Positions 1-64,000 of a stretch of DNA of 64,000 nt are shown here, piece after piece. Each line of letters opens with the position of its first letter. Positions within the stretch are counted from its first letter, which is position 1. The DNA is from an uncultured Dehalococcoidales bacterium (GTDB lineage Bacteria > Chloroflexota > Dehalococcoidia > Dehalococcoidales > CAYYQY01): the NCBI GenBank assembly GCA_964473905.1, contig CAYYQY010000002.1, positions 7,683 to 71,682 on the forward strand. The letters are read 5' to 3'. The notes under the pieces are model-generated. The model did no database searches and was not told where the DNA came from. It worked only from the letters and a program-made list of their open reading frames with translations. The translations under genes and the position numbers were made by a program.

Positions 1-753
1 ACACGTCTCGTGGTTATAAATCACGCGAGTAACGTGGCCGGTACCCTGCTGCCGGTTAGCGAGGTTTCGGCTATTGCCCGCAGAGCTAATGCCCTGCTGC
101 TGGTTGATGCGGCGCAAACAGCCGGCGTTATTCCTATAGACATGCAGGCTATGGGAATCGACCTTCTCGCCTTTACCGGGCACAAGGGGTTACAGGGCCC
201 GCCCGGCACCGGCGGTCTGGTGATAGGTAGCGGTGTTGATGTCTCTCGGATTGAGCCCCTGATGTACGGTGGTACGGGCAGCCAGTCCGAGCTGGAAGAG
301 CAGCCCCCCTTCCTTCCCGACAAGTTTGAAAGCGGGACGCCCAACATATCCGGCATCGCCGGTCTCCGTGCCGCCCTTGGCTGGCTTACGGACAGGGGTG
401 TTGAGAGCGTCCGTGCCCGGGAAAAGGAGCTTACCCGTGCCCTGATTGACGGTCTGTCCGGCTTACCGGGTGTCAGCGTTTACGGGCCGCTCGATCCTGA
501 AAGGTCGGTAGCCATAGTATCCATTACTATTAAAGGCAGGCAAAACTCAGAGGTCGGACTCAGGCTGGACGAGGAGCATGGTATTCTGTCCCGTGTCGGA
601 TTGCACTGTGCTCCCGCGGCTCATAAGACCATTGGCTCGTTCCCGGAGGGGACAGTACGGTTTGCCCCCGGTGTATTCACTACCATAGCCGATATTCATA
701 CAGTTATAAAAGCGGTCGGGGAGGTAATCCGCTCGTGGAAAGCTACGGGGTAA
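1..753 (+). CDS. Class V aminotransferase / cysteine desulfurase (SufS/CsdA-like), C-terminal part; the 5' end lies outside the window
   Basis: The frame is open from base 1 (TRLVVINHASNVAGT...). It has the PLP-lysine context FTGHKGLQGPPGTGGL and the active-site Cys context RVGLHCAPAAH, both typical of the cysteine desulfurase/selenocysteine lyase family. Confidence 0.85.
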   Translation, partial: TRLVVINHASNVAGTLLPVSEVSAIARRANALLLVDAAQTAGVIPIDMQAMGIDLLAFTGHKGLQGPPGTGGLVIGSGVDVSRIEPLMYGGTGSQSELEEQPPFLPDKFESGTPNISGIAGLRAALGWLTDRGVESVRAREKELTRALIDGLSGLPGVSVYGPLDPERSVAIVSITIKGRQNSEVGLRLDEEHGILSRVGLHCAPAAHKTIGSFPEGTVRFAPGVFTTIADIHTVIKAVGEVIRSWKATG

Positions 754-956
754 TCCTGTTTCATACAACGTCATCCGTCATGTGTGCTGAGAAAGCGCTG
801 GCCGGGGAAGGATGCGTGGTGAAGTTGATACCCACACCCCGTGAGTTCTCAAGCGATTGCGGTATCGCTCTGCGCTTCGATTGGGATGAATATGAAAAGG
901 TCACCTCGTTAGTGGCGGCGGCACAGCTGGAGATAAACGCTATTCACCGGATGTGA
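735..956 (+). CDS. DUF3343-like small protein (putative S/Se-carrier partner of the desulfurase)
   Basis: 73 aa with a GTG start overlapping the upstream gene by 19 nt. The block KLIPTPREFSSDCGIALRF matches my recollection of the DUF3343 signature, and the family is commonly adjacent to cysteine desulfurase genes. Confidence 0.65.
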   Translation: MESYGVILFHTTSSVMCAEKALAGEGCVVKLIPTPREFSSDCGIALRFDWDEYEKVTSLVAAAQLEINAIHRM

Positions 957-1112
957 CCTAACAGGTTTTAAAGCGGATAAAGGATATAAACCGCAAGCAG
1001 CAATATTGCCGGCTAATAAAGTAGGAAAACGCCATACTGTATGCCAACTGTCTCTGGGACGGGCCATTTTAAATATTTAATATCTCCGGTCTAATACCAG
1101 TGATCGGATACT

Positions 1113-3005
1113 CTATTTATGTACCAGTTCTTTGAGCGCTTTTTCTATGTCGGTTAAAACAGTGGCGTCGTCAATAGTGGATGGGACTTGATACTCTTGC
1201 CTGTCGGCAATCTTTCTCATAGTACTTCTAAGTATCTTGCCCGATCTGGTTTTGGGTAGTGACTTTACCACCACTATCTGCTTTAGAGACGCGATAGCGC
1301 CGATTTCCTCTCTTACCATGCTGATAAGGCTATCGATTATTACCTGATGCTCGGTTTTCACACCGGCCTTCAGTACCACCAGCGCCAGCGGTAGCTGGCC
1401 TTTAAAATCATCGGCAACACCGATAACGGCGCATTCCGCTACATCGGAATGCGTGGCTATGACCTCCTCCATGGCACCGGTTGACAGCCGGTGACCGGCC
1501 ACGTTAATGACATCGTCTACTCTGCCCATCACGAAGATATAGCCGTCACTGTCAATATGGCCGCCGTCGCTGGTAAAATAGTAGCCGGGGAACGGGGCCA
1601 GGTAGGACTCAACGAACTTATCATCGTCTTGCCACAGTGTGGTTAGCGTGCCGGGCGGCAGGGGCATCTTGATAGCTATAATACCTTCGGCATCCGGAGG
1701 TAAAATCTGGCCATTGTTATCCAGAATGGTCACCTGGTAGCCCGGGGCTGCCCTGGTTGGTGAGCCGGCTTTTATGGGGAGCAGCTCAATGCCTGTGCAG
1801 TTAGCCGCGATAGCCCAGCCGGTCTCCGTCTGCCACCAGTGGTCAATTACCGGGACGTGCAGCAGATCCTTTGCCCAGAAGTAGGTATCCGGGTCAAGCC
1901 TCTCACCGGCGAGGAATAGGTATTTAAGGCAGGAAACGTCGTATTTCTTCAGGTAGCTGCCGGCGGCGTCCTCTTTCTTAATAGCCCTGATGGCGGTAGG
2001 TGCCGTAAACAGTGCCCTGACGTTGTGCTGGGATATAACCCGCCAGAAAGCACCCGGGTCAGGTGTGCCCACCGGTTTGCCCTCGTATAGTACCGTAGTG
2101 CAGCCGTAAAGGAGAGGGGCATAAACGATATATGAGTGTCCGACAACCCAACCTACGTCAGACGCTGCCCAGAATACGTCGCCCGGATTCATCCCGTATA
2201 TATGTTTCATGCTCCATTTCATGGCGACAGCATGCCCGCCATTATCTCTGACCACGCCTTTGGGCTTGCCTGTTGTCCCTGAGGTGTAGAGAATGTAGAG
2301 AGGGTCTGTTGATTTAACGGGAGTACAGCCGGCAGGTTCGGCATCCTGTACTAAAGCGGCCCAGTCAAAATCACGTCCGTTTATCAAATTAGCCTGTGCC
2401 TGTTCTCTCTGGTAAATAATGCATTTTTCAGGCTTGTGACTTGCTATCTGGATGGCCTTATCCAGGAGCGGCTTGTATTTGATTACCTTCTTCCCCTCAA
2501 TACCGCACGAAGCAGAAAGGATCAGTTTAGGTCTGGCATCATCAATTCGGATAGCCAGTTCGTGCGGGGCGAACCCCCCGAAGACCACCGAATGTATTGC
2601 CCCAATGCGAGCACAGGCAAGCATGGCTGTCACCGCTTCGGGAATCATGGGCATGTATATTATCACCCGGTCTCCCCGGGATACTCCCTGTGTGGTGAGA
2701 GCTCCTGCCAGCTTTGATACCCTGTCCAGGAGCTCTTTATAGGTAATTTTCTGGCAGGTACCTGTAACCGGGCTATCGTAAATGATGGCTACCTGTTCGG
2801 CGCGCCCGTTTTCGACGTGATAGTCAACCGCGTTATAGCAAGTATTCAATTCTCCGTCCGGGAACCACCTGTAAAACGGCTTGTTTGTGTCGTCAAGAAC
2901 TGATGAGTATTTTTTATGCCATACTATTTCCTGGGCAGCCTTTCCCCAAAAATTATCAGGGTCGCTGATGGACTCCTCGTAGGTTTCCTGGTAGCTTCTA
3001 TCCAA
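1113..3005 (-). CDS. prpE: Short-chain acyl-CoA synthetase, AMP-forming (PrpE/ACSS3-like propionate--CoA ligase)
   Basis: AMP-binding motif YTSGTTGKPKG and the block IYMPMIPEAVTAMLACARIGAIHSVVFGGF. The N-terminus YQETYEESISDPDNFW aligns to PrpE. The ORF track starts at the ATG at 3026, which has no SD. The TTG at 3005 has AAGGAG (3012-3017) at 6-nt spacing, so 3005 is preferred. Confidence 0.85.
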   Translation of the reverse strand: MDRSYQETYEESISDPDNFWGKAAQEIVWHKKYSSVLDDTNKPFYRWFPDGELNTCYNAVDYHVENGRAEQVAIIYDSPVTGTCQKITYKELLDRVSKLAGALTTQGVSRGDRVIIYMPMIPEAVTAMLACARIGAIHSVVFGGFAPHELAIRIDDARPKLILSASCGIEGKKVIKYKPLLDKAIQIASHKPEKCIIYQREQAQANLINGRDFDWAALVQDAEPAGCTPVKSTDPLYILYTSGTTGKPKGVVRDNGGHAVAMKWSMKHIYGMNPGDVFWAASDVGWVVGHSYIVYAPLLYGCTTVLYEGKPVGTPDPGAFWRVISQHNVRALFTAPTAIRAIKKEDAAGSYLKKYDVSCLKYLFLAGERLDPDTYFWAKDLLHVPVIDHWWQTETGWAIAANCTGIELLPIKAGSPTRAAPGYQVTILDNNGQILPPDAEGIIAIKMPLPPGTLTTLWQDDDKFVESYLAPFPGYYFTSDGGHIDSDGYIFVMGRVDDVINVAGHRLSTGAMEEVIATHSDVAECAVIGVADDFKGQLPLALVVLKAGVKTEHQVIIDSLISMVREEIGAIASLKQIVVVKSLPKTRSGKILRSTMRKIADRQEYQVPSTIDDATVLTDIEKALKELVHK

Positions 3006-3487
3006 TTTACTCTCCTTTAAAATCATATCGTTATATTATTTTCCGATCTGTTGTGCGCGGGCGTACCTCCGCTCACTTGAGCCATACGCATGGAAATTGA
3101 AATCAGATAGCGCAGCGTCACGGTATGGGAACAACCTGGCGCTATCACGTAGAAGGAGGTAATAATATCATGGAGGTACGTGCTCTACCATCGAATATAC
3201 AGGATTATACTCCCAATTTATTAAAAGTAAAATACCTGTTAACATTTTTCCGCGAGTATATTCACCACATAAATCTCCTGGGTTACAGGAAAAAAGTAGG
3301 GGGGACTAATTGACGGGAAGATACTGCGCGGTTCCTCATAGCTCAGGCGGGCAGGGTGGCGGGACGGGTATGGCTCATTTCAGCCGCGCCGCACGGTGAT
3401 AGCGATACGGTAAATATAAACATAAATATTGCCGTATCCAAGGCTCGAAATCTACGGCGTATATTCTCCCCCTTTCTTGTAAGGCTA

Positions 3488-3517
3488 TTGACATGGTTTA
3501 GTCCTTATGTGTATAAT
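3488..3517 (+). promoter_or_regulatory. Sigma-70-type promoter, consensus -35 TTGACA and -10 TATAAT with an 18-nt spacer
   Basis: TTGACA at 3488-3493 and TATAAT at 3512-3517, about 55 nt upstream of the ferredoxin ATG at 3572. Confidence 0.6.
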
Positions 3518-3520
3518 GAT

Positions 3521-3542
3521 ATGCGGTAAATATTTACCGCAT
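3521..3542. promoter_or_regulatory. Perfect 22-bp palindrome ATGCGGTAAATATTTACCGCAT overlapping the predicted transcription start (candidate operator or 5' RNA hairpin)
   Basis: The sequence equals its own reverse complement and starts 4 nt after the -10 hexamer. Its 10-mer CGGTAAATAT recurs at 3408-3417 inside a second inverted repeat. Confidence 0.5.
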
Positions 3543-3571
3543 TATTTAGGTGAGGAATACTTATACCGCCG

Positions 3572-4048
3572 ATGAAACGTATATATGTCAATGAGCAGGT
3601 CTGTATCGGTTGCGGGCTGTGCCTGGTCTATTGCCAGGTCGAGCATTCGCCTTCAAAAGACGTGATTAAAGCCTTCAAGCAGGGAAGCACGCCGCCGTTA
3701 GCGTATGTTGCGGTGGAGTGCCGGGGGCCGGTTTCATTTGCCGTGCAATGCCGTCACTGTGAGGATGCCCCCTGTGTTTATGCCTGTCTCACCGGCGCCT
3801 TGCAGAAGGACCCGGATAGTGGCCTGGTGACGGTTGATACGAGCCGGTGTATCGGGTGCTGGACATGCATGTTGTTTTGTCCCTACGGTGCCGTAAGACA
3901 GGCACCGGATAGAAAGACCATCGCCAAATGTGACTATTGTGGTGACAGGGAAATACCGGCCTGTGTAGCCAACTGCCCGAATGAGGCGCTCGTTTATGCC
4001 GAGGCAGATGATACTGTCCTTGATTTCATGGGGGAAGGTCTGAAATGA
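3572..4048 (+). CDS. 4Fe-4S dicluster ferredoxin-like protein (electron-input module of an archaeal-type glutamate synthase cluster)
   Basis: Several CxxCxxCxxxC-type motifs (CIGCGLCLVYC, CRHCEDAPC, CIGCWTCMLFCP, CDYC...CVANCP). The stop overlaps the hisH start (ATGA at 4045-4048). Confidence 0.8.
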   Translation: MKRIYVNEQVCIGCGLCLVYCQVEHSPSKDVIKAFKQGSTPPLAYVAVECRGPVSFAVQCRHCEDAPCVYACLTGALQKDPDSGLVTVDTSRCIGCWTCMLFCPYGAVRQAPDRKTIAKCDYCGDREIPACVANCPNEALVYAEADDTVLDFMGEGLK

Positions 4049-4668
4049 TTGCCGTTATTGATTATGGTGCCGGCAACCTGCGTAGCGTGGTGAATGCGCT
4101 CACCCGCCTGGGCTATCCGTCCCGGGTAACGAGCCGCCCGGAGGAGATTCCTGAGGCGGCGGCAGTGATACTGCCGGGCGTTGGTGCCGCCGGTGATACC
4201 ATGAAGAACCTTAACGAAAAGGGGCTTGCTCAGGCGCTCCGTGACTATGTGGCGAGCGGTCGTCCTTTCTTCGGCGTTTGCCTGGGCTTGCAGGTCTTAT
4301 TTACCGCTACCGAGGAAGGTGGCTACCACGATTGTCTCGGCATAATTCCGGGTAAGGTGAAAAGACTGCCCCCGTGTCTTAAGGTTCCCCACATGGGGTG
4401 GAACCAGGTGAGGCAGCAATGCGAGCACCCTGTTTTTACGGGGATTAAGGATAATGCCTGCTTCTATTTCGTGCACAGCTACTATGCCGAGCCGGATGAT
4501 AGCGATGTTGCCGCCGGTATTACGGATTACGGGGTATCAATCTGTAGCGTGCTGATTAAAAATAACGTCATCGCTACCCAGTTTCACCCGGAAAAGAGCG
4601 GTGAGCCGGGGTTAAAAATGTACGATAATTTTCTTAAGCTGGCTGGAGTAACAGGCTCTCACGGCTGA
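4045..4668 (+). CDS. hisH: Imidazole glycerol phosphate synthase, glutamine amidotransferase subunit HisH
   Basis: N-terminus IAVIDYGAGNLRSV, nucleophile context FGVCLGLQ, HMGWN, and FHPEKSG (His/Glu of the class-I GATase triad). Confidence 0.9.
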   Translation: MIAVIDYGAGNLRSVVNALTRLGYPSRVTSRPEEIPEAAAVILPGVGAAGDTMKNLNEKGLAQALRDYVASGRPFFGVCLGLQVLFTATEEGGYHDCLGIIPGKVKRLPPCLKVPHMGWNQVRQQCEHPVFTGIKDNACFYFVHSYYAEPDDSDVAAGITDYGVSICSVLIKNNVIATQFHPEKSGEPGLKMYDNFLKLAGVTGSHG

Positions 4669-4687
4669 TACATTACAGGAAAATGAA

Positions 4688-5770
4688 ATGAGCGTTGAGA
4701 AAGTAAAGTATCTGATTATAGGTAACTCGGCGGGCGGTATCGGCGCCGCGGAGGCGATACGCGAGGTGGACAGGGAATGCCCGCTGTCCATTGTTTCCGG
4801 CGAGCCGTACCCGGCCTACTCAAGACCGCGTATTGCCGATTACCTGGCAAAACGGTGTCCACTGGAGGGTATGCTGTTTCGGCCGACACGTTTCTATGCG
4901 GAAAATAACGTCAGGACTTACCTGGGGAAAAAGGTGGTCTCCTTATCACTTGAGACACATACCGCTAGACTTGCCGGCGGGGAAGAAATTGGCTGGGAGC
5001 AACTGTTGCTGGCTACCGGAGGTGTCGCTATAATTCCTCCGCTAGCGGGTATTGAGAAAAACGGTGTCTTCACCTTCACTACCCTGGATGATGCCGTATC
5101 CATTGACCGTTCTCTCCGGTCTGATAGCTCGGCGGCAGTTATCGGCGGCGGGCTTATCGGGCTGAGTGTAACGGAAGCCTTAATAAGACGCGGCATCAGG
5201 GTAACCATCGTAGAAAAAGAAGAGTGCCTACTCAGCGTCATGCTGGATGAGATAGCATCCTTACGTGAGGAGTCGGCTCTCCGGCAAGCCGGTGTGAACG
5301 TTATCACCGGCCACATGGTGACATCTATCAACGGGGATGCGGATAGGGTAAACAGTGTAACGTTGGATGACGCCAGTCTTATTCCGTCAGACCTGGTGAT
5401 AATCGCTGCCGGTGTCCGCTCGGCTATTGAGCTTGTTAACGGTACCGGCATAAAGGTAGGTCGTGGTATAACCGTTGACCGTCATATGCAGACCTCCTGG
5501 CCCGGAGTATATAGCTGCGGCGACGTGGCCGAGGCCTTTGACTTTATCACTAATGATACGGCAGTCACTCCCGTGTGGCCCAATGCGTATTTGGGCGGAC
5601 GGGTAGCCGGACTGAACATGGCCGGAGTGGCTACGGAGTATCCGGGTGGTACGCTGGTGAACTCTTTAAAATATTTCGGTGTGGATATCCTGAGCGCCGG
5701 CATAGTAAATCCGCCCGATAGCAGCTATGAGGTGCTATCGGGGGAGCACGGTGATTGCTTATGCCGTTGA
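4688..5770 (+). CDS. FAD/NAD(P)-dependent pyridine-nucleotide-disulfide-type oxidoreductase (NADH-oxidase-like), apparently missing its C-terminal dimerisation region
   Basis: Dinucleotide folds YLIIGNSAGGIGAAEA and AAVIGGGLIGLSVTEAL, plus the FAD motif YSCGDVAE. The frame ends at TGA soon after ...SSYEVLSGE, where homologues continue for several tens of residues. Confidence 0.75.
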   Translation: MSVEKVKYLIIGNSAGGIGAAEAIREVDRECPLSIVSGEPYPAYSRPRIADYLAKRCPLEGMLFRPTRFYAENNVRTYLGKKVVSLSLETHTARLAGGEEIGWEQLLLATGGVAIIPPLAGIEKNGVFTFTTLDDAVSIDRSLRSDSSAAVIGGGLIGLSVTEALIRRGIRVTIVEKEECLLSVMLDEIASLREESALRQAGVNVITGHMVTSINGDADRVNSVTLDDASLIPSDLVIIAAGVRSAIELVNGTGIKVGRGITVDRHMQTSWPGVYSCGDVAEAFDFITNDTAVTPVWPNAYLGGRVAGLNMAGVATEYPGGTLVNSLKYFGVDILSAGIVNPPDSSYEVLSGEHGDCLCR

Positions 5771-6164
5771 TCTGCTGATACGTAAACACAATCTGCCGGT
5801 AGAGGTGGCCGTCCGGGTTATAGCGCCACCTTTCTGGAGCGACATTGAAAGATGCCCCGCGGCAGAGCAGGAACTGCTCCGCAGCCTGCGTCAGGTGTAT
5901 GGCAGCCTGCTATTAAACGGGCCGTTTGCTATTATCATCGCTCACCAGGGCGAGATGATAGGGCTTACCGACCGCGTCCGGCTCCGCCCGCTTACCGTGG
6001 GCGAAAAAGGGGACATGGTTTATCTCTCCTCCGAGGAATCGGCCATACGGCTGGTCTGTCCCGACCTGGATAAAACGTGGATACCGATGGGCGGTGAACC
6101 GGTGATAGTGAAAGTTGGTGAGTCTCCGAGCCGAAAGCCGCGCTGTGCGGTGGGGGAGGCATAA
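5727..6164 (+). pseudogene. Headless fragment of a class-II glutamine amidotransferase (GltB1-like domain of glutamate synthase); the N-terminal Cys nucleophile region is absent
   Basis: The frame opens only at 5709, after a TAA at 5706-5708. The segment PVEVAVRVIAPPFW...LLLNGPFAIIIAHQGEMIGLTDRVRLRPLTVGEKGDMVYLSSEESAI matches the C-terminal third of the GltS amidotransferase domain (PWDGPAxxxF..G...GAxLDRNGLRP...V.ASE). Confidence 0.65.
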
Positions 6165-6165
6165 A

Positions 6166-6948
6166 ATGCTGACCAAGAGAATTATACCCTGTCTGGATTG
6201 CCAGAAGGGACGGGTGGTGAAGGGGACCAGTTTTACCAGTCTGCGCGACGCTGGAGACCCTGCTGAACGCGCTCGTTTTTACTACGAGGGGAGGGCGGAT
6301 GAGCTGGTACTTTTGGACATAACGGCTACGCCGGAGGCAAGAGATAACATGGTCGAGGTAGTTGAGTGTGTTTCGGACGAGATTTTTATACCGCTTACTG
6401 TCGGTGGTGGTCTGCGCAGTATCAAGGACATGAGGCGCATGCTGCTTGCCGGAGCGGACAAGGTCTCCATCAATACGGCAGCAGTGCAGAATACGTCTCT
6501 TATCACAGAGGGTGCCGATAAGCTGGGCAGCCAGTGTATTGTCGTTGCTATTGATGCCAAACGGGTAGCAGACAGTGACAAACCCCGCTGGGAGGTCTAT
6601 ACGCACAGCGGCCAGAGACCGACGGGTATGGACGCTGTCGCCTGGGCGAAACAGGTGGTGGTACTGGGGGCCGGGGAAATACTGCTCACCAGCATTGATG
6701 CTGACGGGCACCGGGCAGGTTACGATACGGGACTCTACCGGGCCGTTGCCGACACGGTAAGTGTGCCGGTTATTGCGAGCGGCGGTGCCGGTAACCTGGA
6801 AGACATGTATGAGGTGCTGAGTTACGGCCGGGCGGATGCCGTGCTGGCGGCCAGTATCTTTCACTACGGGATTCACTCTATCCGTGAGGCTAAAAAATAC
6901 CTGTCGGCAAAAGGTATGCCAGTACGTATGGAGGAGGAGGGGTTGTGA
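6166..6948 (+). CDS. hisF: Imidazole glycerol phosphate synthase, cyclase subunit HisF
   Basis: [44 protein letters not shown] and IASGGAG align end to end with HisF, and both catalytic Asp contexts are present. ATG at 6166 (the ORF track begins upstream at 6115). The stop overlaps the next start (GTGA at 6945-6948). Confidence 0.9.
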
Positions 6949-8450
6949 AGACATACATATCACCCAGGTTCCGTGTGGAACGGGACCCCGACCGCTGCAT
7001 ACAGTGCCAGGTGTGTGTTAACCAGTGCACCTTTGACACGCACCGCTATGACATTGAAAATGACGAAGTGGTTAGCCATGAAGAAAATTGCGTTGGCTGT
7101 CACCGCTGCGTTGTCTTTTGCCCGACGCGGGCACTCACTGTCAGCCGGAACCCGCTGGAGTACCGGCAGAACTATAACTGGCGCAGTGAGTATATAGAGG
7201 ATATATTAAAGCAGGCGGAAAGCGGCGGCATGCTTCTCACCGGGATGGGTAACGATAAGGGCTATCCCATCTACTGGGACCACCTGGTGCTTAATGCCAG
7301 CCAGGTAACCAATCCGTCTATTGACCCGCTGCGTGAGCCTATGGAGTTGATTACCTACCTGGGCCGCAAACCCGACCGTATAGAGATTGACAGTGACTCG
7401 CTCAGTCTGAAGACCAAAATGGCGCCGCAGGTCAAGCTGGAGGTGCCCATCATGTTTGCCGCCATGTCCTACGGAGCGGTGAGCATTAATGTGCACGAGT
7501 CTATGGCTAGGGCGGCCGCGGTCTCGGGCACGCTCTGGAATACCGGGGAGGGAGGCCTGCACTCCAAACTGTATAAATATGGGAATAATACCATCGTACA
7601 GGTTGCCTCGGGGCGGTTCGGTGTCAATCGGGAGTACCTTGACGCCGCCAGAGTAATTGAAATCAAGATAGGCCAGGGTGCCAAGCCCGGTATTGGCGGG
7701 CACCTGCCGGGAGAAAAGGTAAGCGCCGAGGTATCCTTAACGCGGATGATTCCGGAGGGGACGGATGCCCTGTCTCCGGCGCCGCAGCACGATATCTACT
7801 CCATTGAAGACCTGGCGCAGCTGATTTATGCCTTGAAAGAAGTAACGCAATATGCCAAGCCGGTATCGGTCAAGATAGCCGCCGTCCATAACTCGGCGGC
7901 TATTGCCAGCGGCATGGTGCGTGCCGGGGCGGATATTATTGTAATTGACGGGCTCAGAGGGGCTACCGGTGCCGCACCCAAGGTTATCCGCGATAATATC
8001 GGTATCCCTGTGGAGATGGCTCTCGCCTCGGTAGACACGCGCCTCAGGCAGGAGGGCATACGCAACCAGGCTTCTATCGTGGTCTCGGGAGGCATCAGAA
8101 ATAGCGGTGACGTGGCCAAGGCAATCGCCCTCGGCGCTGATGCGGTGTATATCGGGACGGCGGCTTTAATAGCGCTGGGTTGCCGTGTCTGTCAGCAGTG
8201 CCATACGGGTAAATGTGCCTGGGGTATCTGCACCACCGACCTGGCTTTAACCAGGAGGGTCAACCCGGATATCGGTGCCCGGAGGCTGTCCAATCTCCTG
8301 CGCGGTTGGAGTCTGGAGCTTAAAGAGATGCTGGGCGGTATGGGCACCAATGCCCTGGAAAGCCTGCGGGGTAACCGCCTGCACCTGAGGGGTGTCGGGC
8401 TCACCGACACGGAGCTTGACATTCTGGGAGTAAAGATGGCAGGAAGTTAA
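6945..8450 (+). CDS. Glutamate synthase FMN-binding subunit (archaeal-type GltB2) with an N-terminal 2x[4Fe-4S] ferredoxin domain
   Basis: [11 protein letters not shown] and [12 protein letters not shown] at the N-terminus, then [32 protein letters not shown] and the C-terminal [18 protein letters not shown]. Confidence 0.9.
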
Positions 8451-8452
8451 AA

Positions 8453-9214
8453 ATGACGATAGATATTGAAAGTAAGGTACCAATAATAGATGCCCGTGGC
8501 ATCCGCTACCGCGAACTGAATGCCATGATAAGAGATTGTGTTTCCGGCGGCTCGAGGCAAATAGAGCTCAGGAATGTCTGCGGGCAGCGATATATCGGCA
8601 CCAGCCTTAATAAACCGGTTGAGATTAACATTACAGGTATACCGGGCAATGACCTGGGGGCATTTATGGACGGGCCGAGGATTACTGTCCGCGGGAATGC
8701 TCAGGACGGCTGCGGCAATACCATGAACGAAGGGGAGATTATTATTCACGGGCATGCCGGAGACATAGTCGGGCTTTCCGCCCGGGGCGGTAAAATCTTT
8801 GTCCGTGATGACGTCGGTTACAGGGCCGGTATTCATATGAAGCAGTATCAGGATAAGAGGCCGGTGCTGGTCGTCGGCGGCACTGCCCAGGACTTCCCCG
8901 GCGAATACATGGCGGGGGGTATTCTGATATTGCTGGGTCTGAACCTGGGAGAAGCAGAGTCGCACCGGGCTAATTTTGTCGGTACCGGGATGCACGGTGG
9001 GGTTATCTACCTGAGAGGCCACATTGATGATTTCCGGCTCGGTAAGGAGATAGGTATGGCTGAACTAAATGACAGCGATTACCGCGTTTTGGAGACATAT
9101 ATTGGTGAGTTTGCCGGGTATTTTGGATATAATACCGGGGACATTTTAAACCATAAATTTACGCGGCTGTCCCCTCTCTGGCTGCGGCCTTACGGCAGGA
9201 TATATACTTATTAA
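8453..9214 (+). CDS. Glutamate synthase GXGXG-repeat subunit (archaeal-type GltB3)
   Basis: Repeated glycine-rich beta-helix blocks ITGIPGNDLGAFMDGPRITVRGNAQDGCGNTMNEGEIIIHGHAGDIVG...GGKIFVRDDVGYRAG. The start lies 2 nt after the gltB2 stop. Confidence 0.88.
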   Translation: MTIDIESKVPIIDARGIRYRELNAMIRDCVSGGSRQIELRNVCGQRYIGTSLNKPVEINITGIPGNDLGAFMDGPRITVRGNAQDGCGNTMNEGEIIIHGHAGDIVGLSARGGKIFVRDDVGYRAGIHMKQYQDKRPVLVVGGTAQDFPGEYMAGGILILLGLNLGEAESHRANFVGTGMHGGVIYLRGHIDDFRLGKEIGMAELNDSDYRVLETYIGEFAGYFGYNTGDILNHKFTRLSPLWLRPYGRIYTY

Positions 9215-9297
9215 GGGCAAAGGTGGATAATTATATAAACAAGAGCCAGCGGTCAAGACGACAATGAAATTTGGGAAAAGTTAAAAGGAGGCTCAAC

Positions 9298-10680
9298 ATG
9301 CCGGATAAACATGTATCGCAAGAATTTGGGGGAGATGAGGAAAGCACCACACTGTTACGCAAAAGGGAAGCCGTACTCCAGAAGGCAAAGGAGCATAATG
9401 TAAAGTTCATCAGGCTGTGGTTTACCGACATACTGGGGTTCCTCAAGAGCTTTACCATAACCGTTGAAGAACTGGCAGGGGCCATGGAGGAAGGCATGGG
9501 CTTTGACGGCTCTTCAATCCAGGGGTTCGCCCGTATTGATGAAAGCGACATGGTGGCGTTGCCTGATCCCGATACTTTCCGGGTATTGTCGTGGCGACCC
9601 CGGGAGAATAGTGCCGTAGCCCGGATGTTCTGTGATGTGCTGAAGCCCGGCGGTGAGATCTTCGAAGGTGACCCCAGGTATGTACTCAAGAAGAATCTAA
9701 AGCGGGCAGCGGACATGGGTTACACGTTCTATGTCGGGCCGGAGTTGGAATATTTCTACCTGCGTGATGACAAAGGTACCGAGCTTCTGGACCAGGGTGG
9801 CTACTTTGATATGACGCCGCGGGATGCCGCTACCGACCTGAGGAAAGAGACCGTGCTTACTCTGGAGGATCTGGGTATTGGCATTGAGTACTCGCACCAT
9901 GAGGTCGCTCCCAGCCAGCATGAGATAGACATGCGGTATACGGATGCTTTAACCATGGCCGACAACGTGATGACCTACCGTCTGGTGGTTAAAGACGTAG
10001 CGCTACAAAACGGGGTCTATGCCACATTCATGCCCAAGCCGGTATTCGGCATTAACGGCAACGGCATGCATGTTCACCAGTCGCTGTTTAAGGGTGAGCG
10101 CAACGTTTTCTTTGACAAAAATGATAAGTACCACCTGTCCGGGATAGCCAGGAGCTATATAGCCGGCCTATTAGAACACGCACCGGAAATCACGGCGGTC
10201 ACCAACCAGTGGGTCAACTCCTATAAACGGCTGGTTCCCGGCTACGAGGCGCCGGTTTATGTATCCTGGGCCCGGCGTAACCGCTCCGACCTGGTCCGGG
10301 TGCCGGAGTACCGGCCGGGGAGAGAAAAATCAACCAGGATTGAATTCAGGTCACCAGACCCGGCCTGTAACCCTTACCTGGCTTTCAGCGTCATGCTGGC
10401 CGCCGGGCTGGAAGGTATTGAGGGAGAATACAAAATTCCGGAGCCGATAGAAGAAAACATTTACGAGATGAGCGAAGAGGAGAGGCAAAAAAGAGGTATT
10501 AATACACTGCCGCCCGATCTACTGGAAGCTATACGTCTTGCCGAGAACAGTAAGCTGGTGCGAAAGGCTCTCGGCGAGCATGTTTTCCATGCCTTTATTG
10601 CCAATAAGAAAATTGAGTGGCATCAGTACCGGTCTCAGGTAACAGAATACGAGATTAAGAAATACTTGCCCATTCTGTAA
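9298..10680 (+). CDS. glnA: Glutamine synthetase, type I
   Basis: FDGSSIQGF, NGNGMHVHQSLF, SWARRNRSDLVRVP and RIEFRSPDPACNPYLA. ATG at 9298 follows AAAGGAGG (9284-9291). The ORF track begins upstream at 9271. Confidence 0.92.
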   Translation: MPDKHVSQEFGGDEESTTLLRKREAVLQKAKEHNVKFIRLWFTDILGFLKSFTITVEELAGAMEEGMGFDGSSIQGFARIDESDMVALPDPDTFRVLSWRPRENSAVARMFCDVLKPGGEIFEGDPRYVLKKNLKRAADMGYTFYVGPELEYFYLRDDKGTELLDQGGYFDMTPRDAATDLRKETVLTLEDLGIGIEYSHHEVAPSQHEIDMRYTDALTMADNVMTYRLVVKDVALQNGVYATFMPKPVFGINGNGMHVHQSLFKGERNVFFDKNDKYHLSGIARSYIAGLLEHAPEITAVTNQWVNSYKRLVPGYEAPVYVSWARRNRSDLVRVPEYRPGREKSTRIEFRSPDPACNPYLAFSVMLAAGLEGIEGEYKIPEPIEENIYEMSEEERQKRGINTLPPDLLEAIRLAENSKLVRKALGEHVFHAFIANKKIEWHQYRSQVTEYEIKKYLPIL

Positions 10681-10714
10681 ACTGAAATAGCTCACCGTGT
10701 GGGGAGGTATTAGT

Positions 10715-10795
10715 ATGCGTGGGTTGAGAATTGGCCTGGCACAAATTAATACTATCGTGGCTGACTTTGACGGTAATTTACGTAAGGTGTTTTAA
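10715..10795 (+). pseudogene. 26-codon N-terminal stump of glutamine-dependent NAD+ synthetase (NadE, CN-hydrolase domain)
   Basis: MRGLRIGLAQINTIVADFDGNLRKVF* matches NadE N-termini (MKxLRIxLAQxNxxxGDxxGNxxK). It keeps a GGGGAGG SD at 10701-10707 but ends at TAA after 26 codons. Confidence 0.6.
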
Positions 10796-10858
10796 AACAG
10801 GTGGATAGCATTTCCGGGGGACTTATGTCTGCATCTGGCTATATGGAGGGAGTCTATA

Positions 10859-13800
10859 ATGCGTCAAGGGGGAAGTCCTGAAGTAGAGAAAAAGGTAATC
10901 ACCATTCTTAAAGTTCTAAGTGAGTCCTCGGAATCGCTGGGCTCAATCACGATAGCCAGAGAGCTCAGGCGTTACGGCGTATTCTTAACGGAGCGGGCGG
11001 TGAGGTATCATCTCAAGATAATGGATGAGAGGGGATATACCTACTCTCTGGGCCGCGATGGTAGAATACTGACGCCAAAAGGTATGGATGAGCTGGCTAT
11101 AGCTCTCGCCCCGCAACAGGTAGGCTTTATTCTAAATAAGCTTGAACTGCTGGCTTTCTACACCACTTTTAACCCGGAGACAAAGACCGGCAATGTGCCT
11201 ATCAATACCTCTCTCATAGATAAAGACCAGTTCGGCGATACGCTGGCAGCCATGGCGGACGCCTTTAAGGCGGGTATATGCGTGAGTGACTTGGTAGCTA
11301 TGGCCACCGAAGGTGACAAGCTGGGCTCGGTGGTCATCCCTACCGGCAAGATAGGTCTGGCTACCGTGTGCAGTGTCGTTATAAATGGTGTGTTACTGAA
11401 ATCGGGTATCCCGGTAGATTCCAGGTTCGGCGGACTGCTGGAAGTCATAGATTCCAAACCGCAGCGCTTTGTGACCGCCATAAATTACAACGGTACTTCC
11501 GTTGACCCCTCCGAGCAGTGCATTCTTTCCGGTATGACCAGTGTGCAAAAAGTAGTTGAAACCGGCAGCGGTAAGCTGCTCGCCAATTTCCGCGAAATAA
11601 TAGCCCCGTCGCGGTCAGCCGTTGAAGAAATAATAGCCTCACTTAAAAAGGCGGGTATCGGCGGTGTGTATGTTTTGGGTAATACCAGTGAGGTCACCTG
11701 CAAAATCCCGGTAGAGCTTAACAAGGTCGGTATGGTCCTCTTGGGCGGATTAAACCCGGTGGCGGCTGCCATTGAGCAGGGGTTTAAAATTGAGAACGCA
11801 AGCGAGAGCGGGACGATTGATTATCAGCGTCTTAAAAAATTCTCACAGCTTGACGGGGTGCCGAAGCAGGCGGTGATGGCTAGTAGAAGGCAGCTTGGTC
11901 CCGGTTATCAGGAGACTACTAAACACGAGCCGCATAAACTTGGCAGCGGTTCACCTGAGCTTGACGAGCTTTTACAGGGGTTTCAAGACGGTGACAACAT
12001 CGTATGGCAGATAGATAGTCTGAGCGACTACACCCATTTTGCGGAGCTATTTGCCGACCAGGCTACCCGGGAGGGGCGTGAGTGCCTCTATTTCCGGTTT
12101 GCGCTGCACCAGGCTATTCTCAAGCCCCGTGCCGGAGTAACTATCGTAGAAATTGAACCGTCACCCGGATTTAATTTTTTCAGCGAAAAAGTGAGCAGCA
12201 TCATCGAGGAACGGGGCAGTAATGTTTATTATGTTTTTGATAATCTGTCAGCGCTGGTAGCCAGCTGGGCTACCGACGAGCTTCTGTCCGACTTCTTCCG
12301 GGTAACCTGTCCGCATATACTGGAAGCAGGCGCGGTAGCCTACTTCGCGCTAACCCGCGGGCAGCACGCCCACACCGCTATCGCTCGGATACGGGATACT
12401 ACCCAGATACTGATCGACATCTACCATATGCAGGGTGCCATGTACCTGCATCCCCTGAAGGTATGGGGGCGCTACTCGGCCCAGATGTTCCTGCCGCACC
12501 TTATCTCAGAGGCAGGATGGTCGCCGGTCTTCCAAAGTGGCGAAGCAGCCAGAATATCTTCATCCATGTATAAACAGCCGCTCAGTGTCGCCGTGCCCTC
12601 TATTGCTCCTTGGGAAAGTGTATATGCCAAGCTTATGCAGTTTCGCCAGGCGCGGGGAAAGCTGGATGAGAGCGACCCGGAAATAAAATCTCTCAAGCAT
12701 GAGCTTACCCGGATGATTATCGGCGAACACAGGTCATTTAACCGGCTCGCCAGTAAGTACTTCACCGTGGATGACCTCATTGAAATCAGGAACCGCATCA
12801 TCGGCACCGGTCACATCGGCGGTAAGGCCGCCGGTATGTTGCTCGCCAGGCGTATCCTGTTGACGGAAAAGGGTGAGGTGGACTATTCACAGGTTCTTGA
12901 GCCTCACGATTCGTTCTATATCGGCTCGGACGTGTTTTTTACCTTTCTGGTTAATAACGACCTGTTTCAGCTTGGCCTGCAGGTCAATAAGGACTGGCAA
13001 ATCTCAGCGGAGGAGTTTGAAAAAATCGAGCAGCTTTTCCTGAATGGGGAATTCACTCCGGAGATAGTCGGGCAGTTTCGGGATATGCTGGACTATTTTG
13101 GCCAGGCACCTATTATCGCCAGGTCCAGCAGCTTGATGGAAGATAGCCTGGGCAATGCCTTCGCCGGTAAGTATATGAGCATTTTTTGCCCTAACCAGGG
13201 TGACCCCGAAGAGCGTCTCGAGGAGTTCCTGCATGCCGTCAAGCTCATTTACGCCAGTGTGCTTAACCCGGATGCCGTCTCTTACCGGGTGAAACAGGGG
13301 CTTTATGAAAGTGACGAGCAGATGGCTATACTGGTGCAGCGTGTATCCGGGACAGCATACAAGCACTATTTCTTTCCACCTCTTGCCGGCGTAGCTTTTT
13401 CCAAGAATTTATACCGGTGGGCTGACCGTATTGACCCGCAGAAGGGGATAATCAGGCTTGTCTTCGGCCTGGGAACCCGGGCGGTTAACCGTGTTGGTGG
13501 TGACTATCCCCGGATGATAGCCATATCTCACCCGCAGCTCCGTCCGGAGTACGGTGCCCGGATAGCCAAGTACTCGCAGCACAATATGGATTTGCTTGAC
13601 CTGAAATCAAACATGTTCACCTCCAGACTGGTTACGGATGTGCTTGGCGATTACGATTATCCTAACCTGCGCCTTATCGCATCGCAGATGGAGGATGGTT
13701 ATACCCACGATGTCACCAGCATTTCCCCTGAGGCATCAGCTACGTATCTCCTTCTGACATTTAACAACCTTACTGAAAAGACACCGTTTGTTAAAATCAT

Positions 13801-14542
13801 GGGTGATATGCTTACCAGATTGGAAGAGGCCTATGGCTATCCCATAGATTCCGAGTTTACGGCTCACGTGAGACCCGATGGTGAGGTGAGGGTTAATCTA
13901 TTGCAGTGCCGCTCACTCAGGTTGCCCGGCACGTCACTATCTGTTGAAATACCGGAAAACATACCTGCCGAGCGGACATTATTCACGTCCAAGCGCTTCA
14001 TAAGCGGGGGCATGGTACAAAACATACGCTACATCCTGTATATAGACCCGGTCAAGTATGCTGCAACAGCGCCGGAGGCCAAAAAAACGCTGGGTAGAGT
14101 GGTGGGGCGTGTCAACAAGCACCCGTCTATTATTGAGGGCAAGATAATGATGATGGGGCCGGGCAGATGGGGTAGCAGCAACACCGAACTGGGGGTAAAT
14201 GTCGGCTATGCGGACATTGATAATACCTCCGTTCTGGTAGAGATTGCCCGTGAGGAGACAGGGCATATCCCGGAGGTGTCCTACGGTACTCGTTTCTTTC
14301 AGGATCTGGTTGAGGCAAATATCATGTATTTGCCCGTTTACCCCGGCGACCCGGATACTGCCTTTAATGCGGCGTTCTTTGACTCCTCACCCAACATAAT
14401 CGGCGAACTCCTGCCCGAGACAGCCGGGTTTGACGGTGTGGTACAATTAATTGACGTTCCAGCCGTAACCGGCGGGCAATACGCGCAAATTATAGCCGAG
14501 CTGCAAAATCAGAGGGCGATTTGTTTTACCGGCCCTGAGTAG
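10859..14542 (+). CDS. Fusion protein: NrpR-type nitrogen regulator (wHTH + DUF128) - KaiC/RecA-like domain lacking a P-loop - PPDK_N (PEP/pyruvate-binding ATP-grasp) domain
   Basis: aa 1-335: ITILKVLSES..ERAVRYHLKIMDERGY..GKIGLATVCSVVINGVLLKSGIPVDSRFGGLLEV..NYNGTSVDPSE (NrpR pattern). aa ~355-560: SPELDELLQGFQDGDNIVWQIDS... (KaiC-like, no GKT). aa ~640-end: IGGKAAGMLLARR, IIARSSSLMEDS, FAGKY, MAILVQRVSG (PPDK_N). The frame is a single uninterrupted ORF with a GGAGGGA SD before the ATG. Confidence 0.75.
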   Translation: MRQGGSPEVEKKVITILKVLSESSESLGSITIARELRRYGVFLTERAVRYHLKIMDERGYTYSLGRDGRILTPKGMDELAIALAPQQVGFILNKLELLAFYTTFNPETKTGNVPINTSLIDKDQFGDTLAAMADAFKAGICVSDLVAMATEGDKLGSVVIPTGKIGLATVCSVVINGVLLKSGIPVDSRFGGLLEVIDSKPQRFVTAINYNGTSVDPSEQCILSGMTSVQKVVETGSGKLLANFREIIAPSRSAVEEIIASLKKAGIGGVYVLGNTSEVTCKIPVELNKVGMVLLGGLNPVAAAIEQGFKIENASESGTIDYQRLKKFSQLDGVPKQAVMASRRQLGPGYQETTKHEPHKLGSGSPELDELLQGFQDGDNIVWQIDSLSDYTHFAELFADQATREGRECLYFRFALHQAILKPRAGVTIVEIEPSPGFNFFSEKVSSIIEERGSNVYYVFDNLSALVASWATDELLSDFFRVTCPHILEAGAVAYFALTRGQHAHTAIARIRDTTQILIDIYHMQGAMYLHPLKVWGRYSAQMFLPHLISEAGWSPVFQSGEAARISSSMYKQPLSVAVPSIAPWESVYAKLMQFRQARGKLDESDPEIKSLKHELTRMIIGEHRSFNRLASKYFTVDDLIEIRNRIIGTGHIGGKAAGMLLARRILLTEKGEVDYSQVLEPHDSFYIGSDVFFTFLVNNDLFQLGLQVNKDWQISAEEFEKIEQLFLNGEFTPEIVGQFRDMLDYFGQAPIIARSSSLMEDSLGNAFAGKYMSIFCPNQGDPEERLEEFLHAVKLIYASVLNPDAVSYRVKQGLYESDEQMAILVQRVSGTAYKHYFFPPLAGVAFSKNLYRWADRIDPQKGIIRLVFGLGTRAVNRVGGDYPRMIAISHPQLRPEYGARIAKYSQHNMDLLDLKSNMFTSRLVTDVLGDYDYPNLRLIASQMEDGYTHDVTSISPEASATYLLLTFNNLTEKTPFVKIMGDMLTRLEEAYGYPIDSEFTAHVRPDGEVRVNLLQCRSLRLPGTSLSVEIPENIPAERTLFTSKRFISGGMVQNIRYILYIDPVKYAATAPEAKKTLGRVVGRVNKHPSIIEGKIMMMGPGRWGSSNTELGVNVGYADIDNTSVLVEIAREETGHIPEVSYGTRFFQDLVEANIMYLPVYPGDPDTAFNAAFFDSSPNIIGELLPETAGFDGVVQLIDVPAVTGGQYAQIIAELQNQRAICFTGPE

Positions 14543-14681
14543 CCGGTATTCATTTATCCAGGCCCCCTATCTGGCTTTGGGCAGAAACGCCAAGCTATCA
14601 TGGTGCAGCAAAGCCGGCTTGCCTGGCATCAAAACTAGTTTTATGAGGTCGGTTTTATTATGTTTATCGGTGTGGTAGAAT

Positions 14682-14909
14682 ATGCTCGACATGAAAGAGG
14701 ACATTGATAAACCTATAGACGAGCTGTTTACCAAGATAAGACTAAAGCTGCTTGATATCAGGCAAACAGACCCGGAGTTAGTTGAAGAGCTGAAGAACCT
14801 GCTGGTTCAGCTTGAAGACTATGTGCAGTCGCTGATAATAGATTCGATGAAGTTACAGGATCTAAAAGACGCTCGCAAGAAAAAGAGGCAGGAAAAGAAT
14901 AACGACTGA
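14682..14909 (+). CDS. Hypothetical small coiled-coil protein
   Basis: 75-aa charged, heptad-like sequence with no recognisable family. The start is uncertain (ATG at 14682 or 14691). Confidence 0.3.
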   Translation: MLDMKEDIDKPIDELFTKIRLKLLDIRQTDPELVEELKNLLVQLEDYVQSLIIDSMKLQDLKDARKKKRQEKNND

Positions 14910-15022
14910 TTTGCCCTTTCATCATTCACTATCCCTATCCCCGCCAGGCTGTTTTCTTTGCCCGTACGACAGTCATCTTTTCCGTTACCGCAAGTCCCGC
15001 TGAACGATTTTTAGCCCGATTC

Positions 15023-15051
15023 TTGACAAATGCGGGTATTATTGCTAGTAT
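15023..15051 (+). promoter_or_regulatory. Sigma-70-type promoter (TTGACA - 17 nt - TAGTAT) upstream of yloV-like gene
   Basis: TTGACA at 15023-15028 and TAGTAT at 15046-15051, about 115 nt upstream of the ATG at 15166. Confidence 0.45.
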
Positions 15052-15165
15052 GCCTAGGTAGTCTAGGTATGTATTTACCTGGATAGCAACATAGGCAGGT
15101 CGTAGCCTGCGTGTTAGAATAAAATCGTGCATTAGCGGACAAATAATGTAAGAGCCGGGTGGGAA

Positions 15166-16806
15166 ATGACGCAGAATGGGGCTATTAGCGGACATCAGTT
15201 CAAGATGATGTTTGCTACCGCTACCGATTGGCTGGGGAAAAGCAGCGAAGAGATAAATGCTTTGAATGTCTTCCCGGTGCCTGACGGTGATACCGGGACC
15301 AACATGACGCTTACCATGCAGTCCAGCGTAGAAGAGGCGGCGCGGGTCATCGAGATTAACGTGTCCTCTATTGCTGAAGCCATGGCCAGGGGGGCTTTGC
15401 TGGGGGCGAGGGGCAACAGCGGTGTCATACTATCGCTTATCTGGCAGGGTCTCGCCCGAAGTATTGCCGGTAAGGATAGCATCGGCAGCCGGGATTTGGC
15501 CGATGCCTTCAAGCAGGCGGAGGAAGCGGCCTATTCGGGAATAAATAATCCCGTGGAAGGTACCATTTTAACGGTATTGAAAGAGGTAGCCCGGGACAGC
15601 CGGTGCCAGGTGGCTAAAGGTGAAGGCAACGTAGTTGCCGTTTTGCAGGCGGCGGTGGATGCGGCGCGGGAGGCGGTAGCCAATACGCCTAACCAGCTGC
15701 CGGTGTTAATGGAGGCCGGGGTAGTGGATGCCGGGGGGCAGGGACTGTATACCCTGCTGGAGGGGGTGCTTCTCTCTCTCACGGATAAAACCGGCGAGTT
15801 GCAGTCCGGCAAATCAGAGATGATAAGCAGCGGTGCGTACATCAGTGCCTACCAGCCGGTAATAGATGATGGTAGCGAAATACCCTATGGCTACTGCACC
15901 CAGTTTTTGGTGCGGGGTGAAGACCTGGACCCGGATGCCATAACGGCCGGTCTCAGGGATAAGGGGGAGTCGCTGGTGGTGGTTGGTAGCGGGTCTGCCG
16001 TGAGAATTCATATTCATGCTCTGGACCCGGGCGAAATTATACACTATGCCGTCTCGCTCGGTACGCTTCATGATATTAACATACGTAACATGGACGAGCA
16101 GGTGGCCGATATGCTGACAGCCCAGACCGGGGAGTCGCCGGCTATCAAATCTGGAGTGGCTGTGATTGGCGTAGTCCTGGGTAGCGGGCTATCGGAGCTG
16201 TTTATTAAGCTCGGGGCAGCCGCTGTTGTTCCGGGAGGGCAGACGATGAATCCCAGCACTCGGGATATTCTTCAGGTGATAGATGCCGTGCCGGCTAATG
16301 ACATCATCGTTCTCCCCAACAACAAGAACGTAGTACTGGCGGCACAGAAAACCAAGTCATTATCAGAGAAGAATGTGGTGGTTATACCTACGGTTAGTAT
16401 TCCGCAGGGCATAGCCACCCTGGTGGCTTTTGAGCCCGAAGCAGACCTGCAAACCAATATTGGCCTTATGACCGAAGCCAGAGTAACAGTTAAAACTATA
16501 GAGGTCACCCGTGCCACACGTTCTACCAAACTGAATGGTTTTAACATTCACAAGAACCAGTCTATAGGTATGCTGGACAATAAGCTACTGGCCGTTGGTG
16601 ATGAAGCCGCTGACGTCATAATTGATATTCTGGCTAAAACCGATCTCAGCGAAGCCGAAATGGTCACCCTCTACCGGGGTGCTGACACAGAAGATGCTGA
16701 TGTGGAGCGTGTGAGCGCTGCCATTTGCCAGCATTATCCGGAGCTGGACGTTGATATTATTAAAGGGGGCCATCCTCACTACAACTATATCATCTCCGTA
16801 GAATAA
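15166..16806 (+). CDS. DAK2 domain-containing protein (YloV family)
   Basis: LNVFPVPDGDTGTNM and ARGNSGVILS motifs. The 546-aa length and the downstream DegV partner are typical. Confidence 0.85.
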   Translation: MTQNGAISGHQFKMMFATATDWLGKSSEEINALNVFPVPDGDTGTNMTLTMQSSVEEAARVIEINVSSIAEAMARGALLGARGNSGVILSLIWQGLARSIAGKDSIGSRDLADAFKQAEEAAYSGINNPVEGTILTVLKEVARDSRCQVAKGEGNVVAVLQAAVDAAREAVANTPNQLPVLMEAGVVDAGGQGLYTLLEGVLLSLTDKTGELQSGKSEMISSGAYISAYQPVIDDGSEIPYGYCTQFLVRGEDLDPDAITAGLRDKGESLVVVGSGSAVRIHIHALDPGEIIHYAVSLGTLHDINIRNMDEQVADMLTAQTGESPAIKSGVAVIGVVLGSGLSELFIKLGAAAVVPGGQTMNPSTRDILQVIDAVPANDIIVLPNNKNVVLAAQKTKSLSEKNVVVIPTVSIPQGIATLVAFEPEADLQTNIGLMTEARVTVKTIEVTRATRSTKLNGFNIHKNQSIGMLDNKLLAVGDEAADVIIDILAKTDLSEAEMVTLYRGADTEDADVERVSAAICQHYPELDVDIIKGGHPHYNYIISVE

Positions 16807-16946
16807 TAAAATCGCGCTGGCAAGTAGTTTTTCTGGCAAAAGTATATATTTTTAGATCCCCCCGGTTTATAATTGGCGATTATACTGGTCGTGTCTTATT
16901 GTTGTTTTAAGGTTTTTTCATTAAAACAAGATAGGAGGCTTTAGCA

Positions 16947-17816
16947 ATGTCCAACGTTCTTATTGTAACCGACAGTATATCCGGTATTACCAGCGATATA
17001 GCTAAGGAATATAATATCAGGGTGGTGCCCGGTGCCAACATAATTTTTGACGGTAAGTCCTATCCGGATGGTGTTAGCATCACCGCGGAAGAAGCCTACG
17101 AGATGGCACAGAAGGACGCCGACAAGTTCTCCACGTCAACACTTACCCCCGGTTATCTTCTGGACCTGTACCGCCAGTTCAGCAAAGAGTCTGATAAAAT
17201 AGTCGTTATCAACTTTTCCTCCGCCGTAAGCGCGGCCTATACCATCGCCTGCCGAGCGGCGGAAATGCTCAAAAAGGAGTCGCCCCAGACAGACATAAGG
17301 GTAATTGACTCAAAAACCGTGGCTGCCGGCCAGGGGCTGCTGGCTATCGCCGCCGCCAAAGCGGCTGCCCGGGGCATGGACATAGAGCAGATTATTAGTT
17401 TCGTAGGCGAGACCAGACAGCAGACAGGCTGCATTATGATGCTGGATACGTTAAAATATGTCTATCGGACCGGTCGCTACTCGAAGTCAACCGCCAGAAT
17501 AGCTTCTCTATTGCATATAAAACCGTTGAATAACGTAACCGCGGACGGTAACTTTGAAGTTTTTGACAAGGTTAGAAAGAGGAAGGATGGCTACAGGCGA
17601 CTAATAGACTTTATTAAAGGTGAAGCCCAAACAGACTCGCTCTATTTCATGATAGAACATGCCAGTGCTCCTGAGCTTGCCGAAGAGCTTTCCGAGCAGC
17701 TAAGCCAGGAATTCAACAGCCTCGGGGTGATAATAGGTCCCTACAGCCCGATAATGGGCTATGCTTCCGGGCCGAAATGCCTGGTGGTTGGTTTCCAGCC
17801 CGAGATGAACGGGTAA
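16947..17816 (+). CDS. DegV family fatty-acid-binding protein
   Basis: N-terminus VLIVTDSISGIT with a DegV-like layout over 289 aa. AGGAGG SD before the ATG. Confidence 0.8.
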   Translation: MSNVLIVTDSISGITSDIAKEYNIRVVPGANIIFDGKSYPDGVSITAEEAYEMAQKDADKFSTSTLTPGYLLDLYRQFSKESDKIVVINFSSAVSAAYTIACRAAEMLKKESPQTDIRVIDSKTVAAGQGLLAIAAAKAAARGMDIEQIISFVGETRQQTGCIMMLDTLKYVYRTGRYSKSTARIASLLHIKPLNNVTADGNFEVFDKVRKRKDGYRRLIDFIKGEAQTDSLYFMIEHASAPELAEELSEQLSQEFNSLGVIIGPYSPIMGYASGPKCLVVGFQPEMNG

Positions 17817-18207
17817 AAATTATGGCTCGAGGGAGACGCGGGCAAGAACTCGGGCTGGAGGCTTTCTGTACTTACGGGGAAGCAGGCTGGAGAGACGTCT
17901 ACGCACTCAGCCAGCCGCTATCAATAACGATGCTGGCGCCGATAGCGCTAAACTGTCTCTGCCAGGAAAAGTTACTATCTACCCGGCCTGTGTTTTGGGC
18001 TGCCATAGAACCGCTCGTCAGTGCGGGCTATCTCCACTGCCTTCAGTGCGCTCGCTTCTTTGTCCTTAGCCTTAATCATGATGTCAAAGCCAAAGGGTCT
18101 CCCGGTTAATACAGCAGGGTATCCTATCTCCATAGGGCGCTTTCCCCGCAGATGATGCGGCTGGGTAGAAAACTGTTCTTTACCAGTTTCCCATATTTAA
18201 CAAACCT

Positions 18208-18330
18208 TTAATCGATTTTTTCCATGTCCTGTCCGCAACACACCAGTGTTCCGCCGCCGACCCTGGTAACGGTAACTTCGTTACCACAAACAGGGCAACG
18301 ATACTTTTCCCCGACCGTTTCGACTGCCAT
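18208..18330 (-). CDS. Desulforedoxin (40-aa FeS4 rubredoxin-like protein); not in the ORF track (below the length cutoff)
   Basis: My translation: MAVETVGEKYRCPVCGNEVTVTRVGGGTLVCCGQDMEKID*. The motif CxxCG...GGGTLVCCGxxM is the desulforedoxin/Dfx N-domain signature. GGAGG SD at 18341-18345 on the minus strand. Confidence 0.75.
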   Translation of the reverse strand: MAVETVGEKYRCPVCGNEVTVTRVGGGTLVCCGQDMEKID

Positions 18331-18662
18331 GGCTATTTTACCTCCTTGCGTAGGGAGCGCTAACAGTCAGCAACTTATATCATATTTTATAAAAGATATC
18401 AATATTAATTTATTTAATATTTTGGGTTAAAGAATAGATTTTGTCGCAGCTTCTGTGCAATAATTTTAACCAGGCTCAGAATCAAGGTCTGCAGGGTGTA
18501 CCGGGTGCTCCGGAAGTTTGAATCTCCTTAGCAGGTATGATAAAGTACACCATCATTTGCATCTGCGGCATTTTTTCAATACCAGAATATTGGTGGGTTC
18601 ATTCAGGCTGACAGCTTTGATACCGTAGCAATTGAGCTAAAATATTAATTGGAGGTAGCCAA

Positions 18663-19802
18663 ATGGAGGCTATGGACAGATTGTCTTCTCATCTGAAGAC
18701 AAGGTTGGGCGATTTGCGTAAGGTAAAAAAGGAGGGGCGCAAGATTATCGGATATCCGCCGGGGGGTTATCTACCCGAGGAGTTGGTACTGGCGTCCGGG
18801 GCCATACCGATATGCCTGATACGAGGGGGCGACCATGCTCCCGTTGAACTTTCCGGAGCTTATATTTGCCGCTGGATAGATACTTTCTACCGGGCACAGA
18901 TTGGCTACGGGATTTCCGGGGACGATCCGTACTACAACGTTATTGATCTTCTGGCCGTAGCCATGACGGATAATCACGTCCGTGCCCTGGAAGACGTTCT
19001 TGATTATAACACCGATATTGAGGTATTTACCTTTGGTGTACCTCATATGAAAGAAGATAGCACGTTCAAGTATTATTTACATGGTATAAACACTCTTAAA
19101 GCAAAACTCGAGGAGTTTACCGGGGTAGAGATTACGGATTCGAAACTTAAAGAAACCATCGCTTTGTGTAACCGGGAAAGGGAGCTTTTAAAGGAGATTA
19201 GCTTGCTGCGGAAGAGTGTTCCGGCACCTATCAGCGAGAAAGACTATGTGGCACTGCATCACGGTTCCCTGCTGGCCGACAAGGTGTTTATGGTTGAGAT
19301 TTTAGAATCTGTTCTGGATGAGCTAAAGCAGCGGCCGGTACCGGCGAGCGAAGGTCCCAGGATCCTGTTAACCGGCTCAACGTTAGCTATGGGGGACTAT
19401 AGAGTTCTTGATTCGGTAGAGGACGCCGGCGGCAGCATTGTCATTGAAGAGTTTGCCGAGGGCATCAGACCCTACTGGCATAATGTAAGTCCGGACGGAG
19501 ATTTAATGTCTGCCCTGGCTGACTGCTATTTTATGCAGCGAGTGCCGCCTGCCTGGTTCCGGCCGGGGAAAGAAAGGCTTGATTTTGTCATCAAACTGGC
19601 TAAAGACTTCAACGTGTCCGGGGTTATCTGGTACCAGCTTATGTACCGCGAATCTTATAAGACGGAGTCGTACTACTTCCCGGATAGGCTCAAGAAAGAG
19701 ACCGGTTTACCTATGCTCACGCTGGAATCAGACTATGACCAGTCCGAGACAGAGCAGATGCGGACACGGGTTGAGACCTTTGTGGAGACTATAAGGAGAT
19801 AG
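18663..19802 (+). CDS. 2-hydroxyacyl-CoA dehydratase / benzoyl-CoA reductase family subunit (HgdB/BcrC-like)
   Basis: 379 aa. IIGYPPGGYLPEELVLASGAIPICL near the N-terminus and the C-terminal LESDYDQSETEQMRTRVETFVETI signature of the BcrC/BadD/HgdB family. Confidence 0.75.
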   Translation: MEAMDRLSSHLKTRLGDLRKVKKEGRKIIGYPPGGYLPEELVLASGAIPICLIRGGDHAPVELSGAYICRWIDTFYRAQIGYGISGDDPYYNVIDLLAVAMTDNHVRALEDVLDYNTDIEVFTFGVPHMKEDSTFKYYLHGINTLKAKLEEFTGVEITDSKLKETIALCNRERELLKEISLLRKSVPAPISEKDYVALHHGSLLADKVFMVEILESVLDELKQRPVPASEGPRILLTGSTLAMGDYRVLDSVEDAGGSIVIEEFAEGIRPYWHNVSPDGDLMSALADCYFMQRVPPAWFRPGKERLDFVIKLAKDFNVSGVIWYQLMYRESYKTESYYFPDRLKKETGLPMLTLESDYDQSETEQMRTRVETFVETIRR

Positions 19803-19804
19803 AT

Positions 19805-21214
19805 ATGGCAAACTATTATGACGAGCTACTCAGACTTTGCGGGTTTGAGGACGAAGAAATTATAGAAGAGAAACCTAGAATTGACAGTGCCTTTGCCAGG
19901 CTGGAACTGGGTCCTGAAGATATTAAGACAGCTGAGCAATGGGTGCGGCAGAACCATGATATTGAGCTCAGGGGCGTACGTAAACTGCTCCGGGCATGGC
20001 TGCTGGAGCTTATTGATATGGTGCTGGCCAAGGACGAGGGTAAGTTGATAGTCTATTACGGCTTTCCCAGTATTCCCGGTCCGGGTATGGCTACAAAGGT
20101 AGCGGCCATGGATGCGGGCATAGATCTCTATATTGCCTGCCCCGATGTGGTGCTGTGTCACACTATGGGCCAAATATTTAATAAACTTAATCCTTTACTG
20201 GAGGCGGGTGAGCAGGGCGGGCTGCCACCGGGGCACGGCCTGTGCTCGCTGCAACAGATAAGAAACGGTGGCATGGCCAAAGGGGTAATCCCGGTACCGG
20301 ACCTGGTTACCGGTTCCAGCTATTTCTGCGACATGGGTTCCAAGGCGGATGAACTGCTTCACGAAAAATACGGTCACCCGGCAATATATGTTGATGGCTC
20401 TATGGATTCCAGGTGGGGTGAGTACCCCGATTACCTGCCTGAGAGGGTAGAGTTTCTGGGCGCACAGATTAATAAGCTCTTTGCTGCCGTCAAAGAAGTC
20501 CTCGGAGTAGAGGTGACTAATGAGGCCTGGGACAAAGCCATGTCCATTAGCCGTGAGCTCTTTAAGGCTCAGGGCCGCCTTACCCGCTTGATGACGGCTG
20601 ACCCGCAGCCACTCAGCGCCGTGGCACTGGGGCTGGCGTTACAGCTGACTACCGGCTCTACCGGCAGGGCTATTTCAGAAGGGCCCGAGGCAGTCTCTAT
20701 CCTGTGCGACGAGGTTGAAAAGAGAGTTGAGCAGGGCATCGGCGTTGTGGAAAAAGGAGCACCGCGAGTGCTGAATTTCATTGCCCCGTTTTCCGACCCC
20801 AGCATAATGCGTATGATGGAAGATGCCGGTCTGGCTATGTCGGTAACCCTGTTGAGTGTTCCCGGTAAGAAGTATCCGCCCAGCAGCTACACCACACTGG
20901 GTGAAATACGGGCCGAGAGAGAGATGAGAGACGGTCATTACCACGGCGGTTTCGGTCTGGCCAAACGGTTTGAAGAAGCTGCCCGTGATCTGGATGTGGA
21001 CGGGGTCATGTGGGGTTACCTGTTCAATTGCCGGCCGCTGGCTGAGACTTCGCATACCGTCAAGAAATGGGTAGAGGAGACTACCGGCATACCTACCATA
21101 GCTCTGGAAATGGATGCATACGACAGCCGTAACTACAGTGCGGCTGCATTGAGAACCAGGGTAGAAGCCTTTGCCGAGATGCTGAGAGCTAGAAAGGCGG
21201 CTGCCGGTGAATGA
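19805..21214 (+). CDS. 2-hydroxyacyl-CoA dehydratase / benzoyl-CoA reductase family subunit (HgdA/BcrB-like), paralogue 1
   Basis: 469 aa with the C-terminal ALEMDAYDSRNYSAAALRTRVEAFAEML family signature and conserved Cys contexts (LCSLQQ, YFCDMGSK, LFNCRP). AAGGAGA SD. Confidence 0.7.
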   Translation: MANYYDELLRLCGFEDEEIIEEKPRIDSAFARLELGPEDIKTAEQWVRQNHDIELRGVRKLLRAWLLELIDMVLAKDEGKLIVYYGFPSIPGPGMATKVAAMDAGIDLYIACPDVVLCHTMGQIFNKLNPLLEAGEQGGLPPGHGLCSLQQIRNGGMAKGVIPVPDLVTGSSYFCDMGSKADELLHEKYGHPAIYVDGSMDSRWGEYPDYLPERVEFLGAQINKLFAAVKEVLGVEVTNEAWDKAMSISRELFKAQGRLTRLMTADPQPLSAVALGLALQLTTGSTGRAISEGPEAVSILCDEVEKRVEQGIGVVEKGAPRVLNFIAPFSDPSIMRMMEDAGLAMSVTLLSVPGKKYPPSSYTTLGEIRAEREMRDGHYHGGFGLAKRFEEAARDLDVDGVMWGYLFNCRPLAETSHTVKKWVEETTGIPTIALEMDAYDSRNYSAAALRTRVEAFAEMLRARKAAAGE

Positions 21215-21368
21215 AAGAATAAAACTGGAGTATAAGAATTATAGATAGTAGCGGCACCGCTGTGGTTGCTGCTGACCGCAAAGCATCAGTGGACTTTGGT
21301 ATCAGCCATTCTGTTGCAGGTCATACGAAACGGGGTCTTGCAACTTTATGATTGTAAGGAGTTGAGAC

Positions 21369-22781
21369 ATGGCTAATTATTATGATGAACTGCTTAAACT
21401 TTGCGGATTTACAGATAAAGATATAGGTGAGGAAAAATCTCGGCTGGACAAGGTATTCCAGAGGCTGGAACTGGGAGTCGGGGATATGGAGACAGCCGGG
21501 AGGTGGGTGAGGGAGAATCATGATATAGAGCTTCTCGGGGTAAGGAAGCTGCTCCGGGCATGGCTTCTGGAGCTCCTTGACATGGTGCTGGCCAGGGAAG
21601 AAGGTAAAAAGCTCGTTTACTATGGCTACCCCAGTATCCACGGGCCGGGTATGGCGATAAAAGTGGCCTCGGAACTGGCTGGCGTAGATTTGTATGTATC
21701 CTGTCCCGATACGGTACTGTGTCATACTCTGGGTCAAATCTTCAATAAGCTGAGCCCGGTGCTTGAAGCCGGGGAAGCAAACGGCTTACCGCCGGGGCAC
21801 GGGCTGTGCTCACTGCAGCAAATAAGGGTTGGTGGTATGGCGAAAGGGATAATCTCCGTCCCGGACCTGGTTGCCGGCTCCAGCTACTACTGTGATATGG
21901 GCTCCAAGGCTGATGAACTCCTGCACGAGACATACGGTCACCGGGCGGTATACGTGGATGGCTCTATGGATTCCCGGTGGGGAGAATATCCCGGTTACAG
22001 TCCGGAACGGGTGGAGTTTCTCGGTGGCCAACTGAACAAGCTGTTTGATGCCGCTAAAGAAGTTTTAGGTGTAGAGGTAACCGGGGAGACGTGGGACAGG
22101 GCTATGTCTATGAGCCGTGACTTCTTTCGCCAGATAGGCCGTCTTAGCCGGCTCATGACTGCCGACCCCATGCCGATTAGTGCCGTGGAGTTAAGCCTGG
22201 CGCTACAGCTGGGTGGCGCTTCCACCGGCAGGGCTATGAGCGAAGGGGTGGAGGCAGTGTCTATCCTGTGTGACGAGGTTGAGCAAAGGGTGGCGCAGGG
22301 TATCGGCGTGGTGGAAAAGGGGGCTCCCCGGGTACTGAACTTTAGCGCCCATTTCTCCGACCCGAGCATAATGCATATGATGGAGAATACTGGGCTCGCT
22401 ATGTCGGCAACGATGCTGAGCGTGCCGCCCCCGAAAGCTCCTTCGCCTTCCCGCTATACGACCCTGGGTGAAATAAGGGCCGAGGGTGAGATGACCAGCG
22501 GTATGTACCACAGCTCTTTCAGTATTGCCAAGCGGTTTGAGGATGCGGTCAGGGCTTTGAATATAGACGGTGTTATCTGGAGTTACCTGTATAACTGCCG
22601 GCCGTCGGCGCAGCTTTCTCATGTTGTCAAGAAGTGGGTAGAAGCGTCCACCGGAGTACCGTCCCTATCGCTGGAGATGGACATTTATGACAGCCGGAAC
22701 TACAGTGCCGCCGCAATGAGAACCAGGGTGGAAGCCTTTGCCGAGATGCTGAGAGCCAGGAAGGTAATGGCTGGGGACTGA
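21369..22781 (+). CDS. 2-hydroxyacyl-CoA dehydratase / benzoyl-CoA reductase family subunit, paralogue 2 (tandem duplicate of 19805-21214)
   Basis: 470 aa, collinear with the previous protein along its full length, with most positions identical by eye. AAGGAG SD. Confidence 0.7.
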   Translation: MANYYDELLKLCGFTDKDIGEEKSRLDKVFQRLELGVGDMETAGRWVRENHDIELLGVRKLLRAWLLELLDMVLAREEGKKLVYYGYPSIHGPGMAIKVASELAGVDLYVSCPDTVLCHTLGQIFNKLSPVLEAGEANGLPPGHGLCSLQQIRVGGMAKGIISVPDLVAGSSYYCDMGSKADELLHETYGHRAVYVDGSMDSRWGEYPGYSPERVEFLGGQLNKLFDAAKEVLGVEVTGETWDRAMSMSRDFFRQIGRLSRLMTADPMPISAVELSLALQLGGASTGRAMSEGVEAVSILCDEVEQRVAQGIGVVEKGAPRVLNFSAHFSDPSIMHMMENTGLAMSATMLSVPPPKAPSPSRYTTLGEIRAEGEMTSGMYHSSFSIAKRFEDAVRALNIDGVIWSYLYNCRPSAQLSHVVKKWVEASTGVPSLSLEMDIYDSRNYSAAAMRTRVEAFAEMLRARKVMAGD

Positions 22782-22891
22782 GTAATGCCGGGCAATACCG
22801 GCAAACATTATAAGATGGCCCTACGCTATCCCGGGGCTGAGTCGGTGTATAAAAGAAGCCCGGCCTTAAACGCGGGGCTATCGCTGAAGCA

Positions 22892-24013
22892 TCACTGCTG
22901 CAGGTTAAAATACTGGATACTGCAGGTACTGACCGGCCGGTCCCTGAACGGGCAGTTTTTACATGAGCTGAATGCTTCGGGGTTATCCCGTATCGTTTTA
23001 CGCACTTTCTTTGCCTGCTGGCTCCACCAGATGTCAGCAAAAGTTGAGCCCGCGGCAATGCTGCCGTAAGCCTGTGCTCCGTTGTAGTCCTGGTCGCAGG
23101 AGCCAACGGTACCATCGGCGAAAAAGATAGGAAAAGTAAAAGCCTTCTCGCACATAAAGTCTTCGCGGCGGATGCGTTTATTGTTTTTATAATCGTAAGC
23201 CCTGAATCTCTCATCTTTCGGTATCAATTCATTGTGGGAGTCGTCCGGGGCATCTATGACGGATAGAGTACGGATAGTCATCTGTTCAAATTTATTCTCT
23301 CTGGCGAAGGTCTCCAGCCGGGGCAGTTCATGCTCATTGTGACTCATAACGATATAGCGCAGGTGAAGCACCGGGAAAGCACTGCCCTTCTCGGCTTTCA
23401 TTTGAACGAGGCGCTGTACACCTTCTAGGGCAGGGGCGAGCCTGGCCCCGACTCGAAAGACGGAATTGGTCGCATCGGTTATACCGTCCAGGCACACTAT
23501 CAAGTAGGTCGGTGGATAATCTGTGAGTGCCTGCAAGACGTCTTCATTGTCCAGATTTTGCCCGTTGGTGGATAGGAAAGTGGTAAAACCCCGGTTATGA
23601 ACGGTGCGCAGAACATCGGGCAGTTGCGGGTGTAGCAGCGGCTCGCCCCACCCCCACAGGCTGGCTGTCAACAGGTAGGGGCCTATTTCTTTTATCAGAC
23701 GCTTCAGCAACAGAGGGTCAATTGCTTGCGGTTTCCGGTTGAGGGTGCCGAGGCCTGTCGGGCACACCGGGCACTTCAGGTTGCAGTAGTTGGTCAGCTC
23801 CAGGTGAATGTGCTGCGGCCAGCCCCAGGGATGTGTCCTCCGGTGGACAAGGTTGGCGGCGGTGCGGAGCATATTTATTCGCTTGCGGAGCGGTATATGC
23901 GATAGCTCAACAGCCATCAAGTCGTACTGGAAATGGTGATGTCCCCGGATGAGGATATTCCAGGCCAGTTTCGGCGCTCGCTTTATATAGTTCAGGCGTT
24001 CTCCTGATCTCAA
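22892..24013 (-). CDS. Radical SAM protein with a SPASM-like C-terminal Cys-rich domain
   Basis: CX3CX2C motif in LELTNYCNLKCPVCPTG and GWGEPLL. C-terminal cysteines (FMCEK...GSCDQDY...SSCKNCPF). The TTG start overlaps the upstream stop (TTGA). Confidence 0.75.
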   Translation of the reverse strand: MRSGERLNYIKRAPKLAWNILIRGHHHFQYDLMAVELSHIPLRKRINMLRTAANLVHRRTHPWGWPQHIHLELTNYCNLKCPVCPTGLGTLNRKPQAIDPLLLKRLIKEIGPYLLTASLWGWGEPLLHPQLPDVLRTVHNRGFTTFLSTNGQNLDNEDVLQALTDYPPTYLIVCLDGITDATNSVFRVGARLAPALEGVQRLVQMKAEKGSAFPVLHLRYIVMSHNEHELPRLETFARENKFEQMTIRTLSVIDAPDDSHNELIPKDERFRAYDYKNNKRIRREDFMCEKAFTFPIFFADGTVGSCDQDYNGAQAYGSIAAGSTFADIWWSQQAKKVRKTIRDNPEAFSSCKNCPFRDRPVSTCSIQYFNLQQ

Positions 24014-25014
24014 TCTACCCTCCCGGTATCAGCCATTTTTGATGTCCGTACTGTTTTGACATGCTCCAGACGGTCAAACTCGTAGCGGGTTATCTTTTCC
24101 AGACAGTTATCGGCACCACAGGCATACCCGGTAGCCTGCCCGATACCCTCCGCCAGCAGTCCCAGTACCAGGCTGGGCATTAATTTCAACAGAAAGCCGG
24201 AGCCCTGTTCCCGGCGCACATGCCCCTGTATGCGCCCGAGGCGTCTCCAGGGTATCAGGGGAGATCCCGCCACAAACATAAACCGACGGCTCCGGGACCA
24301 CAGCCTCGCCCAGGTAGAGGCGAACTGTCGTCCCTGATAGTACCTCTTGGGGAGCCATGATGACCAGGAGGCGTAATTAAGGTGTGCCGTGCACGTATTT
24401 GACTCCAGCATGAGCTTATATCCCGCTGCGTTCAACCGGCGGTGCAGGATACTCTCGGCCTCAAGCAGATAGTCAAGCTCGTCTTCGTATTCAAGCAGGA
24501 CTCTGAGTTTATAGCTGCTGTTATGTCCGGGAAGATGGCGGACCGCTCCGGATGAGTCCGGGTGGGTCCACTCGCCGTATGATATGTAAAAATCTGCCCA
24601 GCTTACTGTCGTGTCCGGATTGCCGTTTGTTACTCTAGGTCCTACTGCTGCCCATTCTTGCTGGTGAGCGGCGATAAATAGCTCAGCCCACCTGCTGTCC
24701 GGGAAGGCGTGGTCCTGTGTCAGGGCAACAACCGGAGCCTGCGCCCGGCGTATGCCGGCGGCATATCCATGAGCTATGGATTTTATCCTGCCGATTTCAA
24801 CGACTAGCCAGCTATGAAAACATTCCAGTTCCGGCTCTCTCAGCTTTAGCTGCGCGGCGGACGGTGACACAAATACAATTTCTATCTGCCCGGCAGTGGT
24901 TTGCCTCCGTAAACAGTCCATTAACTGCCGAATGCTGTCATAAGAGTCTTTTACCAGCACGATAGCAGATAGGGCCGGTCTTTCGGCCAGTTTATTGTAC
25001 GCGGTGGAATTCAT
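24010..25014 (-). CDS. Glycosyltransferase family 2-like protein, paralogue B
   Basis: Rossmann-like start LSAIVLVKDSYDSI, ALTQDHAFPD (DxD-like) and LPGHNSSYK, with a hydrophobic C-terminal segment. It is a paralogue of the upstream gene. Confidence 0.55.
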   Translation of the reverse strand: MNSTAYNKLAERPALSAIVLVKDSYDSIRQLMDCLRRQTTAGQIEIVFVSPSAAQLKLREPELECFHSWLVVEIGRIKSIAHGYAAGIRRAQAPVVALTQDHAFPDSRWAELFIAAHQQEWAAVGPRVTNGNPDTTVSWADFYISYGEWTHPDSSGAVRHLPGHNSSYKLRVLLEYEDELDYLLEAESILHRRLNAAGYKLMLESNTCTAHLNYASWSSWLPKRYYQGRQFASTWARLWSRSRRFMFVAGSPLIPWRRLGRIQGHVRREQGSGFLLKLMPSLVLGLLAEGIGQATGYACGADNCLEKITRYEFDRLEHVKTVRTSKMADTGRVD

Positions 25015-25975
25015 AGATGGTTGCTTTCTGAGTGGAGTTACCGTATCCGGTCAGATAACCGACCAGTTGACCAATACCATGCATTATGAGACCGATGGAT
25101 ACAACGGGTAGCAGACGGAGATTAAAGCCGGGGGTTTGCGTCCGGAGAACACGTTTTTGTACACGCCAGAGCCGTACCAGTGGGATCAAGGGAGAGGCTA
25201 AGGTGAAAAACAGCCGGCGCGGCCATGACCAGCTTAGTGCCCAGGTAGCGGCAAACATGCGCCCGGCGTAGTACTGCTCTGGTATCCAGCGTGACCAGTC
25301 CGCAAAATTAATATGCGTGGTGCCGGTACGTGATTCCAGCATAAGCTCGTACCCCTTTGCCTTCAGATGACGGTGCAGCACACTTTCAGCCTGCATCAGG
25401 TTTTCCAGCCTGTCACCGAAGGCAAGCAGGACGTCCCGTTTGTAGCTGCTGTTATGTCCGGGCAGATGGCGTACCGGCCCGGGTGCTATCGGGTAAGCCC
25501 ATTCGCCATACGCCTGATAGTAGTCCGCCCAGCTCACCATGTTATCCGGGTTTCCATTGCGCATGCACGGGCCGACGGCCGCCCAGGGCTTCTGGTGAGC
25601 GGCGATAAATAGCTCGGCCCATCGGCTGTCCGGGAAGGCATGGTCTTCGGTGAGGGCAATAACGGGGGCGTGCGCCTTGCGTATGCCGGCGCAAGAGCCC
25701 TCGGCAATGGAGTCTATTTTTTCTACTTCAACGATGTGCCAGCTGTGAAAGCTCGTTAGCTCGGATGCGTCAAGCTTAATCTGTGCCGGTGCGGGTACAA
25801 CAAAAATAATTTCCATTTGCCCGGCGGCAGTCTGCTTTTTTAAATATTCCATCGTATGCCGTACCGTCTCGTAGCTATCGGGAATAACGACAATGGCTGC
25901 CAGCGCCGGAGAATTCGAAGGCTTGTTCTGTACGGATGCTATGTCTTCACCTGAGATTGAGCTGTCATCAAGCAT
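24992..25975 (-). CDS. Glycosyltransferase family 2-like protein, paralogue A
   Basis: LAAIVVIPDSYETV, ALTEDHAFPD and LPGHNSSYK. AGGAGG SD (25979-25986, minus strand). Overlaps the next gene by 23 nt. Confidence 0.55.
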   Translation of the reverse strand: MLDDSSISGEDIASVQNKPSNSPALAAIVVIPDSYETVRHTMEYLKKQTAAGQMEIIFVVPAPAQIKLDASELTSFHSWHIVEVEKIDSIAEGSCAGIRKAHAPVIALTEDHAFPDSRWAELFIAAHQKPWAAVGPCMRNGNPDNMVSWADYYQAYGEWAYPIAPGPVRHLPGHNSSYKRDVLLAFGDRLENLMQAESVLHRHLKAKGYELMLESRTGTTHINFADWSRWIPEQYYAGRMFAATWALSWSWPRRLFFTLASPLIPLVRLWRVQKRVLRTQTPGFNLRLLPVVSIGLIMHGIGQLVGYLTGYGNSTQKATIYEFHRVQ

Positions 25976-26198
25976 TTGGCCTCCTGAATGTGAAAAGACC
26001 GAAGACCGTCTCTGCGGGACTGCCCGTCAGTGCCGCAGAGAACCACCACGGCAGCCATCCCCGGCCGCCGTTTTCTGGTTTAACACTTAAGTGCGGACTT
26101 TCTTATCCTATACAAATTGACCGGGGTAGTCAAGAATATCTTTGGGAAAACACGGTCAGGGTTATTCCGTGAGCTAAGTGGGGAGGGGCTAAGTCTCC

Positions 26199-26627
26199 TT
26201 ACTGCCGGACTCTGCGGGCAAGCACTATGCTGCCGATACTGCCGGTCAGATAGGCAAGCGGGCAAACCACCAGTCCCAGGATAAAGAAGACTGGCTCGTC
26301 CGGCATATTAATTCCCGCCCAGAAATCTTCCCCGAAAAAGTGGATAAATAGACCGTAGACGGTGTTATGCAGCAGTACGCTTACCGTAATACCGGCGGCT
26401 GCGGCACCCGTAAGTATCAGGAAAGCCCGCATTAAACCGCGCACGTCCTCCCTGACAGTGAGAAAGATTAGCAGTCCTCCCAGTATTACCAGCAGTATGC
26501 CCACGGTGAGCATAACGATATCCATTCTAGCAGTCTTGTTTAACGCGGGCACGGCCATAAATAGAACGGCTATGACGAAAACAGCCGCCAGTGTCCAGAA
26601 GATTGACCACGTAAGTTTGCTTCTCAT
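26199..26627 (-). CDS. Hypothetical integral membrane protein (about 4 TM segments)
   Basis: 142 aa dominated by four hydrophobic stretches; no recognisable family. Confidence 0.45.
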   Translation of the reverse strand: MRSKLTWSIFWTLAAVFVIAVLFMAVPALNKTARMDIVMLTVGILLVILGGLLIFLTVREDVRGLMRAFLILTGAAAAGITVSVLLHNTVYGLFIHFFGEDFWAGINMPDEPVFFILGLVVCPLAYLTGSIGSIVLARRVRQ

Positions 26628-26837
26628 CTACCTGCCTCCGGCATTTCAGCAAGGTACGGGCTGCCCAGATAGCACCAGTAAAGCATTATTCTTTGATTAT
26701 AGCAAAAGGGGGGTGTATTTATAAATAGACAGGGTGAATATAAATAGAGGAGTCTCTCATTTTCCTGCATAATTACAACTTGAGTATATAAGATACCGTG
26801 AAGGGGGTAATGGCGCCAAATCTAAGAAATACGATTA

Positions 26838-27197
26838 TTATGTAGCCAATTCCCTGGCCTTTTTAAACCCTGCTGATGTTAACCTGAATAAGCTTCCTGT
26901 ATCGTAAGAGATATAACCGCGTTCACATAGATTCTTAAATGCTTCAATGTACTTAATAGCAATTGCGGGGTCATTTGTCGTATCGTCAGGGAAATTCTTG
27001 TTCCCTGCTCTTACCCAGTCTGGAATTTCATCGACAGATAGAATACCAAACTCACCATCCTTTGCGGCGGCAATCATCAATTCCTTTTCAGCTTCAGAGA
27101 GCTGTCTCTGTTTAAAGTGTTCTATAGTTTTGTTTCCACCTTCCATAGCTATTCGACAAAGAGATACGAGAGCTGTAATAGTTGCAATCTCAACCAT
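26838..27197 (-). CDS. Hypothetical protein in an AT-rich patch
   Basis: 119-aa ORF with no recognisable motif. The local composition is clearly more AT-rich than the flanks. Confidence 0.4.
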   Translation of the reverse strand: MVEIATITALVSLCRIAMEGGNKTIEHFKQRQLSEAEKELMIAAAKDGEFGILSVDEIPDWVRAGNKNFPDDTTNDPAIAIKYIEAFKNLCERGYISYDTGSLFRLTSAGFKKARELAT

Positions 27198-27329
27198 AGT
27201 ATACCCCCTATGCGCCCATAATATTTTTAGTATATTCCCTTTGGTTTCTTACAATCAAGGTTATCAATATGCAATTATCATGATTGTAGTATTACCGTTT
27301 GAATAAATATTATATGCTCACAGAGGAAA

Positions 27330-27356
27330 GGGGAGAACAAAACGTTTCCCCCTTTT
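27330..27356 (-). terminator. Putative rho-independent terminator downstream of tRNA-Gly
   Basis: GGGGA (27330-27334) pairs with TCCCC (27347-27351). T-runs lie on both sides, so it could act bidirectionally. Confidence 0.35.
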
Positions 27357-27448
27357 ACAATGCGGGTGTTTAGGTATTAAGCACTGTTAAGCAAACTGAC
27401 TTGAAATGCAAGGTGCTACGGGGAAACCTACAGATAGAGCATAAAATC

Positions 27449-27523
27449 TGGAGCGGGAGACGAGGCTCGAACTCGCGACCCTCTGCTTGGGAAGCAGATG
27501 CTCTACCACTGAGCTACTCCCGC
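27449..27523 (-). tRNA. tRNA-Gly (anticodon CCC), CCA encoded
   Basis: Reverse complement GCGGGAGTAGCTCAGTGGTAGAGCATCTGCTTCCCAAGCAGAGGGTCGCGAGTTCGAGCCTCGTCTCCCGCTCCA folds as a cloverleaf: 7-bp acceptor stem, anticodon loop TTCCCAA, T-loop TTCGAGC, discriminator U. Confidence 0.92.
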
Positions 27524-27535
27524 CAGACCTTACTA

Positions 27536-27564
27536 ATTTTAGCTTCCGGGCAGGTCTTTGTAAA
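27536..27564 (-). promoter_or_regulatory. Putative promoter of tRNA-Gly (TTTACA - 17 nt - TAAAAT)
   Basis: On the minus strand, -35 is at 27559-27564 and -10 at 27536-27541. The mature tRNA 5' end is 12 nt downstream of the -10. Confidence 0.4.
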
Positions 27565-27587
27565 GTCCAACCGTGTTATTTCCGGGA

Positions 27588-27617
27588 TTGACAGGGAGGT
27601 AGCGGGTTTGTTAAAAT
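27588..27617 (+). promoter_or_regulatory. Putative promoter of the marR-MMPL operon (TTGACA - 18 nt - TAAAAT)
   Basis: TTGACA at 27588-27593 and TAAAAT at 27612-27617, followed by an AT-rich region with short repeats (AATATTAATA twice) that could be MarR operators. Confidence 0.45.
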
Positions 27618-27676
27618 ATATTTCGGTTAAACCGTAATATTAATAAAATATTAATAATTAATAAAGGACGAATAGA

Positions 27677-28141
27677 ATGCAGCAGGATGAACAATCTCAG
27701 GTTCGGAACATTCTGAAAATTGCCGAGGGAATATACGGTATTCTTATGCCCGGTGTTACCGAGGAGTGGTTGTCTTCTGACCTCACGGTTGCCCAGCTGC
27801 GGGTAATGCTGGTCCTGCATACCGAAGGCCCGAGCCGGATGAGCTCCATTGCTGCCGCTACTAATGTTGCCCTGCCCACAGCTACCGGTATTGCCGATAA
27901 CCTGGTTAAAAAGGGGCTGGTGACACGTGTTGCTGACTTGGAAGATCGCAGGGTGGTTATATGCGAGCTATCTCCAAAAGGACAGGAGATTACCGGCCGG
28001 TTATGGGCGATGGGACGGTTTCAGATGGAGAAGCTGCTCGCTGGTCTGAGCCCGGAACAGCTTGATAAGTCAGCCGAGGTGGCCGGGTTCCTGCTCAGTA
28101 ATATAAAAGATAAGGCCGGTGCCGGCTGGCTTGCCACTTAA
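27677..28141 (+). CDS. MarR family transcriptional regulator
   Basis: LTVAQLRVMLVLHTEGPSRMSSIAAATNVALPTATGIADNLVKKGLVTRVADLEDRRVV is a MarR winged-helix pattern. Confidence 0.85.
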   Translation: MQQDEQSQVRNILKIAEGIYGILMPGVTEEWLSSDLTVAQLRVMLVLHTEGPSRMSSIAAATNVALPTATGIADNLVKKGLVTRVADLEDRRVVICELSPKGQEITGRLWAMGRFQMEKLLAGLSPEQLDKSAEVAGFLLSNIKDKAGAGWLAT

Positions 28142-28171
28142 GATTAAAAAAGACAGAGGAATTGAAATCCT

Positions 28172-30610
28172 ATGAAGAGAATACCCGAAATACTGGCCCG
28201 GTTTGTAGAGCGCCGACCGTGGCTGTTTGTGATAATAGTGGTCTTACTATCGGTGCTGGCCGTGCCGGGCATAACCATGTCCAGGACCGAGTCCGGCTTC
28301 AGCACGCTGGTTTCTCCTGAGTCTGATGTCTCCCGCAACAATGCCCGCTATGAGGAACAGTTCGGTAGCGAGCCAATCACTGTACTGCTGTCCGGCGAGC
28401 TTGACGATATCTTCTCTTCCGATAACTTAATAGTCCTCAGCGAGTTTGAGCGTGAATTTGCTCAGGACGAGCGTTTCCGGGCTATTCTCAGTCCGGTTAC
28501 GGTTCTGGATCTGGCGGTGGAAGAAGCCGAGAGTAGCCGGGAAATGCTGGAGGCTGAACTGGCGCGTGCCGTGGAGGATGCCGTCCGGCAGGCAACGGCG
28601 GCAGCGCTGGCACAGGGCCTGGGCCCAGCAGAGCAGGAGCTTGTCGTGGAGATGGCCAAGTCTCAGGTGCTGGAGCAATTCCAGTCTCAGCTTGGCGAAA
28701 TGCAGCAGGTGGGAGAGCCGTCGCTGGCGAACCCCGCCTTCGTGGACGCTGTCCTCTACAGCCCGGATGGCTCAATAAATCCGGCTCTCGAGTTTCTGGC
28801 CCCGGATGACGGGCATGCCCTCATTATCGTTACGCCGGCCGGGAATATGGATGACGAGGTGGCTTTGCAGGCGGCAGAGGATATTGAGCAATTCTTTGTG
28901 ACACGTCCGCTGGCAAATGTAGACGTCACGGTGATTGGTGATGCCAAGATAATCGCCGCTATCACGGATAGCATAGGCAGCAATATGGCGATGCTCCTGG
29001 GACTTGCCATCGGTGTCATGTTCATAATCCTCATATTCATGTTCCGGGTGCGCTGGCGGCTTCTTTCACTGCTGATGGTGGGCATAGGTGCATTGTGGAC
29101 TTTCGGTCTGATGGGGTATGGCTCGGTGCCCCTGTCCATGGCGACTATGGCGGTACTGCCTGTGCTTGTGGGTCTGGGTATTGATTATTCCATACAGTTC
29201 CATAACCGTTACCAGGAAGAGGTGACCAGAAGCGGTTCGGTGGCCGAGGCAATTATTACCTCGCTGAAAATCATGTTTCCCGTGGTGGGCGTGGCTTTGC
29301 TGGCTACGGTTATCGGCTTTATCACACTCTATATATCCGAGGTGCCGATGGTACAGGATTTTGGGCTCATGCTGGCTATAGGTGCCATTTTCTGCTACCT
29401 GGTCGGGCTTTTCCTGCTTTACAGCATCGTGTATCTGGGCGACAGGAAGACGCCTATCGCCAGGCTGAAGTCGGCATCTATAGAAGCGGGCGGGCGCATT
29501 GAGAGGATACTGGCGCGGATAGCAAGGTTCGTGGTAAAGAAACCGCTGCCCATCTTCCTGATAGCTCTGATAGTAGGTATCGCCGGTGGTGTGGTAGACC
29601 ACTGGCTGCCCACCAATACCGACTACGAAGAGCTTATGCCCCAGGATATAGTCGCGCTGGAAGAGACGCGGGAGCTGCGCGATATTCTGGACTCCGGAGG
29701 TGAAATCCGCTTCATGGTAGAGGCGGCTGACGTTACCCAACCGGAAGTTTTAAGCTGGATGCAGGCATACGGGGATACGGAGTTGGCATTGTACCCTGAG
29801 ATTATCTCGGTGAGCAGCCCGGCTACCCTCGTTAGTGCAGCCGCTGACGGTGTAATTCCCGATACCGGGCAGGTTGACCGGATACTTGAGAGTGCCCCGT
29901 CTACATTCGTGGAGCGGGTTGTCTCCGCCGATAGAACGATGGCCAGCCTTTCCTTTAATATTAAGTATATATCCTTGCAGCAGACCCATGACCTGATACA
30001 GGTGATGCAGCAGGATGCCCGGGTGCCGGATGGCGTGAGCATAGCCCCGGTCGGTTCTCTGGCGCTCGGCTCGGGGACGGTGGATGCCATATCGGGTAAA
30101 AGGCTCCTCATGAATATAATATGTCTGAGCGCCATATTTCTGGTGTTGCTCATAGTTTACCGCCGGCTTACCCGTGCTGTCTTTGCCATAATAACGGCCG
30201 GTATGGTGATTGCCTGGTCGTCCCTGGACATGTATCTTATCGGCATTCCCCTGAACCCGCTTACCTCAATCCTGGGCGTCATCATTATCGGTATCGGTAC
30301 CGAGTTCATGGTGCTTCTGCTCGGCAGGTATGAAGAGGAGATGCGCCGGGGTGAATCACCCCGCGATGCCATGGTAACAGCCATATCCCGGATAGGCCGT
30401 GCTATTGTGACTACCGCGCTGACTACCCTCGGCGGTTTCGGTGTGTTGATAGCCTCAAACTTCGTCATGATTCGTGATTTCGGTCTGGCCACAGTTATCG
30501 CAGTTTTCCTGTGCCTGATAAGCACTATTCTGGTAATGCCGCCTCTGATTGTATGGTTTGACGAGAGGGTTCTCCAGCGTTCGAAAGACAGCTCGGAGGT
30601 CTGCTTATAG
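28172..30610 (+). CDS. MMPL/RND-superfamily membrane transporter (COG1033-type exporter)
   Basis: 812 aa with two blocks of about 6 TM helices, each preceded by a large soluble loop. GIDYSIQFHNRY- and GIGTEFMVLLLGRY-type motifs repeat in both halves. Confidence 0.8.
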   Translation: MKRIPEILARFVERRPWLFVIIVVLLSVLAVPGITMSRTESGFSTLVSPESDVSRNNARYEEQFGSEPITVLLSGELDDIFSSDNLIVLSEFEREFAQDERFRAILSPVTVLDLAVEEAESSREMLEAELARAVEDAVRQATAAALAQGLGPAEQELVVEMAKSQVLEQFQSQLGEMQQVGEPSLANPAFVDAVLYSPDGSINPALEFLAPDDGHALIIVTPAGNMDDEVALQAAEDIEQFFVTRPLANVDVTVIGDAKIIAAITDSIGSNMAMLLGLAIGVMFIILIFMFRVRWRLLSLLMVGIGALWTFGLMGYGSVPLSMATMAVLPVLVGLGIDYSIQFHNRYQEEVTRSGSVAEAIITSLKIMFPVVGVALLATVIGFITLYISEVPMVQDFGLMLAIGAIFCYLVGLFLLYSIVYLGDRKTPIARLKSASIEAGGRIERILARIARFVVKKPLPIFLIALIVGIAGGVVDHWLPTNTDYEELMPQDIVALEETRELRDILDSGGEIRFMVEAADVTQPEVLSWMQAYGDTELALYPEIISVSSPATLVSAAADGVIPDTGQVDRILESAPSTFVERVVSADRTMASLSFNIKYISLQQTHDLIQVMQQDARVPDGVSIAPVGSLALGSGTVDAISGKRLLMNIICLSAIFLVLLIVYRRLTRAVFAIITAGMVIAWSSLDMYLIGIPLNPLTSILGVIIIGIGTEFMVLLLGRYEEEMRRGESPRDAMVTAISRIGRAIVTTALTTLGGFGVLIASNFVMIRDFGLATVIAVFLCLISTILVMPPLIVWFDERVLQRSKDSSEVCL

Positions 30611-31100
30611 AGTAAACGGCGCTAATTTATATTTAAGGTGCGAGTAAGAAATATCTGTATAAATATATCAGCAGTAATAGGTCTTGATATTAAATCGGTT
30701 CTATAGAAGATTTAAGCTTATCGGTGCTTTTGCCAGCTTTTTTACAACTTATAGAGAGGTCTATCGTTTAAACAGTGAATGTCTAAATCTATTATATTAG
30801 GCAAAGACTTCGATGCCTCCATCTCCCAACATTCTTTCAATGTCGGATCTATAGGGCAAATCATCAGTTATTACGCCCATGCTGCCTCATCTTGCTGTCT
30901 AGCCATATAACAAATATTCTATCAATTCTTATTTCGTACCTCAGGTGGCGAGCTTTTGACGGAGGAATATTGACCGATAACAATACGGCATGTTATCCTT
31001 TTTTGTATGCGGACTCCGGGTTCACGCCCGGTCAAATCAGGGTGGAAACTGTATAGCGTGGGCTTGTTAGCCGTAGTCTGGCAGGGAGGGGGTAAGCAGG

Positions 31101-33884
31101 TTGAGCGCGTTTGATTCTCGAAAATGGCAACGCTGGTTTCCAGAAGATGAGGGTAAACAGCCTCCGCCGGGAACCAGACACAGGTCTGCCCCGGGCAGGG
31201 TATTATCAATACTGGCCGGGATCATTATCCTGCTCATTATCTTAAGCGTACTAAAGGGTGTCTATGCTGAGTGGCTCTGGTTTAGCAGCCTGAGTTACGG
31301 TAGTGTCTACACTACTATTATGAAGACCCGGGTACTGCTATTTTTCGGCGCGGCGATAATAGCTGGCGGTCTTTTTTTCGGGAACCTGGTGCTGGCTACG
31401 CGCCTTACCCCCAGAAATGAAGGCCGTTTGTGGCCCTGGTCTATTATGCACCAACTGCAGAGCATGTCCCGCTGGACTATTATCCTGGTGACGGCGCTAT
31501 TCGGCCTTATATTCGGCATGGTAGCACAGGGCAAGTGGCAAACTGTACTCCAGTTCTTTAACCGACAGCCATTTGGTTTAGACGACCCGGTTTTTGGCAG
31601 GGAGATTAGCTTTTACGTCTTCTCGCTGCCTTTTATGGATATGATACGGGGCTGGCTGCTGGCTCTCCTGATAGTAATACTTATCGCCAGCGCCGGGATA
31701 TATCTTATCAGTTATGGCATTCAGCGTCGTAAGTTTGACTATGCCCGGCCGGTGCTGGCTCATATCGGCGGGCTGGCCTGCGCTATTCTGGCACTTTTTG
31801 CCTGGGGTTTATGGATTGGTATCTGGGAGCTCGTATATTCCCGGCGCGGCGTTGTCTTTGGTGCGAGCTATGCAGATATAAACGCCAAGTTGCCGGCACA
31901 GTGGATTATATTTGGCCTGGTGTTTTTATGTATGATAGTCTTCATTGTCTCCATATGGCGTCGTAATTTCCGCTGGCCGCTCTACAGTATCGGCGGCCTG
32001 ATAGGGGCTGTTATTATCGTGGGCGTTATCTTCCCCGCCATAGTACAGCGCTTCCAGGTGCAGCCCAGCGAGCTGGCCCGGGAGACACCCTATATAGAGT
32101 ACAATATTCAGTACACCAGGGATGCCTTTGCTCTGGACAGGGTAGAGGAGCAGTCCTTCCCTGCCGAAAAAACACCCAGCGCCCAGGATATAGAAGACAA
32201 TGAGGTTACCATCAACAATATCCGGCTCTGGGACCATCGCCCCTTACGGGATACCTATAATCAGATACAGGCCATCCGGCTCTACTATGACTTCCGCGAT
32301 GTAGATGTGGACCGCTATGTAATTGACGGGGAGTACCGCCAGGTAATGCTGTCAGCCCGTGAGATGTCTGCCGAGAAGCTGGCCGGTGAAGCGCAGACCT
32401 GGGTCAACCGCCAGCTCCAGTTTACTCATGGCTATGGTGTTGCCCTGAGCCCGGTTAACGAGATAAGTTCCGAAGGGTTACCGATACTGCTGGTCAAGGA
32501 TATACCGCCTGTCGGCTATTTTGATATTGAGCGTCCGGAGATATACTTCGGTGAGAAAACAAGTAATCACGTAATCGTAAAGACGAAGACCGAGGAATTT
32601 GACTATCCCATGGGCGATGAGAACGTTTACAGCTTTTACGAGGGCGATGCCGGGGTGGGTGTAGGCAATCTCATACGGCGGCTTATTTATGCCTGGGAGT
32701 TTGGTGATTTCAACATTCTTATCAGCAGTGAGCTCACTCCGGAGAGCCGGATTCTGTATTACCGCAATATCAGTCAGCGGGTGAGCCATCTGGCACCATT
32801 TTTAAAGCTGGACAACGACCCCTATGTGGTTATTGAGGATGGACGGCTACTCTGGATACAGGACGCCTATACTGTCACTGACCGCTATCCCTACTCCGAA
32901 CCATATAAAGGTGGGCTGAACTATATCCGGAACAGTGTTAAAGTGGTGGTTGATGCCTATAACGGCGATGTGACTTTTTATGTAACCGAGCCGGACGATG
33001 CTTTGATAAATACCTATCAGGCTATCTTCCCCGACCTCTTTATCCCCATAGCAGAGATGCCGGATTCGCTACGTGTCCACCTGCGTTATCCCGAGGACAT
33101 GTTCTATATCCAGTCTTCTGTTTACCAGAGCTACCACATGCGTGATGCCCGGGTATTTTATAACAAGGAAGACCTCTGGGCAGTGCCCAAGGAGGTCTTT
33201 TACGGCAATGAGCAGCCGATGGAGCCCTATTATGTAATCATGCGCCTGCTTGACGAGGATAAGGAAGAGTTCCTGATGATGCTGCCTTTCACGCCCTCAA
33301 ACAAAAATAATACCATCGGCTGGCTGGCCGCTCGCTGCGATGGCGATAACTACGGCAGGCTGCTTGCCTATAATTTCCCCAAAGAGCGGCTGGTCTATGG
33401 GCCCAGCCAGATAGAGAACCGGATACAGCAGGATACGGTGATAACGGAACAGCTGGCACTGTGGAGCCGCGGCGGTTCACGGGTTATACGCGGTAACTTG
33501 CTGTTAATTCCCCTCGCTGATTCCGAGCTTTACGTGGAGACCATTTTCCTGCAGGCGGAGGCAGGCGGTCTTCCCGAGTTGAAGCGTGTCATCGTGGCTG
33601 CCGGCGACCAGATAGCCATGGAACGTACCCTGAGGGAAAGCCTGGCAGCTATCTTTGGTACGGGAGTTCCACCGGCTGAACCTGTTGAAGAACCGTCCGC
33701 GCCGGAAGTTCCGGAGGAACCCGAAGTACCCGGTGATATATCCGTCTTGATAGACGAGGCGCAGCAGCATTACGACAGGGCCGAGCAGTATCTCCGGGAT
33801 GGGGACTGGGCTGGCTACGGGAGAGAGTTGGAAGCATTAAAAGAGGTACTGGACAAGCTAGCTCTGTTAACTGGCAATGGCTAA
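31101..33884 (+). CDS. UPF0182 family large membrane protein (COG1615)
   Basis: 927 aa with an N-terminal multi-TM region and then a large soluble part. LLWIQDAYTVTDRYPYSEP and the acidic C-terminus are typical of UPF0182. The TTG start follows GGGAGGGGG. Confidence 0.75.
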   Translation: MSAFDSRKWQRWFPEDEGKQPPPGTRHRSAPGRVLSILAGIIILLIILSVLKGVYAEWLWFSSLSYGSVYTTIMKTRVLLFFGAAIIAGGLFFGNLVLATRLTPRNEGRLWPWSIMHQLQSMSRWTIILVTALFGLIFGMVAQGKWQTVLQFFNRQPFGLDDPVFGREISFYVFSLPFMDMIRGWLLALLIVILIASAGIYLISYGIQRRKFDYARPVLAHIGGLACAILALFAWGLWIGIWELVYSRRGVVFGASYADINAKLPAQWIIFGLVFLCMIVFIVSIWRRNFRWPLYSIGGLIGAVIIVGVIFPAIVQRFQVQPSELARETPYIEYNIQYTRDAFALDRVEEQSFPAEKTPSAQDIEDNEVTINNIRLWDHRPLRDTYNQIQAIRLYYDFRDVDVDRYVIDGEYRQVMLSAREMSAEKLAGEAQTWVNRQLQFTHGYGVALSPVNEISSEGLPILLVKDIPPVGYFDIERPEIYFGEKTSNHVIVKTKTEEFDYPMGDENVYSFYEGDAGVGVGNLIRRLIYAWEFGDFNILISSELTPESRILYYRNISQRVSHLAPFLKLDNDPYVVIEDGRLLWIQDAYTVTDRYPYSEPYKGGLNYIRNSVKVVVDAYNGDVTFYVTEPDDALINTYQAIFPDLFIPIAEMPDSLRVHLRYPEDMFYIQSSVYQSYHMRDARVFYNKEDLWAVPKEVFYGNEQPMEPYYVIMRLLDEDKEEFLMMLPFTPSNKNNTIGWLAARCDGDNYGRLLAYNFPKERLVYGPSQIENRIQQDTVITEQLALWSRGGSRVIRGNLLLIPLADSELYVETIFLQAEAGGLPELKRVIVAAGDQIAMERTLRESLAAIFGTGVPPAEPVEEPSAPEVPEEPEVPGDISVLIDEAQQHYDRAEQYLRDGDWAGYGRELEALKEVLDKLALLTGNG

Positions 33885-34061
33885 AGCTAGATAATGTCCG
33901 GTGACAGTACTTTATCAAGGGTAGTTAATATTAGGGCCTGGACAACCTCGCTTCAGGTAGCAATATCCGTGAGCGTCTGTTGAGTTAGCGGAGTTTTATT
34001 GTCTTCTTGAAGTAAGCTATAATGCGGTAGAGTTTTACCCGTATCGTCATTCTGATGGGCT

Positions 34062-35480
34062 ATGACTGATAATTATAAGAAGGTCGAGAGCGTATTATCT
34101 GTCGTAAGTGTGGTCAGCGAGGTAATGTCCGTAACCAATGAGCCTCAGCAGCTTCTTGACGTGGTCCTGGATACCCTGCTTGATGTCCTGGAGGTAGACT
34201 GCTGTTGGTTTCAGCTAATTACTCTTGATGACCACCGGTTGTGGCTGGCGGCTTATCGCGGCTTTAGCTCAGATATGAAGCTGGAACTGGGGACTATGGG
34301 TATGGGGCACAGCGTCGGCGGGCAGGTGGCGGGACTGGGTGATATCGTGGTTATTCCCGATTTGTCTCATGACCGGGGGCGTGGTTTATCCTCATTTAAC
34401 CAGGCGGGCTTTTATTCTCTGGCTGCCGTTCCCCTGCGGACTTACCGTATACAGGGGGTAATGGGTATCGCTAGCCGTGCCAAGAAGGGTTTCAGCAAGG
34501 AGTTCGTGGAGTTATTGACGGTCTTAGCCGGTATGGTTGGTGTAGCTCTGGATAAGGCCGATATATATCACAGAGTCTTGGTCAAGACGAAGAAGTTAAA
34601 AGCGCGTGGCCCGGTTGATACGGTTCCGAAACAGGAGCCGGCTGACCTTTACCAGGATTTTGTGGCCGAGATACGCCGGGCAGCTCGTGTAGACTGGTCG
34701 GCGGTAGGTATAATTGAAGGAAGTGACGTTCACCTGTTTATCGCTGATGGGACGGTTAATGACTCAAGGGATATAGTGGTAGAAACGGTACCGCTGGCGG
34801 CTACCGCTATGCCCCAGGTTATAGCTTACGGGAAAGCTCTTGAAGAAAAAGATCCGGCTAAAATAAACAGCTTAATGGTAGACCAGGACGGTTTGGAAAG
34901 CAGCGTCAAATCCGCAGTCTATGTGCCTCTTAAAGTGGCAGGAGATGTGTTCGGGGCAATGGTGATAGCCAGTTACTCTCATGATGCTTTTAGCCAGCAG
35001 GAAATCTCGCACCTGGAAAACTGTGTGCAGAAGATAAGCCTGCCCCTGCGGCAGGAAATACTGAGTGGAAAGCATACAGTTAAAGAAGAAGTCCCGCCGG
35101 CTATCGCTACTTTGATACGGGGTTTATTCAGGGAAGCACCCGGAACGGCGAGCAGTGAAGTTGAGTCAAAGCTCATATTATCTTATAGCTCGGACAGGAT
35201 TCAGCTTGACTTCACAGCAAATGAGGTCAGCGTTGACGGCCGTCCCGTGGCCCTCACGCCCGCCGAGTACCGGCTGTTCTACACTCTGGTAAATAATGAG
35301 GGGCACGTACTACCTGAAAAGGAGTTGGAGGTGGCGGTCTGGGGTGATGCCTCTGGTGAACGCAGGACACTGCTCAAGATGAATATAGAGCATTTGAAGC
35401 AAAAGCTAAGGGGAGAGGTACCGCTACCCGATATTATCATTAAAATACCCGGCTCAGGCTACCGTTTTTACGCTCAGTAG
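34062..35480 (+). CDS. GAF domain-containing transcriptional regulator with a C-terminal OmpR/PhoB-type winged helix (no receiver domain)
   Basis: N-terminal GAF-like block (LLDVVLDTLLDVLEVDCCWFQL...AAVPLR...GVMGIAS). The C-terminus VDGRPVALTPAEYRLFYTLVNNEGHVL...IIKIPGSGYRF is a trans_reg_C pattern. Confidence 0.7.
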   Translation: MTDNYKKVESVLSVVSVVSEVMSVTNEPQQLLDVVLDTLLDVLEVDCCWFQLITLDDHRLWLAAYRGFSSDMKLELGTMGMGHSVGGQVAGLGDIVVIPDLSHDRGRGLSSFNQAGFYSLAAVPLRTYRIQGVMGIASRAKKGFSKEFVELLTVLAGMVGVALDKADIYHRVLVKTKKLKARGPVDTVPKQEPADLYQDFVAEIRRAARVDWSAVGIIEGSDVHLFIADGTVNDSRDIVVETVPLAATAMPQVIAYGKALEEKDPAKINSLMVDQDGLESSVKSAVYVPLKVAGDVFGAMVIASYSHDAFSQQEISHLENCVQKISLPLRQEILSGKHTVKEEVPPAIATLIRGLFREAPGTASSEVESKLILSYSSDRIQLDFTANEVSVDGRPVALTPAEYRLFYTLVNNEGHVLPEKELEVAVWGDASGERRTLLKMNIEHLKQKLRGEVPLPDIIIKIPGSGYRFYAQ

Positions 35481-35558
35481 ACTGGTTGTGTGCCGGTTCC
35501 GGGTATAACCGGGAAAAAGAGGCTTAAAAATATATTTTAAGGAGCAGGCAGTAGTATT

Positions 35559-36038
35559 ATGGAACGCAAAACCTATGCGGCACCGCCGCCACTCACCATT
35601 GACACGAGTAAAGAGTATAGTGCTATTATTGAGACAGAAAGGGGTAACCTGGTTCTTGAGCTGTTTGCCGGTGATGTCCCGACAACGGTTAATAATTTTG
35701 TGTTTCTTGCCCGCGAGGGGTTCTACGACGGGACTACCTTCCACCGTGTCATTCCGGACTTTGTCGCCCAGGGGGGAGACCCCACCGGGACGGGGACCGG
35801 TAATCCCGGCTATTCTTTTGCCGACGAGGTTACCGGCCGCTCCCATGTAACCGGCGCTTTGTCCATGGCTAACGCTGGCCCCAATACCAACGGCTGCCAG
35901 TTTTTTATCACCTTTTCTCCCCAGGAGCATCTGAACGGCAGGCACGCTGTTTTCGGTCAGTTAGTAGAGGGCATGGATGTGCTTAACCAGATAAGACCCG
36001 GCGATGCTATGACACGAATTACCATAGAGGAAAAATAG
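35559..36038 (+). CDS. ppiB: Peptidyl-prolyl cis-trans isomerase, cyclophilin type
   Basis: FHRVIPDFVAQGGDPTGTGTGNPGY, SMANAGPNTNGCQFFIT and HAVFGQLVEGMDVL. Confidence 0.92.
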   Translation: MERKTYAAPPPLTIDTSKEYSAIIETERGNLVLELFAGDVPTTVNNFVFLAREGFYDGTTFHRVIPDFVAQGGDPTGTGTGNPGYSFADEVTGRSHVTGALSMANAGPNTNGCQFFITFSPQEHLNGRHAVFGQLVEGMDVLNQIRPGDAMTRITIEEK

Positions 36039-36116
36039 GCGGCGCTTGAAGCTGGTATCAGGTAGCTTCATGATAACGCGGCTTTTTGATTGGGCTAAAC
36101 AAAGGAGCCCTGGGAA

Positions 36117-36183
36117 ATGAAAAATACTGATACGGGGCGGTTTCGGCTATATCGGCTCCTATGTTGCGCGGGACCTGATTTAA
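36117..36183 (+). pseudogene. Possible N-terminal stump of an NAD-dependent epimerase/dehydratase (frameshifted at the start, stops after about 21 codons)
   Basis: After ATGA, the +1 frame reads KILIRGGFGYIGSYVARDLI*, a Rossmann GxxGxxG start of the SDR/epimerase family. An A-run at the ATG shifts the frame, and a GGAG sits upstream. Confidence 0.35.
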
Positions 36184-36443
36184 ATACGGATAGCGGCCGG
36201 CTGGCTGCTTCGGTACAGGAGAGTCCAAAGGCTGAATTGGACAAACTGATATCATTATGGACCGGGTTGACAGCCGGGTGTAATATAATATATTTAATAT
36301 AACGTAAATAAGATGTATACTACTGCCAGCCGGTGACTGATGGTACCGGTGGGTGGCTTATGAAGGGGCGAGTGGGGAGGTAAAAATGGTTTTGGGTTTC
36401 AGGACGGGCTGTGGTAAGTAAGGAAGTCAGGGTGCGATAGCAA

Positions 36444-38066
36444 ATGCCAAGCGCAGTTGAGCTTCTCAGGCAGGGTAGGAAACAAGAGCTCTGGCAAAAG
36501 TGCTGCGGTTTTATTGACCTTAGCCTGGAGGAGTGTATGGTCATCCAGCGGCGTCTGCTGCTGGAGCAAATAGAGCTACTAAAGAAATGCGAGCTTGGAC
36601 GCGAGGTAATGAGGGGTGCTATGCCCACCAGCGTGGAAGAATTCAGGATGACGGTGCCGCTCACTACCTATAAGGATTATGCCACGTACTTAATGGAAAA
36701 AAGGGAAGACGTGCTGCCCATGCCGCCTGCCGTATGGCAACGCACATCGGGGAGGTCAGGCCAGTACGCCTTCAAGTGGGTGCCGGTTACGGCTCGTCTC
36801 GCTGAGGAGATGGCGGAGACTTTCCTTGCCATATTGATTTTTGCCACCAGCCAGAAGCGGGGTGACTTCGCCCTGAACGAGAATGAGAAATTCTTATACA
36901 TTTTAGCGCCCCCGCCTTATGCTTCGGGCTGCTGGGCGAGATGGGGAGCGCAGGAATTCCCCTTTACTTTTATGCCACCCCTGGATATGGCCGAAGAGAT
37001 GCCTTTTGAGGAGCGGGTGGCGCAGGGTTTCCGCATGGCTTTTAAAGAGGGAATGGGTGTCCTTTTTGGTATATCCAGTGTACTTATGGCTGTGGGACAG
37101 CAGTTCAGCGACGGAGCGGGCACCAAGAATATCAGTATTCTACCGCTGCTTTCCCAGCCCGGGCTGTTAATGCGGTTAGGCATGGCTTTTATCAAGAGCA
37201 AGCTGCGCCGGCGGGGTATGTTACCCCGTGATATATGGAAGCTGAAGGGGCTGATAGCGGGCGGCATGGATACTGCGGTTTACCGGGAGAAGATAAAGTA
37301 TATGTGGGGCAGGTATCCCCTTGACCTCTACGGGTGCACCGAGACCCTTATCATTGCCATGCAGACCTGGGATTACCAGGGTATGACCTTTGTTCCCTAC
37401 TTCAGCTTTCTGGAGTTCATACCCGAGTCCGAGCGGCTCCGGGAACAGGAAAACCCGCTGTATCAGCCGTCCACTGTCTTGCTGGATGAGCTGCAGGCGG
37501 GACAGAATTACGAGCTGGTTATAACCAATTTTCATGGCGGCCCGTTCACCAGGTACCGCCTGGGTGATATTGTCACCATAACCTCGCTCCGGAACGACGA
37601 GCTTAATATAGATATTCCGCAGATGTCCTTTTACAGCCGGGCTGATGGTATTATTGCCTTCACGCACACCTGTTTTACGGAGAAAATAATCTGGCACGGC
37701 ATAGAGAACTCGGGTATAGACTATGTGGACTGGGTGGTCAAGAAGGAGCTGACAGATACCCCGATACTGCACCTTCACCTGGAACTGAAAGAGAGCAACG
37801 TCCTCAGCGAAGCGGAGATTGCCGTCCGGATAGTTGACCAGCTCAAGATACTGCAGCAGGACTATTTCCAGATTGACGACGAGTTCGGTCTGTCTACATT
37901 CCGGCTGACCATTCTCCCCATGGGTGCCTTCCAGAACTATATGGCCGTGAAGCGGGCTGAAGGCGCCGACCTGGCCCACCTCAAGCCGCCCCACGTTAAT
38001 CCCCCCGATAAAGTAATTGATATATTGCTGGGTGCCCCGGAAAAGGTACTGATTACCCCCCGGTAA
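36444..38066 (+). CDS. GH3-family-like adenylate-forming protein (bacterial GH3 auxin-responsive-promoter family homologue)
   Basis: 540 aa. FRMTVPLTTYKDYATYL...WQRTSGRSGQYAFKWVPVT resembles the GH3 N-terminal pattern (F...VP..tYed..pyi....w..SSGTT.gk.K.iP.t). This is recognised by eye only. Confidence 0.5.
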   Translation: MPSAVELLRQGRKQELWQKCCGFIDLSLEECMVIQRRLLLEQIELLKKCELGREVMRGAMPTSVEEFRMTVPLTTYKDYATYLMEKREDVLPMPPAVWQRTSGRSGQYAFKWVPVTARLAEEMAETFLAILIFATSQKRGDFALNENEKFLYILAPPPYASGCWARWGAQEFPFTFMPPLDMAEEMPFEERVAQGFRMAFKEGMGVLFGISSVLMAVGQQFSDGAGTKNISILPLLSQPGLLMRLGMAFIKSKLRRRGMLPRDIWKLKGLIAGGMDTAVYREKIKYMWGRYPLDLYGCTETLIIAMQTWDYQGMTFVPYFSFLEFIPESERLREQENPLYQPSTVLLDELQAGQNYELVITNFHGGPFTRYRLGDIVTITSLRNDELNIDIPQMSFYSRADGIIAFTHTCFTEKIIWHGIENSGIDYVDWVVKKELTDTPILHLHLELKESNVLSEAEIAVRIVDQLKILQQDYFQIDDEFGLSTFRLTILPMGAFQNYMAVKRAEGADLAHLKPPHVNPPDKVIDILLGAPEKVLITPR

Positions 38067-38201
38067 TTACCCATACAACCGTACCATCGTCCTATATACC
38101 TGCGTACTAAATTACTATTTGTAGCTGTTGTCTCCCCTTACTTTCGTAGGCATAATCGTATTAGTTATGTTTTGTTATTGACTGGAGGAGGGCAGAAACA
38201 G

Positions 38202-40727
38202 ATGATTTATACCTTGACGCCGCTGCTTAGCTGCGTAGCTTATTCCGTTTTGATATTCTTAACCCTGAAGCATAAGCCGCTAAGATGGGTACATAAGACC
38301 TTTCTCCTGTTTATTCTGGGCGTTGCCCTGTGGGCTATTTGTTCTTTTCTGATATCGGCCAATTTTGTCCCTGAAATCAATACGTTGCTGTCCAGCCTGA
38401 TGCTGGTGGCCGGTGTTTACACTATAGTTGCTTACTACCATTTCCTGCGCTCCTTTCTGAACAGGCCGGGCGGTATCGGGGTAATTATTGGCTATGTAAT
38501 GCTCATTGCCGTCATCCCGCTCATTGCTCTGGACCGTGTGGCTTACGTCGTGACGGAGTCAGCCAGCGCGGGCTCTTCTCCTCACATTGAATTCACGCTG
38601 ATTGGGGTTGGCGTTATTGCCATATATGGTGTTGCCATGACCGGCTATGCCATAACGGGGCTAATCCAGAGATATCGGCACTCTGCGGATCCGGTAGAGC
38701 GTAACAAGATAGCCTATCTGCTGTCGGGTTTTGTAATAATGATGATCGCCGGTCTGTCCAAGGTGCATCCTGAAATCACCAAGTATCCTCTTGCTCATCT
38801 GGGTAACTTGCTGAATGCTCTGTTTATTACCTATGCTATCGTGAGATATAAACTGCTGGATATCAGCATTATCATTAAAAGAAGTCTGGTGTATGCCGCT
38901 ACCGGCGCCTGTATTATTGGCATTTATATTGCCCTGCTGCTCGGTGTTTTACAGTCTTTACAGCTGCAGGCGAGCTATACGACGATGGCCGCCGGCGCCG
39001 GCGTAGCGCTTCTTATCGCCGTACTGTTCTACCCGATAAAGGACAATGTCCAGGAGCGGCTGGAACGCTTAATCTATCGGGATGCTTATGACTACCGTCA
39101 CATGCTGCTGACCTTTGCCGATAAAATGAGCCATGTTCTCAACATGCAGGAGCTGGCAGAGAACATGCTGAATCTTATAACCAAGGCTATAAATACCGGA
39201 GACGCCAGCCTGTATCTGCCGGACGACACAAACGGTGACTTTACTATACAGTACAGTGTCCCCGTGAAGGGTAGCCGCATAGGCCGTATGAAGCTGGCGA
39301 AGGATAATCCTATTGTCACCTGGATAACCAACGAGAAAAGACCTCTCAGCCGGGAACAGGTGAGGATAATCCCCCAGTTTAAGGGCCTGTGGGAAGAGGA
39401 AAGGGGAGAGCTGGCTGAATCGGGCATTGAGCTGTTTTTCCCCATAAAGAACAAGGATACGCTAATTGGCATACTGGCTATTGGCCCCAAAATGAATGGC
39501 TCCAGCTATCGAAACGAAGATTTAGATCTGGTTATGACCATGGCTGCCGAAGCCGGAGTGGTTATGGAGAACGCCCAGCTATATGCTGAGGCCAAGATGA
39601 GAGCTAATACGGATGAACTTACCGGACTGTTCAATCACCGGTGTTTTCACGAGCGTCTGGAGGAGGAAATCGGCAGGGGGCTGCGCTTTGGGGCGATATT
39701 TTCCTTGATTATGGTAGATCTGGATCTTTTTAAGCGTTATAACGATGTTCACGGTCATCTGGCCGGCGACGAGGTTATAAAGCAGGTGGGGCAGTGCCTC
39801 AAGGGTTCGCTCAGATCCATAGATATAGCTTTCCGTTATGGCGGCGACGAGTTTGCTGCTATTTTACCGGGAACCGCCTCAAGTGACGCCGGTAAGGTAG
39901 CGGAACGAATTCGTAAAACAATTGAACAGACGATGGACTCGCAGGGGGTTTTGTTAACCTGCAGTATCGGTATCGCCCTGTGGCCTACCGACGGGGTTAT
40001 GCGTGAGGGTCTGATGCAGTGTGCCGATGCCGCCCTGTATCACGCCAAGCAGTGGGGCAACCGGATATGCCTCTACTCCGACGCGGTAGTGGCCAGCGCC
40101 CGGCACGACGGGAAAGAGCCATCCTCCAAAAAAGAGGTTATCAGCACTATTTATGCCCTGGCGGCGACGGTGGATGCCAGAGACCATTATACCTACGGTC
40201 ATTCCAAGCGGGTGAGCAACTACGCCGTGGCTATTGCCGAGGCTATTGGTTGCAACGTGGGCAGGATGGCGGTTATACGTACTGCCGCGCTGTTGCACGA
40301 CATAGGTAAGATCGGCATTGCCGATGAACTGCTTAATAAGCCGGGGCTACTGGGAGAGGACGATTGGAAGCCTATACATGCCCACCCGACACTGGGAGTA
40401 TCCATACTGAAGCATGTAGACGGGCTGGCTGCCTGCCTGCCGGGAATTCAATACCATCACGAGCGTTATGACGGGACAGGTTATCCGGCTGGTCTGGCTG
40501 GTGAAAATATTCCGCTGGATGCCAGGATAATAGGCGTAGCCGATGCCTACGAGGCTATGACCTCACCGCGTCCCTACCGTGAAGGAACAATGACAAGCGA
40601 AGAGGCCCTTGAGGAACTGGAGCGTAATAGTAACACGCAGTTTGATCCCAAGCTGGTCAAGGTATTCTGTGCGTTAAGGAAGCAGGATGCCCCTTCAGCC
40701 AGGAAGGTCAAGGTGCAGCAGCCCTGA
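38202..40727 (+). CDS. Membrane-bound signalling protein: multi-TM N-terminus - GAF - GGDEF diguanylate cyclase - HD-GYP phosphodiesterase
   Basis: About 7-8 TM segments, then DELTGLFNHRCF...RYGGDEFAAILPG (GGDEF), then HSKRVSNYAVAIA...LLHDIGKIGI...HHERYDGTGYP (HD-GYP). ATG at 38202 follows GGAGGAG (38184-38190). The ORF track starts at the TTG at 38172. Confidence 0.85.
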   Translation: MIYTLTPLLSCVAYSVLIFLTLKHKPLRWVHKTFLLFILGVALWAICSFLISANFVPEINTLLSSLMLVAGVYTIVAYYHFLRSFLNRPGGIGVIIGYVMLIAVIPLIALDRVAYVVTESASAGSSPHIEFTLIGVGVIAIYGVAMTGYAITGLIQRYRHSADPVERNKIAYLLSGFVIMMIAGLSKVHPEITKYPLAHLGNLLNALFITYAIVRYKLLDISIIIKRSLVYAATGACIIGIYIALLLGVLQSLQLQASYTTMAAGAGVALLIAVLFYPIKDNVQERLERLIYRDAYDYRHMLLTFADKMSHVLNMQELAENMLNLITKAINTGDASLYLPDDTNGDFTIQYSVPVKGSRIGRMKLAKDNPIVTWITNEKRPLSREQVRIIPQFKGLWEEERGELAESGIELFFPIKNKDTLIGILAIGPKMNGSSYRNEDLDLVMTMAAEAGVVMENAQLYAEAKMRANTDELTGLFNHRCFHERLEEEIGRGLRFGAIFSLIMVDLDLFKRYNDVHGHLAGDEVIKQVGQCLKGSLRSIDIAFRYGGDEFAAILPGTASSDAGKVAERIRKTIEQTMDSQGVLLTCSIGIALWPTDGVMREGLMQCADAALYHAKQWGNRICLYSDAVVASARHDGKEPSSKKEVISTIYALAATVDARDHYTYGHSKRVSNYAVAIAEAIGCNVGRMAVIRTAALLHDIGKIGIADELLNKPGLLGEDDWKPIHAHPTLGVSILKHVDGLAACLPGIQYHHERYDGTGYPAGLAGENIPLDARIIGVADAYEAMTSPRPYREGTMTSEEALEELERNSNTQFDPKLVKVFCALRKQDAPSARKVKVQQP

Positions 40728-40766
40728 TATAAGCCCTATATCTTTAACTAATTGTGAGGTCATGTC

Positions 40767-41540
40767 ATGAGCGTGGATGAATACATGGAAAATAGTGAAG
40801 GCGTAATCAGTGAAGAAAGGGAGACAGGTAAAACCGGTGTTTTCATAGTAGACAAGCAGTCCATTTTTCGCCAGGGACTGCGTCAGGCACTATCAGCTTA
40901 TGAAGATATAGAGGTGATAGGTGACGGCGAGTCTGCTGATGATACCTGGAGTATTATAGAGGGTCTGTCACCGGATGTGGTGCTCGCAGATGTGGGCATA
41001 CCGGCACTCAACGGGTTTAACATAGCCCGTGACATAGCGATACACTGCCCGAGAGTAGCCGTGGTAATTCTGTCACCGGAGCCCGATGACGACCAGCTTT
41101 TTGAGGCTATCAAGTCAGGAGCAGTCGCTTTTGCCGGTAAAGATATCGGGGCAGAGGAGCTTGTTACCATTCTGAGACGGGTGGCGCGGGGTGAGTACCC
41201 CATAAACGATAGCCTGCTTACCCGGCCGAGTACGGCCAGACAGGTACTGCATCTTTTCCAGAGTTTCGCTATAAAAGATATAGAGACACTGATGACACCG
41301 CTCAGTCTGCGGGAGATGGAAATATTAAAGTATGTTGCCGAGGGAAATCCCAACAAGCGTATTGCCAATGCCCTGAATATCAGTGAACAGACTATCAAGA
41401 ACCACATTACGTCCATAATGCGCAAGCTGAACGCGAACGACCGGACGCATGCCGTGGTACTGGCTGTACGTAATGGCTGGCTGAGTATAGACGAAGATTT
41501 GGACAAGGTAACGAAGAAGGAAATTACCAGGTCAATTTAA
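40767..41540 (+). CDS. NarL/LuxR-family response regulator (REC + LuxR HTH) with an N-terminal extension of about 20 aa
   Basis: The receiver domain carries VVLADVGIP. The C-terminal LSLREMEILKYVAEGNPNKRIANALNISEQTIKNHITSIMRKL is a LuxR-type HTH. Confidence 0.85.
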   Translation: MSVDEYMENSEGVISEERETGKTGVFIVDKQSIFRQGLRQALSAYEDIEVIGDGESADDTWSIIEGLSPDVVLADVGIPALNGFNIARDIAIHCPRVAVVILSPEPDDDQLFEAIKSGAVAFAGKDIGAEELVTILRRVARGEYPINDSLLTRPSTARQVLHLFQSFAIKDIETLMTPLSLREMEILKYVAEGNPNKRIANALNISEQTIKNHITSIMRKLNANDRTHAVVLAVRNGWLSIDEDLDKVTKKEITRSI

Positions 41541-41562
41541 TGCTATCTTGCCGGTTGTAGTT

Positions 41563-41933
41563 GCGGGTCAAGTAGACCTGTAAGCCGAGTTCTGTACCCC
41601 GAATTAGCTTCGGGGCGGTGGCCATCTATCTAGCCCTGACGTTACCATCAGGGTCAAGCGACCAACCCGGGGACAGGCCAGGCGTCCTTAAGTCCCTCTA
41701 TTAGGTCTTGCTCCGGATGGGGTTTGTCCAGCCGACCGGTCACCCGGCCGCTGGTGAGCTCTTACCTCACCATTTCACCCTTACCCGCATTGGCATGGCC
41801 AACCGCTGGCGGTGTGTTTCTGTGGCACTTTCCGTAGGGTTACCCCTCCTGGGCGTTACCCAGCATCCTGCCCGGTGGAGCTCGGACTTTCCTCCCACCT
41901 GAGGCGGGCGGCCACCCAGTCTACTTGACCCAC
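41563..41933 (-). ncRNA. rnpB: RNase P RNA, bacterial type A
   Basis: The reverse complement contains GGAGGAAAGTCCGAGCTCCACCGGGCAGGATGCTGGGTAACGCCCAGG, GGGTAAGGGTGAAA, GGTAAGAGC and ACAGAACTCGGCTTA. P1 pairs GGGTCAAGTAGAC (5') with GTCTACTTGACCC (3'). The ends are good to within about 3 nt. Confidence 0.92.
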
Positions 41934-42087
41934 CTCTACTCTATTATGGATTATGTTTTTCGTCAAGTTTCATAGAGCGTTCTGACATTTCGCCTGTAGA
42001 AAAAGACAGAGCTACTACGGCGTTGTTGCCCGGGGTTGGCCGCTTTGGAACTATGCCCCGCAGCGGCTACTCTGATATAATCGGAGT

Positions 42088-44805
42088 GTGGAAAAACCGC
42101 TGTTGGTGCTCTTTGATGGCAATGCACTGGTACACCGTGCCTTTCACGCTCTGCCTCCCCTGACAGTAAGCAAGACCGGTGAGACGGTAGGTGCCGTTTA
42201 TGGTTTCGCTCTCATGTTGCTCAAAGTGGTTAATGAGCTGAGACCTACCCATTATGCCATTGCCTTTGATACACCGGTTCCTACCTTCAGGCATCAGCTG
42301 TTTGACCAGTACAAGGCACAGCGCCCGGAGACTCCGGGTGAGCTGGTGAGCCAGATGGGGCGGGTAAGAGAGCTGGTAGAGGTCTTTCATATCCCTATCT
42401 ATGAGCTTGACGGCTATGAGGCGGATGATGTTCTGGGGTCTCTGGTGCATCAGGCCAGTGAAAAAGATATCGAAAGCATCATTGTTACCGGTGATGCCGA
42501 TGCCATGCAGCTCGTCTCGCCAGGGGTAAAAGTCCTTTACCCGAAACCCAGGGGCGGCTTCAGCGATAGCACGCTTTTTGACGAGACCGGGGTTGAGGAA
42601 AAATACAGTGTCAAGCCAGAGCATATCACGGATCTCAAGGCGCTGAAGGGTGACTCTTCGGACAACATTCCGGGGGTGCCCGGTATCGGTGAGAAGACAG
42701 CCATCAAACTGATTCAGCAATTTGGCAGCGTGGAGCAGATTTTCGCGCATATAGACGAGGTAAGTCCGGTGAAGCTCCGCGATACGCTTAAACAGAACGA
42801 GCCGATCGCTTATCAGAGTAAAGAGCTGGTCACTATAGTTACCACTGTCCCATTAACGCTTGAGATGGATGATTGTCGGGTAAACCAGTGCGACCGGCAC
42901 CGGGTTGTGGAGCTGTTCCGCGAGCTTGATTTCGCCAGCCTGCTGCCCAGGCTACCCGGAGCAGATAACGTTACGCCCCAGGCAGCGGCTCCGCCCGTAG
43001 CGCCATCTCAGCGGGACTATCATATCGTGGATAGCCCCTCGCTTTTTAATGAGCTTCTAAACCGGCTATCAGGCGCCGCTTATCTGGCCTTTGATGTGGA
43101 GACGACCAGCCTGGACGGTATGCAGGCCGAGCTGGTTGGTATATCACTGTCTCCGGCACCGGCTGAGGCCTATTACATCCCGCTGGGTCACGTGGGTTGG
43201 GGGCAGGTGGAGCAACTGCCTTTGGAGCAGGTCATTGACCGGCTCAGGCGGCCGCTGGGTGATACTGCTCTTCCCAAATATGCCCATAACGGCAAATATG
43301 ACATGACGGTGCTGGCTGAGCACGGGCTTAGTGTTGCTAATCTCAACTTTGACACCATGCTGGCTGCCCATCTGCTCGGTGAAAAGGGCATCGGCTTAAA
43401 AATCCTGGCTTTCAGCAAGCTGGGGATTGAGATGTCGCCCATTACGGACCTCATTGGCTCAGGGGCCAAGCAGATCTCCATGTCCCAGGTTGACGTAAAG
43501 CTGGCTGCCGATTACGCCTGTGCCGACGCCGATATGACCGGGCGGCTCGTCGGGTTGCTGGAAGCAGAACTGCACCGGCAGGAACTCTGGGGGCTGTTTT
43601 CGGATGTGGAGATGCCGCTCGTACCGGTGCTGGTCAAGATGGAAAGAAACGGGGTGGCCCTGGATTCGGGGTTGCTGTGGCAGATGTCGCATCGGATTGG
43701 TGAGCAGCTACTAAAGCTGGAGGCGGCGATATATAACTCTGTCGGGCACCAGTTCAATATAAGCTCTCCGCAGCAACTGAGCTCGGTACTGTTCGGGGAG
43801 CTGGGGCTACCGGCTACGCGTAAGACGAAGGGGGGTTACTCTACCGGGGCAGCGGAGCTGGAGGCGCTGCGCACACTGCATCCGGTAATAGAGATGATAC
43901 TGGAATACCGGCAGCTGGCCAAGCTCAAGTCAACCTATATTGATTCACTGCCCGGGTTGATAAATTTCAAAACGCACAGGCTGCATACCAGCTTTAACCA
44001 GACGCGAACGGCTACCGGCCGACTTTCGTCCAGTGAGCCCAATTTGCAGAATATTCCCATCCGCAGCGAGTTGGGGAAAGAGGTCAGGAAGGCTTTTATC
44101 GCTCCTGAGAATTCGCGTCTGCTGGCGGGAGACTATTCTCAGATTGACCTCCGCGGCTTGGCTCACCTGTCTCAGGATGAGAGCCTGCTTACTGCTTTCC
44201 GCCGGGACGAGGATATTCACGCGGCTACCGCTATGAGGCTTTTTGGTGTGGGTATTACCGAGGTAACGGCTGATATGCGCCGTCTCGCCAAGACGGTAAA
44301 TTTTGGTGTTATCTACGGGATGAGTGAGTACGGGCTGGAGCAGGCGACAGAGCTATCACGTGAAGAGTCAGCCGAGTTCATCAAGACCTATTTTGAGAAG
44401 CATCCCGGGGTGAGGGCATATATTGAAGCTACTAAAAAGCAAGTTAGAGAGAAAGGCTACGTGCAGACACTGCTGGGCCGGAGGCGGTATGTCCCTGAGG
44501 TAAATTCATCCAACCGGCAGCTCAGAGAGGCGGCGGAGAGAATGGCTATCAATATGCCGGTGCAGGGGACATCGGCGGATATTATCAAGGTGGCCATGAT
44601 AAATATAGACAGGGAGATGAGTCGGCGACAGCTGGCAAGTAAAATGCTGCTCCAGGTGCATGACGAGCTAATCTTTGAGGTGCCCGAAGCGGAGTTCGCA
44701 GAAATGAACCGCCTTGTTGTTGACATAATGTCATCAGCATTGGAGATGAGTGTCCCGTTAAAGGTGGATATTAAGGCCGGTAATAACTGGGGAGAGATGG
44801 AGTAA
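42088..44805 (+). CDS. polA: DNA polymerase I (5'-3' exonuclease, 3'-5' exonuclease-like and polymerase domains)
   Basis: LVLFDGNALVHRAFHA (5' nuclease); motif A DYSQIDLR, motif B RRLAKTVNFGVIYG and motif C LLQVHDELIFE. Confidence 0.95.
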   Translation: MEKPLLVLFDGNALVHRAFHALPPLTVSKTGETVGAVYGFALMLLKVVNELRPTHYAIAFDTPVPTFRHQLFDQYKAQRPETPGELVSQMGRVRELVEVFHIPIYELDGYEADDVLGSLVHQASEKDIESIIVTGDADAMQLVSPGVKVLYPKPRGGFSDSTLFDETGVEEKYSVKPEHITDLKALKGDSSDNIPGVPGIGEKTAIKLIQQFGSVEQIFAHIDEVSPVKLRDTLKQNEPIAYQSKELVTIVTTVPLTLEMDDCRVNQCDRHRVVELFRELDFASLLPRLPGADNVTPQAAAPPVAPSQRDYHIVDSPSLFNELLNRLSGAAYLAFDVETTSLDGMQAELVGISLSPAPAEAYYIPLGHVGWGQVEQLPLEQVIDRLRRPLGDTALPKYAHNGKYDMTVLAEHGLSVANLNFDTMLAAHLLGEKGIGLKILAFSKLGIEMSPITDLIGSGAKQISMSQVDVKLAADYACADADMTGRLVGLLEAELHRQELWGLFSDVEMPLVPVLVKMERNGVALDSGLLWQMSHRIGEQLLKLEAAIYNSVGHQFNISSPQQLSSVLFGELGLPATRKTKGGYSTGAAELEALRTLHPVIEMILEYRQLAKLKSTYIDSLPGLINFKTHRLHTSFNQTRTATGRLSSSEPNLQNIPIRSELGKEVRKAFIAPENSRLLAGDYSQIDLRGLAHLSQDESLLTAFRRDEDIHAATAMRLFGVGITEVTADMRRLAKTVNFGVIYGMSEYGLEQATELSREESAEFIKTYFEKHPGVRAYIEATKKQVREKGYVQTLLGRRRYVPEVNSSNRQLREAAERMAINMPVQGTSADIIKVAMINIDREMSRRQLASKMLLQVHDELIFEVPEAEFAEMNRLVVDIMSSALEMSVPLKVDIKAGNNWGEME

Positions 44806-44810
44806 ACGAT

Positions 44811-45629
44811 ATGCCCGAGCTGCCTGAGGTGGAGACCATAAAGAACGAGTTACTGTTCCATATTATCGGCCGTCAAATTGTTAGCCTTGCCCTACCGTGG
44901 GCAGGTATAGTGCGTGAACTCACTGTTGATGATTTTATCTCCCGTCTGTCAGGACGGACGATATTGGGGCTCGCCAGGCGCGGCAAGTATTTGATCTTTA
45001 GTCTGGATGGTCCTGAGGCGCTGGTTATGCATCTCAGGATGACCGGCTCGCTGCTGGTAATGCCCGGCTGTACCGAAGCAGGGAAGTTCGTCCGTTTGGT
45101 AATTTATCTGGATAACGGGACCGCTATCCATTTTCGCGACCCGCGCAAGTTTGGCAGAGTATGGCTTACACCGGATATAGGTGCCGTTATAAAAAAACTG
45201 GGCCCGGAACCGCTGGACAGAGATTTTACACCACAGGTTCTGGCTGAACGCTTGGCTAAACGCAGCGCACCGATAAAGGCACTCCTTTTTGACCAGGGTT
45301 TTATTGCCGGGGTGGGTAATATGTATGCCGATGAAGCGCTTCATCTTTCCGGTATTCATCCGCTACGTCCGGGCAAGAGCCTGTCAGGCGAAGAGATAGA
45401 GCGTCTCTACCGGGCTATTCAAGAGGTACTGACGGCGGCCATTACCAGGAGCGGGGCCAGCGTGGCCAACTACTATCGTCCCGGTGGCGAGCTGGGAACG
45501 GCTCATTTCGATTTCCGGGTAGCCCATTTTCTTAACGGTAAATACTGCGCTGTTTGCGGGGCGCCTTTAGAACGGATACGGGTACGCAGCCGCGGCACAT
45601 ATTACTGCCCTGCCTGCCAGCCGCTATAA
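44811..45629 (+). CDS. mutM: Formamidopyrimidine-DNA glycosylase
   Basis: N-terminus MPELPEVE, H2TH region, and C-terminal zinc finger CAVCGAPLERIRVRSRGTYYCPACQ. Confidence 0.93.
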   Translation: MPELPEVETIKNELLFHIIGRQIVSLALPWAGIVRELTVDDFISRLSGRTILGLARRGKYLIFSLDGPEALVMHLRMTGSLLVMPGCTEAGKFVRLVIYLDNGTAIHFRDPRKFGRVWLTPDIGAVIKKLGPEPLDRDFTPQVLAERLAKRSAPIKALLFDQGFIAGVGNMYADEALHLSGIHPLRPGKSLSGEEIERLYRAIQEVLTAAITRSGASVANYYRPGGELGTAHFDFRVAHFLNGKYCAVCGAPLERIRVRSRGTYYCPACQPL

Positions 45630-45657
45630 ACCTCAGCTATTAATAAGGAGGAATTGT

Positions 45658-46920
45658 ATGAGTCTTGCCGGTAGAGATGAGGTTAAGGCACTGTTTAAAT
45701 ATCCTTTGCTGGAGGCTATTGCTCACCGCAGAGCCCGCCGTTTTCCGCTGGGCTGCACACTGGATTCGGAGGGACTTCAGTTTGTCTCCCAGCAGGAGCC
45801 GCTGCCGCTCAGCGATATAGAGACGGCTATCCTGTGCTGGGCCGGTAACGGTATAACGGGCAGTATAGTTGCTGATATGGCACCTAACCCCGGCGGTAAT
45901 CTTTTTAACAGCTGGTTGGGCAGGGCTGTCCCTTATGCCTGTAACGTGCACAATGTGAAGCTGTTTTTCACCGATGATAACGGCACTTTTGTTTATCACC
46001 CGGAGAATGTGGCGAAACCGATGGCGGTAGATGGTGAGGAAGATTGGGAAAATATAATGACCCAGTACCGGGAAGGCTGCGAAAAAGTAATGGATGAGAG
46101 GGTGGATTTTGTGCACAGGTCTCTCATCCGGCAGATGCACTGGAATACCAATAAACCGGGGACGACAATCTTCATACCGGTTGCGGACCAGACCGCGGAG
46201 TACATAGATTTTTTGCTGGGTGTCTTTGACTATGAAGGCTATGGATACCAGCTTTTTGATGGTGCCCGGGGGTGTCTGGCCGGGCTTGAGGAATGGATTA
46301 GCTCGGGCAAGCTAAAGGGGCCCAAAGTGGATATGGCGTCATTTGAGTTTAGCGTCCTGGGGCTCAACCTGTCACCGGCTTACATGATGCTTGAGAATAT
46401 ACATCTGGTAGCTGAGGCCATGGGGCTGGGTTCGGTGGTATTCGGTGGCTACACCGGTAAGGTAATGCTGGGGGTTACCCCGATGAGCGCGGGTCTTGGC
46501 TTTCGTTCCGTTGCTGACAAAAATGATAAGCCCAACCCGGTGGGTCTGGATGGTGTATTTGAGGGCTACTGCCCGCCGTATTACGGCAGTATGGGTGAAG
46601 CGGTAGAGGCGTTTGCCGAGAAGAAATTCGGCTCCGGGTCGCTGTATTCGGCCGAATATGACGGCTTGTTGCCTTTTAAAGATTGGAAAAAGGTGCAACC
46701 GCACTACCATCACCCGTCCCGAACGTCAATAGAGCAGGTAAAAGCGTTCTGCAACTATGTCTACGAGACTTACGGGCGGTTTCCGGCAACCTTCGATACC
46801 ATGCTGGTGCCCATCTGGCTACAGGCACATCACCTTGAGTTGGATTTTTATAAAAAGTACTATCCCGGAGAGATGGTGACCGAGGTGCAAAGACACCACC
46901 TGGAGCAGTGGCACAGGTAA
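45658..46920 (+). CDS. Nitroreductase-superfamily-like protein, unusually long (420 aa); function unknown
   Basis: LLEAIAHRRARRFP near the N-terminus and MMLENIHLVAEAMGLGSVVFGG resemble nitroreductase-fold motifs. Long insertions and the C-terminal extension are unassigned. AAGGAGGA SD. Confidence 0.4.
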   Translation: MSLAGRDEVKALFKYPLLEAIAHRRARRFPLGCTLDSEGLQFVSQQEPLPLSDIETAILCWAGNGITGSIVADMAPNPGGNLFNSWLGRAVPYACNVHNVKLFFTDDNGTFVYHPENVAKPMAVDGEEDWENIMTQYREGCEKVMDERVDFVHRSLIRQMHWNTNKPGTTIFIPVADQTAEYIDFLLGVFDYEGYGYQLFDGARGCLAGLEEWISSGKLKGPKVDMASFEFSVLGLNLSPAYMMLENIHLVAEAMGLGSVVFGGYTGKVMLGVTPMSAGLGFRSVADKNDKPNPVGLDGVFEGYCPPYYGSMGEAVEAFAEKKFGSGSLYSAEYDGLLPFKDWKKVQPHYHHPSRTSIEQVKAFCNYVYETYGRFPATFDTMLVPIWLQAHHLELDFYKKYYPGEMVTEVQRHHLEQWHR

Positions 46921-46929
46921 TTTCCCAGA

Positions 46930-46953
46930 AGGCTGCCGGTATACCGGCAGCCT
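46930..46953. terminator. Strong bidirectional stem-loop between convergent genes (10-bp perfect stem, TATA loop)
   Basis: AGGCTGCCGG (46930-46939) / TATA / CCGGCAGCCT (46944-46953), with T-rich sequence nearby on the plus strand. Confidence 0.6.
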
Positions 46954-46966
46954 GACATTTTACCGG

Positions 46967-47257
46967 TCAGGTAATAAAGAAAATACTCACGTTCCAGATA
47001 ACAATGCCGCCATAGAGCATGACAAAAAATCCGGTGGTGGTGAGTGCTATCTTCGGCGAGCGTTTATAAATATCCCAGAGAATAAGGGCGCACAGCAGTA
47101 CGCCGACTACTTTGATTATTAGAAAGTTATTTTCACCAACAAGTGGTAAAAGAAAAGGGTTACCCTCACGCGCCAGACCGTTCCGGATAAGGAAGTGGGT
47201 CAGCACACCATCGGCAATATCAAATATGACTAACAGGATGATAAGATATTTCATCAT
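46967..47257 (-). CDS. Small membrane protein (DUF5658-like)
   Basis: 96 aa with 3-4 TM segments. IADGVLTHFLI..GLAREGNPF resembles DUF5658 as I recall it. Confidence 0.5.
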   Translation of the reverse strand: MMKYLIILLVIFDIADGVLTHFLIRNGLAREGNPFLLPLVGENNFLIIKVVGVLLCALILWDIYKRSPKIALTTTGFFVMLYGGIVIWNVSIFFIT

Positions 47258-47355
47258 GTCAGCACTCGCGGCAAGGTTCTTTATTCCCTCTTGCCAGCTT
47301 CTTGTTTCCCCCGGTTAAAACTTAATTATTTACAGGCGAACCAGATAATCATAAA

Positions 47356-48834
47356 TCAGGAAGGTTCTCCGAGACTGTCTATAGCCAGAGAGATACGTTT
47401 CAGGCAAAGCTCTTTACCCAGGACAGCCATGGTCTCAAACAGTGGCGGCGCCGCCGTGCGTCCGGTAGTGGCTACTCTGAGTATGCCGAAGAGCTGGCCG
47501 GCTTTAAGTTCCAGCTCTGCGGCGAGTGGTCTGAGTAAAGCCTCCAGAGAATCAATATCGAACGCGGCTGATGCCTCCAGCTTTTCCCGTGCCTGCTTAA
47601 GCGCATTCAGGGTTGAGGCTTGATCCATCTTCTTGCCAATAAGCAGACTGGCGTCATAGTCAAGCGTGGCTAAAAAGAAAAAGTCGGTTAGGCTGGCCAC
47701 TTCGCTCAGTGTCCGTGCCCGCTCATGGATAAGTGGCATAATCTGGCTTACGTAGTTGGTGGATAGCGGGCGTTTTACCTCTTCGGGCAGGCCTTGTTCC
47801 AGAAAGGGCAGAGTCTGCCGGGTGAAATCCTCCAGCTTCAGGTTACGGATGTAAACGCCGTTCATCCAGTCCAGCTTGTCATGGTTAAATATAGCCGCCG
47901 TTTGGCTGACCCGTTCCAGTGAGAAGTTTTTTGTAAGCTCTTCCATGGACATAATCTCGGTTTTATCATCCAGTGACCAGCCCAGAAGAGCTAGAAAGTT
48001 AACCATCGTCTCTGGCAGGTAACCTCTGTCTTGATACTCGGTTATGGACACTGCCCCGTGACGCTTGCTCAGTTTGGAGCGGTCCGGTCCCAGTATCATG
48101 GGCAGGTGAGCAAATAACGGTGGCTCAAAGCCCATAGCCTGATATAGAAGCAGGTGTCGGGGAGCACTGGACAGCCACTCCTCAGCCCGCAGCACATGGC
48201 TTATCTCCATGAGGTGGTCATCCACGATGCTGGCCAGGTGATAGGTGGGGTAGCCGTCTGATTTTAGCAGGACGAAATCATCAATAGTGCTGTGATTGAA
48301 TGTTACCTCGCCCCGGATTAAATCGTTAAACGTTGTCTTGCCTTCAAGCGGTATCCTGAAGCGGACTACCGGGGTAATACCCTCGGCTTCTCTTTGGGCA
48401 CGTTCCGCATCGCTCAGGTTTCGGCACCGCCGGTCGTAGCCGGGCGGCTGTTTACGTTTCATCTGTTCGGTGCGCATCTCTTCTAACCGCTGTGGGGTGC
48501 AGTAGCAGTAATAAGCGTCGCCCTGGGCTATCAGACGCTCGGCAGCTTCGTGGTAGAGCGCCAGACGCTGTGACTGGAAGTAGGGGCCGTAATCGCCACC
48601 TGCCTCCGGCCCTTCGTCCCAATCCATCTCCAGCCAGCGCAGACCATTAAGAATAGCATCTGTAGCACCCTCTACTTTTCTGGCAACATCGGTATCCTCT
48701 ATACGGATGATGAACCGGCCGCCGCTGTGGCGGGCAAAGAGCCAGTTAAATAGTGCCGTCCTGATATTGCCTACATGGGGAAAACCGGTGGGGCTTGGTG
48801 CGTAGCGTACTCTAATTGGTTTAGTCATATCCAT
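47356..48834 (-). CDS. gltX: Glutamate--tRNA ligase
   Basis: RVRYAPSPTGFPHVGNIRTALFNWLFAR (HIGH region), RIEDTD, and KLSKRHG (KMSKS). Confidence 0.95.
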   Translation of the reverse strand: MDMTKPIRVRYAPSPTGFPHVGNIRTALFNWLFARHSGGRFIIRIEDTDVARKVEGATDAILNGLRWLEMDWDEGPEAGGDYGPYFQSQRLALYHEAAERLIAQGDAYYCYCTPQRLEEMRTEQMKRKQPPGYDRRCRNLSDAERAQREAEGITPVVRFRIPLEGKTTFNDLIRGEVTFNHSTIDDFVLLKSDGYPTYHLASIVDDHLMEISHVLRAEEWLSSAPRHLLLYQAMGFEPPLFAHLPMILGPDRSKLSKRHGAVSITEYQDRGYLPETMVNFLALLGWSLDDKTEIMSMEELTKNFSLERVSQTAAIFNHDKLDWMNGVYIRNLKLEDFTRQTLPFLEQGLPEEVKRPLSTNYVSQIMPLIHERARTLSEVASLTDFFFLATLDYDASLLIGKKMDQASTLNALKQAREKLEASAAFDIDSLEALLRPLAAELELKAGQLFGILRVATTGRTAAPPLFETMAVLGKELCLKRISLAIDSLGEPS

Positions 48835-48886
48835 ATATCAGGTATAAAACTTACTTTCCCATTCTACCATCTTGGCCGTCAGGAAT

Positions 48887-49789
48887 CTAGGTAATGTTGC
48901 TTAACGCCTGCTCCAGGTCGGGCGGCAAATCCGAGGTGAACTCCAGGTATTCACCACTCGCGGGGGCATATAAGCCCAGGCGGGAGGCATGCACGAACTG
49001 CCGCGACACAAGGGCCGATTTAACGCCGTAGGTAGTATCGCCCACTACCGGATAGCCGATAGCGGACAGGTGAACCCGTATCTGGTGGGTGCGTCCGGTT
49101 TCGGGGCTTACTTCCAGCAGGGTATAGTTGCCGATATATCTAGTTACCTGGTAAAGGGTGCGTGCCTCTTTCCCCTCACCCGCGGCGACTATCGCCATAC
49201 GTTTCCGGTTACGGCTGTCCCTCCCGATAGGAGCCTCAATGATACCTCTTTCCGGGGTCAGGTGATTTTTTACCAGCACGATGTAGGTTTTGGCTATACG
49301 GTGTGTTTTAAACTGCTTTATAAGCTCGGCTTCGGTGTGGCTATTCTTGGCTATTACCATGATCCCGGAGGTGTCCTTATCCAGACGGTGTACGATTCCC
49401 TGACGCTGCAGGTCCTGGCTATCGCCCAGATGAGGCAGGTAGGCAATCAGGGCATTTACCAGTGTGTGGCTCTGGTGGCCCGGTGCCGGATGAACGGTCA
49501 GTCCGGGCGATTTATTTATAACCAGCATATTTTCGTCTTCGTAGATAATGATTAGTGGGATAGCCTCGGGCAGTAATGTAGCAGGAGATACATCGGGGAC
49601 AGTGATATCTACCCGGTCACCGGGACTGAGCCTGGCTTTAGATTTGGTCGGCGCGCTGTTTATCGTGATGTAGCCGCTATCAATAAGCTTCCGTACCTGT
49701 GTTCGGGTAAGCTCGGGGTACTGCTGGCAGATATACCGGTCCAGACGAATGTCCGACCCGTCGGCTACGAAGCTGTATTTTTTAGCCAC
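48887..49789 (-). CDS. rluD: RluA/RluD-family 23S rRNA pseudouridine synthase with an S4 domain
   Basis: N-terminal S4-like RLDRYI, then HRLDKDTSGIMVIAK (catalytic Asp) and GRTHQIRVH. Confidence 0.9.
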   Translation of the reverse strand: MAKKYSFVADGSDIRLDRYICQQYPELTRTQVRKLIDSGYITINSAPTKSKARLSPGDRVDITVPDVSPATLLPEAIPLIIIYEDENMLVINKSPGLTVHPAPGHQSHTLVNALIAYLPHLGDSQDLQRQGIVHRLDKDTSGIMVIAKNSHTEAELIKQFKTHRIAKTYIVLVKNHLTPERGIIEAPIGRDSRNRKRMAIVAAGEGKEARTLYQVTRYIGNYTLLEVSPETGRTHQIRVHLSAIGYPVVGDTTYGVKSALVSRQFVHASRLGLYAPASGEYLEFTSDLPPDLEQALSNIT

Positions 49790-49790
49790 G

Positions 49791-50267
49791 TTACTGCCTC
49801 TCAGCCAGTGCCAGGCGCAGGAGTGAATAGGCGAATATGATGGTACCTATGGTTGTAGCCGAGTCCGCGATATTGAATGTTGGCCAGAAGCCGATATTTA
49901 TGAAGTCCGTAACCCCGCTAAGGGCGGGATTCAGGCGGTCAATCAGGTTACCGGTGGTCCCGCCGAAGATAAGACCCAGGGCTACCCAGCCTCTTGAGTT
50001 ATTCAGAAACGGGAAATACCGGTACAGGTAGAGAGCATAGGTAAGAAGTAGTGCCACGACTATCAGGGATACGATGATCAGTATGAAGGTTTGCCCTCTG
50101 AACAGGCCAAAAGCAGCCCCGGTATTTGGCGTGATACGGATAATTTGAAAGAATCCAAGCTCAAAAAATGACTCCCCGATAGCCAGGTTGGTTCTTATCC
50201 AGATTTTACTGAGCTGGTCAGCGGCTACTATTATAGCGGCGGTAAGGAAAAAGATGATGATCCGCAT
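49791..50267 (-). CDS. lspA: Lipoprotein signal peptidase II
   Basis: DQLSKIW, NTGAAFG, GNLIDRL and FNIADS motifs. The ATG at 50267 sits 1 nt after the upstream stop and is preferred over the ORF-track start at 50297. Confidence 0.88.
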   Translation of the reverse strand: MRIIIFFLTAAIIVAADQLSKIWIRTNLAIGESFFELGFFQIIRITPNTGAAFGLFRGQTFILIIVSLIVVALLLTYALYLYRYFPFLNNSRGWVALGLIFGGTTGNLIDRLNPALSGVTDFINIGFWPTFNIADSATTIGTIIFAYSLLRLALAERQ

Positions 50268-50268
50268 T

Positions 50269-50649
50269 TTAGCCTGTAGAATGCTTACTCTTGGCATCCT
50301 TTCCCCGTTTAGATTTGCAGCTAAGGCACAAATTTGCCTGGGGCAGTGCTTCCAGACGGGCCGGGTCTATAGATACACCACACATATCGCACAAGCCATA
50401 GGTGCCCTTTTCCAGCTTATCAAGTGTATGCTCCAGTTCCGCGAGGAGGTCTCTCGTTCGTTTCTCCATAGCGGTGCGCTTCTCGAACTCGTAACTCTCG
50501 GTAGCTTCCTCTTCTCTCTTACCGAAGGGGCTACCCTCCCGTCTTTCATCAGCGGGTCCCACTCGCGATTGTAATTGCTCTAATTCATCGATAAGACGCA
50601 TCCGCTCCTTTTCCAATCGGGACCGAAGCAAGTTATCTTTTTTAGTCAC
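50269..50649 (-). CDS. DksA/TraR-family C4 zinc-finger protein
   Basis: Coiled-coil N-terminus plus CDMCGVSIDPARLEALPQANLCLSC (CxxC-N17-CxxC). Confidence 0.8.
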   Translation of the reverse strand: MTKKDNLLRSRLEKERMRLIDELEQLQSRVGPADERREGSPFGKREEEATESYEFEKRTAMEKRTRDLLAELEHTLDKLEKGTYGLCDMCGVSIDPARLEALPQANLCLSCKSKRGKDAKSKHSTG

Positions 50650-51012
50650 TTCTTCCTCCCACCCGTCGGTTTGAGACAGGTCCTCGTGAGTTTTTTACCA
50701 TGACTGTCGTGCCAGTTACTACGATGATATTATCTTGGAGCAACCATAGAAAACGGTAAGGCACATCCGGATATTAATCCGAAACTATGAATATGATGAC
50801 TACTAAAATCTTAGCTCACCTGCTAAGCGTAAGACCAATACGCATAGCCGATGAGCCGCTGCCATTAACTTATATATACCGTCTAACGGTTTATTAGGTA
50901 ATAATTATAACTAATTCTCAGTGGAAATAATAACAACTATTACATCCTAGTTTAGCCCATTTATTTTGTTTGGTCAATGTCTGTTAAGATGAATTTAGTA
51001 GTAATTATTAGT

Positions 51013-51042
51013 TTGACAGTTCAGACAGGGGATAAATATAAT
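51013..51042 (+). promoter_or_regulatory. Sigma-70-type promoter, consensus TTGACA - 18 nt - TATAAT
   Basis: TTGACA at 51013-51018 and TATAAT at 51037-51042. The -10 overlaps the ATG at 51041 used by the ORF track, which argues for the downstream GTG start. Confidence 0.55.
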
Positions 51043-51100
51043 GATTAAGGAGTATGTTCCCCCGCTACTGGTTTCTCAGTTATCTCTGAGGAGTATATTA

Positions 51101-52318
51101 GTGCTGGCATTAGAAGGCATAAAAGTTCTGGATCTCACCCGGATTGGCCCCGGGCCTTTCTGCACCATGGTTCTTGGCGACCTCGGTGCAGAAGTAATAA
51201 AGGTAGAATCGCCCCCGGCGGTGGGGAAGCGTAAGGGCGGTATTTTTCACTCGCCGGTGGCTGAAGACGGCCGGAGAGAAGCCGCCTACCAATGTATTGA
51301 TAGAAATAAGAAGAGTATCGGGCTTAACTTGAGCTCCAAGAAAGGCCGTAGCATCTTCTACCGGCTTGCCGGGACGGCGGATGTCATTGTTGAGGCGTTC
51401 CGGCCGGGTGTGGTAAAACGGCTGGGTATAGATTACGAGACTATAGTTGAGGTAAACCCACGGGTCATATACTGCTCCATCAGTGGTTATGGCCAGGATG
51501 GGCCCTATAAAGACCTGTCCGGTCATGATATCAACTATATTGCTATGGGTGGCTTGCTGGGTCTTATCGGGGGAGCCAGCGGTCAGCCGGTTGTCCCGCT
51601 GAATATAATAGCTAACCATGGCGGTGCCGGTATGAATGCGGTCACCGGTATTCTGAGCGCTATTATTGCCAGAACCAGGACGGGGAAGGGGCAGTATGTT
51701 GATATAGCGATAGCAGATAGCGTTATTTCACTTCTGGCTGAACATACCGTTAAATATCTGCGTGATAATATAGTTCCCAAGCGTGGCTGCACTACCGAAA
51801 GCGGTGGTTATCCTTACTATAATGTCTATAAGACCAGGGATGATAAGTATATTACCATTGGCTGTATTGAACCCTGGTTGTGGGAGAACCTGTGTAAAGA
51901 GATGGGTCGTGAGGATTATATAGACTATCACTTTAGCCCTGAGCATTTCCTTTACTCGCCGGAGGATGATAAATGGCAGGAAGTGTCCGCTTGCCTGGAG
52001 CAATATTTTCTGACCAGGACACGTGACGAATGGTTTGATATTTTGAGACGGAAGGATATCCCGGTAGCCAAGGTGCATTCGCTGGATGAGGTTTTTAGCG
52101 ACCCCCAGGTGCTGCACCGCCAGATGCTGATAGAGGTTGAAGATGCAACCGTTGGCAAAGTAAGGCAGATGGGTGTTGCCATAAAGCTTTCCGATACGCC
52201 CGGTAGTGTTCGTAGACTATCGCCTACCCTTGGTGAGCACACCGGGGAGGTACTAAGTAGCTTGGGCTGTGACCAGCAGCAAATAGATAGCCTGCGCCAG
52301 GAAGGGGTAATAAACTAG
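51101..52318 (+). CDS. Family III CoA-transferase (CaiB/BaiF / alpha-methylacyl-CoA racemase family)
   Basis: LEGIKVLDLTRIGPGPFCTMVLGDLGAEVIKVE, GRSIFYRLAGTADVIVEAFRPG and DINYIAMGG. GTG at 51101 follows TGAGGAG (51087-51093). The alternative ATG is at 51041. Confidence 0.85.
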   Translation: MLALEGIKVLDLTRIGPGPFCTMVLGDLGAEVIKVESPPAVGKRKGGIFHSPVAEDGRREAAYQCIDRNKKSIGLNLSSKKGRSIFYRLAGTADVIVEAFRPGVVKRLGIDYETIVEVNPRVIYCSISGYGQDGPYKDLSGHDINYIAMGGLLGLIGGASGQPVVPLNIIANHGGAGMNAVTGILSAIIARTRTGKGQYVDIAIADSVISLLAEHTVKYLRDNIVPKRGCTTESGGYPYYNVYKTRDDKYITIGCIEPWLWENLCKEMGREDYIDYHFSPEHFLYSPEDDKWQEVSACLEQYFLTRTRDEWFDILRRKDIPVAKVHSLDEVFSDPQVLHRQMLIEVEDATVGKVRQMGVAIKLSDTPGSVRRLSPTLGEHTGEVLSSLGCDQQQIDSLRQEGVIN

Positions 52319-52332
52319 AGTTAGCAAAGGGG

Positions 52333-52581
52333 GTGAACGAAATGGGAGCACGGGCATATGTTCTCATCGAGACGATGGTGGGTAGAGCCAAGGAGGTTTC
52401 CTCGGTGATTGGCAAGCTGGAGGGAGTGACTTCTGTTGATCTGGTTACCGGTCCCTATGATGTTATCGTGGTCGTGGAGAAGGACAATTTGAATGAGGTG
52501 GGGGACCTGGTGACCGGGAAAATCCATCCTATTGCCGGCATCTCCCGTACCGTTACCTGTCTGGCAATAAGTGGTGACTAG
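52333..52581 (+). CDS. Stand-alone Lrp/AsnC-type ligand-binding (RAM) domain protein
   Basis: 82 aa. AYVLIETMVGRAKEVSSVIGKLEGVTSVDLVTGPYDVIVVVE is the AsnC_trans_reg pattern without an HTH. Confidence 0.7.
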   Translation: MNEMGARAYVLIETMVGRAKEVSSVIGKLEGVTSVDLVTGPYDVIVVVEKDNLNEVGDLVTGKIHPIAGISRTVTCLAISGD

Positions 52582-53435
52582 CCTCCCGCCAGGCTTTCTA
52601 CTCTCGCTATCACCTTTTTTATGGTTCGCACGTCGGTAGAAGTTCCAGACGTTATGCCCACGTAATTTTTGTCCCGGAGCCATGAAGGCTGGAAGTCTGC
52701 TGCCGTTTCAATCAGGTATGTCTGGGTGATAGCGGCGCACAGTTCGGCCAGGTGCCTGGTATTGGCGCTTGTCGGACTACCAATAACGAGCATCAAGTCC
52801 GCTTTTTTAGCTAACGAAGTGGCTGCTGCCTGCCTTTGTCTAATATCATGGCATATGGTGTCCACCAGGCGCAGTTCAGAGTCCTGGGTAAAGGTGGCAT
52901 CAATAATGCTCCTGGCAAATTCAATAAATTTTGCCGGCATCTGTGTCGTCTGGGAGAGCAGTCCCAGGCGGCGGGGTATACGCTCAAGGGTATCCAGAAA
53001 ATTACCGTCCAGCGTCGCTATCCCTTTGCCCCGGGTCTGCCCCAGGATGCCTTTGACCTCGGGGTGATGCGCCTCACCGTATACTATAACAAAGAAGCCG
53101 GACCTCGCCAGCTTCTGGGCGGTGACCTGGGCCCGGCGGACAAAGGGGCAGGTAGTGTCTATTATGTCAATGTTGCGTTTCTGGCTCTCTTCTATCACGT
53201 CCGGGCTCACGCCGTGAGCACTGGTTACCAGGTTTTTACCCCGTACCTCGTCCAGGTTATCAACGGTTTTCACTCCATGTTCAGCCAGTCTTTGCTGTAC
53301 CTGCCGGTTATGAACTACTGCCCCGAGTGTTTCTATGCTGCCCTGTTCCTGAGCCAGCTTCTCCACAATGTCAACGGCCCGCTTAACGCCGAAGCAGAAA
53401 CCTATCTCGCCGGTTGTTTCAATTCTGGTTGTCAT
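52578..53435 (-). CDS. ispH: 4-hydroxy-3-methylbut-2-enyl diphosphate reductase
   Basis: GFCFGVKRAV, VHNRQV, DTTCPFVRRA, TICHDIRQRQ (three cluster cysteines) and SANTRHL. Confidence 0.92.
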   Translation of the reverse strand: MTTRIETTGEIGFCFGVKRAVDIVEKLAQEQGSIETLGAVVHNRQVQQRLAEHGVKTVDNLDEVRGKNLVTSAHGVSPDVIEESQKRNIDIIDTTCPFVRRAQVTAQKLARSGFFVIVYGEAHHPEVKGILGQTRGKGIATLDGNFLDTLERIPRRLGLLSQTTQMPAKFIEFARSIIDATFTQDSELRLVDTICHDIRQRQAAATSLAKKADLMLVIGSPTSANTRHLAELCAAITQTYLIETAADFQPSWLRDKNYVGITSGTSTDVRTIKKVIARVESLAGG

Positions 53436-54057
53436 AGTTGCCTCTATACTGTCGGGGGAGGATTTCCGCTATACGTTGCATTAGAATTTCGGTGAAATTG
53501 ATAAGCTCTTGCCGGGACAGATTGCTTGCGGGTCGGGGCAGATAGAACGGCTCGCCGAAGTGAACCTTGATAACCGGTCGTTTGAAGAGCCATGACGGGT
53601 GTTCAATTTGCTCCGTGCCGGATATGGCTACGGGCAGTATGGGAACACCGCTACGGGAGGCTATCCGGGCGGCGCCGGAGAAGGCAGGGCGCAGTTGCCC
53701 GTTGCGGCTTCTCGTGCCTTCGGGAAACATCACCAGAACCAGACCATCACTTAGTACCTGGTATGTTTGTCGTATCCCCTCCCTGTCAAGCCGCTCCCGG
53801 TCTATGGGGAAAGCGCCAAAACCGCGAATAAAATAACCGATAGCTTTGCAGCGGAACAGATTTCTTTTGGCCATAAAGGCTGTCTTTCTTTTAATGCTGA
53901 TGCCAAGCAGCGGCGGGTCAGCCAGGCTGAGATGGTTGGCCACTACCAGTAGTGGCCCCTCGGTGGGAATATTTTCCTGGCCTTCAACCTGAAAACGGGT
54001 CAGCAAGAGAACGATTACTCTTATTATGGCACGGATTATATAGTAAAACCACGGCAC
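53419..54057 (-). CDS. plsC: 1-acyl-sn-glycerol-3-phosphate acyltransferase
   Basis: NHLSLADPP (HX4D), FPEGTRS and PILPVAISG. Confidence 0.88.
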   Translation of the reverse strand: MPWFYYIIRAIIRVIVLLLTRFQVEGQENIPTEGPLLVVANHLSLADPPLLGISIKRKTAFMAKRNLFRCKAIGYFIRGFGAFPIDRERLDREGIRQTYQVLSDGLVLVMFPEGTRSRNGQLRPAFSGAARIASRSGVPILPVAISGTEQIEHPSWLFKRPVIKVHFGEPFYLPRPASNLSRQELINFTEILMQRIAEILPRQYRGNYDNQN

Positions 54058-54182
54058 TTCTTTATCCAGTATGGCCTCGTATTTCTACAGAAATTATACC
54101 CCAGCACTGGAGTATATAACAAACTTGCTTGAAACGGTCTTTTGTTACATAATACCGTGTAATGTTGGCCGGGAGGTGAGAT

Positions 54183-55175
54183 ATGGAGATAGGCATAGGC
54201 AAAATAAGGGGCTTACAGCAGATTGCTGATTCAGACGGTATATTGTCTATGTGCGCTATGGATCACCGCGGGTCATTACGCAGTATGATTGCCGAGGAAT
54301 GTAACCGGGCAGTTGAATACTCCGAAATGGTGGGTCGTAAAATTGAACTGTGTTCCATTCTGGGCAAGCATGCCAGCGCTGTCCTTTTAGACCCCGTATT
54401 CGGTGCTGCTCAGTGTATAAGCCGTACGGCCCTGCCCCGTGATACCGGGCTTCTGGTCAGTATTGAGGCTACCGGTTATTCCGGGGGGCAGGAACAGCGT
54501 CTTACCCAGCTACTTGAAGGGTGGGGGGTTGAGAAAATTAAGCGTATGGGTGCCTCGGCAGTTAAGATACTGGTGTATTACCGTCCGGATTTGAAAGAGC
54601 TGGCCCGGCAGCAAAGGGATGTAATCAGTAAAGTGGCCAATGAATGTATCCGGTATGATATTCCTTTCCTGGTGGAGCCAAAAAGTTTCCCCGTAGGTGA
54701 TGAAATCAATAATCCGGCGAAATTTGCAGCTATCAAGGAACAACTGGTCATTCAGTCGGTTGTAGATATCACAGCTCTACCCATAGATGTGCTGAAGGGT
54801 GAGTTCCCGGTAGACCTTGGACCTGAACGCAGTGAAGCCCATGCTATCGAGATCTGCCGGCAGTTAAATGATGTGTCCAGAGTGCCCTGGGTCATTCTGA
54901 GTGCCGGGGTGGACTTTGAACTTTTCTGCCGGCAGGTGGAGATTGCCTGTAAGGCTGGTGCCTCCGGTTTTTTGGGCGGGCGGGCTATCTGGCAGGAAGC
55001 CATGAATATTGATAATGAGCAGAAGAGAGTTGGATATCTGTCAACGGTGGCGGTGGACAGGCTGAAAAAGCTGATTGGCATAGCCTCCAGGTATGGTGTA
55101 CCGTGGTACCGCAAGTTCGGGGGGAGTGTCGGTGAACTTGCCAAGATATCAGAATCGTGGTATAAAGAGTATTAA
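54183..55175 (+). CDS. Class I tagatose-1,6-bisphosphate aldolase family protein (LacD-like)
   Basis: GILSMCAMDHRGSL, AVLLDPVFG, ASAVKILVYY, IPFLVEP and ILSAGV...GFLGGRAIWQ are collinear with LacD. Confidence 0.8.
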   Translation: MEIGIGKIRGLQQIADSDGILSMCAMDHRGSLRSMIAEECNRAVEYSEMVGRKIELCSILGKHASAVLLDPVFGAAQCISRTALPRDTGLLVSIEATGYSGGQEQRLTQLLEGWGVEKIKRMGASAVKILVYYRPDLKELARQQRDVISKVANECIRYDIPFLVEPKSFPVGDEINNPAKFAAIKEQLVIQSVVDITALPIDVLKGEFPVDLGPERSEAHAIEICRQLNDVSRVPWVILSAGVDFELFCRQVEIACKAGASGFLGGRAIWQEAMNIDNEQKRVGYLSTVAVDRLKKLIGIASRYGVPWYRKFGGSVGELAKISESWYKEY

Positions 55176-55176
55176 A

Positions 55177-56157
55177 TTGAGACGTCCTACTATTGCTACA
55201 GTAACTCTGAACCCCAGTCTGGACATTACTATTACTGTCCATGGACTAATACTAGACGACACGAATCGGTGGTCTAATTCACGTATCTATGCTGGCGGTA
55301 AAGGTATCGCCGTATCCCGTGCCATCCATGAGATGGGTGAGCGGACGGTAGCCCACGGCTTTATTGGTGGTTCTCCTGGCAGAAACGTTGAAATCCTGCT
55401 GGATGAGGAGGGAGTCCCCTTCGCTTTAACTCCTGTTGAGCATGAAACGCGCACCAATTTTATCATTACTGACAGCAAGACCATGCAGCACACGCGGATT
55501 GATGCGCCGGGCCCCCGTATCTCCCAGAGGGAATTTGACAGGTTTCGGAGTAAACTGCGGCAAATAGACCCTAAGCCGGCACTTATTGTGGTCGGTGGCA
55601 GTGTGCCCCCCGGTGTAGCGGCCAACATCTACTATGACATGATTAAAGAAGCCAGTGATTTCGATGTAAAGTGTATCCTGGACTCTGACGGCCAGTGGCT
55701 GGAGGAGGGGATAAAAGCCAAGCCTTACCTCGTTAAGCCCAATGTTCGGGAAGCAGAGGGGCTGCTCAAGAGAGAGTTGGGTGATGAGGAGTCTATTATT
55801 GAGGCTGCCTGCGAAATCGTGGACAGGGGTGTTAAGATAGCCGTTATCTCCATGGGTAAAGAAGGCATTATCGCGGCGACTAAGGAAAAAATAGTCAAGG
55901 CATTACCTCCCGGCGTAAAGGTCAAGAGTACCGTGGGTGCCGGGGACTCGGCGGTAGCCGGGCTCAGTTTAAAACTGGCTTACAGAGAGTCTCTGATAGA
56001 GGCCTGCCGTTTGGCTGCGGCTATGGGAACGGCCGCTGTTTTAACTCCGGGCACCGAGCTTTGTCACCGGGCCGATGTGGAAAGGATACTGCCGCTGGTA
56101 CAGATTTCGGAGGTAGCCACGGCAAAGCGTAGCCGGGAAGCCTTTACCCCGGTTTAA
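55177..56157 (+). CDS. PfkB-family sugar-phosphate kinase (1-phosphofructokinase / tagatose-6-phosphate kinase-like)
   Basis: IATVTLNPSLD, AGGKGIAVSR and VGAGDSAVAG. The TTG at 55177 lies 1 nt after the aldolase stop and is preferred. The ORF track starts at 55093, inside the aldolase gene. Confidence 0.8.
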   Translation: MRRPTIATVTLNPSLDITITVHGLILDDTNRWSNSRIYAGGKGIAVSRAIHEMGERTVAHGFIGGSPGRNVEILLDEEGVPFALTPVEHETRTNFIITDSKTMQHTRIDAPGPRISQREFDRFRSKLRQIDPKPALIVVGGSVPPGVAANIYYDMIKEASDFDVKCILDSDGQWLEEGIKAKPYLVKPNVREAEGLLKRELGDEESIIEAACEIVDRGVKIAVISMGKEGIIAATKEKIVKALPPGVKVKSTVGAGDSAVAGLSLKLAYRESLIEACRLAAAMGTAAVLTPGTELCHRADVERILPLVQISEVATAKRSREAFTPV

Positions 56158-56190
56158 GCGGAATCTATAATATATAGCACCGGTTGGCGT

Positions 56191-57015
56191 TCACGCTGAC
56201 AGGTGTTTTTTTATTTTGGGGATAGCTTCTTGAGCGGCGAGTTTACCCTGTATAATGCAGTCCTCGGCCAGCTGGAAATCAGCGGGACCAATATGCGCTA
56301 CACGGGGTTTAATAGCTATATCGGCGTTCTTTAAACAGGACTTGGTAAGAGAGTGAGTGCCGATATAGACGGATTGCATAAGTATATGGAAGACATTAGG
56401 CTCTTTGGAGCCCCTGGTTTTATTCTGGTCTATCCAGTGCCCCCTGTCCCTTTTGGTAATATCGGGAAGCACATTTACCGCTATTATGTAGTCTGCCCCC
56501 ATCTTTTTCAGGATGCTGGCCGGCACCGGGTTTACCAGCCCGCCGTCAACCAGGTATCTATCGTCTCGCTTGACCACCGTGAATATGCCGGGAATGGAGA
56601 TGCTGGCTCTTACGCCGTCGATTACCAGGCCTTCATCTACTACGACTTCCTCGCCGGTCATTATGTCGGTAGCCACACAGGCAAAGGGTATGTTCAGCTC
56701 GCTGAAGCTTACACGGTTACCGATAAGTGATTTGAACCAGTCCTCTATTTTCTTACCGCCGATTAGCCCGGTTCGGGGCAGGACTAAGTCCACCAGCGGC
56801 GCCAGACGTAGCCAGCGTAGCTCCGTAGCCAGAGTCTTAAGGCGGCCCGGTGTTAGCCCACGGGCATAAAGGGCACCAACTACAGCACCGGCACTGGTGC
56901 CGGCAATCATGTCAACAGGGATGCCCTCTTTTTCCAGTACCTGGAGCACGCCGATATGGGCTATGCCGCGGGCGGCACCGCTCCCCAGGGCCAGCCCTAT
57001 CTTCTTATCAGACAA
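56191..57015 (-). CDS. Patatin-like phospholipase (RssA/COG1752-type)
   Basis: GSGAARGIAHIGVL (oxyanion hole), GTSAGA (GxSxG) and VDGGLVNPVP (catalytic Asp). Confidence 0.88.
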   Translation of the reverse strand: MSDKKIGLALGSGAARGIAHIGVLQVLEKEGIPVDMIAGTSAGAVVGALYARGLTPGRLKTLATELRWLRLAPLVDLVLPRTGLIGGKKIEDWFKSLIGNRVSFSELNIPFACVATDIMTGEEVVVDEGLVIDGVRASISIPGIFTVVKRDDRYLVDGGLVNPVPASILKKMGADYIIAVNVLPDITKRDRGHWIDQNKTRGSKEPNVFHILMQSVYIGTHSLTKSCLKNADIAIKPRVAHIGPADFQLAEDCIIQGKLAAQEAIPKIKKHLSA

Positions 57016-57047
57016 CTTCTCTGGTTGCCCCCGTTAAGATTATTATT

Positions 57048-57539
57048 TTAAGTGTTATTTATTCCAAGGAACCAGGGACGGATAGTAAACCACCGGGCGG
57101 GGTACAGGAACAGAATAATCAGGGGTAAAATAAGCATCCCGATATCCATGTACAGGGCCTGTAAAGTGGACATGTAGTAGCCCAGGAAAGAGTTTTCAAT
57201 GGCTCCAAAGCAACCGCAGGGCTCTTTGGCCATACCATTAATGGTTAGGCTATTATTGAAGATAAAAGCGGCGATAAGCACTATAGAGCCGCTGGCGGCT
57301 ATCCTGGCTAAGATTCCGGTTACCAATAAGGCACCAGCGACGATTTCTATGGTAGGTAGCCAGAAAATAATTGTCTTAAGTAAGACAGGCGTGAGAAACA
57401 TCTCGGCGGGCAGGGCGATAACCAGCCCTTCACTCTGCTCCGGTAGCTTCCCTGAGCCCGCGGTGATAAAAATAGCCCCCAGAATGATACAGGCGGCTAC
57501 CCCCAGCCAGAATCTAAAGCCACGTCTTTTTAATCCCAC
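57048..57539 (-). CDS. MauE/DoxX-family membrane protein
   Basis: 163 aa, 4 TM segments, with the CGCFG motif typical of MauE-like proteins. The GTG start overlaps the herA stop by 10 nt. Confidence 0.6.
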   Translation of the reverse strand: MGLKRRGFRFWLGVAACIILGAIFITAGSGKLPEQSEGLVIALPAEMFLTPVLLKTIIFWLPTIEIVAGALLVTGILARIAASGSIVLIAAFIFNNSLTINGMAKEPCGCFGAIENSFLGYYMSTLQALYMDIGMLILPLIILFLYPARWFTIRPWFLGINNT

Positions 57540-59167
57540 AGTTCCTCTATGTATTTTGTCGGTTGTTCCCGAAGCTTACCGTAACCGCCCGTCATATAAT
57601 CCCCGTAGGAAGCGGCTGAACCCCATTCGCGGGGCTGGAAGGGTACCGGCATGGGCACCGCATGGCCGAAAATCAGTGCCTGCTGTTTGGGTGCCAGCCG
57701 GCTCAGCACGGCTTTAAGCTCGTTTTTACCCGGCGTTCCGGCCAGCACGCTGTCAATATCTCTTTCGTTGTCCAGGAGGCAGGTAATCTTGGTTCCCATC
57801 TGGGACATAATCTCCTCGTCTATGCTGCTGGGACGCTGGTCAATCACAAGCAGGGTGGCGTTATACTTTCTCATTTCACGGGCAATCGTGCCGAAGATAG
57901 TCCTGCCGGCAACCTCGGGGTTAAGGAACTTATGGGCTTCCTCAATGGTTATCACCAGAGGTCGGGGTGGCTCGCTGTTTTCCCCCATTGCCTTTTCTGT
58001 TCTCTCCTGATACCGTGCATATATGCGGCGGGTAAGCATGTTGGCTACCAGTAAATAGGAAGTGATATCCCGGTGGCGGCCGAACTCCAGGACCACGTTT
58101 ATACCACGGTCCAGTTTCTCCAGCACGGAGTTAACGGCATCGGACGGGCCTTCGGCATCCCTGGCAGCTTCTTGTATAAAGGGCAGCCGGGCGATGGTAG
58201 CCAGCCCCCGCTGCAGGTTTTGGAAGGTGCTCTCGTGTATATTCATCTCTTTTAATAATTCGTCTCTTTCCGTGCCGGAATCTTTTAGCTGCAGGGTGTT
58301 CTTGAGCCAGTTTCTGCCAAATCTCTTACGCAACTGGTAAACCGCTTCCACGGCGGGTTCGGTGAGGTTTAGTGTTTGACGCAGCAGTACCATGTCCTCG
58401 GGAACGATTTCGTCGTAGCCTATTCTGACCACGCAGTCAACACTTACTCCCCGGTGCCGTGAGTTTTCCTCGTCAAGGGTAAAGACAGCCACCTTTTCCG
58501 GGAAAAGCTGCTTGAGCGCTTGCACCTTGTATCCTGATTCGCTGCTTCCTTCCCAGCCGTACTCGTTGTGCATATCAAAGATAAGGTTTACCGCCTTGCT
58601 CTTCTGCAGCATGCCAGCCAGTAGAATACGGGTCAGGAAGGTCTTGCCGGTGCCGCTTTTACCGAAAATACCGTTGGAACGTGTTACCAGCTTCTCCAGG
58701 TCAAGGCAGAGCTTGGTCTCCATGTCCAGCGGGTTGCCGATATGAAATCTCTGCTCGTCCTCTTTACCAAAGACAAGCTCTATATCCCGTTCCGTGGCTA
58801 TGTTGACTGCTGAGAAATGGCCTGGTACTGTCTTCACCGGCTGGGGACCATCAAGCAGGGTACTCACATCACTGCCAATGGTAAGCATCGGCAGGACATG
58901 GACTATACCGTAGGTGCTGGTGCCGACGAGAACCTCGGCGGTGAAGGGATCAGAGGTGTCGGGCGGGGTAATGGTAAGTTTCGGGTCGGTAACAGCCAGG
59001 CTGATATCGGTAATCATGCCAAAAAAGCGCTGTTTTTGCCCTTCGATGGTTACGTAACGCCCGACGGTAACGTCTTCTATGGAAGCCCGGCTATCAAGCC
59101 GTATCTCCATCCCTTTGGCCAGCGAGCCAGCGACAACGATGCCCAGGCGGTACTCCTCCTGGTTCAT
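57530..59167 (-). CDS. herA: HerA-like FtsK/HerA-superfamily ATPase (DUF87)
   Basis: N-terminal HAS-barrel-like segment (VGRYVTIEGQKQRFFGMITDI), Walker A GIFGKSGTGKTFL, Walker B LVITIEEAHKF, and LLVIDQRPS. Confidence 0.8.
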   Translation of the reverse strand: MNQEEYRLGIVVAGSLAKGMEIRLDSRASIEDVTVGRYVTIEGQKQRFFGMITDISLAVTDPKLTITPPDTSDPFTAEVLVGTSTYGIVHVLPMLTIGSDVSTLLDGPQPVKTVPGHFSAVNIATERDIELVFGKEDEQRFHIGNPLDMETKLCLDLEKLVTRSNGIFGKSGTGKTFLTRILLAGMLQKSKAVNLIFDMHNEYGWEGSSESGYKVQALKQLFPEKVAVFTLDEENSRHRGVSVDCVVRIGYDEIVPEDMVLLRQTLNLTEPAVEAVYQLRKRFGRNWLKNTLQLKDSGTERDELLKEMNIHESTFQNLQRGLATIARLPFIQEAARDAEGPSDAVNSVLEKLDRGINVVLEFGRHRDITSYLLVANMLTRRIYARYQERTEKAMGENSEPPRPLVITIEEAHKFLNPEVAGRTIFGTIAREMRKYNATLLVIDQRPSSIDEEIMSQMGTKITCLLDNERDIDSVLAGTPGKNELKAVLSRLAPKQQALIFGHAVPMPVPFQPREWGSAASYGDYMTGGYGKLREQPTKYIEELWD

Positions 59168-59757
59168 TGCCTTATCCCTCCCAGGATAGTCCTGAGCTGG
59201 TCATATTGACTGCCGAGCAGCACGGCCAGCTCTTTGCCGGCGGCTACCAGAAAGGCACGGCGGTCCTCATGGGCCTGGCTTATATAGCGAAGCGAGGCAG
59301 CGACCAGCTCGTTCGGGGGCAAGGGTAAGTGTGTATTTATCAGTATATTGAGAAAATTAAGGGAGCTACTGAACTCCCGGGTCTCTTCTTGGGAGCACAG
59401 GTGGACAAAGCCGTGTATGTGTGCTGGCACCGGCGGCAGATAGTGATAGACGCTATTATCCTGACGGTAGCCAGTAACCAGGGCGGTAAAATCACTGCAC
59501 AGCAGCTCCTTAAGCTGCGGGCTGGAGCTATAGATTGCTTCCTCGCTGGTCTCGTTCTTGCCGCGGGCTATAGCGCGCCGCCCCGGATCAATACTGCCGG
59601 TAGTGGCGTTATAGACTATTCCGTAAAGTTCGAGCGGTGCGGCTTTCGTCTTGACCAGGCTGCCGAAGGGTGGTAGCTCGAAAAGCTCGTAGCACTGGGC
59701 GGTAAAAACGGTAGTGCTCGCCTCAATAACCTCACCTACTCTTTGTCCTTCTTTCAT
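59164..59757 (-). CDS. Hypothetical protein translationally coupled to herA (N-terminus weakly HAS-barrel-like)
   Basis: 197 aa. The stop overlaps the herA ATG (ATGA). VGEVIEASTTVFTAQCYE...GSLVKT...LYGIVYN is a beta-rich pattern; I recognise no family. Confidence 0.5.
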   Translation of the reverse strand: MKEGQRVGEVIEASTTVFTAQCYELFELPPFGSLVKTKAAPLELYGIVYNATTGSIDPGRRAIARGKNETSEEAIYSSSPQLKELLCSDFTALVTGYRQDNSVYHYLPPVPAHIHGFVHLCSQEETREFSSSLNFLNILINTHLPLPPNELVAASLRYISQAHEDRRAFLVAAGKELAVLLGSQYDQLRTILGGIRQ

Positions 59758-59807
59758 GGCTAAGTCTCTGTCTCTTCTCTGTCAGCTGTTATAAATCCTT
59801 GCTGCCC

Positions 59808-60650
59808 TCAGTCCCAGTGTATTTTTATATCGTTAACGATGCCCGGGGGTTCAAACCAGCTATGGCCTAGGTCTTTACCACTCTCTTCCAGGGCTGTTCT
59901 TTTATCATCCAGGCTTGCTTCCCAGGCTTCAATTTTAACCAGTTCGGTTGAGTCTTTACGGAAAGACTTGCCGCGGACCTCTTCGTTGTAGGCCATTACC
60001 TCCTGGTTATACTCATTAAGCAATTTATTGCGCTCATGCCAGGTTGCTTTGTACTGTTCATAGTAGGCATATGTCTGCGATTTAGCTTTGGTTATGTCTA
60101 TGAGACCGTATTCTTTGCCCGTCTCTAAATAGGCCAATGTATCGTAGTTAAAACCGTTATTAAGCCCCAGGGCAGTGGCCTCTTGTATTTTCGATTCTAC
60201 TAAAGCCAGGGAAGCCGGGTTCATTTTTTCCTCCAGAGAGTCGCCGGTGCAATCAATGTAAATCAGGCCCTTATCCGTAGTCTCAAAAGCATTCAGGGCG
60301 TGTCCCTCGCTTGTCCCGGCGAATTTTATGCTTACCCAGGCAGCCCTGATGCCGGCTGCTTCGGCGTTATTATGGACATCCTCGGCGAAATCACTGCACA
60401 CGTAGCTTTGCGCAACATAGGTATTGGCATCTGTCCTGTCCTTAATGATGAAATCCAGAAGCTCGGCATAGGTGGGGTTATGGGCATCGGGATTGTTTAT
60501 TAACTGAATCGGGTTACCGTCTCCGCCGATTTCAATTATACCGTCATTGTAAATTTCCTCCGTGACTATACTGCAGCCGGCAATCAGACTGGCGAGACAC
60601 AGCAGTATCCCGAGAACATAGTACGAATGCCGGATAAGCTTGCCGCTCAC
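59808..60650 (-). CDS. Lipoprotein with a transglutaminase-like Cys-His-Asp core
   Basis: Lipobox LIAGC after a signal peptide. YVCSDFAEDVHNNAEAAGIRAAWVSI...EGHALNAF...LIYIDCT resembles the transglutaminase-like cysteine-peptidase core. The C-terminal part is coiled-coil-like. Confidence 0.45.
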   Translation of the reverse strand: MSGKLIRHSYYVLGILLCLASLIAGCSIVTEEIYNDGIIEIGGDGNPIQLINNPDAHNPTYAELLDFIIKDRTDANTYVAQSYVCSDFAEDVHNNAEAAGIRAAWVSIKFAGTSEGHALNAFETTDKGLIYIDCTGDSLEEKMNPASLALVESKIQEATALGLNNGFNYDTLAYLETGKEYGLIDITKAKSQTYAYYEQYKATWHERNKLLNEYNQEVMAYNEEVRGKSFRKDSTELVKIEAWEASLDDKRTALEESGKDLGHSWFEPPGIVNDIKIHWD

Positions 60651-60690
60651 TTAAAAAAACTCTCCGCTGTCTTTTCTATATAGTAAGTTG

Positions 60691-61893
60691 TTATATCCAC
60701 CTTGTCCTCTTGCTCAGACTCTTGGCAGAGCCGGTGCCGGCTATATTTTCTCTAGCCAGGACTGATTCCACCAGTTGCCAGAAGGCGGTCCTGTCCGCTT
60801 CGGTTACGACTGCCTTTTCATGGGCTTCCATCAGGGCTACCGGATAGCCATGACCACGGCGGCACTGGTCTGAAATTAGCGCGTGGGCCAGGTTAAGCAG
60901 GCTGTCGCTGGTGGCTACCCAGCCCGGTATCTCAATCCGGGCGATTTCACTGTCATCTACTTTAAAGTAGAAAAAATAAACCTGGTGGTACCCATAGTGC
61001 TTGATAACGGTAGAAGACTGGCTGGCAAATATGTCTGATCTTTCATTCGGGCCCAGCAGCGCCCGGAACAGGTCCTGGTCACGTATACCGGCCAGCGCAT
61101 CGCATTCCCTTGTGGTGCAGTTTGAGCAGTAGCGGTCGGTATCTACTATTTCCTTGGGGCACAGGGCCACCCGCAGGGTATTTACTACATCGGTACCGCG
61201 TGGCGAGCTGATATACCCGCCAAGGGTAATCTGCCTGCTTTTATTAAGACTATTAATTTGTTCCAGACTGTGCAGAAATCCCTGCTCCAGCAGTGCCCGG
61301 GTAACGAACTCCGGGTAAGCCTCCAGGCTCCACAGGATTAGCGAGCCGTCAACCAGAGCCAGGCTTTTACTGTCAGGCGGTAGCTCCGCAGCCAGTCTGG
61401 CCAGCTCTCCACACTCGTCCACGCTGCGCTTGATGTTGAGCAGGGCACCTTCAATGGGTTGCTCGCGGTTTTTACTACCCTCGGCCCTGATGGTTAAGTC
61501 TTCATCGTCAAAGTAAAGGCGCGGCGAGTTATCCAGGGTAGCACCGGGGCTGCTACCGTACTGGATACTTGATGAGCCGGTATTAATCAGAAAACATCTT
61601 GTCGACCGGTGCCGGTCAACATCAATCTGAGAGCCGTCAGCGGCCACCACGGTGAAGTTTTGGGGAGGGGGCGGGGCATGGTATCGCTCATCCAGACCGT
61701 TTACCAGGCCGGCTACCAGCCAGGTAGTTTTACTGGCGGTAATCTTATGCTTTAGCCCGGGTATGTCCTTAGCCCGGGCGTGGAGGGTATCCAGCGCATA
61801 ATGTAACCGTGTGTCTTGCTCGTTACGGCCAGCCTTGAGGCTGGATATCATCCCTGTCACCTGCGTAGCTACTTTAGTTAAGTCCAGCGACAT
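60691..61893 (-). CDS. nurA: NurA-domain nuclease
   Basis: VVAADGSQI (catalytic Asp), LALVDGSLILW and GHGYPVALMEAHEKAVV; the bacterial NurA layout over about 400 aa. Confidence 0.75.
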   Translation of the reverse strand: MSLDLTKVATQVTGMISSLKAGRNEQDTRLHYALDTLHARAKDIPGLKHKITASKTTWLVAGLVNGLDERYHAPPPPQNFTVVAADGSQIDVDRHRSTRCFLINTGSSSIQYGSSPGATLDNSPRLYFDDEDLTIRAEGSKNREQPIEGALLNIKRSVDECGELARLAAELPPDSKSLALVDGSLILWSLEAYPEFVTRALLEQGFLHSLEQINSLNKSRQITLGGYISSPRGTDVVNTLRVALCPKEIVDTDRYCSNCTTRECDALAGIRDQDLFRALLGPNERSDIFASQSSTVIKHYGYHQVYFFYFKVDDSEIARIEIPGWVATSDSLLNLAHALISDQCRRGHGYPVALMEAHEKAVVTEADRTAFWQLVESVLARENIAGTGSAKSLSKRTRWI

Positions 61894-61929
61894 CTCTATT
61901 TTAGTCCTTCTTGATAGTAAGTTTATGGC

Positions 61930-62625
61930 CTAGGCCATAAATAGGATACGCCCGCAATTACTGCACTGTACCAGTTTATGGGTCCTGACCTGCTGTAAAT
62001 GAGCCGCGGAGAGAGAGATATGACATCCCTGGCAGATTCCCTGCTCCACCCTGGCTACGGCGTTGCCCCTCTGCTTTTTGAGTTTACTGTATATTTCAAG
62101 TGTCTCCTGGTCTATGCCGTCGGATATTGTTTTACGCTCCTTGCCCAACTGGGCAAGAGTTAGCTTGAGCTTTTCTATCTCACCGGATAGTCTCTGCTGC
62201 TCGCCTTGCCATTCAGTTTCCAGCTTTTTTAGTTTGCTTCCGGTTTCGGCTATGCTGGACTCGGTCTCTTCCGTTTGTTCCATTATCTCCAGAGCTTTGT
62301 CCTCAAGCTGACTGCGCCGGGAACTGAATCCCCCCACTTCATGCTGGAGGCTGGCCAGTTCCTTGGGGTTAACTATATGGCCACCGTATAGCTTTTTTCC
62401 GGCATCGGTGATTTTGGTTGTCAGGTCGTCTATATCCCATTCCAGGGAGTGCTGTTGTCGCTTGAGTTCCTCAAGGTGCGCCGACCCCGATGCTAATTTA
62501 CTCCGGGTCTTATTAATCTGCGCACTCTCTCCAAGCTGACCGGTGGCCTGTTTTAGGGCTTTTTCGCTGGTTTCAATTTGAAGGTCAAGCTCTGATAGAT
62601 AGTAAAGCTGACTGGCAACACTCAT
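61930..62625 (-). CDS. Coiled-coil protein with a C-terminal C4 zinc ribbon (COG1579/DUF164-like)
   Basis: Long heptad region and then CQGCHISL...CSNCGRIL. Confidence 0.7.
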   Translation of the reverse strand: MSVASQLYYLSELDLQIETSEKALKQATGQLGESAQINKTRSKLASGSAHLEELKRQQHSLEWDIDDLTTKITDAGKKLYGGHIVNPKELASLQHEVGGFSSRRSQLEDKALEIMEQTEETESSIAETGSKLKKLETEWQGEQQRLSGEIEKLKLTLAQLGKERKTISDGIDQETLEIYSKLKKQRGNAVARVEQGICQGCHISLSAAHLQQVRTHKLVQCSNCGRILFMA

Positions 62626-62862
62626 TCATTCACCGATTGTATTTATAATTATAGGCTATTTTATACCAGCTACCAGACAATATCAATTTATCACCGTAAA
62701 AAGGTGACAAAATGGTGTTGTCATAACAGAACAAATGTGCTACTATCTACAGCACACATGGCGGCGGGAGGGCTATGGGATTATTGAGATCAGCTATTGA
62801 AAGCCGGAGATGGGGCTTGGCCGCTCATACTATAGTTCTGGCTGCTGTCAAGCTACTTAACG

Positions 62863-63237
62863 ATGGAGAAAGACCAGATGGTCACAGAAGGAAAAAAGAA
62901 ACGGGGAGCTCCCAAGGGCAACCAGAACGCCAGAAAGCACGGTTTCTATTCGAAGGTGCTGGATGAGGCGGAACAGCTTGATTTTGAGCAGGCCTGCGGG
63001 GTTGACGGTATGGATGACGAGATTGCCCTGCTGAGGGTAAAGATTAAGTCCATTCTTACTTATGACCCGGAGAACGTCAAACTGATTATGCAGGCCACCA
63101 ATATACTGGCCAGGCTTATCAAGACAAAATATAACATCTCCAAGGATCAGAAGAAGGGGCTAAAAGAGGCGATAGGTAATGTGCTGCGGGATGTGGCTTT
63201 GCCACTGGGTATTGGTATCGGGACGGCTATTAAGTAG
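62863..63237 (+). CDS. Putative phage terminase small subunit
   Basis: N-terminal GAPKGNQNARKHGFYS motif, common in phage small-terminase-like proteins, followed by a helical region. Sits immediately upstream of the large terminase. Confidence 0.5.
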   Translation: MEKDQMVTEGKKKRGAPKGNQNARKHGFYSKVLDEAEQLDFEQACGVDGMDDEIALLRVKIKSILTYDPENVKLIMQATNILARLIKTKYNISKDQKKGLKEAIGNVLRDVALPLGIGIGTAIK

Positions 63238-63252
63238 TGAGCCGTTATTTAA

Positions 63253-64000
63253 ATGACATGGATGAAGAGGTATGAATTGGCAAAGGTAGCACAAACGTCG
63301 CTGAACAGGTTGCGCTGCTACCAGCGTGAGATAGCCATGGCGATACTGGACAGTATCTTTGGCCGGAAGGGGCTGACCTTTTCCGTGGAGATAGCGCGGC
63401 AGGGAGGCAAGAATGAACTGTCCGCCCAGCTTGAACTGTTGCTGCTGACTCTCTATATGGCGGAGCCGGTAAATCTGGTAAAATGCTCACCGACCTTCAA
63501 GCCACAGACAGTAATCTCTATGCTGCGGCTGAAAGACAGGTTGAACGATGCCGGATTTAACGGCATATGGGCAAACGAGCTGGGTTACATAGTTCGTCTG
63601 GGGAATGCCCGAACGATATTCCTATCCGCCGACGAGACGGCTAGCGTGGTGGGTAATACTGCCCATGTTCTGCTGGAAGTGGATGAAGCGCAGGATGTGG
63701 GTAAGGAAAAATACACCAAGGAATTCAAGCCGATGGGGGCGACTACCAATACCACTACTGTACTGTACGGCACTACCTGGGACGATTCCACGTTGCTTGA
63801 GGAGGTAAAGCAGACCAATCTGGAAATGGAAAGAAAAGACGGTATTAAACGTCATTTCCGGTATGATTGGGAGGCAGTAGCCCGGGAAAATCCCTATTAC
63901 CGGGCTTATGTTGAGGCGGAAAAGGAGCGCCTGGGGGAGGACCATGCGCTATTCTTGACCCAGTATCGTTTACTGCCTATCCGGGGCGGCGGCGGCTTTT
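63253..64000 (+). CDS. Phage terminase large subunit, N-terminal ATPase part (the 3' end lies outside the window); not in the ORF track because no stop is reached
   Basis: My translation: MTWMKRYELAKV...SVEIARQGGKNELSAQ (Walker A-like)...AHVLLEVDEAQDV (Walker B)...TTVLYGTTWD...RHFRYDWEAVARENP...LFLTQYRLLPIRG. The frame is open to base 64000. Confidence 0.7.
   Translation, partial: MTWMKRYELAKVAQTSLNRLRCYQREIAMAILDSIFGRKGLTFSVEIARQGGKNELSAQLELLLLTLYMAEPVNLVKCSPTFKPQTVISMLRLKDRLNDAGFNGIWANELGYIVRLGNARTIFLSADETASVVGNTAHVLLEVDEAQDVGKEKYTKEFKPMGATTNTTTVLYGTTWDDSTLLEEVKQTNLEMERKDGIKRHFRYDWEAVARENPYYRAYVEAEKERLGEDHALFLTQYRLLPIRGGGGF

Follow-up and report, generated by a model that had tools for sequence, protein, structure and literature searches.

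Split-subunit glutamate synthase (GOGAT) clusters are found in Thermotoga and some Firmicutes as well as in Archaea. Separate open reading frames for GltB1, GltB2 and GltB3 have been noted for Archaea (PMC8097209), and the locus described here likewise has separate frames for the glutaminase (GltB1), FMN/synthase (GltB2) and GXGXG (GltB3) subunits. It also has the ferredoxin-like and flavoprotein genes of such clusters, in the order fdx-flavoprotein-gltB1-gltB2-gltB3. However, in contrast to split-subunit clusters elsewhere, most Dehalococcoidia have two added genes, hisH following fdx and hisF preceding gltB2, and in the window (the whole 64-kb stretch of DNA that was analysed, from a Dehalococcoidia bacterium) gltB1 is a C-terminal third only and the flavoprotein is short by ~90 C-terminal residues. 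A second system for comparison is the NrpR regulon of methanogenic Euryarchaeota, whose operator is reportedly GGAA-N6-TTCC. In methanogens, nif and glnA are repressed by NrpR, which responds to 2-oxoglutarate (PMC9765008), and the window likewise has an NrpR homologue (HTH_12 and NRD1_2) beside the operon. The HisH and HisF proteins of the window are of the heterodimeric imidazole glycerol phosphate synthase (IGPS) type known from T. maritima (PDB 1GPW) and Thermus thermophilus (1KA9), both scoring over the equivalog cut-offs. Unlike in that reference, their genes lie outside a his operon and are not adjacent to each other, occupying two positions in a GOGAT operon behind a putative NrpR-type operator.

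Eight genes, with overlaps and small gaps, follow on the plus strand of the window downstream of a single perfect sigma-70 promoter (TTGACA-18 nt-TATAAT; 3488..3517, plus strand), the only 12/12 match in 3000-15200. The first gene, in the relatives as well, is fdx (3572..4048), encoding a polyferredoxin-like 4Fe-4S protein of 158 aa (Fer4_11 and related families). Its stop overlaps the ATG of hisH, the class-I glutaminase subunit of IGPS (4045..4668; 207 aa; TIGR01855), as ATGA, and 19 nt beyond hisH begins a truncated FAD/NAD(P) flavoprotein gene (4688..5770; Pyr_redox_2, PadH/NirB-like, from profile matches and orthologue alignment). The remnant of gltB1, the class-II glutaminase subunit, was placed at 5745..6164 by orthologue and DNA junction alignment (frame 5727-6164, start candidates ATG 5727 or GTG 5751); its frame overlaps the 3' end of the flavoprotein gene and ends 1 nt before hisF, the cyclase subunit of IGPS (6166..6948; 260 aa; TIGR00735). 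The hisF stop overlaps the GTG start of gltB2 (6945..8450; 501 aa; PF01645, 461 bits) as GTGA; GltB2 carries a 2x[4Fe-4S] domain (Fer4 families) at its N-terminus, and the protein is 80-87% identical to its Dehalococcoidia orthologues. After 2 nt comes gltB3 (8453..9214; GXGXG-domain subunit, 253 aa; PF01493, 114 bits), and after a further 83 nt glnA, a type I glutamine synthetase gene (9298..10680; 460 aa from ATG 9298; TIGR00653, 537 bits), which is also found directly 3' of gltB3 in several relatives (L019, L031, L049, L052 and L078). There was no terminator-like site between gltB3 and glnA and no convincing one between the operon genes, the best such site (14527-14548) being 3' of the gene after glnA, and the operon genes are presumably co-transcribed. 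Neither hisA nor hisB was found near the operon, and no further hisH-, hisF- or hisA-like sequences were found elsewhere in the 64-kb window. These results reproduce the preliminary description of the locus as an archaeal-type GOGAT operon that runs on into glnA and contains genuine hisH and hisF at separate positions, including its frames, coordinates, overlaps, gaps, single consensus promoter and want of hisA/hisB neighbours.

The overlap of the flavoprotein gene into the GATase-II fragment, listed in that description, is no start/stop coupling but the scar of a ~975-bp out-of-frame deletion present in the window alone, with a junction near 5748-5752 in the DNA alignment. The flavoprotein matches the ~440-aa orthologue over residues 2-351, after which its frame reads seven codons of out-of-frame gltB1 sequence, and GltB1 covers only ~240-360 of the 383-aa orthologue, the N-terminal part with the nucleophile being gone. 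In every relative with coverage both proteins are full-length, GltB1 covering 1 to 363-383. The identical scar is carried by six independent metagenome contigs (ENA, JGI, Logan) and is fixed in them. The deletion is recent; it has shortened the flavoprotein and cost GltB1 its catalytic N-terminal two-thirds. An assembly artefact was rejected as the cause of the layout, since the six contigs are at least 99.99% nucleotide-identical across it.

Judged by profiles and aligned residues, HisH and HisF are canonical IGPS subunits, with no catalytic, gate or interface residue missing. They scored 224 bits (cut-off 105) and 353 bits (cut-off 295) on the NCBIfam equivalog models TIGR01855 and TIGR00735, respectively. 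HisH has the motifs GVCLGLQ (with the Cys), HMGWN and HPEKS and a complete Cys-His-Glu triad, and its PDB matches at E <= 1e-15 (8 distinct sequences) were all IGPS HisH. HisF has CLD and AIDAK, which had been pointed out before together with GVCLGLQ and HPEKS, and retains R5, D11, K19, E46, D98, K99, Q123, D130, E167 and D176 in the alignment. The closest of all PDB chains to HisF was HisF-LUCA (4evz), with HisF of T. thermophilus and of T. maritima also among the best matches; the identity to the T. maritima sequence used in the residue alignment was ~55%, an approximate value. Shared with the T. maritima/Thermus type are Asp11, Asp130, the ammonia-gate residues, Q123 and D98, and the HisH triad. 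The two proteins most probably do their ordinary job, i.e., the conversion of PRFAR and glutamine to IGP, AICAR and glutamate, but given the second conserved HisF paralog in many relatives, it is not proven that the operon copy has the ordinary housekeeping function. HisHF-type pairs can also take on roles other than histidine synthesis, as the sugar-amidation pairs WbuY/WbuZ and AglZ/HisF2 show. The WbuZ/AglZ type was rejected for the window HisF, which lies over the HisF cut-off and under those of WbuZ and AglZ (353 bits vs 268 and 219 bits). A HisHF pair resembling WbuY/WbuZ or AglZ/HisF2 was seen downstream of the GOGAT operon in one relative (L028).

The loci of 80 GTDB species-level relatives were compared, 57 of them scorable for hisH/hisF. 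Both genes were at the same two positions in 44 of the 57, neither was present in 12, hisF stood alone in one and hisH alone in none, and 12 Dehalococcoidia relatives have exactly fdx-flavoprotein-gltB1-gltB2-gltB3 without his genes. Loci lacking the his genes were scattered over at least seven positions of the GltB2 NJ tree, and the count of independent losses is approximate because this tree is of a single protein and poorly resolved. At one locus without the pair (L009), a decayed hisH remnant was retained. Taken together, the counts, the scatter and the remnant suggest that the layout is ancestral and that the pair was repeatedly lost as a unit, and the interleaved order is apparently the common, inherited layout of Dehalococcoidia. 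Median intergenic distances were -1 to 23 nt at each of the his/GOGAT junctions clade-wide, with wider junctions (30 to ~100 nt) where the optional orf122 is involved, and the distances of HisH and HisF co-varied with those of GltB2 (Mantel r 0.69 and 0.42, p = 0.001). The window is a clade-typical operon variant with a ~1-kb deletion across two neighbouring genes as its sole genome-specific feature. The arrangement is ordinary in the clade, next to an intact GltB1, which is the very outcome that the earlier proposal of a derived glutamine-economy operon had named as counting against it. The co-regulation in that proposal is reasonable and gains from the conserved NrpR-type operator, whereas the term derived does not fit an order shared by most of the scored loci.

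In the relatives, an equivalent TTGACA...TAnnnT architecture lies 5' of fdx. Directly 3' of the -10 box in the window is a perfect 22-bp palindrome, ATGCGGTAAAT|ATTTACCGCAT (3521..3542; 100% complementary), a putative NrpR-type operator with the core CGGTAA-N4-TTACCG (= GGTA-N6-TACC), and the relatives have the consensus CGGYAA-N4-TTRCCG at an unchanged position. With the strict motif, 26 of 28 matches in 1.26 Mb were directly 5' of fdx; the relaxed motif was found in 51 of the 56 regions upstream of fdx and 5' of 4/4 nrpR-hisF2 operons. The methanogen operator geometry is thereby matched, by GGTA-N6-TACC in the window and by an exact GGAA-N6-TTCC 5' of the nrpR-hisF2 operons of relatives, and so is the overlap with the transcription start. 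This putative operator, conserved over the promoter clade-wide and recurring 5' of the nrpR-hisF2 operon, is new. An imperfect inverted repeat with an operator half-site, GATACGGTAA ... TTGCCGTATC (3404..3438; 10-nt arms, 90% complementary, 15 nt apart), could possibly serve as a second operator. The regulator at the palindrome is likely the product of 10859..14542 (plus strand), in which profile matches identify an NrpR-type repressor (HTH_12 and NRD1_2, residues 1-~330) fused to a C-terminal region of ~890 aa that includes a PPDK_N domain; in relatives NrpR is ~331 aa long and the PPDK_N-like protein is separate (L049, L093). The putative link between operator and NrpR comes from the resemblance to the methanogen operator and from gene neighbourhood, nrpR genes adjoining GOGAT operons. 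Differences from the methanogen regulon are the bacterial host, the sigma-70 promoter, the fusion of NrpR to a large PPDK_N-containing region and predicted targets that include GOGAT and IGPS genes, and a response to 2-oxoglutarate is putative here.

We consider it probable that this region represents a Dehalococcoidia form of the split ('archaeal-type') glutamate synthase operon, and that hisH, downstream of the ferredoxin gene, and hisF, placed between gltB1 and gltB2, would be long-resident IGPS genes of ordinary function in it under one NrpR-type-controlled promoter. One strong sigma-70 promoter would drive all genes, with the palindromic operator covering the start region. Methanogen NrpR is released by 2-oxoglutarate in nitrogen scarcity; with NrpR binding and nitrogen control as presumed here, nitrogen status would set the joint expression of the glutamine-consuming step of histidine synthesis and of GOGAT, here together with glutamine synthetase. 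If the IGPS genes are the sole copies, repression in nitrogen excess would deprive the cell of histidine, so that either leaky control or a second enzyme would be expected.

A candidate for the latter is HisF2, the second, well-conserved HisF paralog of a newly recognised nrpR-hisF2 operon, which by its annotated neighbours usually lies by a glutamate-synthase-like gene or a glutamate dehydrogenase (GDH) gene (the latter in L089 and L093). It is possible, though unlikely, that IGP synthase works in two regimes, the operon HisH-HisF being a nitrogen-limitation isoenzyme made with GS/GOGAT, and HisF2, encoded behind nrpR and beside a glutaminase-less Glu_synthase-like gene or GDH, serving plentiful nitrogen by making IGP directly from ammonia or via another glutaminase. 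Under this scheme cells could do without the operon pair, and the recurrent loss of both genes together would be accounted for. HisF alone is said to use ammonia in vitro. HisF2 scores 336 bits, over the HisF equivalog cut-off, and retains the phosphate sites as well as D11 and D130; within the same genome pairs its conservation equals that of the operon HisF, and it belongs to a large clade (top 120 matches 84-100% identical to the L080 query), and both copies lie on one contig in six relatives (L031, L034, L059, L067, L080 and L092). Also suggestive are the altered HisH-facing residues (S122-Q123-A124 to K-E-K) and the finding that none of the hisF2 loci examined had hisH directly beside hisF2; in L092 the operon hisH lies on the other strand at a distance of ~2 kb. 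However, hisF2 is itself behind an NrpR-type operator and would thus be derepressed under the same, not opposite, conditions as the operon, and it is known from relatives, not from the window genome.

Less probable still is that chance rearrangements placed the his genes, which were then retained because operons are hard to break, with no selected link to nitrogen. Many lineages have dispersed his genes, and 12 of the 57 loci cleanly lack both while the GOGAT operon looks working. Against such hitch-hiking, both positions and the tight or overlapping junctions are conserved while GltB2 diverges up to about 20%, presence or absence is strictly joint (44 both, 12 neither, one with a single gene), and a separate association with nrpR and nitrogen-assimilation genes is seen for the second hisF paralog.

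HisH is activated by substrate-loaded HisF, rather than being a free glutaminase. The suggestion that HisH, with HisF as ammonia conduit, feeds GltB2/GltB3 in place of the deleted class-II glutaminase can draw on the missing catalytic N-terminus of GltB1, on intact, tightly coupled gltB2, gltB3, hisH and hisF, and on a fixed deletion with which the organism therefore lives, but it is scarcely credible, because the his genes hold the same positions in 44 GltB1-intact relatives and so predate the truncation and are independent of it rather than recruited in response, leaving compensation by HisH without comparative support, and because HisF has a complete PRFAR active site and canonical HisH interface, HisH is known as a HisF-activated glutaminase, GltB2 has no feature pointing to a new docking partner, and a crippled GOGAT or direct ammonia use after a recent deletion is simpler. 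Elsewhere in the clade, glutamine amidotransferase genes (pdxT, purL/Q, nadE, asnB-like) cluster beside nrpR.

Eight frames on the forward strand of the window follow one another closely. The ferredoxin gene (fdx, 3572-4048) overlaps the start of hisH (4045-4668) with its stop codon (ATGA), and after a 19-nt gap hisH is followed by a Pyr_redox_2 flavoprotein gene (4688-5770), truncated by a deletion, whose end is overlapped by a remnant frame of gltB1 (5727-6164, 145 codons). A single nucleotide separates the remnant from hisF (6166-6948), the stop codon of which overlaps the GTG start of gltB2 (6945-8450) as GTGA; gltB3 (8453-9214) follows after 2 nt, and glnA (9298-10680, starting with ATG) after a further 83 nt. 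These frames, overlaps and gaps, taken from the ORF list, translations and junction sequences, are exactly those of the preliminary description. Profile searches gave 460.6 bits for GltB2 with PF01645 (Glu_synthase FMN domain), besides ferredoxin domains, and 114.3 bits for GltB3 with PF01493 (GXGXG); by Pfam, both the synthase subunit and the GXGXG subunit of a split glutamate synthase (GOGAT) are present. The product of glnA matched TIGR00653.

The only perfect sigma-70 match within 3000-15200 was TTGACA-18-TATAAT at 3488-3517. No convincing terminator-like sites between the genes were found in a search of the operon region, and the best such site was located at 14527-14548, after the nrpR-type gene that follows glnA. 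As sequence features, one promoter, short or overlapping junctions and no convincing internal terminator fit one transcription unit from fdx to glnA; the 83-nt gap between gltB3 and glnA could be the seat of a weak promoter. A gathering-threshold Rfam scan of the whole window gave only a bacterial RNase P RNA and one tRNA, with no riboswitch or leader before the operon.

On their sequences, HisH and HisF are canonical subunits of the glutamine-dependent imidazole glycerol phosphate synthase (IGPS) heterodimer, the enzyme that turns PRFAR and glutamine into IGP and AICAR. HisF gave a full-length match to TIGR00735 (352.7 bits; cut-off 294.55), and the closest solved structures in a PDB search were the reconstructed HisF-LUCA and the HisF of Thermus thermophilus and of Thermotoga maritima. 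Aligned with the last of these and in its numbering, the protein retains R5, D11, K19, E46, D98, K99, Q123, D130, E167 and D176, i.e., the catalytic Asp11 and Asp130, the ammonia gate (R5/E46/K99/E167), both phosphate-binding sites, and D98 and Q123 at the HisH interface. HisH scored 224.4 bits with TIGR01855, above the equivalog cut-off of 105.4, and carries the Cys-His-Glu triad of class-I amidotransferases; GVCLGLQ with the nucleophile Cys, HMGWN and FHPEKS are all present and align with the HisH structures 4gud and 1ka9. All eight distinct sequences among its PDB matches at E <= 1e-15 were IGPS glutaminase subunits. The catalytic contexts named earlier for both genes (GVCLGLQ/HPEKS in hisH, CLD/AIDAK in hisF) were confirmed. 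That the HisF could be a sugar-amidation paralog of the WbuZ or AglZ type was rejected, as the WbuZ and AglZ/HisF2 models scored under their own cut-offs. The 64-kb window contains no further his gene and nothing else that resembles hisH, hisF or hisA, in agreement with the earlier remark that hisA and hisB neighbours are lacking.

The arrangement was compared with 80 loci of relatives (80-87% GltB2 identity), obtained by scanning one genome per GTDB species and nearly all labelled Dehalococcoidia, Dehalococcoidales or Chloroflexota. To score gene order, these loci were searched by tblastn with the proteins of the window and with full-length orthologues. The commonest order was fdx-hisH-flavoprotein-gltB1-hisF-gltB2-gltB3. 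Among the scorable loci, hisH and hisF were both present in 44, both absent in 12 and represented by hisF alone in one; hisH alone did not occur. The 12 loci without his genes had the plain order fdx-flavoprotein-gltB1-gltB2-gltB3, and a GltB2 tree (NJ) put the his-less loci at no fewer than seven separate places amid his-bearing ones; as this tree was built from one protein and is poorly resolved, the number of losses is approximate. A decayed remnant of hisH was present at the expected spot in one relative (L009). Median intergenic distances at the junctions between his and GOGAT genes ranged across the clade from -1 to 23 nt, and the distances of HisH and HisF co-varied with those of GltB2 (Mantel r 0.69 and 0.42, respectively; p = 0.001). 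Most simply read, the operon acquired the two his genes before the group diversified; they were then inherited with it and jointly lost several times.

The preliminary description had taken the interleaved his genes as something derived in this genome, and had named as the outcome that would speak against this an order ordinary in the clade with GltB1 intact. This is what the synteny comparison showed: the 44 relatives share both the hisH and the hisF position and have an intact GltB1. The part of the claim concerning a nitrogen-linked operon with IGPS genes stood, and the part making it special to this genome or tied to the truncation of GltB1 did not. In a full-text search, which did not retrieve the gene order of Dehalococcoides mccartyi, hisH and hisF inside a Dehalococcoidia GOGAT operon were not found described. 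The arrangement is visible in many public genomes, whose genes already carry the annotation HisF, and the order in D. mccartyi is presumably similar. The best 120 listed matches to the window HisF were 71-100% identical and came from close Dehalococcoidia relatives, so that outgroups for rooting a HisF phylogeny were lacking.

An optional operon member, absent from the window, was observed in 17 relatives: a conserved ORF of 122 aa (orf122; MSYNWGPHYIVPSEV...WDT..LENGQYE...), at 5658-6026 in locus L021 and in 16 others, placed after fdx and ahead of hisH or the flavoprotein gene. Its junctions were wider (30 to about 100 nt), it had no NCBIfam match, and in some relatives it also occurred elsewhere, near glnA or nrpR. 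A hisH-hisF pair downstream of gltB3 in another relative (L028) was rejected as a second IGPS copy, as it belongs to the AglZ/HisF2 sugar-amidation family.

What distinguishes the window is the truncation. In every relative with coverage the flavoprotein had about 440 aa and GltB1 363-383 aa; the window flavoprotein aligned to residues 2-351 only, and the GltB1 frame only to about 240-360 of the 383-aa orthologue. The remnant gave no Pfam hit, and no class-II (Ntn) glutaminase subunit with an N-terminal catalytic Cys was found in the window. In one relative (L007) the sequence around the N-terminal Cys of GltB1 was seen to be ...DACSLFGV..., and class-II amidotransferase Pfam matches (GATase_2/6) were obtained for that of another (L092). 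DNA alignment placed the deletion junction at about 5748-5752, with about 975 bp missing and the two halves out of frame. Among ENA, JGI and Logan samples, six contigs fetched by protein identity have the same scar at >= 99.99% nucleotide identity. The deletion is thus genuine and the population is fixed for it; it is a recent, lineage-specific event of this locus. The exact 28-nt sequence just upstream of the junction had no match in metagenome_contigs.

The flavoprotein also loses its last approximately 90 residues through the deletion, which leaves a GTG at 5751 preceded by an SD-like GGGGGAG. Translation of a 137-aa C-terminal fragment of GltB1 would thus remain possible, and gene callers do annotate this fragment in metagenomes. 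The glutamate synthase of this organism is probably not glutamine-dependent, so ammonium assimilation must go another way, which matters for metabolic models. It had been suggested that HisH makes up for the lost GltB1 glutaminase; since 44 other species combine the same hisH and hisF positions with an intact GltB1, recruitment of the two genes for that purpose is ruled out. Read correctly, the locus has his genes whose split, interleaved placement was inherited and is usual in the clade; what is specific to the lineage is the deletion of the GOGAT glutaminase.

The promoter points to the way in which the operon could be controlled. Directly after the -10 box (4 nt) lies a perfect 22-bp palindrome (3521-3542; half-sites ATGCGGTAAAT and ATTTACCGCAT), which contains GGTA-N6-TACC, the geometry of a putative NrpR-type operator. 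Upstream of fdx in the relatives, TTGACA and a -10-like hexamer are likewise followed by CGGYAA-N4-TTRCCG at a conserved position. The strict 16-mer had 28 matches in the 1.26 Mb of fetched loci, 26 of them directly upstream of fdx and one upstream of nrpR. In the window it was limited to the promoter site and one site with one mismatch. Of the 56 regions upstream of fdx, 51 had the relaxed form GG[CTA]A-N6-T[AGT]CC, which also preceded all four nrpR genes that head operons with a second hisF paralog (nrpR-hisF2), there as exact GGAA-N6-TTCC, the NrpR operator of Methanococcus. The product of 10859-14542 contains the NrpR domains PF08461 (65 bits) and PF01995 (261 bits) at residues 14-326, and nrpR genes adjoin these operons in the window and in relatives. 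In methanogens, NrpR is a 2-oxoglutarate-responsive repressor of nif and glnA (PMC9765008). From the conserved operator, this role and the adjoining nrpR genes, we infer nitrogen control of the NrpR type for all genes of the operon, hisH and hisF among them.

A wider regulon inside the window, based on further GGTA-N6-TACC sites at 15066, 15871 and 34026, was rejected: four sites were found against about one expected, and 2 of 100 shuffles reached four. Two of them, not significant by count alone, are intergenic, one (15066-15079) just upstream of fakA (15166) and the other (34026-34039) just upstream of a gene (34062) whose 472-aa product carries an OmpR-type DNA-binding domain at its C-terminus.

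The nrpR-type gene of the window (10859-14542, forward strand) is one ORF of 1227 aa in which NrpR (HTH_12 and NRD1_2, residues 1 to about 330) is fused to a PPDK_N region (an ATP-grasp, PEP-utilising domain) of about 890 aa. In relatives NrpR has about 331 aa, and a PPDK_N-like protein is encoded separately beside a Glu_synthase-like gene (L049, 1118-3886; L093, 8950-11574). That both parts are joined in one ORF here suggests that they are functionally linked.

Taken together, the locus would be best described, with fairly good confidence, as ordinary IGPS genes embedded in and co-regulated with a predicted NrpR-controlled GOGAT/glutamine synthetase operon, beside which a recent lineage-specific deletion has occurred. 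Split-subunit glutamate synthase clusters occur also in Thermotoga and some Firmicutes, and separate domain ORFs of glutamate synthase have been noted for Archaea (PMC8097209). The operon of the window is a variant of such clusters that carries what appear to be canonical IGPS genes and a putative NrpR-type operator in a bacterial host. If the inferred control holds, a whole bacterial class would express the glutamine-consuming step of histidine synthesis within a nitrogen-assimilation operon. It would be a clear and testable example in which nitrogen, instead of the end product, controls one step of an amino-acid pathway, and would give a defined operator sequence for a bacterial NrpR. We know of no study of NrpR-type repressors outside methanogens.

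The hisF2 genes bear on the same association. They were found on the same contig as the operon in L031, L034, L059, L067, L080 and L092, with about 55% identity to the operon HisF. HisF2 exceeds the HisF equivalog cut-off (336 bits), keeps the catalytic and phosphate-binding residues in alignment, and evolves at a rate as low as that of the operon HisF when the same pairs of genomes are compared; in most members the HisH-facing S122-Q123-A124 is replaced by K-E-K. The clade is very large: the best 120 listed matches were 84-100% identical to the L080 query, all the places being filled by close Dehalococcoidia relatives without outgroups for a rooted HisF tree. The hisF2 loci are L080 1720-5074, L087 9007-12349, L091 5007-8352, L092 4995-8352, L093 5003-8724 and L089 10001-12049. 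In four of five contexts examined nrpR lies directly upstream of hisF2, overlapping or abutting it, and the promoter of the operon has the exact GGAA-N6-TTCC. Downstream follows either a glutaminase-less, Glu_synthase-like protein of 520-540 aa (in some cases along with NuoE/F/G-like or AsnB-like genes) or glutamate dehydrogenase. No hisH was present beside hisF2 in the contexts examined; in L092 the operon hisH is about 2 kb off on the opposite strand. Judged from the contexts of the operon hisF and of hisF2, HisF-type genes of Dehalococcoidia are thus linked to nitrogen-assimilation genes twice over. The 'glutamine economy' proposed for this operon therefore found support at the level of the clade, as a feature not special to this genome.

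A further-reaching reading is that Dehalococcoidia might have two IGPS systems wired to nitrogen sensing, a glutamine-dependent HisH-HisF pair within the NrpR-controlled GS/GOGAT operon and a HisH-independent HisF2, the latter translationally coupled to nrpR and followed by the glutaminase-less Glu_synthase-like enzyme or glutamate dehydrogenase. It would parallel the split of ammonium assimilation between GS-GOGAT and GDH, and we consider it rather improbable. If true, HisF2 would be the first natural example of an IGP synthase that works alone and uses ammonia, or else would act as NrpR's partner or sensor; the association of HisF2 with NrpR is the most promising lead.

In L087 the nrpR-hisF2 operon is divergent from pdxT-purL-purQ-nadE, all glutamine amidotransferases. 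Genes for glutamine-dependent NAD synthetase, PurQ, PurL/PurS and PdxT are clustered there at 2663-8799 on the reverse strand, with an AsnB-like gene downstream, so that glutamine amidotransferase genes are concentrated around an NrpR-type promoter.

Elsewhere in the window, three consecutive genes of the HGD-D family (D components resembling 2-hydroxyacyl-CoA dehydratase or benzoyl-CoA reductase) occupy 18663-22781 on the forward strand, followed on the opposite strand by a radical SAM/SPASM gene (22892-24013). At 57530-61893 on the reverse strand, a HerA-like helicase (DUF87 and HAS barrel) and a NurA nuclease are encoded with two unannotated ORFs in between, an archaeal-type end-resection pair in a bacterium.

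Follow-up and report, generated by a model that had tools for sequence, protein, structure and literature searches.

Organization of the glutamate synthase operon

The window, i.e., the whole stretch of DNA that was analysed, comprises 64,000 nt of one strand from an uncultured Dehalococcoidales bacterium (GCA_964473905.1 CAYYQY010000002.1:7683-71682). It contains, on the plus strand, an operon of the split glutamate synthase type (GOGAT), for which the order ferredoxin, hisH, NAD(P)H/FAD flavoprotein, gltB1, hisF, gltB2 and gltB3, followed by glnA, is conserved among the Dehalococcoidia. GltB1, GltB2 and GltB3 are taken here to correspond to the Ntn amidotransferase (COG0067), the FMN/synthase domain (COG0069) and the GXGXG domain (COG0070), respectively. 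A promoter-like site occurring at 3488..3517 (+) consists of the hexamers TTGACA and TATAAT separated by 18 nt, a perfect sigma-70-type consensus (12/12 matches). It lies 55 nt ahead of the ferredoxin gene with which the operon begins, and this position, together with the match to the consensus, suggests that it may serve as the promoter.

The first gene (3572..4048, +) is intact and encodes a multi-cluster 4Fe-4S ferredoxin resembling DmsB, HydN and PadI (Pfam Fer4_11, 2.7e-18; partial NCBIfam matches to all three), the position of which is kept in the relatives. It is followed by an intact hisH (4045..4668, +), the class-I glutaminase subunit of imidazole glycerol phosphate synthase (TIGR01855, 224 bits for a cut-off of 105), without any departure at 70 columns conserved at 95% or more. 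Next comes a truncated NAD(P)H/FAD oxidoreductase of 360 aa related to PadH and AorC (4688..5770, +; Pyr_redox_2 PF07992, 1.4e-48), the coding sequence of which includes a hairpin with 13-nt arms and a 3-nt loop (5714..5742, +; inverted repeat with a minimum free energy, MFE, of -20.4 kcal/mol). A deletion junction, located at 5747..5753 (+) by protein alignments and tblastn, leads into a remnant of gltB1 (5751..6164, +), 137 codons long from a GTG at 5751 and homologous to residues ~240-371 of the Ntn amidotransferase subunit.

Downstream of the remnant, hisF (6166..6948, +), which encodes the cyclase subunit of imidazole glycerol phosphate synthase (TIGR00735, 353 bits for a cut-off of 294.55), is intact and has its ribosome-binding site within the last codons of the gltB1 remnant. 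Its product matches Thermotoga maritima HisF with E = 7e-77, and alignment to HisF-LUCA and to the T. maritima protein reveals the Asp residues of the 'CLD' and 'AIDAKR' motifs; both HisH and HisF reach an equivalog-level match (TIGR01855 and TIGR00735). The two following genes are also intact, namely gltB2 (6945..8450, +; PF01645, 460 bits), which carries the 2x[4Fe-4S] and FMN/synthase domain of glutamate synthase, and gltB3 (8453..9214, +; PF01493, 6.3e-33), which encodes the GXGXG beta-helix domain. GltB2 shares 80% identity with the reference across residues 1-500 and shows 3 departures at 321 conserved columns, a normal count. The glutamine synthetase gene glnA (9271..10680, +; Gln-synt_C, 9.8e-132) is the downstream neighbour. 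With GltB2 and GltB3 intact and GltB1 truncated, the full intact trio of a split glutamate synthase is not present in the window.

Structure of the junction

The flavoprotein ORF (4688-5770) terminates at the TGA 5768-5770, after ...SSYEVLSGEHGDCLCR, and a second frame, open from 5709 through 6164 and containing an ATG at 5727, is closed on its upstream side by the TAA 5706-5708. The initial annotation had given the same coordinates and frames for both and had read the second frame as the last ~140 residues of a GltS-type amidotransferase; 132 homologous GltB1 residues are indeed found there, from 5751 onward. In a tblastn comparison of the full-length proteins of one relative (L006) with the window and 80 species-level genome loci (L007-L086), residues 8-356 of the 448-residue flavoprotein correspond to 4706-5740 of the window and residues 240-368 of the 371-residue GltB1 to 5745-6131, directly next to it. 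According to protein alignments, homology of the flavoprotein to its relatives extends through ...PPDSSYEVLSGEHG, and the C-terminal segment of the L014 flavoprotein aligns to 5666-5752, which brings flavoprotein homology to nt 5752. Homology to GltB1 begins at 5750/5751 (VIAYAVDLL), and the resulting overlap allows a microhomology of 0-3 nt (GGT).

The last six codons of the flavoprotein ORF (GAT TGC TTA TGC CGT, TGA) consist of gltB1 DNA read out of frame, so that the protein ends in …GDCLCR. Since the bases of this DCLCR-stop tail also encode, in the other frame, the conserved GltB1 residues VIAYAVD, they provide direct evidence of a scar. The DNA separating the two aligned points has a median length of 1,025 nt in 65 intact loci, compared with ~10 nt in the window; it ranges from 944 to 1,058 nt in 62 of these loci and reaches 1.6-1.7 kb in the other three, which contain an extra insert. 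The missing residues amount to ~92 of the flavoprotein and 239 of GltB1, the latter including the Cys nucleophile, in line with the initial annotation, which had considered 200 or more N-terminal residues to be absent together with Cys1. Its proposal that a deletion of 0.8-1 kb joined two adjacent genes is likewise supported by the median of the intact loci.

Structural consequences for the flavoprotein and GltB1

The FAD- and NAD(P)-binding Rossmann domains of the flavoprotein are complete, PF07992 covering residues 7-288 and PF00070 residues 149-227. The C-terminal domain is represented by a sub-threshold match to positions 2-27 of the 70 positions of Rubredoxin_C. The matches to PadH (E = 1e-75) and to AorC (PDB code 8c0z_E; E = 1e-43) span positions 2-343/416 and 2-329/424, respectively. 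The relatives of the flavoprotein measure 420-453 aa and, in a count of lengths and domains taken over the 120 best homologues, 117 are 424-453 aa long with a C-terminal PF18267 domain, so the homologues do continue beyond the point where the frame stops in the window, as had been claimed. In three-domain FAD/NAD(P)H oxidoreductases, it is this C-terminal, PF18267-like domain that contacts the partner.

The frame starting at 5751 finds its best matches among proteins annotated as 'glutamate synthase domain-containing protein 1' from Dehalococcoidia and Chloroflexota, with E values down to 1e-62 and 65-82% identity. In full-length relatives, the nucleophile Cys belongs to the motif 'DACSIFG' at about residue 21, and the homology of the window begins at residue 240. 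The catalytic residues were mapped on a full-length relative through alignments with GlmS (1xff) and GltS (7mfm, B. subtilis GltA). In the alignment of L007 GltB1 with E. coli GlmS, residues R73, N98-G99 and D123 correspond to the motifs HGRF, VHNGE and QTDTE, all of which lie upstream of the first homologous residue of the remnant (the V of VIAYAV), and the Cys nucleophile lies ~220 residues further upstream. Cys, Arg, Asn-Gly and Asp are presumed to form the catalytic set of GltB1, as is established for GlmS and PurF. The remnant contains neither Cys1, nor the Arg, nor the Asn-Gly oxyanion hole, nor the Asp of the (S/T)D(S/T)E motif, and therefore no glutamine hydrolysis is possible. The loss of the cognate glutaminase and of part of the putative NAD(P)H input subunit, anticipated in the initial annotation, is thus borne out by a GltB1 devoid of catalytic residues and a flavoprotein devoid of its C-terminal domain.

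A Shine-Dalgarno-like GGGGGAG occurs at 5740-5746, 4 nt before the GTG 5751, and the combination of the two could permit the translation of a 137-aa fragment, judging from the sequence; a remnant product of this length is reported by gene callers.

Full-length genes in related genomes

Every species-level locus covering the region contains a flavoprotein of ~420-450 aa followed by a GltB1 of ~370 aa. In these covering loci, the flavoprotein reaches residue ~425-448 and GltB1 (residues 1-364 or more) follows within a few tens of nucleotides. The arrangement in which Flavo[8-356] abuts GltB1[240-368] was encountered exclusively in the window and its identical metagenome copies when compared with the 80 fetched loci.

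The two ORFs could also be explained by a family in which the flavoprotein can be naturally short and the C-terminal part of GltB1 exists as a protein of its own, and the databases do contain material that suggests it. Many of the matches to the GltB1 tail are only 130-260 aa long, many proteins of 130-175 aa match the C-terminus of GltB1 exclusively, and two flavoprotein homologues measure 354-360 aa. None of the short entries inspected, however, proved to be a genuine short isoform: the short GltB1 entry of L090 begins 20 nt from a contig edge, L006 and L089 contain 100-N scaffold gaps with duplicated flanks, L005, L053 and L091 are frameshifted long-read contigs, and L088 is a true pseudogene. 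Once its gap is bridged, the GltB1 of L006 is a protein of 371 aa with a propeptide followed by the nucleophile Cys in 'DACSIFG'. The GltB1 entries of ~148 aa starting with 'MQTDTEV' and the 354-aa flavoprotein were accordingly discarded as natural isoforms and regarded as artefacts or pseudogenes. All informative genome loci are full length, and the final residues of the window's flavoprotein are gltB1 DNA read out of frame, so that natural short isoforms appear extremely improbable. Homologues that naturally end or start at these positions, the circumstance that would have spoken against a deletion, were thus not encountered. A programmed frameshift fusing the two remnants was also discarded, since it needs a +1 shift, has no conserved signal and corresponds to an arrangement found in no relative.

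Distribution of the junction among metagenomes

The exact 71-nt junction (5720-5790) occurs in 8 further contigs, each at least 99.9% identical to the window and distributed over three pipelines: five ENA MEGAHIT assemblies (ERZ27315447, ERZ27315541, ERZ27315768, ERZ27315822 and ERZ27316109), one JGI assembly (3300025628) and two Logan assemblies (SRR7528417 and SRR5458846). Contigs from all three pipelines (ENA, JGI and Logan) encode exactly the 360-aa and 137-aa products.

The data originate from metagenomes, and related records do hold assembly artefacts, e.g., the gapped scaffolds with duplicated flanks mentioned above for L006 and L089, so that the junction might represent a collapse or a chimera masking a genome in which both genes are intact. 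Against this stands the fact that the 8 further contigs, produced by three pipelines, have the same junction as the window, which indicates that it is not an assembly collapse and speaks against the assembly error that would have refuted the deletion. In addition, no repeat spanning the junction or shared between the flavoprotein gene and gltB1, of the kind that could cause a collapse, was found, and the junction contains no Ns. A search of 5.8 billion protein clusters revealed no intact allele close to identity: the best remaining homologues share 80% identity for GltB1 and 64% for the flavoprotein. Similarly, an exact 29-mer scan of JGI metagenome contigs for an intact allele of the same species yielded nothing, and a protein-guided scan returned a single contig, 100% identical, which stops short of the junction. 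An artefactual origin of the junction is therefore scarcely credible.

Searches for the missing flavoprotein and GltB1 segments in the rest of the window and in L001, the 5.3 kb upstream, gave no match at E <=1, and a relocation of these pieces was discarded on this basis; nor does a second GltB1 occur within the 64-kb window or L001. The deletion is thus real and, as far as sampled, fixed, with a very high degree of probability.

Origin of the deletion

It is very probable that two neighbouring genes of the split glutamate synthase operon were brought into contact by a single deletion of ~1.0 kb that is fixed in the population sampled. Lost in this way were the last ~92 codons of the flavoprotein gene, which correspond to the C-terminal domain, the spacer of ~27 nt separating this gene from gltB1, and the first ~239 codons of gltB1, which encode the propeptide and the catalytic residues (the nucleophile Cys, the Arg that binds the substrate, Asn-Gly of the oxyanion hole and the TDTE Asp). 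As a result, the flavoprotein ORF now runs for six codons out of frame into gltB1 DNA before stopping, and the gltB1 remnant could at most yield a 137-aa fragment, translated from a GTG that is there by chance.

The hairpin at 5714-5742, with its 13-bp stem, ends 5-10 nt before the breakpoint and is considerably more stable than the homologous stretch in 65 relatives (MFE of -20.4 kcal/mol, compared with -4.7 on average and -11.3 at the lowest). Deletion end-points located beside quasi-palindromes are a known pattern. A lineage-specific hairpin at the left breakpoint, associated with a microhomology of 3 nt at most, might accordingly have favoured illegitimate recombination or slippage, a role that is speculative.

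Decay and fate of the remnants

Neither remnant contains internal stops or frameshifts. Leaving out two junction residues, the GltB1 remnant keeps 61 of the 62 columns conserved at 95% or more, and its relative-rate statistic of the Tajima type (0.577) hardly differs from that of gltB2 (0.576); counts of 0.54-0.64 were obtained for every gene, indicating that the whole lineage forms a longish branch. The flavoprotein remnant shows 8 departures at conserved columns, the joint highest number vs a median of 2, and the presumably functional hisF has 9; because of this value for hisF and of the long branch of the lineage, these departures are not specific to the remnant. When the distance of each remnant is divided by that of GltB2, GltB1 takes rank 8 of 62 and the flavoprotein rank 19 of 52. 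Nine contigs share 99.9-100% identity with the window, and their four SNPs all lie outside the remnants. The time elapsed since the deletion is poorly resolved, because the nearest sampled relative is at least 13% diverged in GltB2. No clear extra decay thus emerges for the remnants, and either the deletion is recent or the test is too coarse; a lack of decay would equally arise from purifying selection on a still-useful fragment.

Among 54 intact operons, 34 possess both hisH and hisF, 19 possess neither and one possesses hisF only. In L088, gltB1, gltB2 and gltB3 are interrupted by nonsense codons and frameshifts and hisF is intact, and L070 contains an 18-codon hisF stub between gltB1 and gltB2. 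Together with the equivalog-level matches, the intact hisF of L088 and the stub of L070 indicate that HisH and HisF form a bona fide imidazole glycerol phosphate synthase that functions independently of GOGAT, as far as comparative sequence data can tell. A rescue of the lost glutaminase by HisH is unlikely for this reason. Since the GOGAT genes of L088 have decayed independently, the loss of this operon recurs in the clade and hisF does not depend on it. No relevant literature was found on this operon type or on hisH/hisF within it.

In this respect, it may be asked whether GltB2 and GltB3 still make glutamate without an Ntn glutaminase, using free ammonia or ammonia from HisH-HisF and another reductant, with the C-terminal fragment of GltB1 maintained as a structural piece. 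The absence of excess decay in gltB2, gltB3, hisH and the remnant would agree with such an arrangement, as would the plausible Shine-Dalgarno sequence and GTG start of the remnant and the occurrence of the population in at least 9 samples, from which it follows that the deletion is tolerated. A recent event explains the lack of decay equally well, however, and HisH/HisF, absent from 19 of the 54 intact operons and represented in L088 by a surviving HisF, behave as an independent module. The electron-input flavoprotein is crippled too. Moreover, judging from the alignment with GlmS, the remnant represents the C-terminal half of a Ntn sandwich fold whose halves are interleaved, and it would be unlikely to fold alone. 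Finally, the glutaminase and synthase sites of GltS are normally tightly coupled through an ammonia tunnel (PMC8097209). A working operon of this kind is consequently unlikely. That the locus represents a natural glutaminase-less glutamate synthase, with a GltB2-GltB3 core fed by free or HisH/HisF-derived ammonia and by electrons from another donor, is very unlikely; in its favour are the intact state of gltB2, gltB3, hisH and hisF and the persistence of the deleted genotype in many samples.

Under the preferred reading of a deletion that inactivated two genes, both remnants are likely dead, and this operon has most likely lost its glutamine-dependent, NAD(P)H-driven GOGAT activity. The intact state of gltB2 and gltB3 would then reflect either a recent event or some residual use, and hisH and hisF would keep working for histidine synthesis.

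Significance and comparison with known systems

No other GOGAT operon is visible here, and this one has most likely lost the ability to link glutamate synthesis to the hydrolysis of glutamine and the oxidation of NAD(P)H; nitrogen would then have to be assimilated through another enzyme, either GDH or a second GOGAT, or through imported amino acids. Metabolic streamlining and dependency are a pattern of the Dehalococcoidia, and both the scar and the independently decayed operon of L088 fit this pattern. The deletion, which is well documented, is otherwise an ordinary gene-loss event, relevant to the nitrogen metabolism of the lineage and not surprising. Annotations should mark the two ORFs as fragments of pseudogenes instead of designating them as 'FAD-dependent oxidoreductase' and 'hypothetical protein'.

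ORFs for individual GltS domains have been noted in Archaea (PMC8097209). Like the split, 'archaeal-type' glutamate synthases, the window possesses intact GltB2 and GltB3 beside glnA and a recognisable GltB1-type sequence, but its GltB1 is devoid of residues 1-239 and of every catalytic residue. The operon of the clade also departs from this type by the presence of a PadH/AorC-like flavoprotein and a ferredoxin in place of a GltD-type beta subunit, and hisH/hisF are interleaved in about two thirds of the loci. With the class-II amidotransferases of the PurF/GlmS/GltS group, the remnant shares the motifs LRQVYG..LNGPF, GLTDR.RLRPL and YLSSEE, and aligns to the C-terminal half of the domain (GATase_7 74-121; PurF 154-202), unlike them in that all the catalytic residues are absent. 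The flavoprotein has the same complete FAD/NAD-binding Rossmann domains as PadH of phenylglyoxylate dehydrogenase, AorC (8c0z_E) and the putidaredoxin/rubredoxin reductases, and it pairs with a multi-cluster ferredoxin as PadH does with PadI; it differs from the three-domain enzymes of the PadH/AorC type by a C-terminal domain cut after ~27 of 70 positions.

With respect to the pseudogenes generated by deletion in bacterial genomes that are losing genes, the scar similarly results from a single event truncating two adjacent genes, with breakpoints located in coding sequence, a microhomology that is short or absent, and orthologues that are intact in the relatives. There is no difference in kind, the strong lineage-specific hairpin being the only unusual detail, and the scar is a known kind of event, a deletion-generated pseudogene pair, in a new place.

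Hairpin at the deletion breakpoint

The breakpoint of the deletion is adjoined by a hairpin (positions 5714-5742 of the window), located inside the coding sequence of the flavoprotein. The hairpin folds at -20.4 kcal/mol, whereas 65 relatives average -4.7, and is specific to the lineage of the window.

Decayed operons and short GltB1 entries

A decayed glutamate synthase operon occurs on another contig, L088 (positions 1-3912; ENA ERZ27245602 k141_125326), and its decay is independent of the deletion found in the window. In this operon a frameshift interrupts gltB1 near residue 222, gltB3 is also frameshifted, and gltB2, which carries several frameshifts together with nonsense codons, retains only 62% identity to the reference as opposed to 78-85% in the other loci. 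Both the hisF gene located among these decayed glt genes and the regulator located downstream of the operon are intact.

Dozens of GltB1 entries of 140-175 or about 244 amino acids, starting at internal Met codons (e.g., 'MQTDTEV...' and 'MEINT...'), were retrieved by the protein database search. Those inspected correspond to cuts at contig edges or scaffold gaps, to long-read frameshifts and, in the case of L088, to one true pseudogene; since all of them are explained in this way, the remaining short entries are probably artefacts too. Such entries may mislead judgements on the GltB1 family drawn from protein length.

Other genes and small open reading frames

A conserved ORF of about 130 residues occupies the gap between the ferredoxin (fdx) and flavoprotein genes in six loci devoid of hisH (L070, L056, L040, L079, L024 and L065), with the consensus M.Y.WGPHY.VPSEV.K.YSG.V.LREE...NPWYYRKK...TW.KIGES. 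An ORF of 122 residues, devoid of any Pfam match, lies between fdx and hisH on contig L091.

In the window, glnA directly precedes the gene for a 1,227-residue fusion protein (10859-14542, + strand) composed of HTH_12 and NRD1_2, i.e., an NrpR-type nitrogen repressor module, linked to a PEP-utilising, ATP-binding PPDK_N domain. The protein is presumed to be a 2-oxoglutarate-sensing regulator, and its architecture is unusual for such a regulator in a bacterium. The window also contains three tandem genes of the HGD-D family (18663-22781, + strand), resembling 2-hydroxyacyl-CoA dehydratase or benzoyl-CoA reductase, and a HerA-NurA pair (57530-61893, - strand; DUF87/HAS-barrel and NurA).

hisH and hisF within the glutamate synthase operon

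In the operon order fdx-hisH-flavoprotein-gltB1-hisF-gltB2-gltB3 the two his genes occupy separate places, hisH (4045-4668) standing between fdx and the flavoprotein gene and hisF (6166-6948) between gltB1 and gltB2. Among the 54 fully covered Dehalococcoidia loci, drawn from the 80 species-level genome loci compared, both genes are present in 34 and absent from 19, hisF occurring alone in a single locus; they are therefore gained or lost jointly despite their non-adjacent positions. No literature on hisH or hisF placed within a glutamate synthase operon was found. A stub of 18 hisF codons, MLTKRVIPCLDVRNGRVV, with 89% identity to the reference, persists between gltB1 and gltB2 in the hisF-less operon of L070 (6369-6538 of that locus). 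This stub is a second deletion scar within the same operon family, and shows that the hisF-less form can arise through loss.

Of the 113 HisF columns conserved at 95% or more, 9 differ from the consensus in the HisF of the window, with V12C, G43R and F49L among the changes, and this is the largest number in the 51 taxa (median 1); its catalytic Asp residues are kept, and the HisH of the window shows 0 departures at conserved columns. In the fused GltS alpha subunits, the so-called central domain sits where hisF stands in the split operon of Dehalococcoidia.

Follow-up and report, generated by a model that had tools for sequence, protein, structure and literature searches.

A nitrogen operon with a putative NrpR operator

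The window, a stretch of 64,000 nucleotides of DNA from an uncultured Dehalococcoidales bacterium, encoded a bacterial RNase P, which indicated a bacterial host, and carried a nitrogen operon on its forward strand. The first operon gene, for a ferredoxin-type 4Fe-4S protein (positions 3572-4048; Pfam Fer4_11, E 3e-18), was followed by genes for a class-I glutamine amidotransferase (4045-4668; GATase, E 4e-22), a pyridine-nucleotide-disulphide oxidoreductase that is possibly GltD-like (4688-5770; Pyr_redox_2, E 1e-48), a HisF-like protein of which a homologue recurs in related nitrogen operons (6115-6948; His_biosynth, E 7e-78), the FMN domain of an archaeal-type split glutamate synthase (GOGAT) with an N-terminal Fer4 domain (6945-8450; Glu_synthase, E 6e-138), the GXGXG subunit of glutamate synthase (8453-9214; GXGXG, E 6e-33), and glutamine synthetase (glnA, 9271-10680; Gln-synt_C, E 1e-131, and Gln-synt_N). 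After 178 nt, on the same strand, glnA was followed by a single uninterrupted frame of 1227 codons plus stop (10859-14542), and the Pfam assignments of its neighbours agreed with a preliminary description that had placed it directly 3' of glnA and a split glutamate synthase. A terminator-like hairpin (14527-14548, forward strand) overlapped its stop codon and was the best-scoring such site between positions 3000 and 15300.

Upstream of the first gene, the only 12/12 match to a sigma-70-type promoter consensus in the same interval (TTGACA-N18-TATAAT, 3488-3517, forward strand) was detected. Three nt after its -10 box starts a perfect palindrome, ATGCGGTAA-ATAT-TTACCGCAT (3521-3542), with the core GGTA-N6-TACC, which is a putative operator for NrpR, a regulator whose binding to nif and glnA promoters depends on 2-oxoglutarate (PMC9765008). 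The arms of the palindrome, TGCGGTAA and TTACCGCA, also occurred directly after the -10 box in both of the standalone-NrpR operons that are closest to this one (L071 and L073), with different 4-nt spacers, while a further operon (L005) showed AGGAA-N6-TTCCT, and hence GGAA-N6-TTCC, at the position after its -10 box. A weaker operator-like site, TATAATGCGGTAGAGTTTTACCCGTA (34022-34043), was located upstream of a gene for a regulator with GAF and OmpR-type domains; its left half-site was identical to that of the putative operator and its right half-site was imperfect, so that its assignment is tentative. The operator consensus of Methanococcus maripaludis NrpR is reportedly GGAA-N6-TTCC. Exact matches to this methanogen sequence were absent from the window, and the putative operator rests on three orthologous operons, both of which count against the interpretation given below; the occurrence of the window palindrome and its three counterparts directly after a -10 box counts in its favour. 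The NrpR encoded by the 1227-codon frame probably autoregulates the GOGAT-glnA operon via this site.

Anatomy of the fusion protein

The 1227-residue protein consists of a complete NrpR with one sensor domain (residues 1-331), a linker of 24 residues, and an entire protein of a family whose members are about 870 aa long. For the N-terminal part, which had been read as an NrpR regulator with a winged helix and one DUF128 sensor domain over residues 1-335, Pfam searches returned a winged-helix DNA-binding domain (10898-11095, residues 14-79; HTH_12, E 5e-18) and a single copy of the NrpR regulatory domain (11120-11836, residues 88-326; NRD1_2, PF01995/DUF128, E 8.5e-78) that was matched over the full length of the model. 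A sequence search of the PDB matched the structure of the NrpR-like protein MJ0159 (3nek) at E 2e-22, and no private changes were found in 36 invariant NrpR columns. The sequence in frame 0 tracked that of its relatives to their very last residue, and the closest standalone NrpRs (331 aa) had the counterpart of L331 as their exact last residue. Each of the 120 closest NrpR relatives among the matches listed was a standalone protein; among closest relatives the gene order was glnA followed by nrpR, and in the three contexts examined the operon stopped after nrpR.

Residues 332-355, the linker DGVPKQAVMASRRQLGPGYQETTK (11852-11923, forward strand), had a counterpart in neither parent family, were hydrophilic and free of stop codons, and showed low pLDDT in an AlphaFold2 model that covered residues 340-1227 (pLDDT 80.8, pTM 0.83). 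Standalone members of the C-terminal family (hereafter, the module) begin at about residue 356, where the window protein has no start codon. A separately assembled ENA contig, which differed from the window by 2 SNPs in 7982 nt, encoded an identical protein of 1227 aa. The claimed single frame was thereby confirmed, and a missed stop or frameshift at the junction, whose exclusion the preliminary description had called for, was not supported by the second assembly. The fusion was taken as real because the frame is intact and recurs on an independently assembled contig, and because NrpR reaches its normal last residue while the module lacks a start codon at the position usual in its family.

The first part of the module (11924-12538, residues about 356-560) was not reached by any Pfam model, and the only hints from sequence were NCBIfam KaiC (E 0.08) and DUF7504 (E 0.16). 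Foldseek searches with the predicted model, in which this region had a pLDDT of about 85-90, matched KaiC (7s65_B, E 1e-10, 227 columns, rmsd 3.8), FlaH (4yds, TMt 0.63) and RecA. A KaiC/RecA-like fold lacking a P-loop had been proposed for residues ~355-560; both the fold and the absence of GK[ST] were borne out, whereas the P-loop position, originally read as GFQDGDNIVW, was relocated slightly downstream, to D-S-L-S-D-Y after the strand DNIVWQI. In all 59 aligned family members this position reads D-x-[LI]-x-D-Y, and a Walker A motif (GxxxxGK[ST]) was absent from the domain throughout the alignment, while a Walker-B-like hhhFD motif was present. Since an acidic sequence occupies the place of GK[ST], canonical binding of ATP by the KaiC-like domain is unlikely. 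According to the secondary structure of the model, this domain is followed by a helical linker region (12539-12793, residues about 561-645).

The remainder of the protein, ~640-1227, had been assigned as a whole to a PPDK_N domain. This assignment held for residues 652-1022 (12812-13924; PPDK_N, E 8e-45), which form an ATP-grasp nucleotide-binding domain of PPDK_N type, and failed for residues 1025-1227 (13931-14539), which constitute a distinct, conserved alpha/beta domain. For the ATP-grasp part, Foldseek identified rifampin phosphotransferase (5hv3, E 9e-14) and HpeI (9goj), and the family-invariant motifs GGK, RSSSLxED and FAGKY were all intact in the fusion protein when compared in the 59-sequence alignment. 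In line with the reported absence of a swivelling phospho-His domain and a PEP-utiliser barrel, Pfam searches of residues 1015-1227 gave no match to the PEP-utiliser mobile domain even at E 10, and neither Pfam nor NCBIfam matched a PEP/pyruvate TIM barrel in the protein, for which the NCBIfam PEP synthase model (PEP_synth) gave 36 bits, its cut-off being 740. The C-terminal domain, modelled alone at a pLDDT of 90.1, is predicted to be a separate, confidently folded unit with no recognisable relative: Pfam searches gave no match, and no PDB match was significant (best Foldseek E 0.16). Its signature motifs are GPGRWG, E1128 and P-[ED]-x-S-x-G-[TS]-H-F-F-x-D-x-x-E. The signature His of the last of these (S-x-G-[TS]-H-F-F), kept in 57/58 genome-derived members and in 125 of the 127 cluster representatives, is replaced in the fusion protein by Arg1145 (codon CGT, 14291-14293, forward strand); besides the window protein, one other family member has Arg and one has Gln at this position. 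As the His is nearly invariant, the normal chemistry of the family may be lost in the fused copy.

The standalone family and its gene neighbourhoods

The stretch from residue 356 to residue 1227 corresponds over its whole length to a protein of a standalone family that is widespread, and is not a module peculiar to this regulator. The nearest member (P0002) aligned collinearly along 867 residues with 69 % identity, and standalone proteins shared the same motifs and the same four-part architecture of KaiC-like domain, helical region, PPDK_N and C-terminal domain. Over 103 invariant module columns the window protein had 2 private changes, as compared with 0-2 in other members. The family has thousands of database members, labelled only 'PEP/pyruvate-binding' or mis-annotated as PEP synthase, and occurs in many bacterial phyla and in Methanosarcinales; cultured carriers include Methanococcoides methylutens, Kineothrix alysoides and Desulfobotulus alkaliphilus. 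Fusion to NrpR was seen in a single population or lineage only, on two near-identical contigs, which counts against the interpretation proposed below. Protein searches retrieved no other NrpR-module fusion and scans for the junction in JGI metagenomes found none; together with the literature, these searches upheld the view that no protein of this architecture has been characterised.

Of 62 sampled genome loci, 35 carried a gene for glutamate dehydrogenase (GDH), NrpR or GOGAT at a distance of up to 5 kb from the module gene, with GDH in 31 and NrpR in 16, and in 22 such a gene was its immediate neighbour. Order and strand varied. Arrangements included module-nrpR-gdh; nrpR, a hisF-like gene, gdh and module; gltB, gltD and module; and, in Methanosarcinales, GOGAT parts and module followed by a convergent nrpR. 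Tandems of separate nrpR and module genes, with gaps of 31 and 39 nt, were detected at two loci (L048 and L054), and the GDH neighbours that were checked in distant phyla were ELFV dehydrogenases. These recurrent neighbours tie the module family to the glutamate node. Many members, including those of Bacillota, Desulfobotulus, Syntrophales, Methanococcoides and Methanohalophilus, had no nitrogen genes nearby, and adjacency to nrpR may reflect co-regulation without physical partnership; both points count against the interpretation proposed below. The earlier idea of a nitrogen regulator with nucleotide dependence is plausible and is supported by the gene neighbourhoods.

Proposed roles of the two halves and comparison with known systems

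Whether the protein is a genuine, lineage-specific translational fusion of a repressor with its partner in a bacterium, with the roles proposed here for both halves, we regard as evenly balanced. According to this proposal, the NrpR half would bind the putative operator TGCGGTAA-N4-TTACCGCA and repress its own operon of ~11 kb, comprising the ferredoxin, amidotransferase, GOGAT parts, glnA and the fusion gene itself; by analogy with NrpR of methanogens, it would leave the DNA when 2-oxoglutarate rises. The module family might be an ATP-using factor at the glutamate/2-oxoglutarate node that cooperates with NrpR, and the fusion, by holding the two at a 1:1 ratio, might allow nucleotide or ligand binding by the module to modulate repression. 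Since its signature His is Arg, the fused copy has probably retained ATP binding and partner contacts and lost the His-dependent step, and could act as a sensor or scaffold rather than as an enzyme. More tentatively, the ~870-aa family as a whole may be a regulator of the glutamate node that depends on ATP, has so far gone unrecognised and acts on or with GDH, GOGAT and NrpR; it would then add a further layer to nitrogen control by PII, GlnD and GlnE, and the fusion would be a 'Rosetta stone' indicating direct contact with the repressor. The apparent constraint on both halves (private changes at 0/36 NrpR and 2/103 module positions, ATP-grasp motifs intact) favours a functional fusion; the exchange of His for Arg is equally compatible with decay of the module and counts against it.

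Alternatively, a rearrangement in one recent lineage may have placed the module in frame behind nrpR as a neutral or mildly deleterious accident, with independent halves that share only transcription and a module that is losing function. This origin, which we consider possible but rather unlikely, is consistent with the singleton distribution of the fusion, with the replaced His and with the standalone state of the 120 closest NrpR relatives listed, and nitrogen operons with nrpR as their last gene, as in the three contexts examined, would make it easy. However, of the invariant residues, 101 of 103 in the module and all 36 in NrpR were kept, a frame of 888 codons has stayed open along a branch that differs by about 31 % from its closest relative, and the linker is hydrophilic and stop-free. 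Moreover, nrpR has the module gene as a neighbour in at least five phyla and in differing arrangements, which speaks for a functional link on which a fusion could build.

An active ATP-dependent enzyme of glutamate/2-oxoglutarate metabolism that tolerates Arg1145 and that, as in the bifunctional proteins BirA, NadR and PutA, adjusts repression according to its catalytic turnover or to whether substrate is bound, appears improbable. The fully conserved ATP-grasp catalytic motifs, the phosphotransferases identified by Foldseek as closest structural relatives, the two further members with Arg or Gln in place of His, and the linkage of the family to GDH and GOGAT genes would all fit such an enzyme-repressor, but 125 of 127 representatives have kept the His, which suggests that it is essential, and profile and structure searches revealed neither the phospho-carrier domain nor the substrate barrel of known dikinases. 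A merger of two genes by sequencing or assembly error can be dismissed as very improbable: an in-frame ATG does occur at codon 340, in the context gcggTGATGg, where the +1 frame has a stop overlapping a start, but the second assembly has the same uninterrupted frame, the fit of frame 0 to NrpR relatives up to their last residue neither needs nor allows a frameshift before the junction, and standalone modules begin about 16 residues downstream of M340, where the window has no start codon.

To our knowledge, work on NrpR has come almost exclusively from methanogens. The window provides a bacterial NrpR together with a plausible operator and a putatively autoregulated GOGAT-glnA operon, and its fusion points to a large, scarcely annotated family whose genes cluster, in many phyla, with those for GDH, NrpR and glutamate synthase. 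Should this family control or aid the assimilation of ammonium, it would close a gap for organisms in which control of GDH is not understood, and NrpR plus module and GDH plus module would be directly testable pairs.

Known NrpRs with which the functional fusion proposed here can be compared are that of M. maripaludis and the one-domain NrpRI of Methanosarcina. Like the fusion, methanogen NrpR combines a winged helix with the NrpR regulatory domain and has glnA adjacent, and its operator has the 4-6-4 inverted-repeat geometry of the putative operator in the window, although its half-site is GGAA and that of the window is GGTA; the fusion differs from described NrpRs in its bacterial host and in a C-terminal extension of 896 residues. 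Relative to the standalone ~870-aa family, it has NrpR in front, no start codon of its own for the module, and Arg for the signature His. PPDK_N with GGK and RSSS-ED motifs is shared with PEP synthase, PPDK, rifampin phosphotransferase and HpeI, whereas the swivel phospho-His domain and PEP/pyruvate barrel of PEP-utilising dikinases are absent and the C-terminal domain differs. With KaiC, FlaH (ArlH) and RecA ATPases, the fusion shares a predicted RecA-like core fold and a Walker-B-like motif, but only those proteins have Walker A. BirA, NadR and PutA are enzyme-repressor proteins; as predicted for the fusion, the same polypeptide contains a repressor that binds DNA and a domain that uses nucleotides, and its gene accompanies those of the regulated pathway, although the domains are unrelated.

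Reading frame, junction and host of the fusion

The fusion gene (10859-14542, plus strand) was read as the single uninterrupted frame of 1227 codons proposed in the preliminary description. Pfam assigned HTH_12 to residues 14-79 and one copy of the NrpR regulatory domain to residues 88-326 (E 8.5e-78), and a PDB sequence search matched the protein to the NrpR-like structure 3nek, which agreed with the assignment of residues 1-335 to NrpR. Against NCBIfam, the protein gave PEP synthase matches far below threshold and a faint KaiC match at residues 358-414. The claimed position downstream of GS and GOGAT was also confirmed: genes on the same strand 5' of the fusion encode a ferredoxin, a class-I amidotransferase, a Pyr_redox_2 protein, a HisF-like protein, an archaeal-type split glutamate synthase with FMN and GXGXG parts, and GlnA. 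Directly 3' of the fusion gene lies a small ORF of 75 aa (14682-14909), which was called as a gene on an ENA contig and belongs to no Pfam family.

The closest standalone NrpRs are 331 aa long, share 72-73 % identity with the fused copy and end in ...KSFWQL*, aligned with ...KKFSQL(331) of the window, so that D332 is aligned with their stop codon. Standalone proteins of the module family start 4-8 residues ahead of a conserved SG..LD motif, which corresponds to a start near window residue 356; no start codon was present at this usual module start in the window. Because NrpRs end at residue 331 and modules begin at approximately 356, residues 332-355 (DGVPKQAVMASRRQLGPGYQETTK) represent a hydrophilic linker without counterpart in either parent. 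An origin by a 1-nt frameshift at the TGATG overlap in codon 340, where a stop and a start codon overlap in the +1 frame, was rejected, since frame 0 matched NrpR relatives up to their final residue and modules start approximately 16 residues after M340. Neither the junction DNA nor a degenerate pattern for the linker had any match in JGI metagenome contigs. An NrpR-only protein search missed the fused protein itself and was therefore of no use for excluding other fusions. In the two operons with the closest standalone NrpRs, L071 (about 9050-9120) and likewise L073, a hairpin terminator comes after nrpR, together with what appears by eye to be a tRNA-like gene on the opposite strand; the linker and module of the window occupy this place.

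Presence of a bacterial RNase P class A RNA (41565-41927, minus strand) and a tRNA gene (27452-27523, minus strand) in the window identified the host as a bacterium. Best matches of the NrpR half and of the module both originated from MAGs of Dehalococcoidia and other Chloroflexota. Further downstream, 15166-17816 and 18663-21214 encode a FakA-like/DegV pair and two proteins resembling the 2-hydroxyglutaryl-CoA dehydratase D component; these genes are unrelated to the fusion and fit an anaerobic bacterial host.

The module family and its C-terminal domain

All other top matches of the full-length search were proteins of ~871 aa that aligned to residues 356-1227 with 57-69 % identity, and an exhaustive search of cluster representatives returned 4119 relatives at E <= 0.001. 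The core of these relatives consists of a helical region, an ATP-grasp domain and a C-terminal domain, combined with varied N-termini. The ATP-grasp and C-terminal domains also occur together in other architectures (e.g., representatives P0122, P0160, P0174, and P0197), including a tandem duplication (1484 aa), bare forms of ~600 aa and forms of ~770 aa with different N-termini; P0160 and P0197 carry an additional C-terminal nucleotidyltransferase domain. Defence-system models (PADLOC) gave no match.

In an AlphaFold2 model of residues 340-1227 (pLDDT 80.8, pTM 0.83), compared with the PDB by Foldseek, the first ~225 module residues resembled KaiC, FlaH, and RecA, as had been noted from the sequence, and the ATP-grasp domain resembled rifampin phosphotransferase and HpeI. 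A profile search of PDB sequences with the module gave only weak matches to the ATP-grasp domain of PEP synthase. The absence of GK[ST] noted earlier extends to the whole family, whose members have D-x-[LI]-x-D-Y at the Walker A position. The family retains a Walker-B-like FD(N/C)LS and shows no variation in the ATP-grasp motifs GGK, RSSSLxED, and FAGKY.

Assignment of residues ~640-1227 to PPDK_N held for residues 652-1022 (Pfam, E 8e-45) and failed for residues 1025-1227, which fold on their own. Modelled alone, this C-terminal domain gave a confident fold (pLDDT 90.1) with no Pfam match and no significant PDB match in Foldseek, in line with the earlier statement that a swivelling phospho-His domain is missing. 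The same searches left two candidate identities unsupported: a divergent PEP-utiliser swivel domain, suggested by the G-T-H motif, and a Pol-beta nucleotidyltransferase, suggested by a G-S...D-I-D pattern in which, across the wider family, N or S mostly takes the second acidic position.

The strongest motifs of the module family are located in the C-terminal domain: GPGRWG, an invariant Glu and P-[ED]-x-S-x-G-[TS]-H-F-F-x-D-x-x-E. This last motif contains the signature His, which is carried by 57 of 58 members obtained from genomes and by 125 of 127 cluster representatives; the window protein has Arg instead (CGT, 14291-14293). P0258 (794 aa, Arg) and P0269 (769 aa, Gln) were the sole other representatives without this His; its replacement, as in the window protein, is thus rare but recurrent.

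Linkage to nitrogen-assimilation genes and proposed role

Genomic context was analyzed in a convenience sample of 62 loci retrieved with query-derived peptide patterns; in 35 of these loci, the module gene lies no more than 5 kb from a gene for GDH, NrpR, GOGAT or GS. GDH was found near the module in 31 loci, NrpR in 16 and both together in 14; in 22 loci a gene of one of these types immediately adjoined the module gene. By chance, a gene present about once per genome would be expected this close in well under 1 % of genomes. Observed arrangements included module, nrpR, gdh in several Dehalococcoidia; nrpR, hisF-like, gdh, module; gltB, gltD, module (7-nt gap); GOGAT parts, module and then a convergent nrpR in Methanosarcinales; gdh, module in Planctomycetota, Lentisphaerota and others (gaps of 7-90 nt); and nrpR, module in loci L048 and L054 (gaps of 31 and 39 nt). 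Linkage was not universal, being absent in Bacillota, Desulfobotulus, a Syntrophales MAG and cultured Methanococcoides and Methanohalophilus.

A HisF-like gene (PF00977) recurred in nitrogen-assimilation operons beside gdh, glnA, nrpR or GOGAT genes (window, 6115-6948; L071, 4497-5267; L073, 4486-5256; and L005, a bacterial metagenome contig, 5764-6531). In the window it co-occurs with the class-I amidotransferase gene (4045-4668), and it may belong to a split amidotransferase or GOGAT system of an unusual type.

For the module family, the most likely role is that of an ATP-binding factor linked to the glutamate/2-oxoglutarate node. Module genes repeatedly lie next to nrpR, which suggests cooperation with NrpR; in the fused protein, the module would be tethered to this repressor. 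The main rival explanation is that the fusion arose recently by accident in one population and is functionally neutral, its module possibly being in decay. The fused protein formed a singleton cluster in the protein search. Private deviations numbered 2 at the 103 invariant columns of its module (0-2 in other members) and 0 at the 36 of its NrpR half; apart from the signature His, the module copy had no excess of changes. Replacement of that His by Arg suggests that the His-dependent step of the family was lost in the fused copy, whose remaining role would be in sensing or scaffolding. The second rival is an active enzyme-repressor like BirA, NadR or PutA. An assembly artefact is unlikely, as a separately assembled ENA contig, with 2 SNPs in 7982 nt relative to the window, encodes an identical 1227-aa product.

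The fusion represents a novel form of NrpR. As the preliminary description had supposed, no characterized protein with this architecture was found in the literature, nor was a description of the module family's link to nitrogen genes. The uncharacterized partner family is a more valuable lead than the fusion protein itself.

Promoter and putative operator

The only perfect sigma-70 consensus within 3000-15300 is located at 3488-3517, and a perfect palindrome, ATGCGGTAA-ATAT-TTACCGCAT (3521-3542), begins 3 nt after it. Across the same region, a terminator-like hairpin was found at the end of the fusion gene, overlapping its stop codon, and glnA is not separated from the fusion gene by any hairpin of similar quality. 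This arrangement suggests one autoregulated operon of ~11 kb. The NrpR half would most likely repress it at the putative operator and be released by 2-oxoglutarate, by analogy with methanogen NrpR, whose repression is relieved by this metabolite (PMC9765008).

Two further sites were observed in the window. An operator-like site at 34022-34043 (TATAATGCGGTAGAGTTTTACCCGTA), ~20 nt upstream of a gene for a GAF and OmpR-type winged-helix regulator (34062-35480), shares its left half-site with the main operator and has an imperfect right half-site. An imperfect, long-spaced inverted repeat at 3403-3440 (GATACGGTAAATAT...AAATATTGCCGTATC), which precedes the main operator by ~100 nt, has the CGGTAAATAT half-site in common with it and could be an auxiliary site.

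The complete 16-nt window palindrome had no match in other loci. Once it was trimmed to its half-sites, TTGCGGTAA-N4-TTACCGCAA was found with different spacers at the matching position in L071, directly after the -10 box, and in L073, both of which have the operon order hisF-like, gdh, glnA, nrpR. In L005, which encodes an NrpR of 51 % identity, AGGAA-N6-TTCCT (4725-4740) occupies the equivalent place directly after the promoter; this promoter with a methanogen-type operator heads an nrpR, hisF-like, gdh, module operon. The form AGGAA-N6-TTCCT is reportedly the NrpR operator of M. maripaludis (Lie & Leigh 2003; Lie et al. 2005). No exact match to the classical operator GGAA-N6-TTCC was found in the window; the window core, GGTA-N6-TACC, has the 4-6-4 geometry in common with the M. 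maripaludis operator.

Follow-up and report, generated by a model that had tools for sequence, protein, structure and literature searches.

A putative HAS-barrel paralogue of HerA encoded with herA and nurA across Chloroflexota

In archaea, DNA ends are resected by the motor HerA paired with the nuclease NurA, and the structural models of the pair are all two-component. In Sulfolobus as well as in Deinococcus, the HAS barrel of HerA is the face on which NurA docks (PMC9960219). Deinococcus radiodurans has a bacterial nurA–herA operon (PMC9960219; PDB 7WRW, 7F6D), for which two genes and no third subunit are described, and the biological role of the bacterial NurA–HerA pair is disputed (PMC9960219). 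The SIR2–HerA (Nezha), DUF4297–HerA and TdpAB systems likewise consist of a HerA ring with a partner mounted on its HAS face. Our literature searches found no paper on NurA or HerA of Dehalococcoidia, none on the RecBCD/AddAB status of Dehalococcoides, and none on a stand-alone HAS-barrel partner. Here we describe a 64,000-nucleotide stretch of DNA from an uncultured Dehalococcoidales bacterium (hereafter referred to as the window), in which a gene directly upstream of herA encodes a protein of 197 residues. We name this protein HASp and its gene hasP.

The gene array and its motor and nuclease

An initial reading of the window from its letters alone (hereafter referred to as the sequence-only reading) had described a co-directional array of seven closely packed genes. 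All seven open reading frames are present on the minus strand, encoding, in order of transcription, a Zn-ribbon protein, NurA, a lipoprotein-like protein, HASp, HerA, a MauE-like membrane protein and a patatin phospholipase. They are spaced as had been described, by gaps of 36, 40 and 50 nt, overlaps of 4 and 10 nt, and a last gap of 32 nt. The 4-nt overlap is the ATGA shared by hasP and herA, read directly from the sequence, and the 10-nt overlap is that of herA with the mauE-like gene, which has a GTG start. The nearby terminase-like genes were also confirmed; a phage-derived region with a TerS-like ORF (62863-63237), which begins 238 nt beyond the end of the array, and a TerL-like ORF (about 63250 to the window end) abuts it. 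In a promoter and terminator scan, the sole good intergenic candidate on the minus strand was a sigma-70-like sequence upstream of the Zn-ribbon gene (62658-62686, minus strand), a consensus match only, at 10 of 12 positions, and none of the intergenic gaps of the array had a terminator-like site on the minus strand. As the number of promoter matches (8) was close to that expected from shuffled sequences (6.6), the scan does not define an operon. Rfam detected no RNA element in 55900-63300.

The herA product (57530-59167; 545 aa), a hexameric translocase ATPase of the HerA/FtsK superfamily, matched DUF87 (PF01935, E=7.2e-32) and the HAS barrel (PF09378, E=7.7e-8), and its Walker A (GKSGTGKT) and Walker B (VITIEEAH) motifs are intact. 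It scored 71.8 bits against the NCBIfam equivalog HerA_Thermprot (cut-off 800), 64.9 bits against helicase_HerA (cut-off 970) and 78.7 bits against the anti-phage equivalog HerA_antiphage (cut-off 800), and it gave no sequence match to Deinococcus HerA (drHerA) at E<=1e-3. Its relatives within Dehalococcoidales form more than 120 clusters at 73-78% identity. By these sequence criteria, the window HerA belongs to a distinct and distant clade. Since the equivalog scores are far below the cut-offs and no closeness to drHerA is detectable, a function for this HerA is transferred over a long distance. The nurA product (60691-61893; 400 aa) matched the NurA nuclease family over almost the whole profile (PF09376, E=6.3e-28, positions 2-254 of 254); DGS motifs are visible in its sequence, and it had no match among PDB sequences.

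Sequence and predicted structure of HASp

HASp (gene at 59164-59757, minus strand) belongs to a large, uncharacterised family in Chloroflexota of 2490 (about 2,500) homologous clusters, with 755 representatives at 50% identity. The window protein has no family match at standard thresholds, the HAS-barrel profile PF09378 giving E=0.099 and 13.2 bits (cut-off 25.2); the same profile was matched by 36 of 74 diverse members of the family, with a best E-value of 1.8e-8. An hhalign comparison of HASp with the HerA N-terminus was weak, having an E-value of 0.0042 but a probability of only 8%, and the family profile had no match among PDB sequences. An AF2 model built from a diverse alignment (A3) reached a pLDDT of 96.9 and a pTM of 0.91; a model from an alignment of close homologues (A2) was discarded at a pLDDT of 51. 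When the A3 model was compared with the PDB by Foldseek, the top 50 matches were all HerA chains (best E=2.5e-7, about 127-158 aligned columns; for example, 9c1m_Q with 127 columns at 2.3 A). Because its matches are to HerA chains only, the model supports the notion that HASp is a paralogue of the N-terminal HAS barrel of HerA, a stand-alone barrel followed by a C-terminal helical bundle and devoid of the ATPase. The HASp sequence has no P-loop and no catalytic motifs. A comparison of charge and pI was uninformative, HASp, the HerA N-terminus and NurA all being acidic. We also rejected a NurA–HASp fusion (P0321) as Rosetta-stone evidence, as it is a singleton with a frameshift-like linker.

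Gene neighbourhoods in related genomes

We compared about 90 related loci, the denominators below differing by gene and by the DNA available. The diversity of the HASp alignments A3 and A4 made them unsuitable as genome-scan queries, and the scan was therefore anchored on HerA. Only nurA, hasP and herA stay together across these loci. In 69 of 71 loci, hasP is the gene immediately preceding herA, and in 51 the two overlap by 4 nt; the presumed orphan is thus the gene most constantly linked to herA. Upstream of hasP–herA, nurA is present in 43 of the 50 related loci having at least 5 kb of upstream DNA; in 7 of the 50 it was not found within 10 kb, profile search included, which counts against the module. 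Contiguity of nurA and hasP (-10 to +100 nt) was seen in 24 of 55 loci. The sequence-only reading had placed two unrelated genes between nurA and herA, which proved correct for the lipoprotein gene, a passenger, but not for hasP, which is herA-linked and encodes the putative paralogue of the HerA N-terminal domain. Its description of herA as start/stop-coupled on both sides similarly holds on the hasP side, where the coupling is conserved, but on the MauE side the coupling is specific to this lineage.

The relatives of the window HerA are carried by at least 597 species-level genomes, and synteny with the window extends over more than 12 kb at about 70% amino-acid identity in one locus (L013). 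These features, together with the host-like GC content of the core genes (0.53-0.55) and the lack of any HASp match in plasmid, phage or IMG/VR viral collections, suggest that the module is class-wide, syntenic and not mobile; its inheritance looks vertical. Elsewhere in the Chloroflexota, hasP and herA form tight operons with mre11-like and rad50/sbcC-like genes (L086, L092, L094, L099 and one JGI contig), the HerA of L086 being orthologous to that of the window (about 520 bits), and in another lineage an mre11-like gene adjoins nurA–hasP. Neither mre11 nor rad50 was found near the module in the window or in 80 Dehalococcoidia loci.

The other four genes are changeable neighbours, and the seven genes are not one system. 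The lipoprotein-like gene (59808-60650, minus strand) encodes 280 residues with a signal peptide and an LIAGC lipobox, and its product had no match in Pfam, NCBIfam or PADLOC. The label "transglutaminase-like" had come from a C/H/D motif noticed by eye; with no Pfam match even at E<=5 and no match among PDB sequences, it has no support at the sequence level. The lipoprotein family occurs in the nurA/hasP slot of only three other loci (L005, L027 and L038), as partial relatives, and the slot is elsewhere occupied by 47 unrelated ORF clusters. The MauE/DoxX-family membrane protein (57048-57539, minus strand; 163 aa; PF07291, 49.5 bits, cut-off 27; also PF07681, 24.3 bits, cut-off 23.6) has a homologue between herA and the patatin position in 1 of 83 loci (L007). 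Both genes are low in GC (0.478 for the lipoprotein gene, 0.488 for the MauE gene) and are lineage-specific insertions in variable slots. The Zn-ribbon gene (61930-62625, minus strand), encoding a CT398/CdsZ-like coiled coil with a C4 zinc ribbon (Zn_ribbon_9; 231 aa; PF24481, 88.4 bits; PF02591, 37.4 bits), lacked homologues within 10 kb of herA in all 83 related loci; relatives have opposite-strand lysE and secDF upstream of nurA in its place. Found beside nurA in this genome only, the gene lies outside the module. The patatin gene (56191-57015, minus strand; 274 aa; PF01734, E=5.8e-32) follows herA in 20 of 67 loci, all from close Dehalococcoidales, and is itself usually followed by PlsC–IspH. 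Its best NCBIfam match was RssA (E=5.9e-48, 163.6 bits, cut-off 272); the defence patatin models CBASS_lipase (15.5 bits, cut-off 200) and DS2_1_antiphage (16.8 bits, cut-off 400) gave E-values of about 0.003-0.008. It is part of a syntenic patatin–PlsC–IspH block, probably with a housekeeping role in lipid metabolism, and is not a module component, although in several relatives it overlaps herA by 4-16 nt, which we counted against our preferred interpretation. As genes in these loci often overlap neighbours to which they are unrelated, close packing and start/stop overlaps provide weak evidence for a multi-gene system.

Possible roles of the module and its relation to known systems

We estimate a probability of roughly 0.65 that nurA…hasP–herA is a vertically inherited, archaeal-type module for DNA-end processing, with HASp as its third subunit, and that it is surrounded and interrupted by unrelated genes. 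The sequence-only reading had offered two interpretations, and its housekeeping end-resection module with passengers was essentially right, only these three genes staying together in relatives. The genes between and beside them differ freely from locus to locus, and the outcome that this reading had itself named as refuting a joint system was thereby largely borne out. In this module, HerA would be the hexameric translocase of double-stranded DNA and NurA its nuclease partner, which, where such systems have been characterised, binds HerA at its HAS-barrel face. The third, Chloroflexota-specific subunit would be HASp, its synthesis kept in step with that of HerA by the conserved ATGA start/stop overlap. 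Its HAS barrel may assemble on or next to the N-terminal collar of HerA, the docking face of NurA, and could there act as an adaptor or gate, both for the contact of NurA with HerA and for the exit of DNA. This position on the collar is suggested by the predicted fold, the gene order and the translational coupling.

A bolder version of this interpretation, which we regard as possible but tentative, makes HASp the obligate third subunit in a NurA–HerA(–Mre11–Rad50) machine present throughout Chloroflexota, with operon junctions at which RM, TA and other defence genes preferentially insert. The barrel-only paralogue would form an extra collar between motor and nuclease, which would alter the coupling of the 6-fold HerA ring to the 2-fold NurA dimer, and the junctions would attract such genes because the DNA ends that defence systems create are substrates of the machine. 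If so, the machine would be a RecBCD-like bridge from repair to immunity.

The recurrence of defence-type genes (RM, TA, HEC-01) inside the module in relatives could hint at such a link with immunity, and could be taken further: the three genes might serve primarily against phages and plasmids, or as a RecBCD-like machine with dual roles in repair and immunity that degrades foreign linear DNA, the inserted genes being its defence cargo. HerA rings with effectors are a recurrent defence design, and in a PADLOC-type scan, HerA models matched the ATPase with E-values down to 2e-32. Slots of the module hold an MTase–Mrr fusion, HEC-01A/B, HepT, a SLOG/LOG protein and an ADP-ribosylglycohydrolase, and in other lineages an MmeI-like RM enzyme with DUF4062 and an AbiEii TA pair with Dam; in the window, the phage-derived terminase region abuts the array. 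However, neither NurA nor HASp matched any PADLOC model, and the window HerA reached less than 80 bits against the 800-bit cut-off of the anti-phage equivalog. The core-like distribution over the 597 or more species, the chromosomal synteny and the failure to find HASp in the mobile and viral collections also argue against this role. Recognised defence genes occupy a handful of the 29 filled nurA/hasP slots, GNATs and unknowns being the commonest occupants, and the linkage to mre11 and rad50 points to repair. Thus, the evidence does not favour a defence role, which we consider improbable.

We find it somewhat less improbable, though still doubtful, that HASp is a decoy or negative regulator, whose HAS barrel titrates NurA or caps HerA so that nuclease and motor are kept silent until needed. 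Its fold is that of the NurA-docking domain of HerA (PMC9960219 for the docking), it lacks catalytic motifs, and its gene lies between nurA and herA; moreover, hasP–herA persists where nurA is not adjacent, as fits a regulator directed at HerA. The 4-nt coupling to herA in 51 of 69 loci, on the other hand, suggests co-assembly at a fixed ratio rather than tunable regulation. The other interpretation in the sequence-only reading was an undescribed seven-gene defence or membrane-linked system. Were all seven genes one operon for a membrane-linked HerA/NurA system, with the lipoprotein, the MauE-like protein and the patatin as partners, their co-directional packing (gaps of 50 nt or less, two overlaps), the one upstream promoter-like site and the absence of intergenic minus-strand terminator-like sites would be accounted for. 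The variation of four of the genes across related loci does not support this: of 83 related loci, none has the Zn-ribbon gene beside the module, one has the MauE gene and three have the lipoprotein family, and the patatin gene, present in 20 of 67, moves with PlsC–IspH. The lipoprotein and MauE genes are of deviant GC content, and the patatin is RssA-like, not of the defence-effector type. Such a system is very improbable, and the comparative context largely refutes it.

If the DNA-end-processing module with HASp as third subunit is the correct interpretation, HASp is a previously undescribed small partner of the HerA–NurA pair. By copying the NurA-docking domain of HerA, it would open a concrete and testable way to learn how the motor carries and controls its nuclease. 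Its gene is strictly coupled to herA and is retained throughout a bacterial class that includes the cultivable Dehalogenimonas. An uncharacterised protein family thereby gains a name and a likely role.

The closest described counterpart is the archaeal HerA–NurA(–Mre11–Rad50) system of Sulfolobus and Thermococcus (PDB 4D2I, 9X1L/9X1M). Its HerA has the same layout of HAS barrel, DUF87 and Walker A/B motifs, a NurA-domain nuclease is encoded alongside as in the window, the operon logic of herA–mre11–rad50 recurs in some Chloroflexota, and the HASp model finds its best structural matches in these HerA chains. In contrast to the archaeal system, the window has the extra hasP attached to herA, a subunit found in no paper in our literature searches; mre11 and rad50 are unlinked there, and its HerA and NurA are very divergent. 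The drHerA of the two-gene D. radiodurans operon is also among the structural matches of HASp (E about 2e-5). HerA chains of the anti-phage systems SIR2–HerA/Nezha, DUF4297–HerA and TdpAB match the HASp model and, at the sequence level, the window HerA. Unlike those HerA-effector systems, the window HerA scores far below equivalog cut-offs, the module is core-like and syntenic, HASp was not found on mobile elements, and none of the seven window proteins contains a SIR2 or DUF4297 domain. The N-terminal beta-barrel crown of F1/V1-ATPases, the "AS" in HAS barrel, shares its superfold with PF09378 and forms a ring collar that holds the hexamer together. To our knowledge, the F1/V1 barrel invariably belongs to a subunit that binds nucleotides, whereas HASp would consist of a barrel and a helical bundle only. 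By analogy, the collar-forming barrel of these ATPases lends support to the view that a protein with only the barrel might become part of a ring or stack on one.

Composition and conservation of the gene array

The seven minus-strand genes at 56191-62625 are all present with the spacing described in the sequence-only reading. From the Zn-ribbon gene to the patatin gene, they encode a 231-aa protein with a CT398-like coiled coil (88.4 bits) and a C4 zinc ribbon (61930-62625), a 400-aa NurA (PF09376, E=6.3e-28; 60691-61893), a 280-aa lipoprotein with a signal peptide and a LIAGC lipobox (59808-60650), the 197-aa protein that we named HASp (59164-59757), a 545-aa HerA with HAS-barrel and DUF87 domains, Walker A GKSGTGKT and Walker B VITIEEAH (57530-59167), a 163-aa MauE/DoxX protein (57048-57539) and a 274-aa patatin (56191-57015). 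In the same order, the genes are separated by gaps of 36, 40 and 50 nt, overlaps of 4 and 10 nt, and a gap of 32 nt. As read directly from the sequence, the overlap of hasP with herA is ATGA, and that of herA with the MauE gene is GTGGGATTAA. The lipoprotein belonged to no family, and neither profile nor PDB sequence searches returned a transglutaminase match, leaving its earlier description as transglutaminase-like without support.

More than 120 database clusters, named Dehalococcoidales, contain proteins 73-78% identical to HerA of the window. Two HerA motifs served as the query for a scan in which each GTDB species was represented by one genome. Among the matches listed, relatives were encoded in at least 597 species genomes (597 of 600 stretches), and all the named sources were Dehalococcoidia or Chloroflexota, including Dehalogenimonas chromosomes. 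For 83 HerA-anchored loci (handles L001-L099 denote related loci in other genomes), we called ORFs; the queries run against these were the window proteins and a profile built for the 197-aa family. In 69 of the 71 loci with room, hasP was the gene immediately preceding herA; the two overlap by precisely 4 nt in 51 loci and by 12 nt or less in 62. Of 50 loci, 43 had nurA upstream at a distance of no more than 10 kb, and the remaining seven gave no match to a NurA profile. Among 55 loci, nurA and hasP were contiguous in 24, at spacings from -10 to ~+100 nt (-10 exactly in nine), and 0.25-3.6 kb apart in 29. One metagenomic protein, P0321 (372 aa), resembles a fusion of the NurA C-terminus to HASp. 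Its linker is of low complexity and looks like a frameshift, and the protein is a singleton; a misassembly of the -10 nt overlap is therefore a more probable origin than a genuine fusion.

The remaining genes of the array varied. None of the 83 loci had the Zn-ribbon gene near the module, one (L007) had MauE, and three (L005, L027 and L038) had a member of the lipoprotein family, with partial similarity only. The patatin gene occurred in 20 of 67 loci, all from close Dehalococcoidales; as in the window, PlsC and IspH usually came after it. Synteny with L013 extends over more than 12 kb at ~70% protein identity, in the common order NurA … 197-aa protein–HerA–patatin–pfkB–aldolase–PlsC–IspH–CaiB-like and onward. 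The GC content is 0.53-0.55 for the nurA, hasP, herA and patatin genes, and lower for the lipoprotein (0.478), MauE (0.488) and Zn-ribbon (0.501) genes. The gene linkage across loci, the synteny with L013 and the GC contrast, taken together, show that the array is a conserved triad of nurA, hasP and herA with passengers and neighbours. Thus, of the alternatives raised in the sequence-only reading, a module with passengers agrees with the conservation of the triad, whereas a system comprising all seven genes does not, since the flanking and inserted genes vary among relatives.

The MauE and lipoprotein genes are accessory insertions. As to patatin, profile searches did not match it to a CBASS or anti-phage type, and its best NCBIfam match was RssA (E=5.9e-48); a lipid-remodelling role is more plausible because the gene travels with PlsC. 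Patatin and herA genes of relatives overlap (-4 to -16 nt), so overlaps with neighbours recur at these loci. In the window, a tagatose-bisphosphate-aldolase-like gene and a pfkB-type kinase gene on the plus strand (54183-56157) separate the patatin gene from plsC; the pair is present in L013 and absent from L001, which makes it a further small indel in this synteny block.

At the other border, the Zn-ribbon gene beside nurA is unique to the window and coincides with a synteny break next to terminase genes. A plus-strand TerS-like gene (62863-63237; phrog_1889, E=7.5e-9) starts 238 nt past it, close to the 240 bp noted before, and is followed by a plus-strand TerL-like fragment (~63250-64000) that shares 36% identity with Bacillus phage terminases. 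The loss of synteny with relatives upstream of nurA makes this the probable start of a prophage, or of an element derived from a phage, that continues beyond the end of the window.

At L081:10001-14609, a HerA of 55% identity has neither hasP nor nurA nearby, the sole such locus with upstream room; a PriA helicase gene comes after it, and an LPG-synthase-like gene lies before it on the opposite strand.

Fold and relatives of HASp

Pfam and NCBIfam contained no family covering HASp at normal thresholds. The protein, previously taken for an orphan, nevertheless belongs to a large family of 2490 clusters at 90% identity, with 755 representatives at 50% identity (E<=1e-3; 458 of them at E<=1e-10), whose named sources are Chloroflexota only. 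Scanned singly, 36 of 74 diverse members matched the HAS-barrel profile PF09378 (best E=1.8e-8); the window protein itself matched weakly (E=0.099). An AF2 model from a diverse alignment (pLDDT 96.9, pTM 0.91) begins with a beta-barrel region interrupted by a short helical insert (~residues 1-122) and ends in a bundle of five helices. In a Foldseek search of the PDB, all the best 50 matches to this model were HerA chains (best E=2.5e-7), from Thermococcus and Sulfolobus HerA–NurA, Deinococcus HerA, SIR2–HerA, DUF4297–HerA and TdpAB; the alignments typically spanned 127-158 columns (for example, 9c1m_Q, 127 columns at 2.3 A). The HASp sequence contains no P-loop. Judged from the sequences and the model, HASp is predicted to be a paralogue of the HerA N-terminal domain without the motor. 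The HAS face of HerA would be the likeliest place for it to act, because NurA docks on the HAS-barrel face in Sulfolobus and Deinococcus (PMC9960219).

Variable junctions and the defence alternative

The interval between nurA and hasP, which holds the lipoprotein gene in the window, is hypervariable: the 29 loci in which it is filled contain 47 unrelated ORF clusters; examples among L005-L067 are L026:7855-9117, L045:7438-8712, L036:7629-8756 and L011:8686-9384. In a lineage labelled Anaerolineae bacterium (L087, L088 and L089), it is the hasP–herA junction that carries the inserts. Overall, GNATs make up the most frequent family of inserts (5 of the 45 ORFs scanned). In ~3-Mb Dehalococcoidia genomes (L063:7647-11632; L082 and L083:7627-11605), the nurA–hasP gap is taken up exactly by the gene for a 164-aa GNAT acetyltransferase, so that the locus reads nurA–GNAT–hasP–herA in packed form.

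That the internal junctions are insertion hot spots, some with defence-type inserts, could indicate that nurA–hasP–herA is primarily a defence system. Such inserts include an MTase–Mrr fusion (L026), HEC-01A/B (AAA_21; L045), HepT, SLOG/LOG and ADP-ribosylglycohydrolase, a 7.4-kb hasP–herA insert encoding a 1301-aa MmeI-like type IIG RM enzyme and DUF4062 (L089:3973-11311), and an Rv0078B/AbiEii TA pair with a Dam methylase after hasP (L087:8600-10436 and L088:3634-5455). Most inserts, however, are GNATs, DUF7670 proteins, methyltransferases or unknowns, and of the 45 inserted ORFs that reach 100 aa, 38 run in the same direction as the operon. The module itself is core-like and syntenic, and HASp was not found in PLSDB plasmids, GenBank phages or IMG/VR.

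Membership of a known defence system, for which a PADLOC-type scan had been proposed, was not borne out either: PADLOC gave generic, partial matches for HerA (best E=2e-32), very weak ones for patatin, and none for NurA, the lipoprotein, the 197-aa protein or MauE. HerA scored 65-79 bits against the archaeal and anti-phage NCBIfam HerA equivalogs, whose cut-offs are 800-970. In PDB sequence searches, it was about equidistant from SIR2-HerA, Sulfolobus HerA, Thermococcus HerA and DUF4297-HerA and had no match to Deinococcus HerA at E<=1e-3; NurA had no match. Because these matches are generic, sub-cut-off or absent, HerA and NurA of the window belong to a distinct clade outside the described defence systems. 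We consider a primarily defensive function unlikely; a RecBCD-like dual role may apply.

Association with mre11 and rad50

In soil-type Chloroflexota, distant HASp subfamilies occur in the order hasP–herA–mre11-like (Metallophos)–rad50/sbcC-like (L092:8955-12569, L094:8956-15191, L099:8183-15369 and L086:10001-16756), with overlaps of 4-8 nt in L092 and L094; a JGI contig has the same order. The HerA of these operons is orthologous to that of the window (~520 bits), and no nurA was found in the flanks of the four contigs. In the lineage labelled Anaerolineae bacterium, nurA and hasP abut with an mre11-like gene nearby. Literature searches returned no description of a barrel-only HerA paralogue as a partner, and the class-wide, three-component nurA–hasP–herA module, with such a predicted paralogue as its proposed extra subunit, is new. 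Two sources (PMC3326311, PMC2288612) give herA–mre11–rad50–nurA as the classical set of genes for end resection in archaea. The linkage to mre11/rad50, together with this archaeal set, supports by analogy a DNA-end-processing role for the module: the archaeal herA–mre11–rad50 linkage recurs in some Chloroflexota, with hasP placed ahead of herA.
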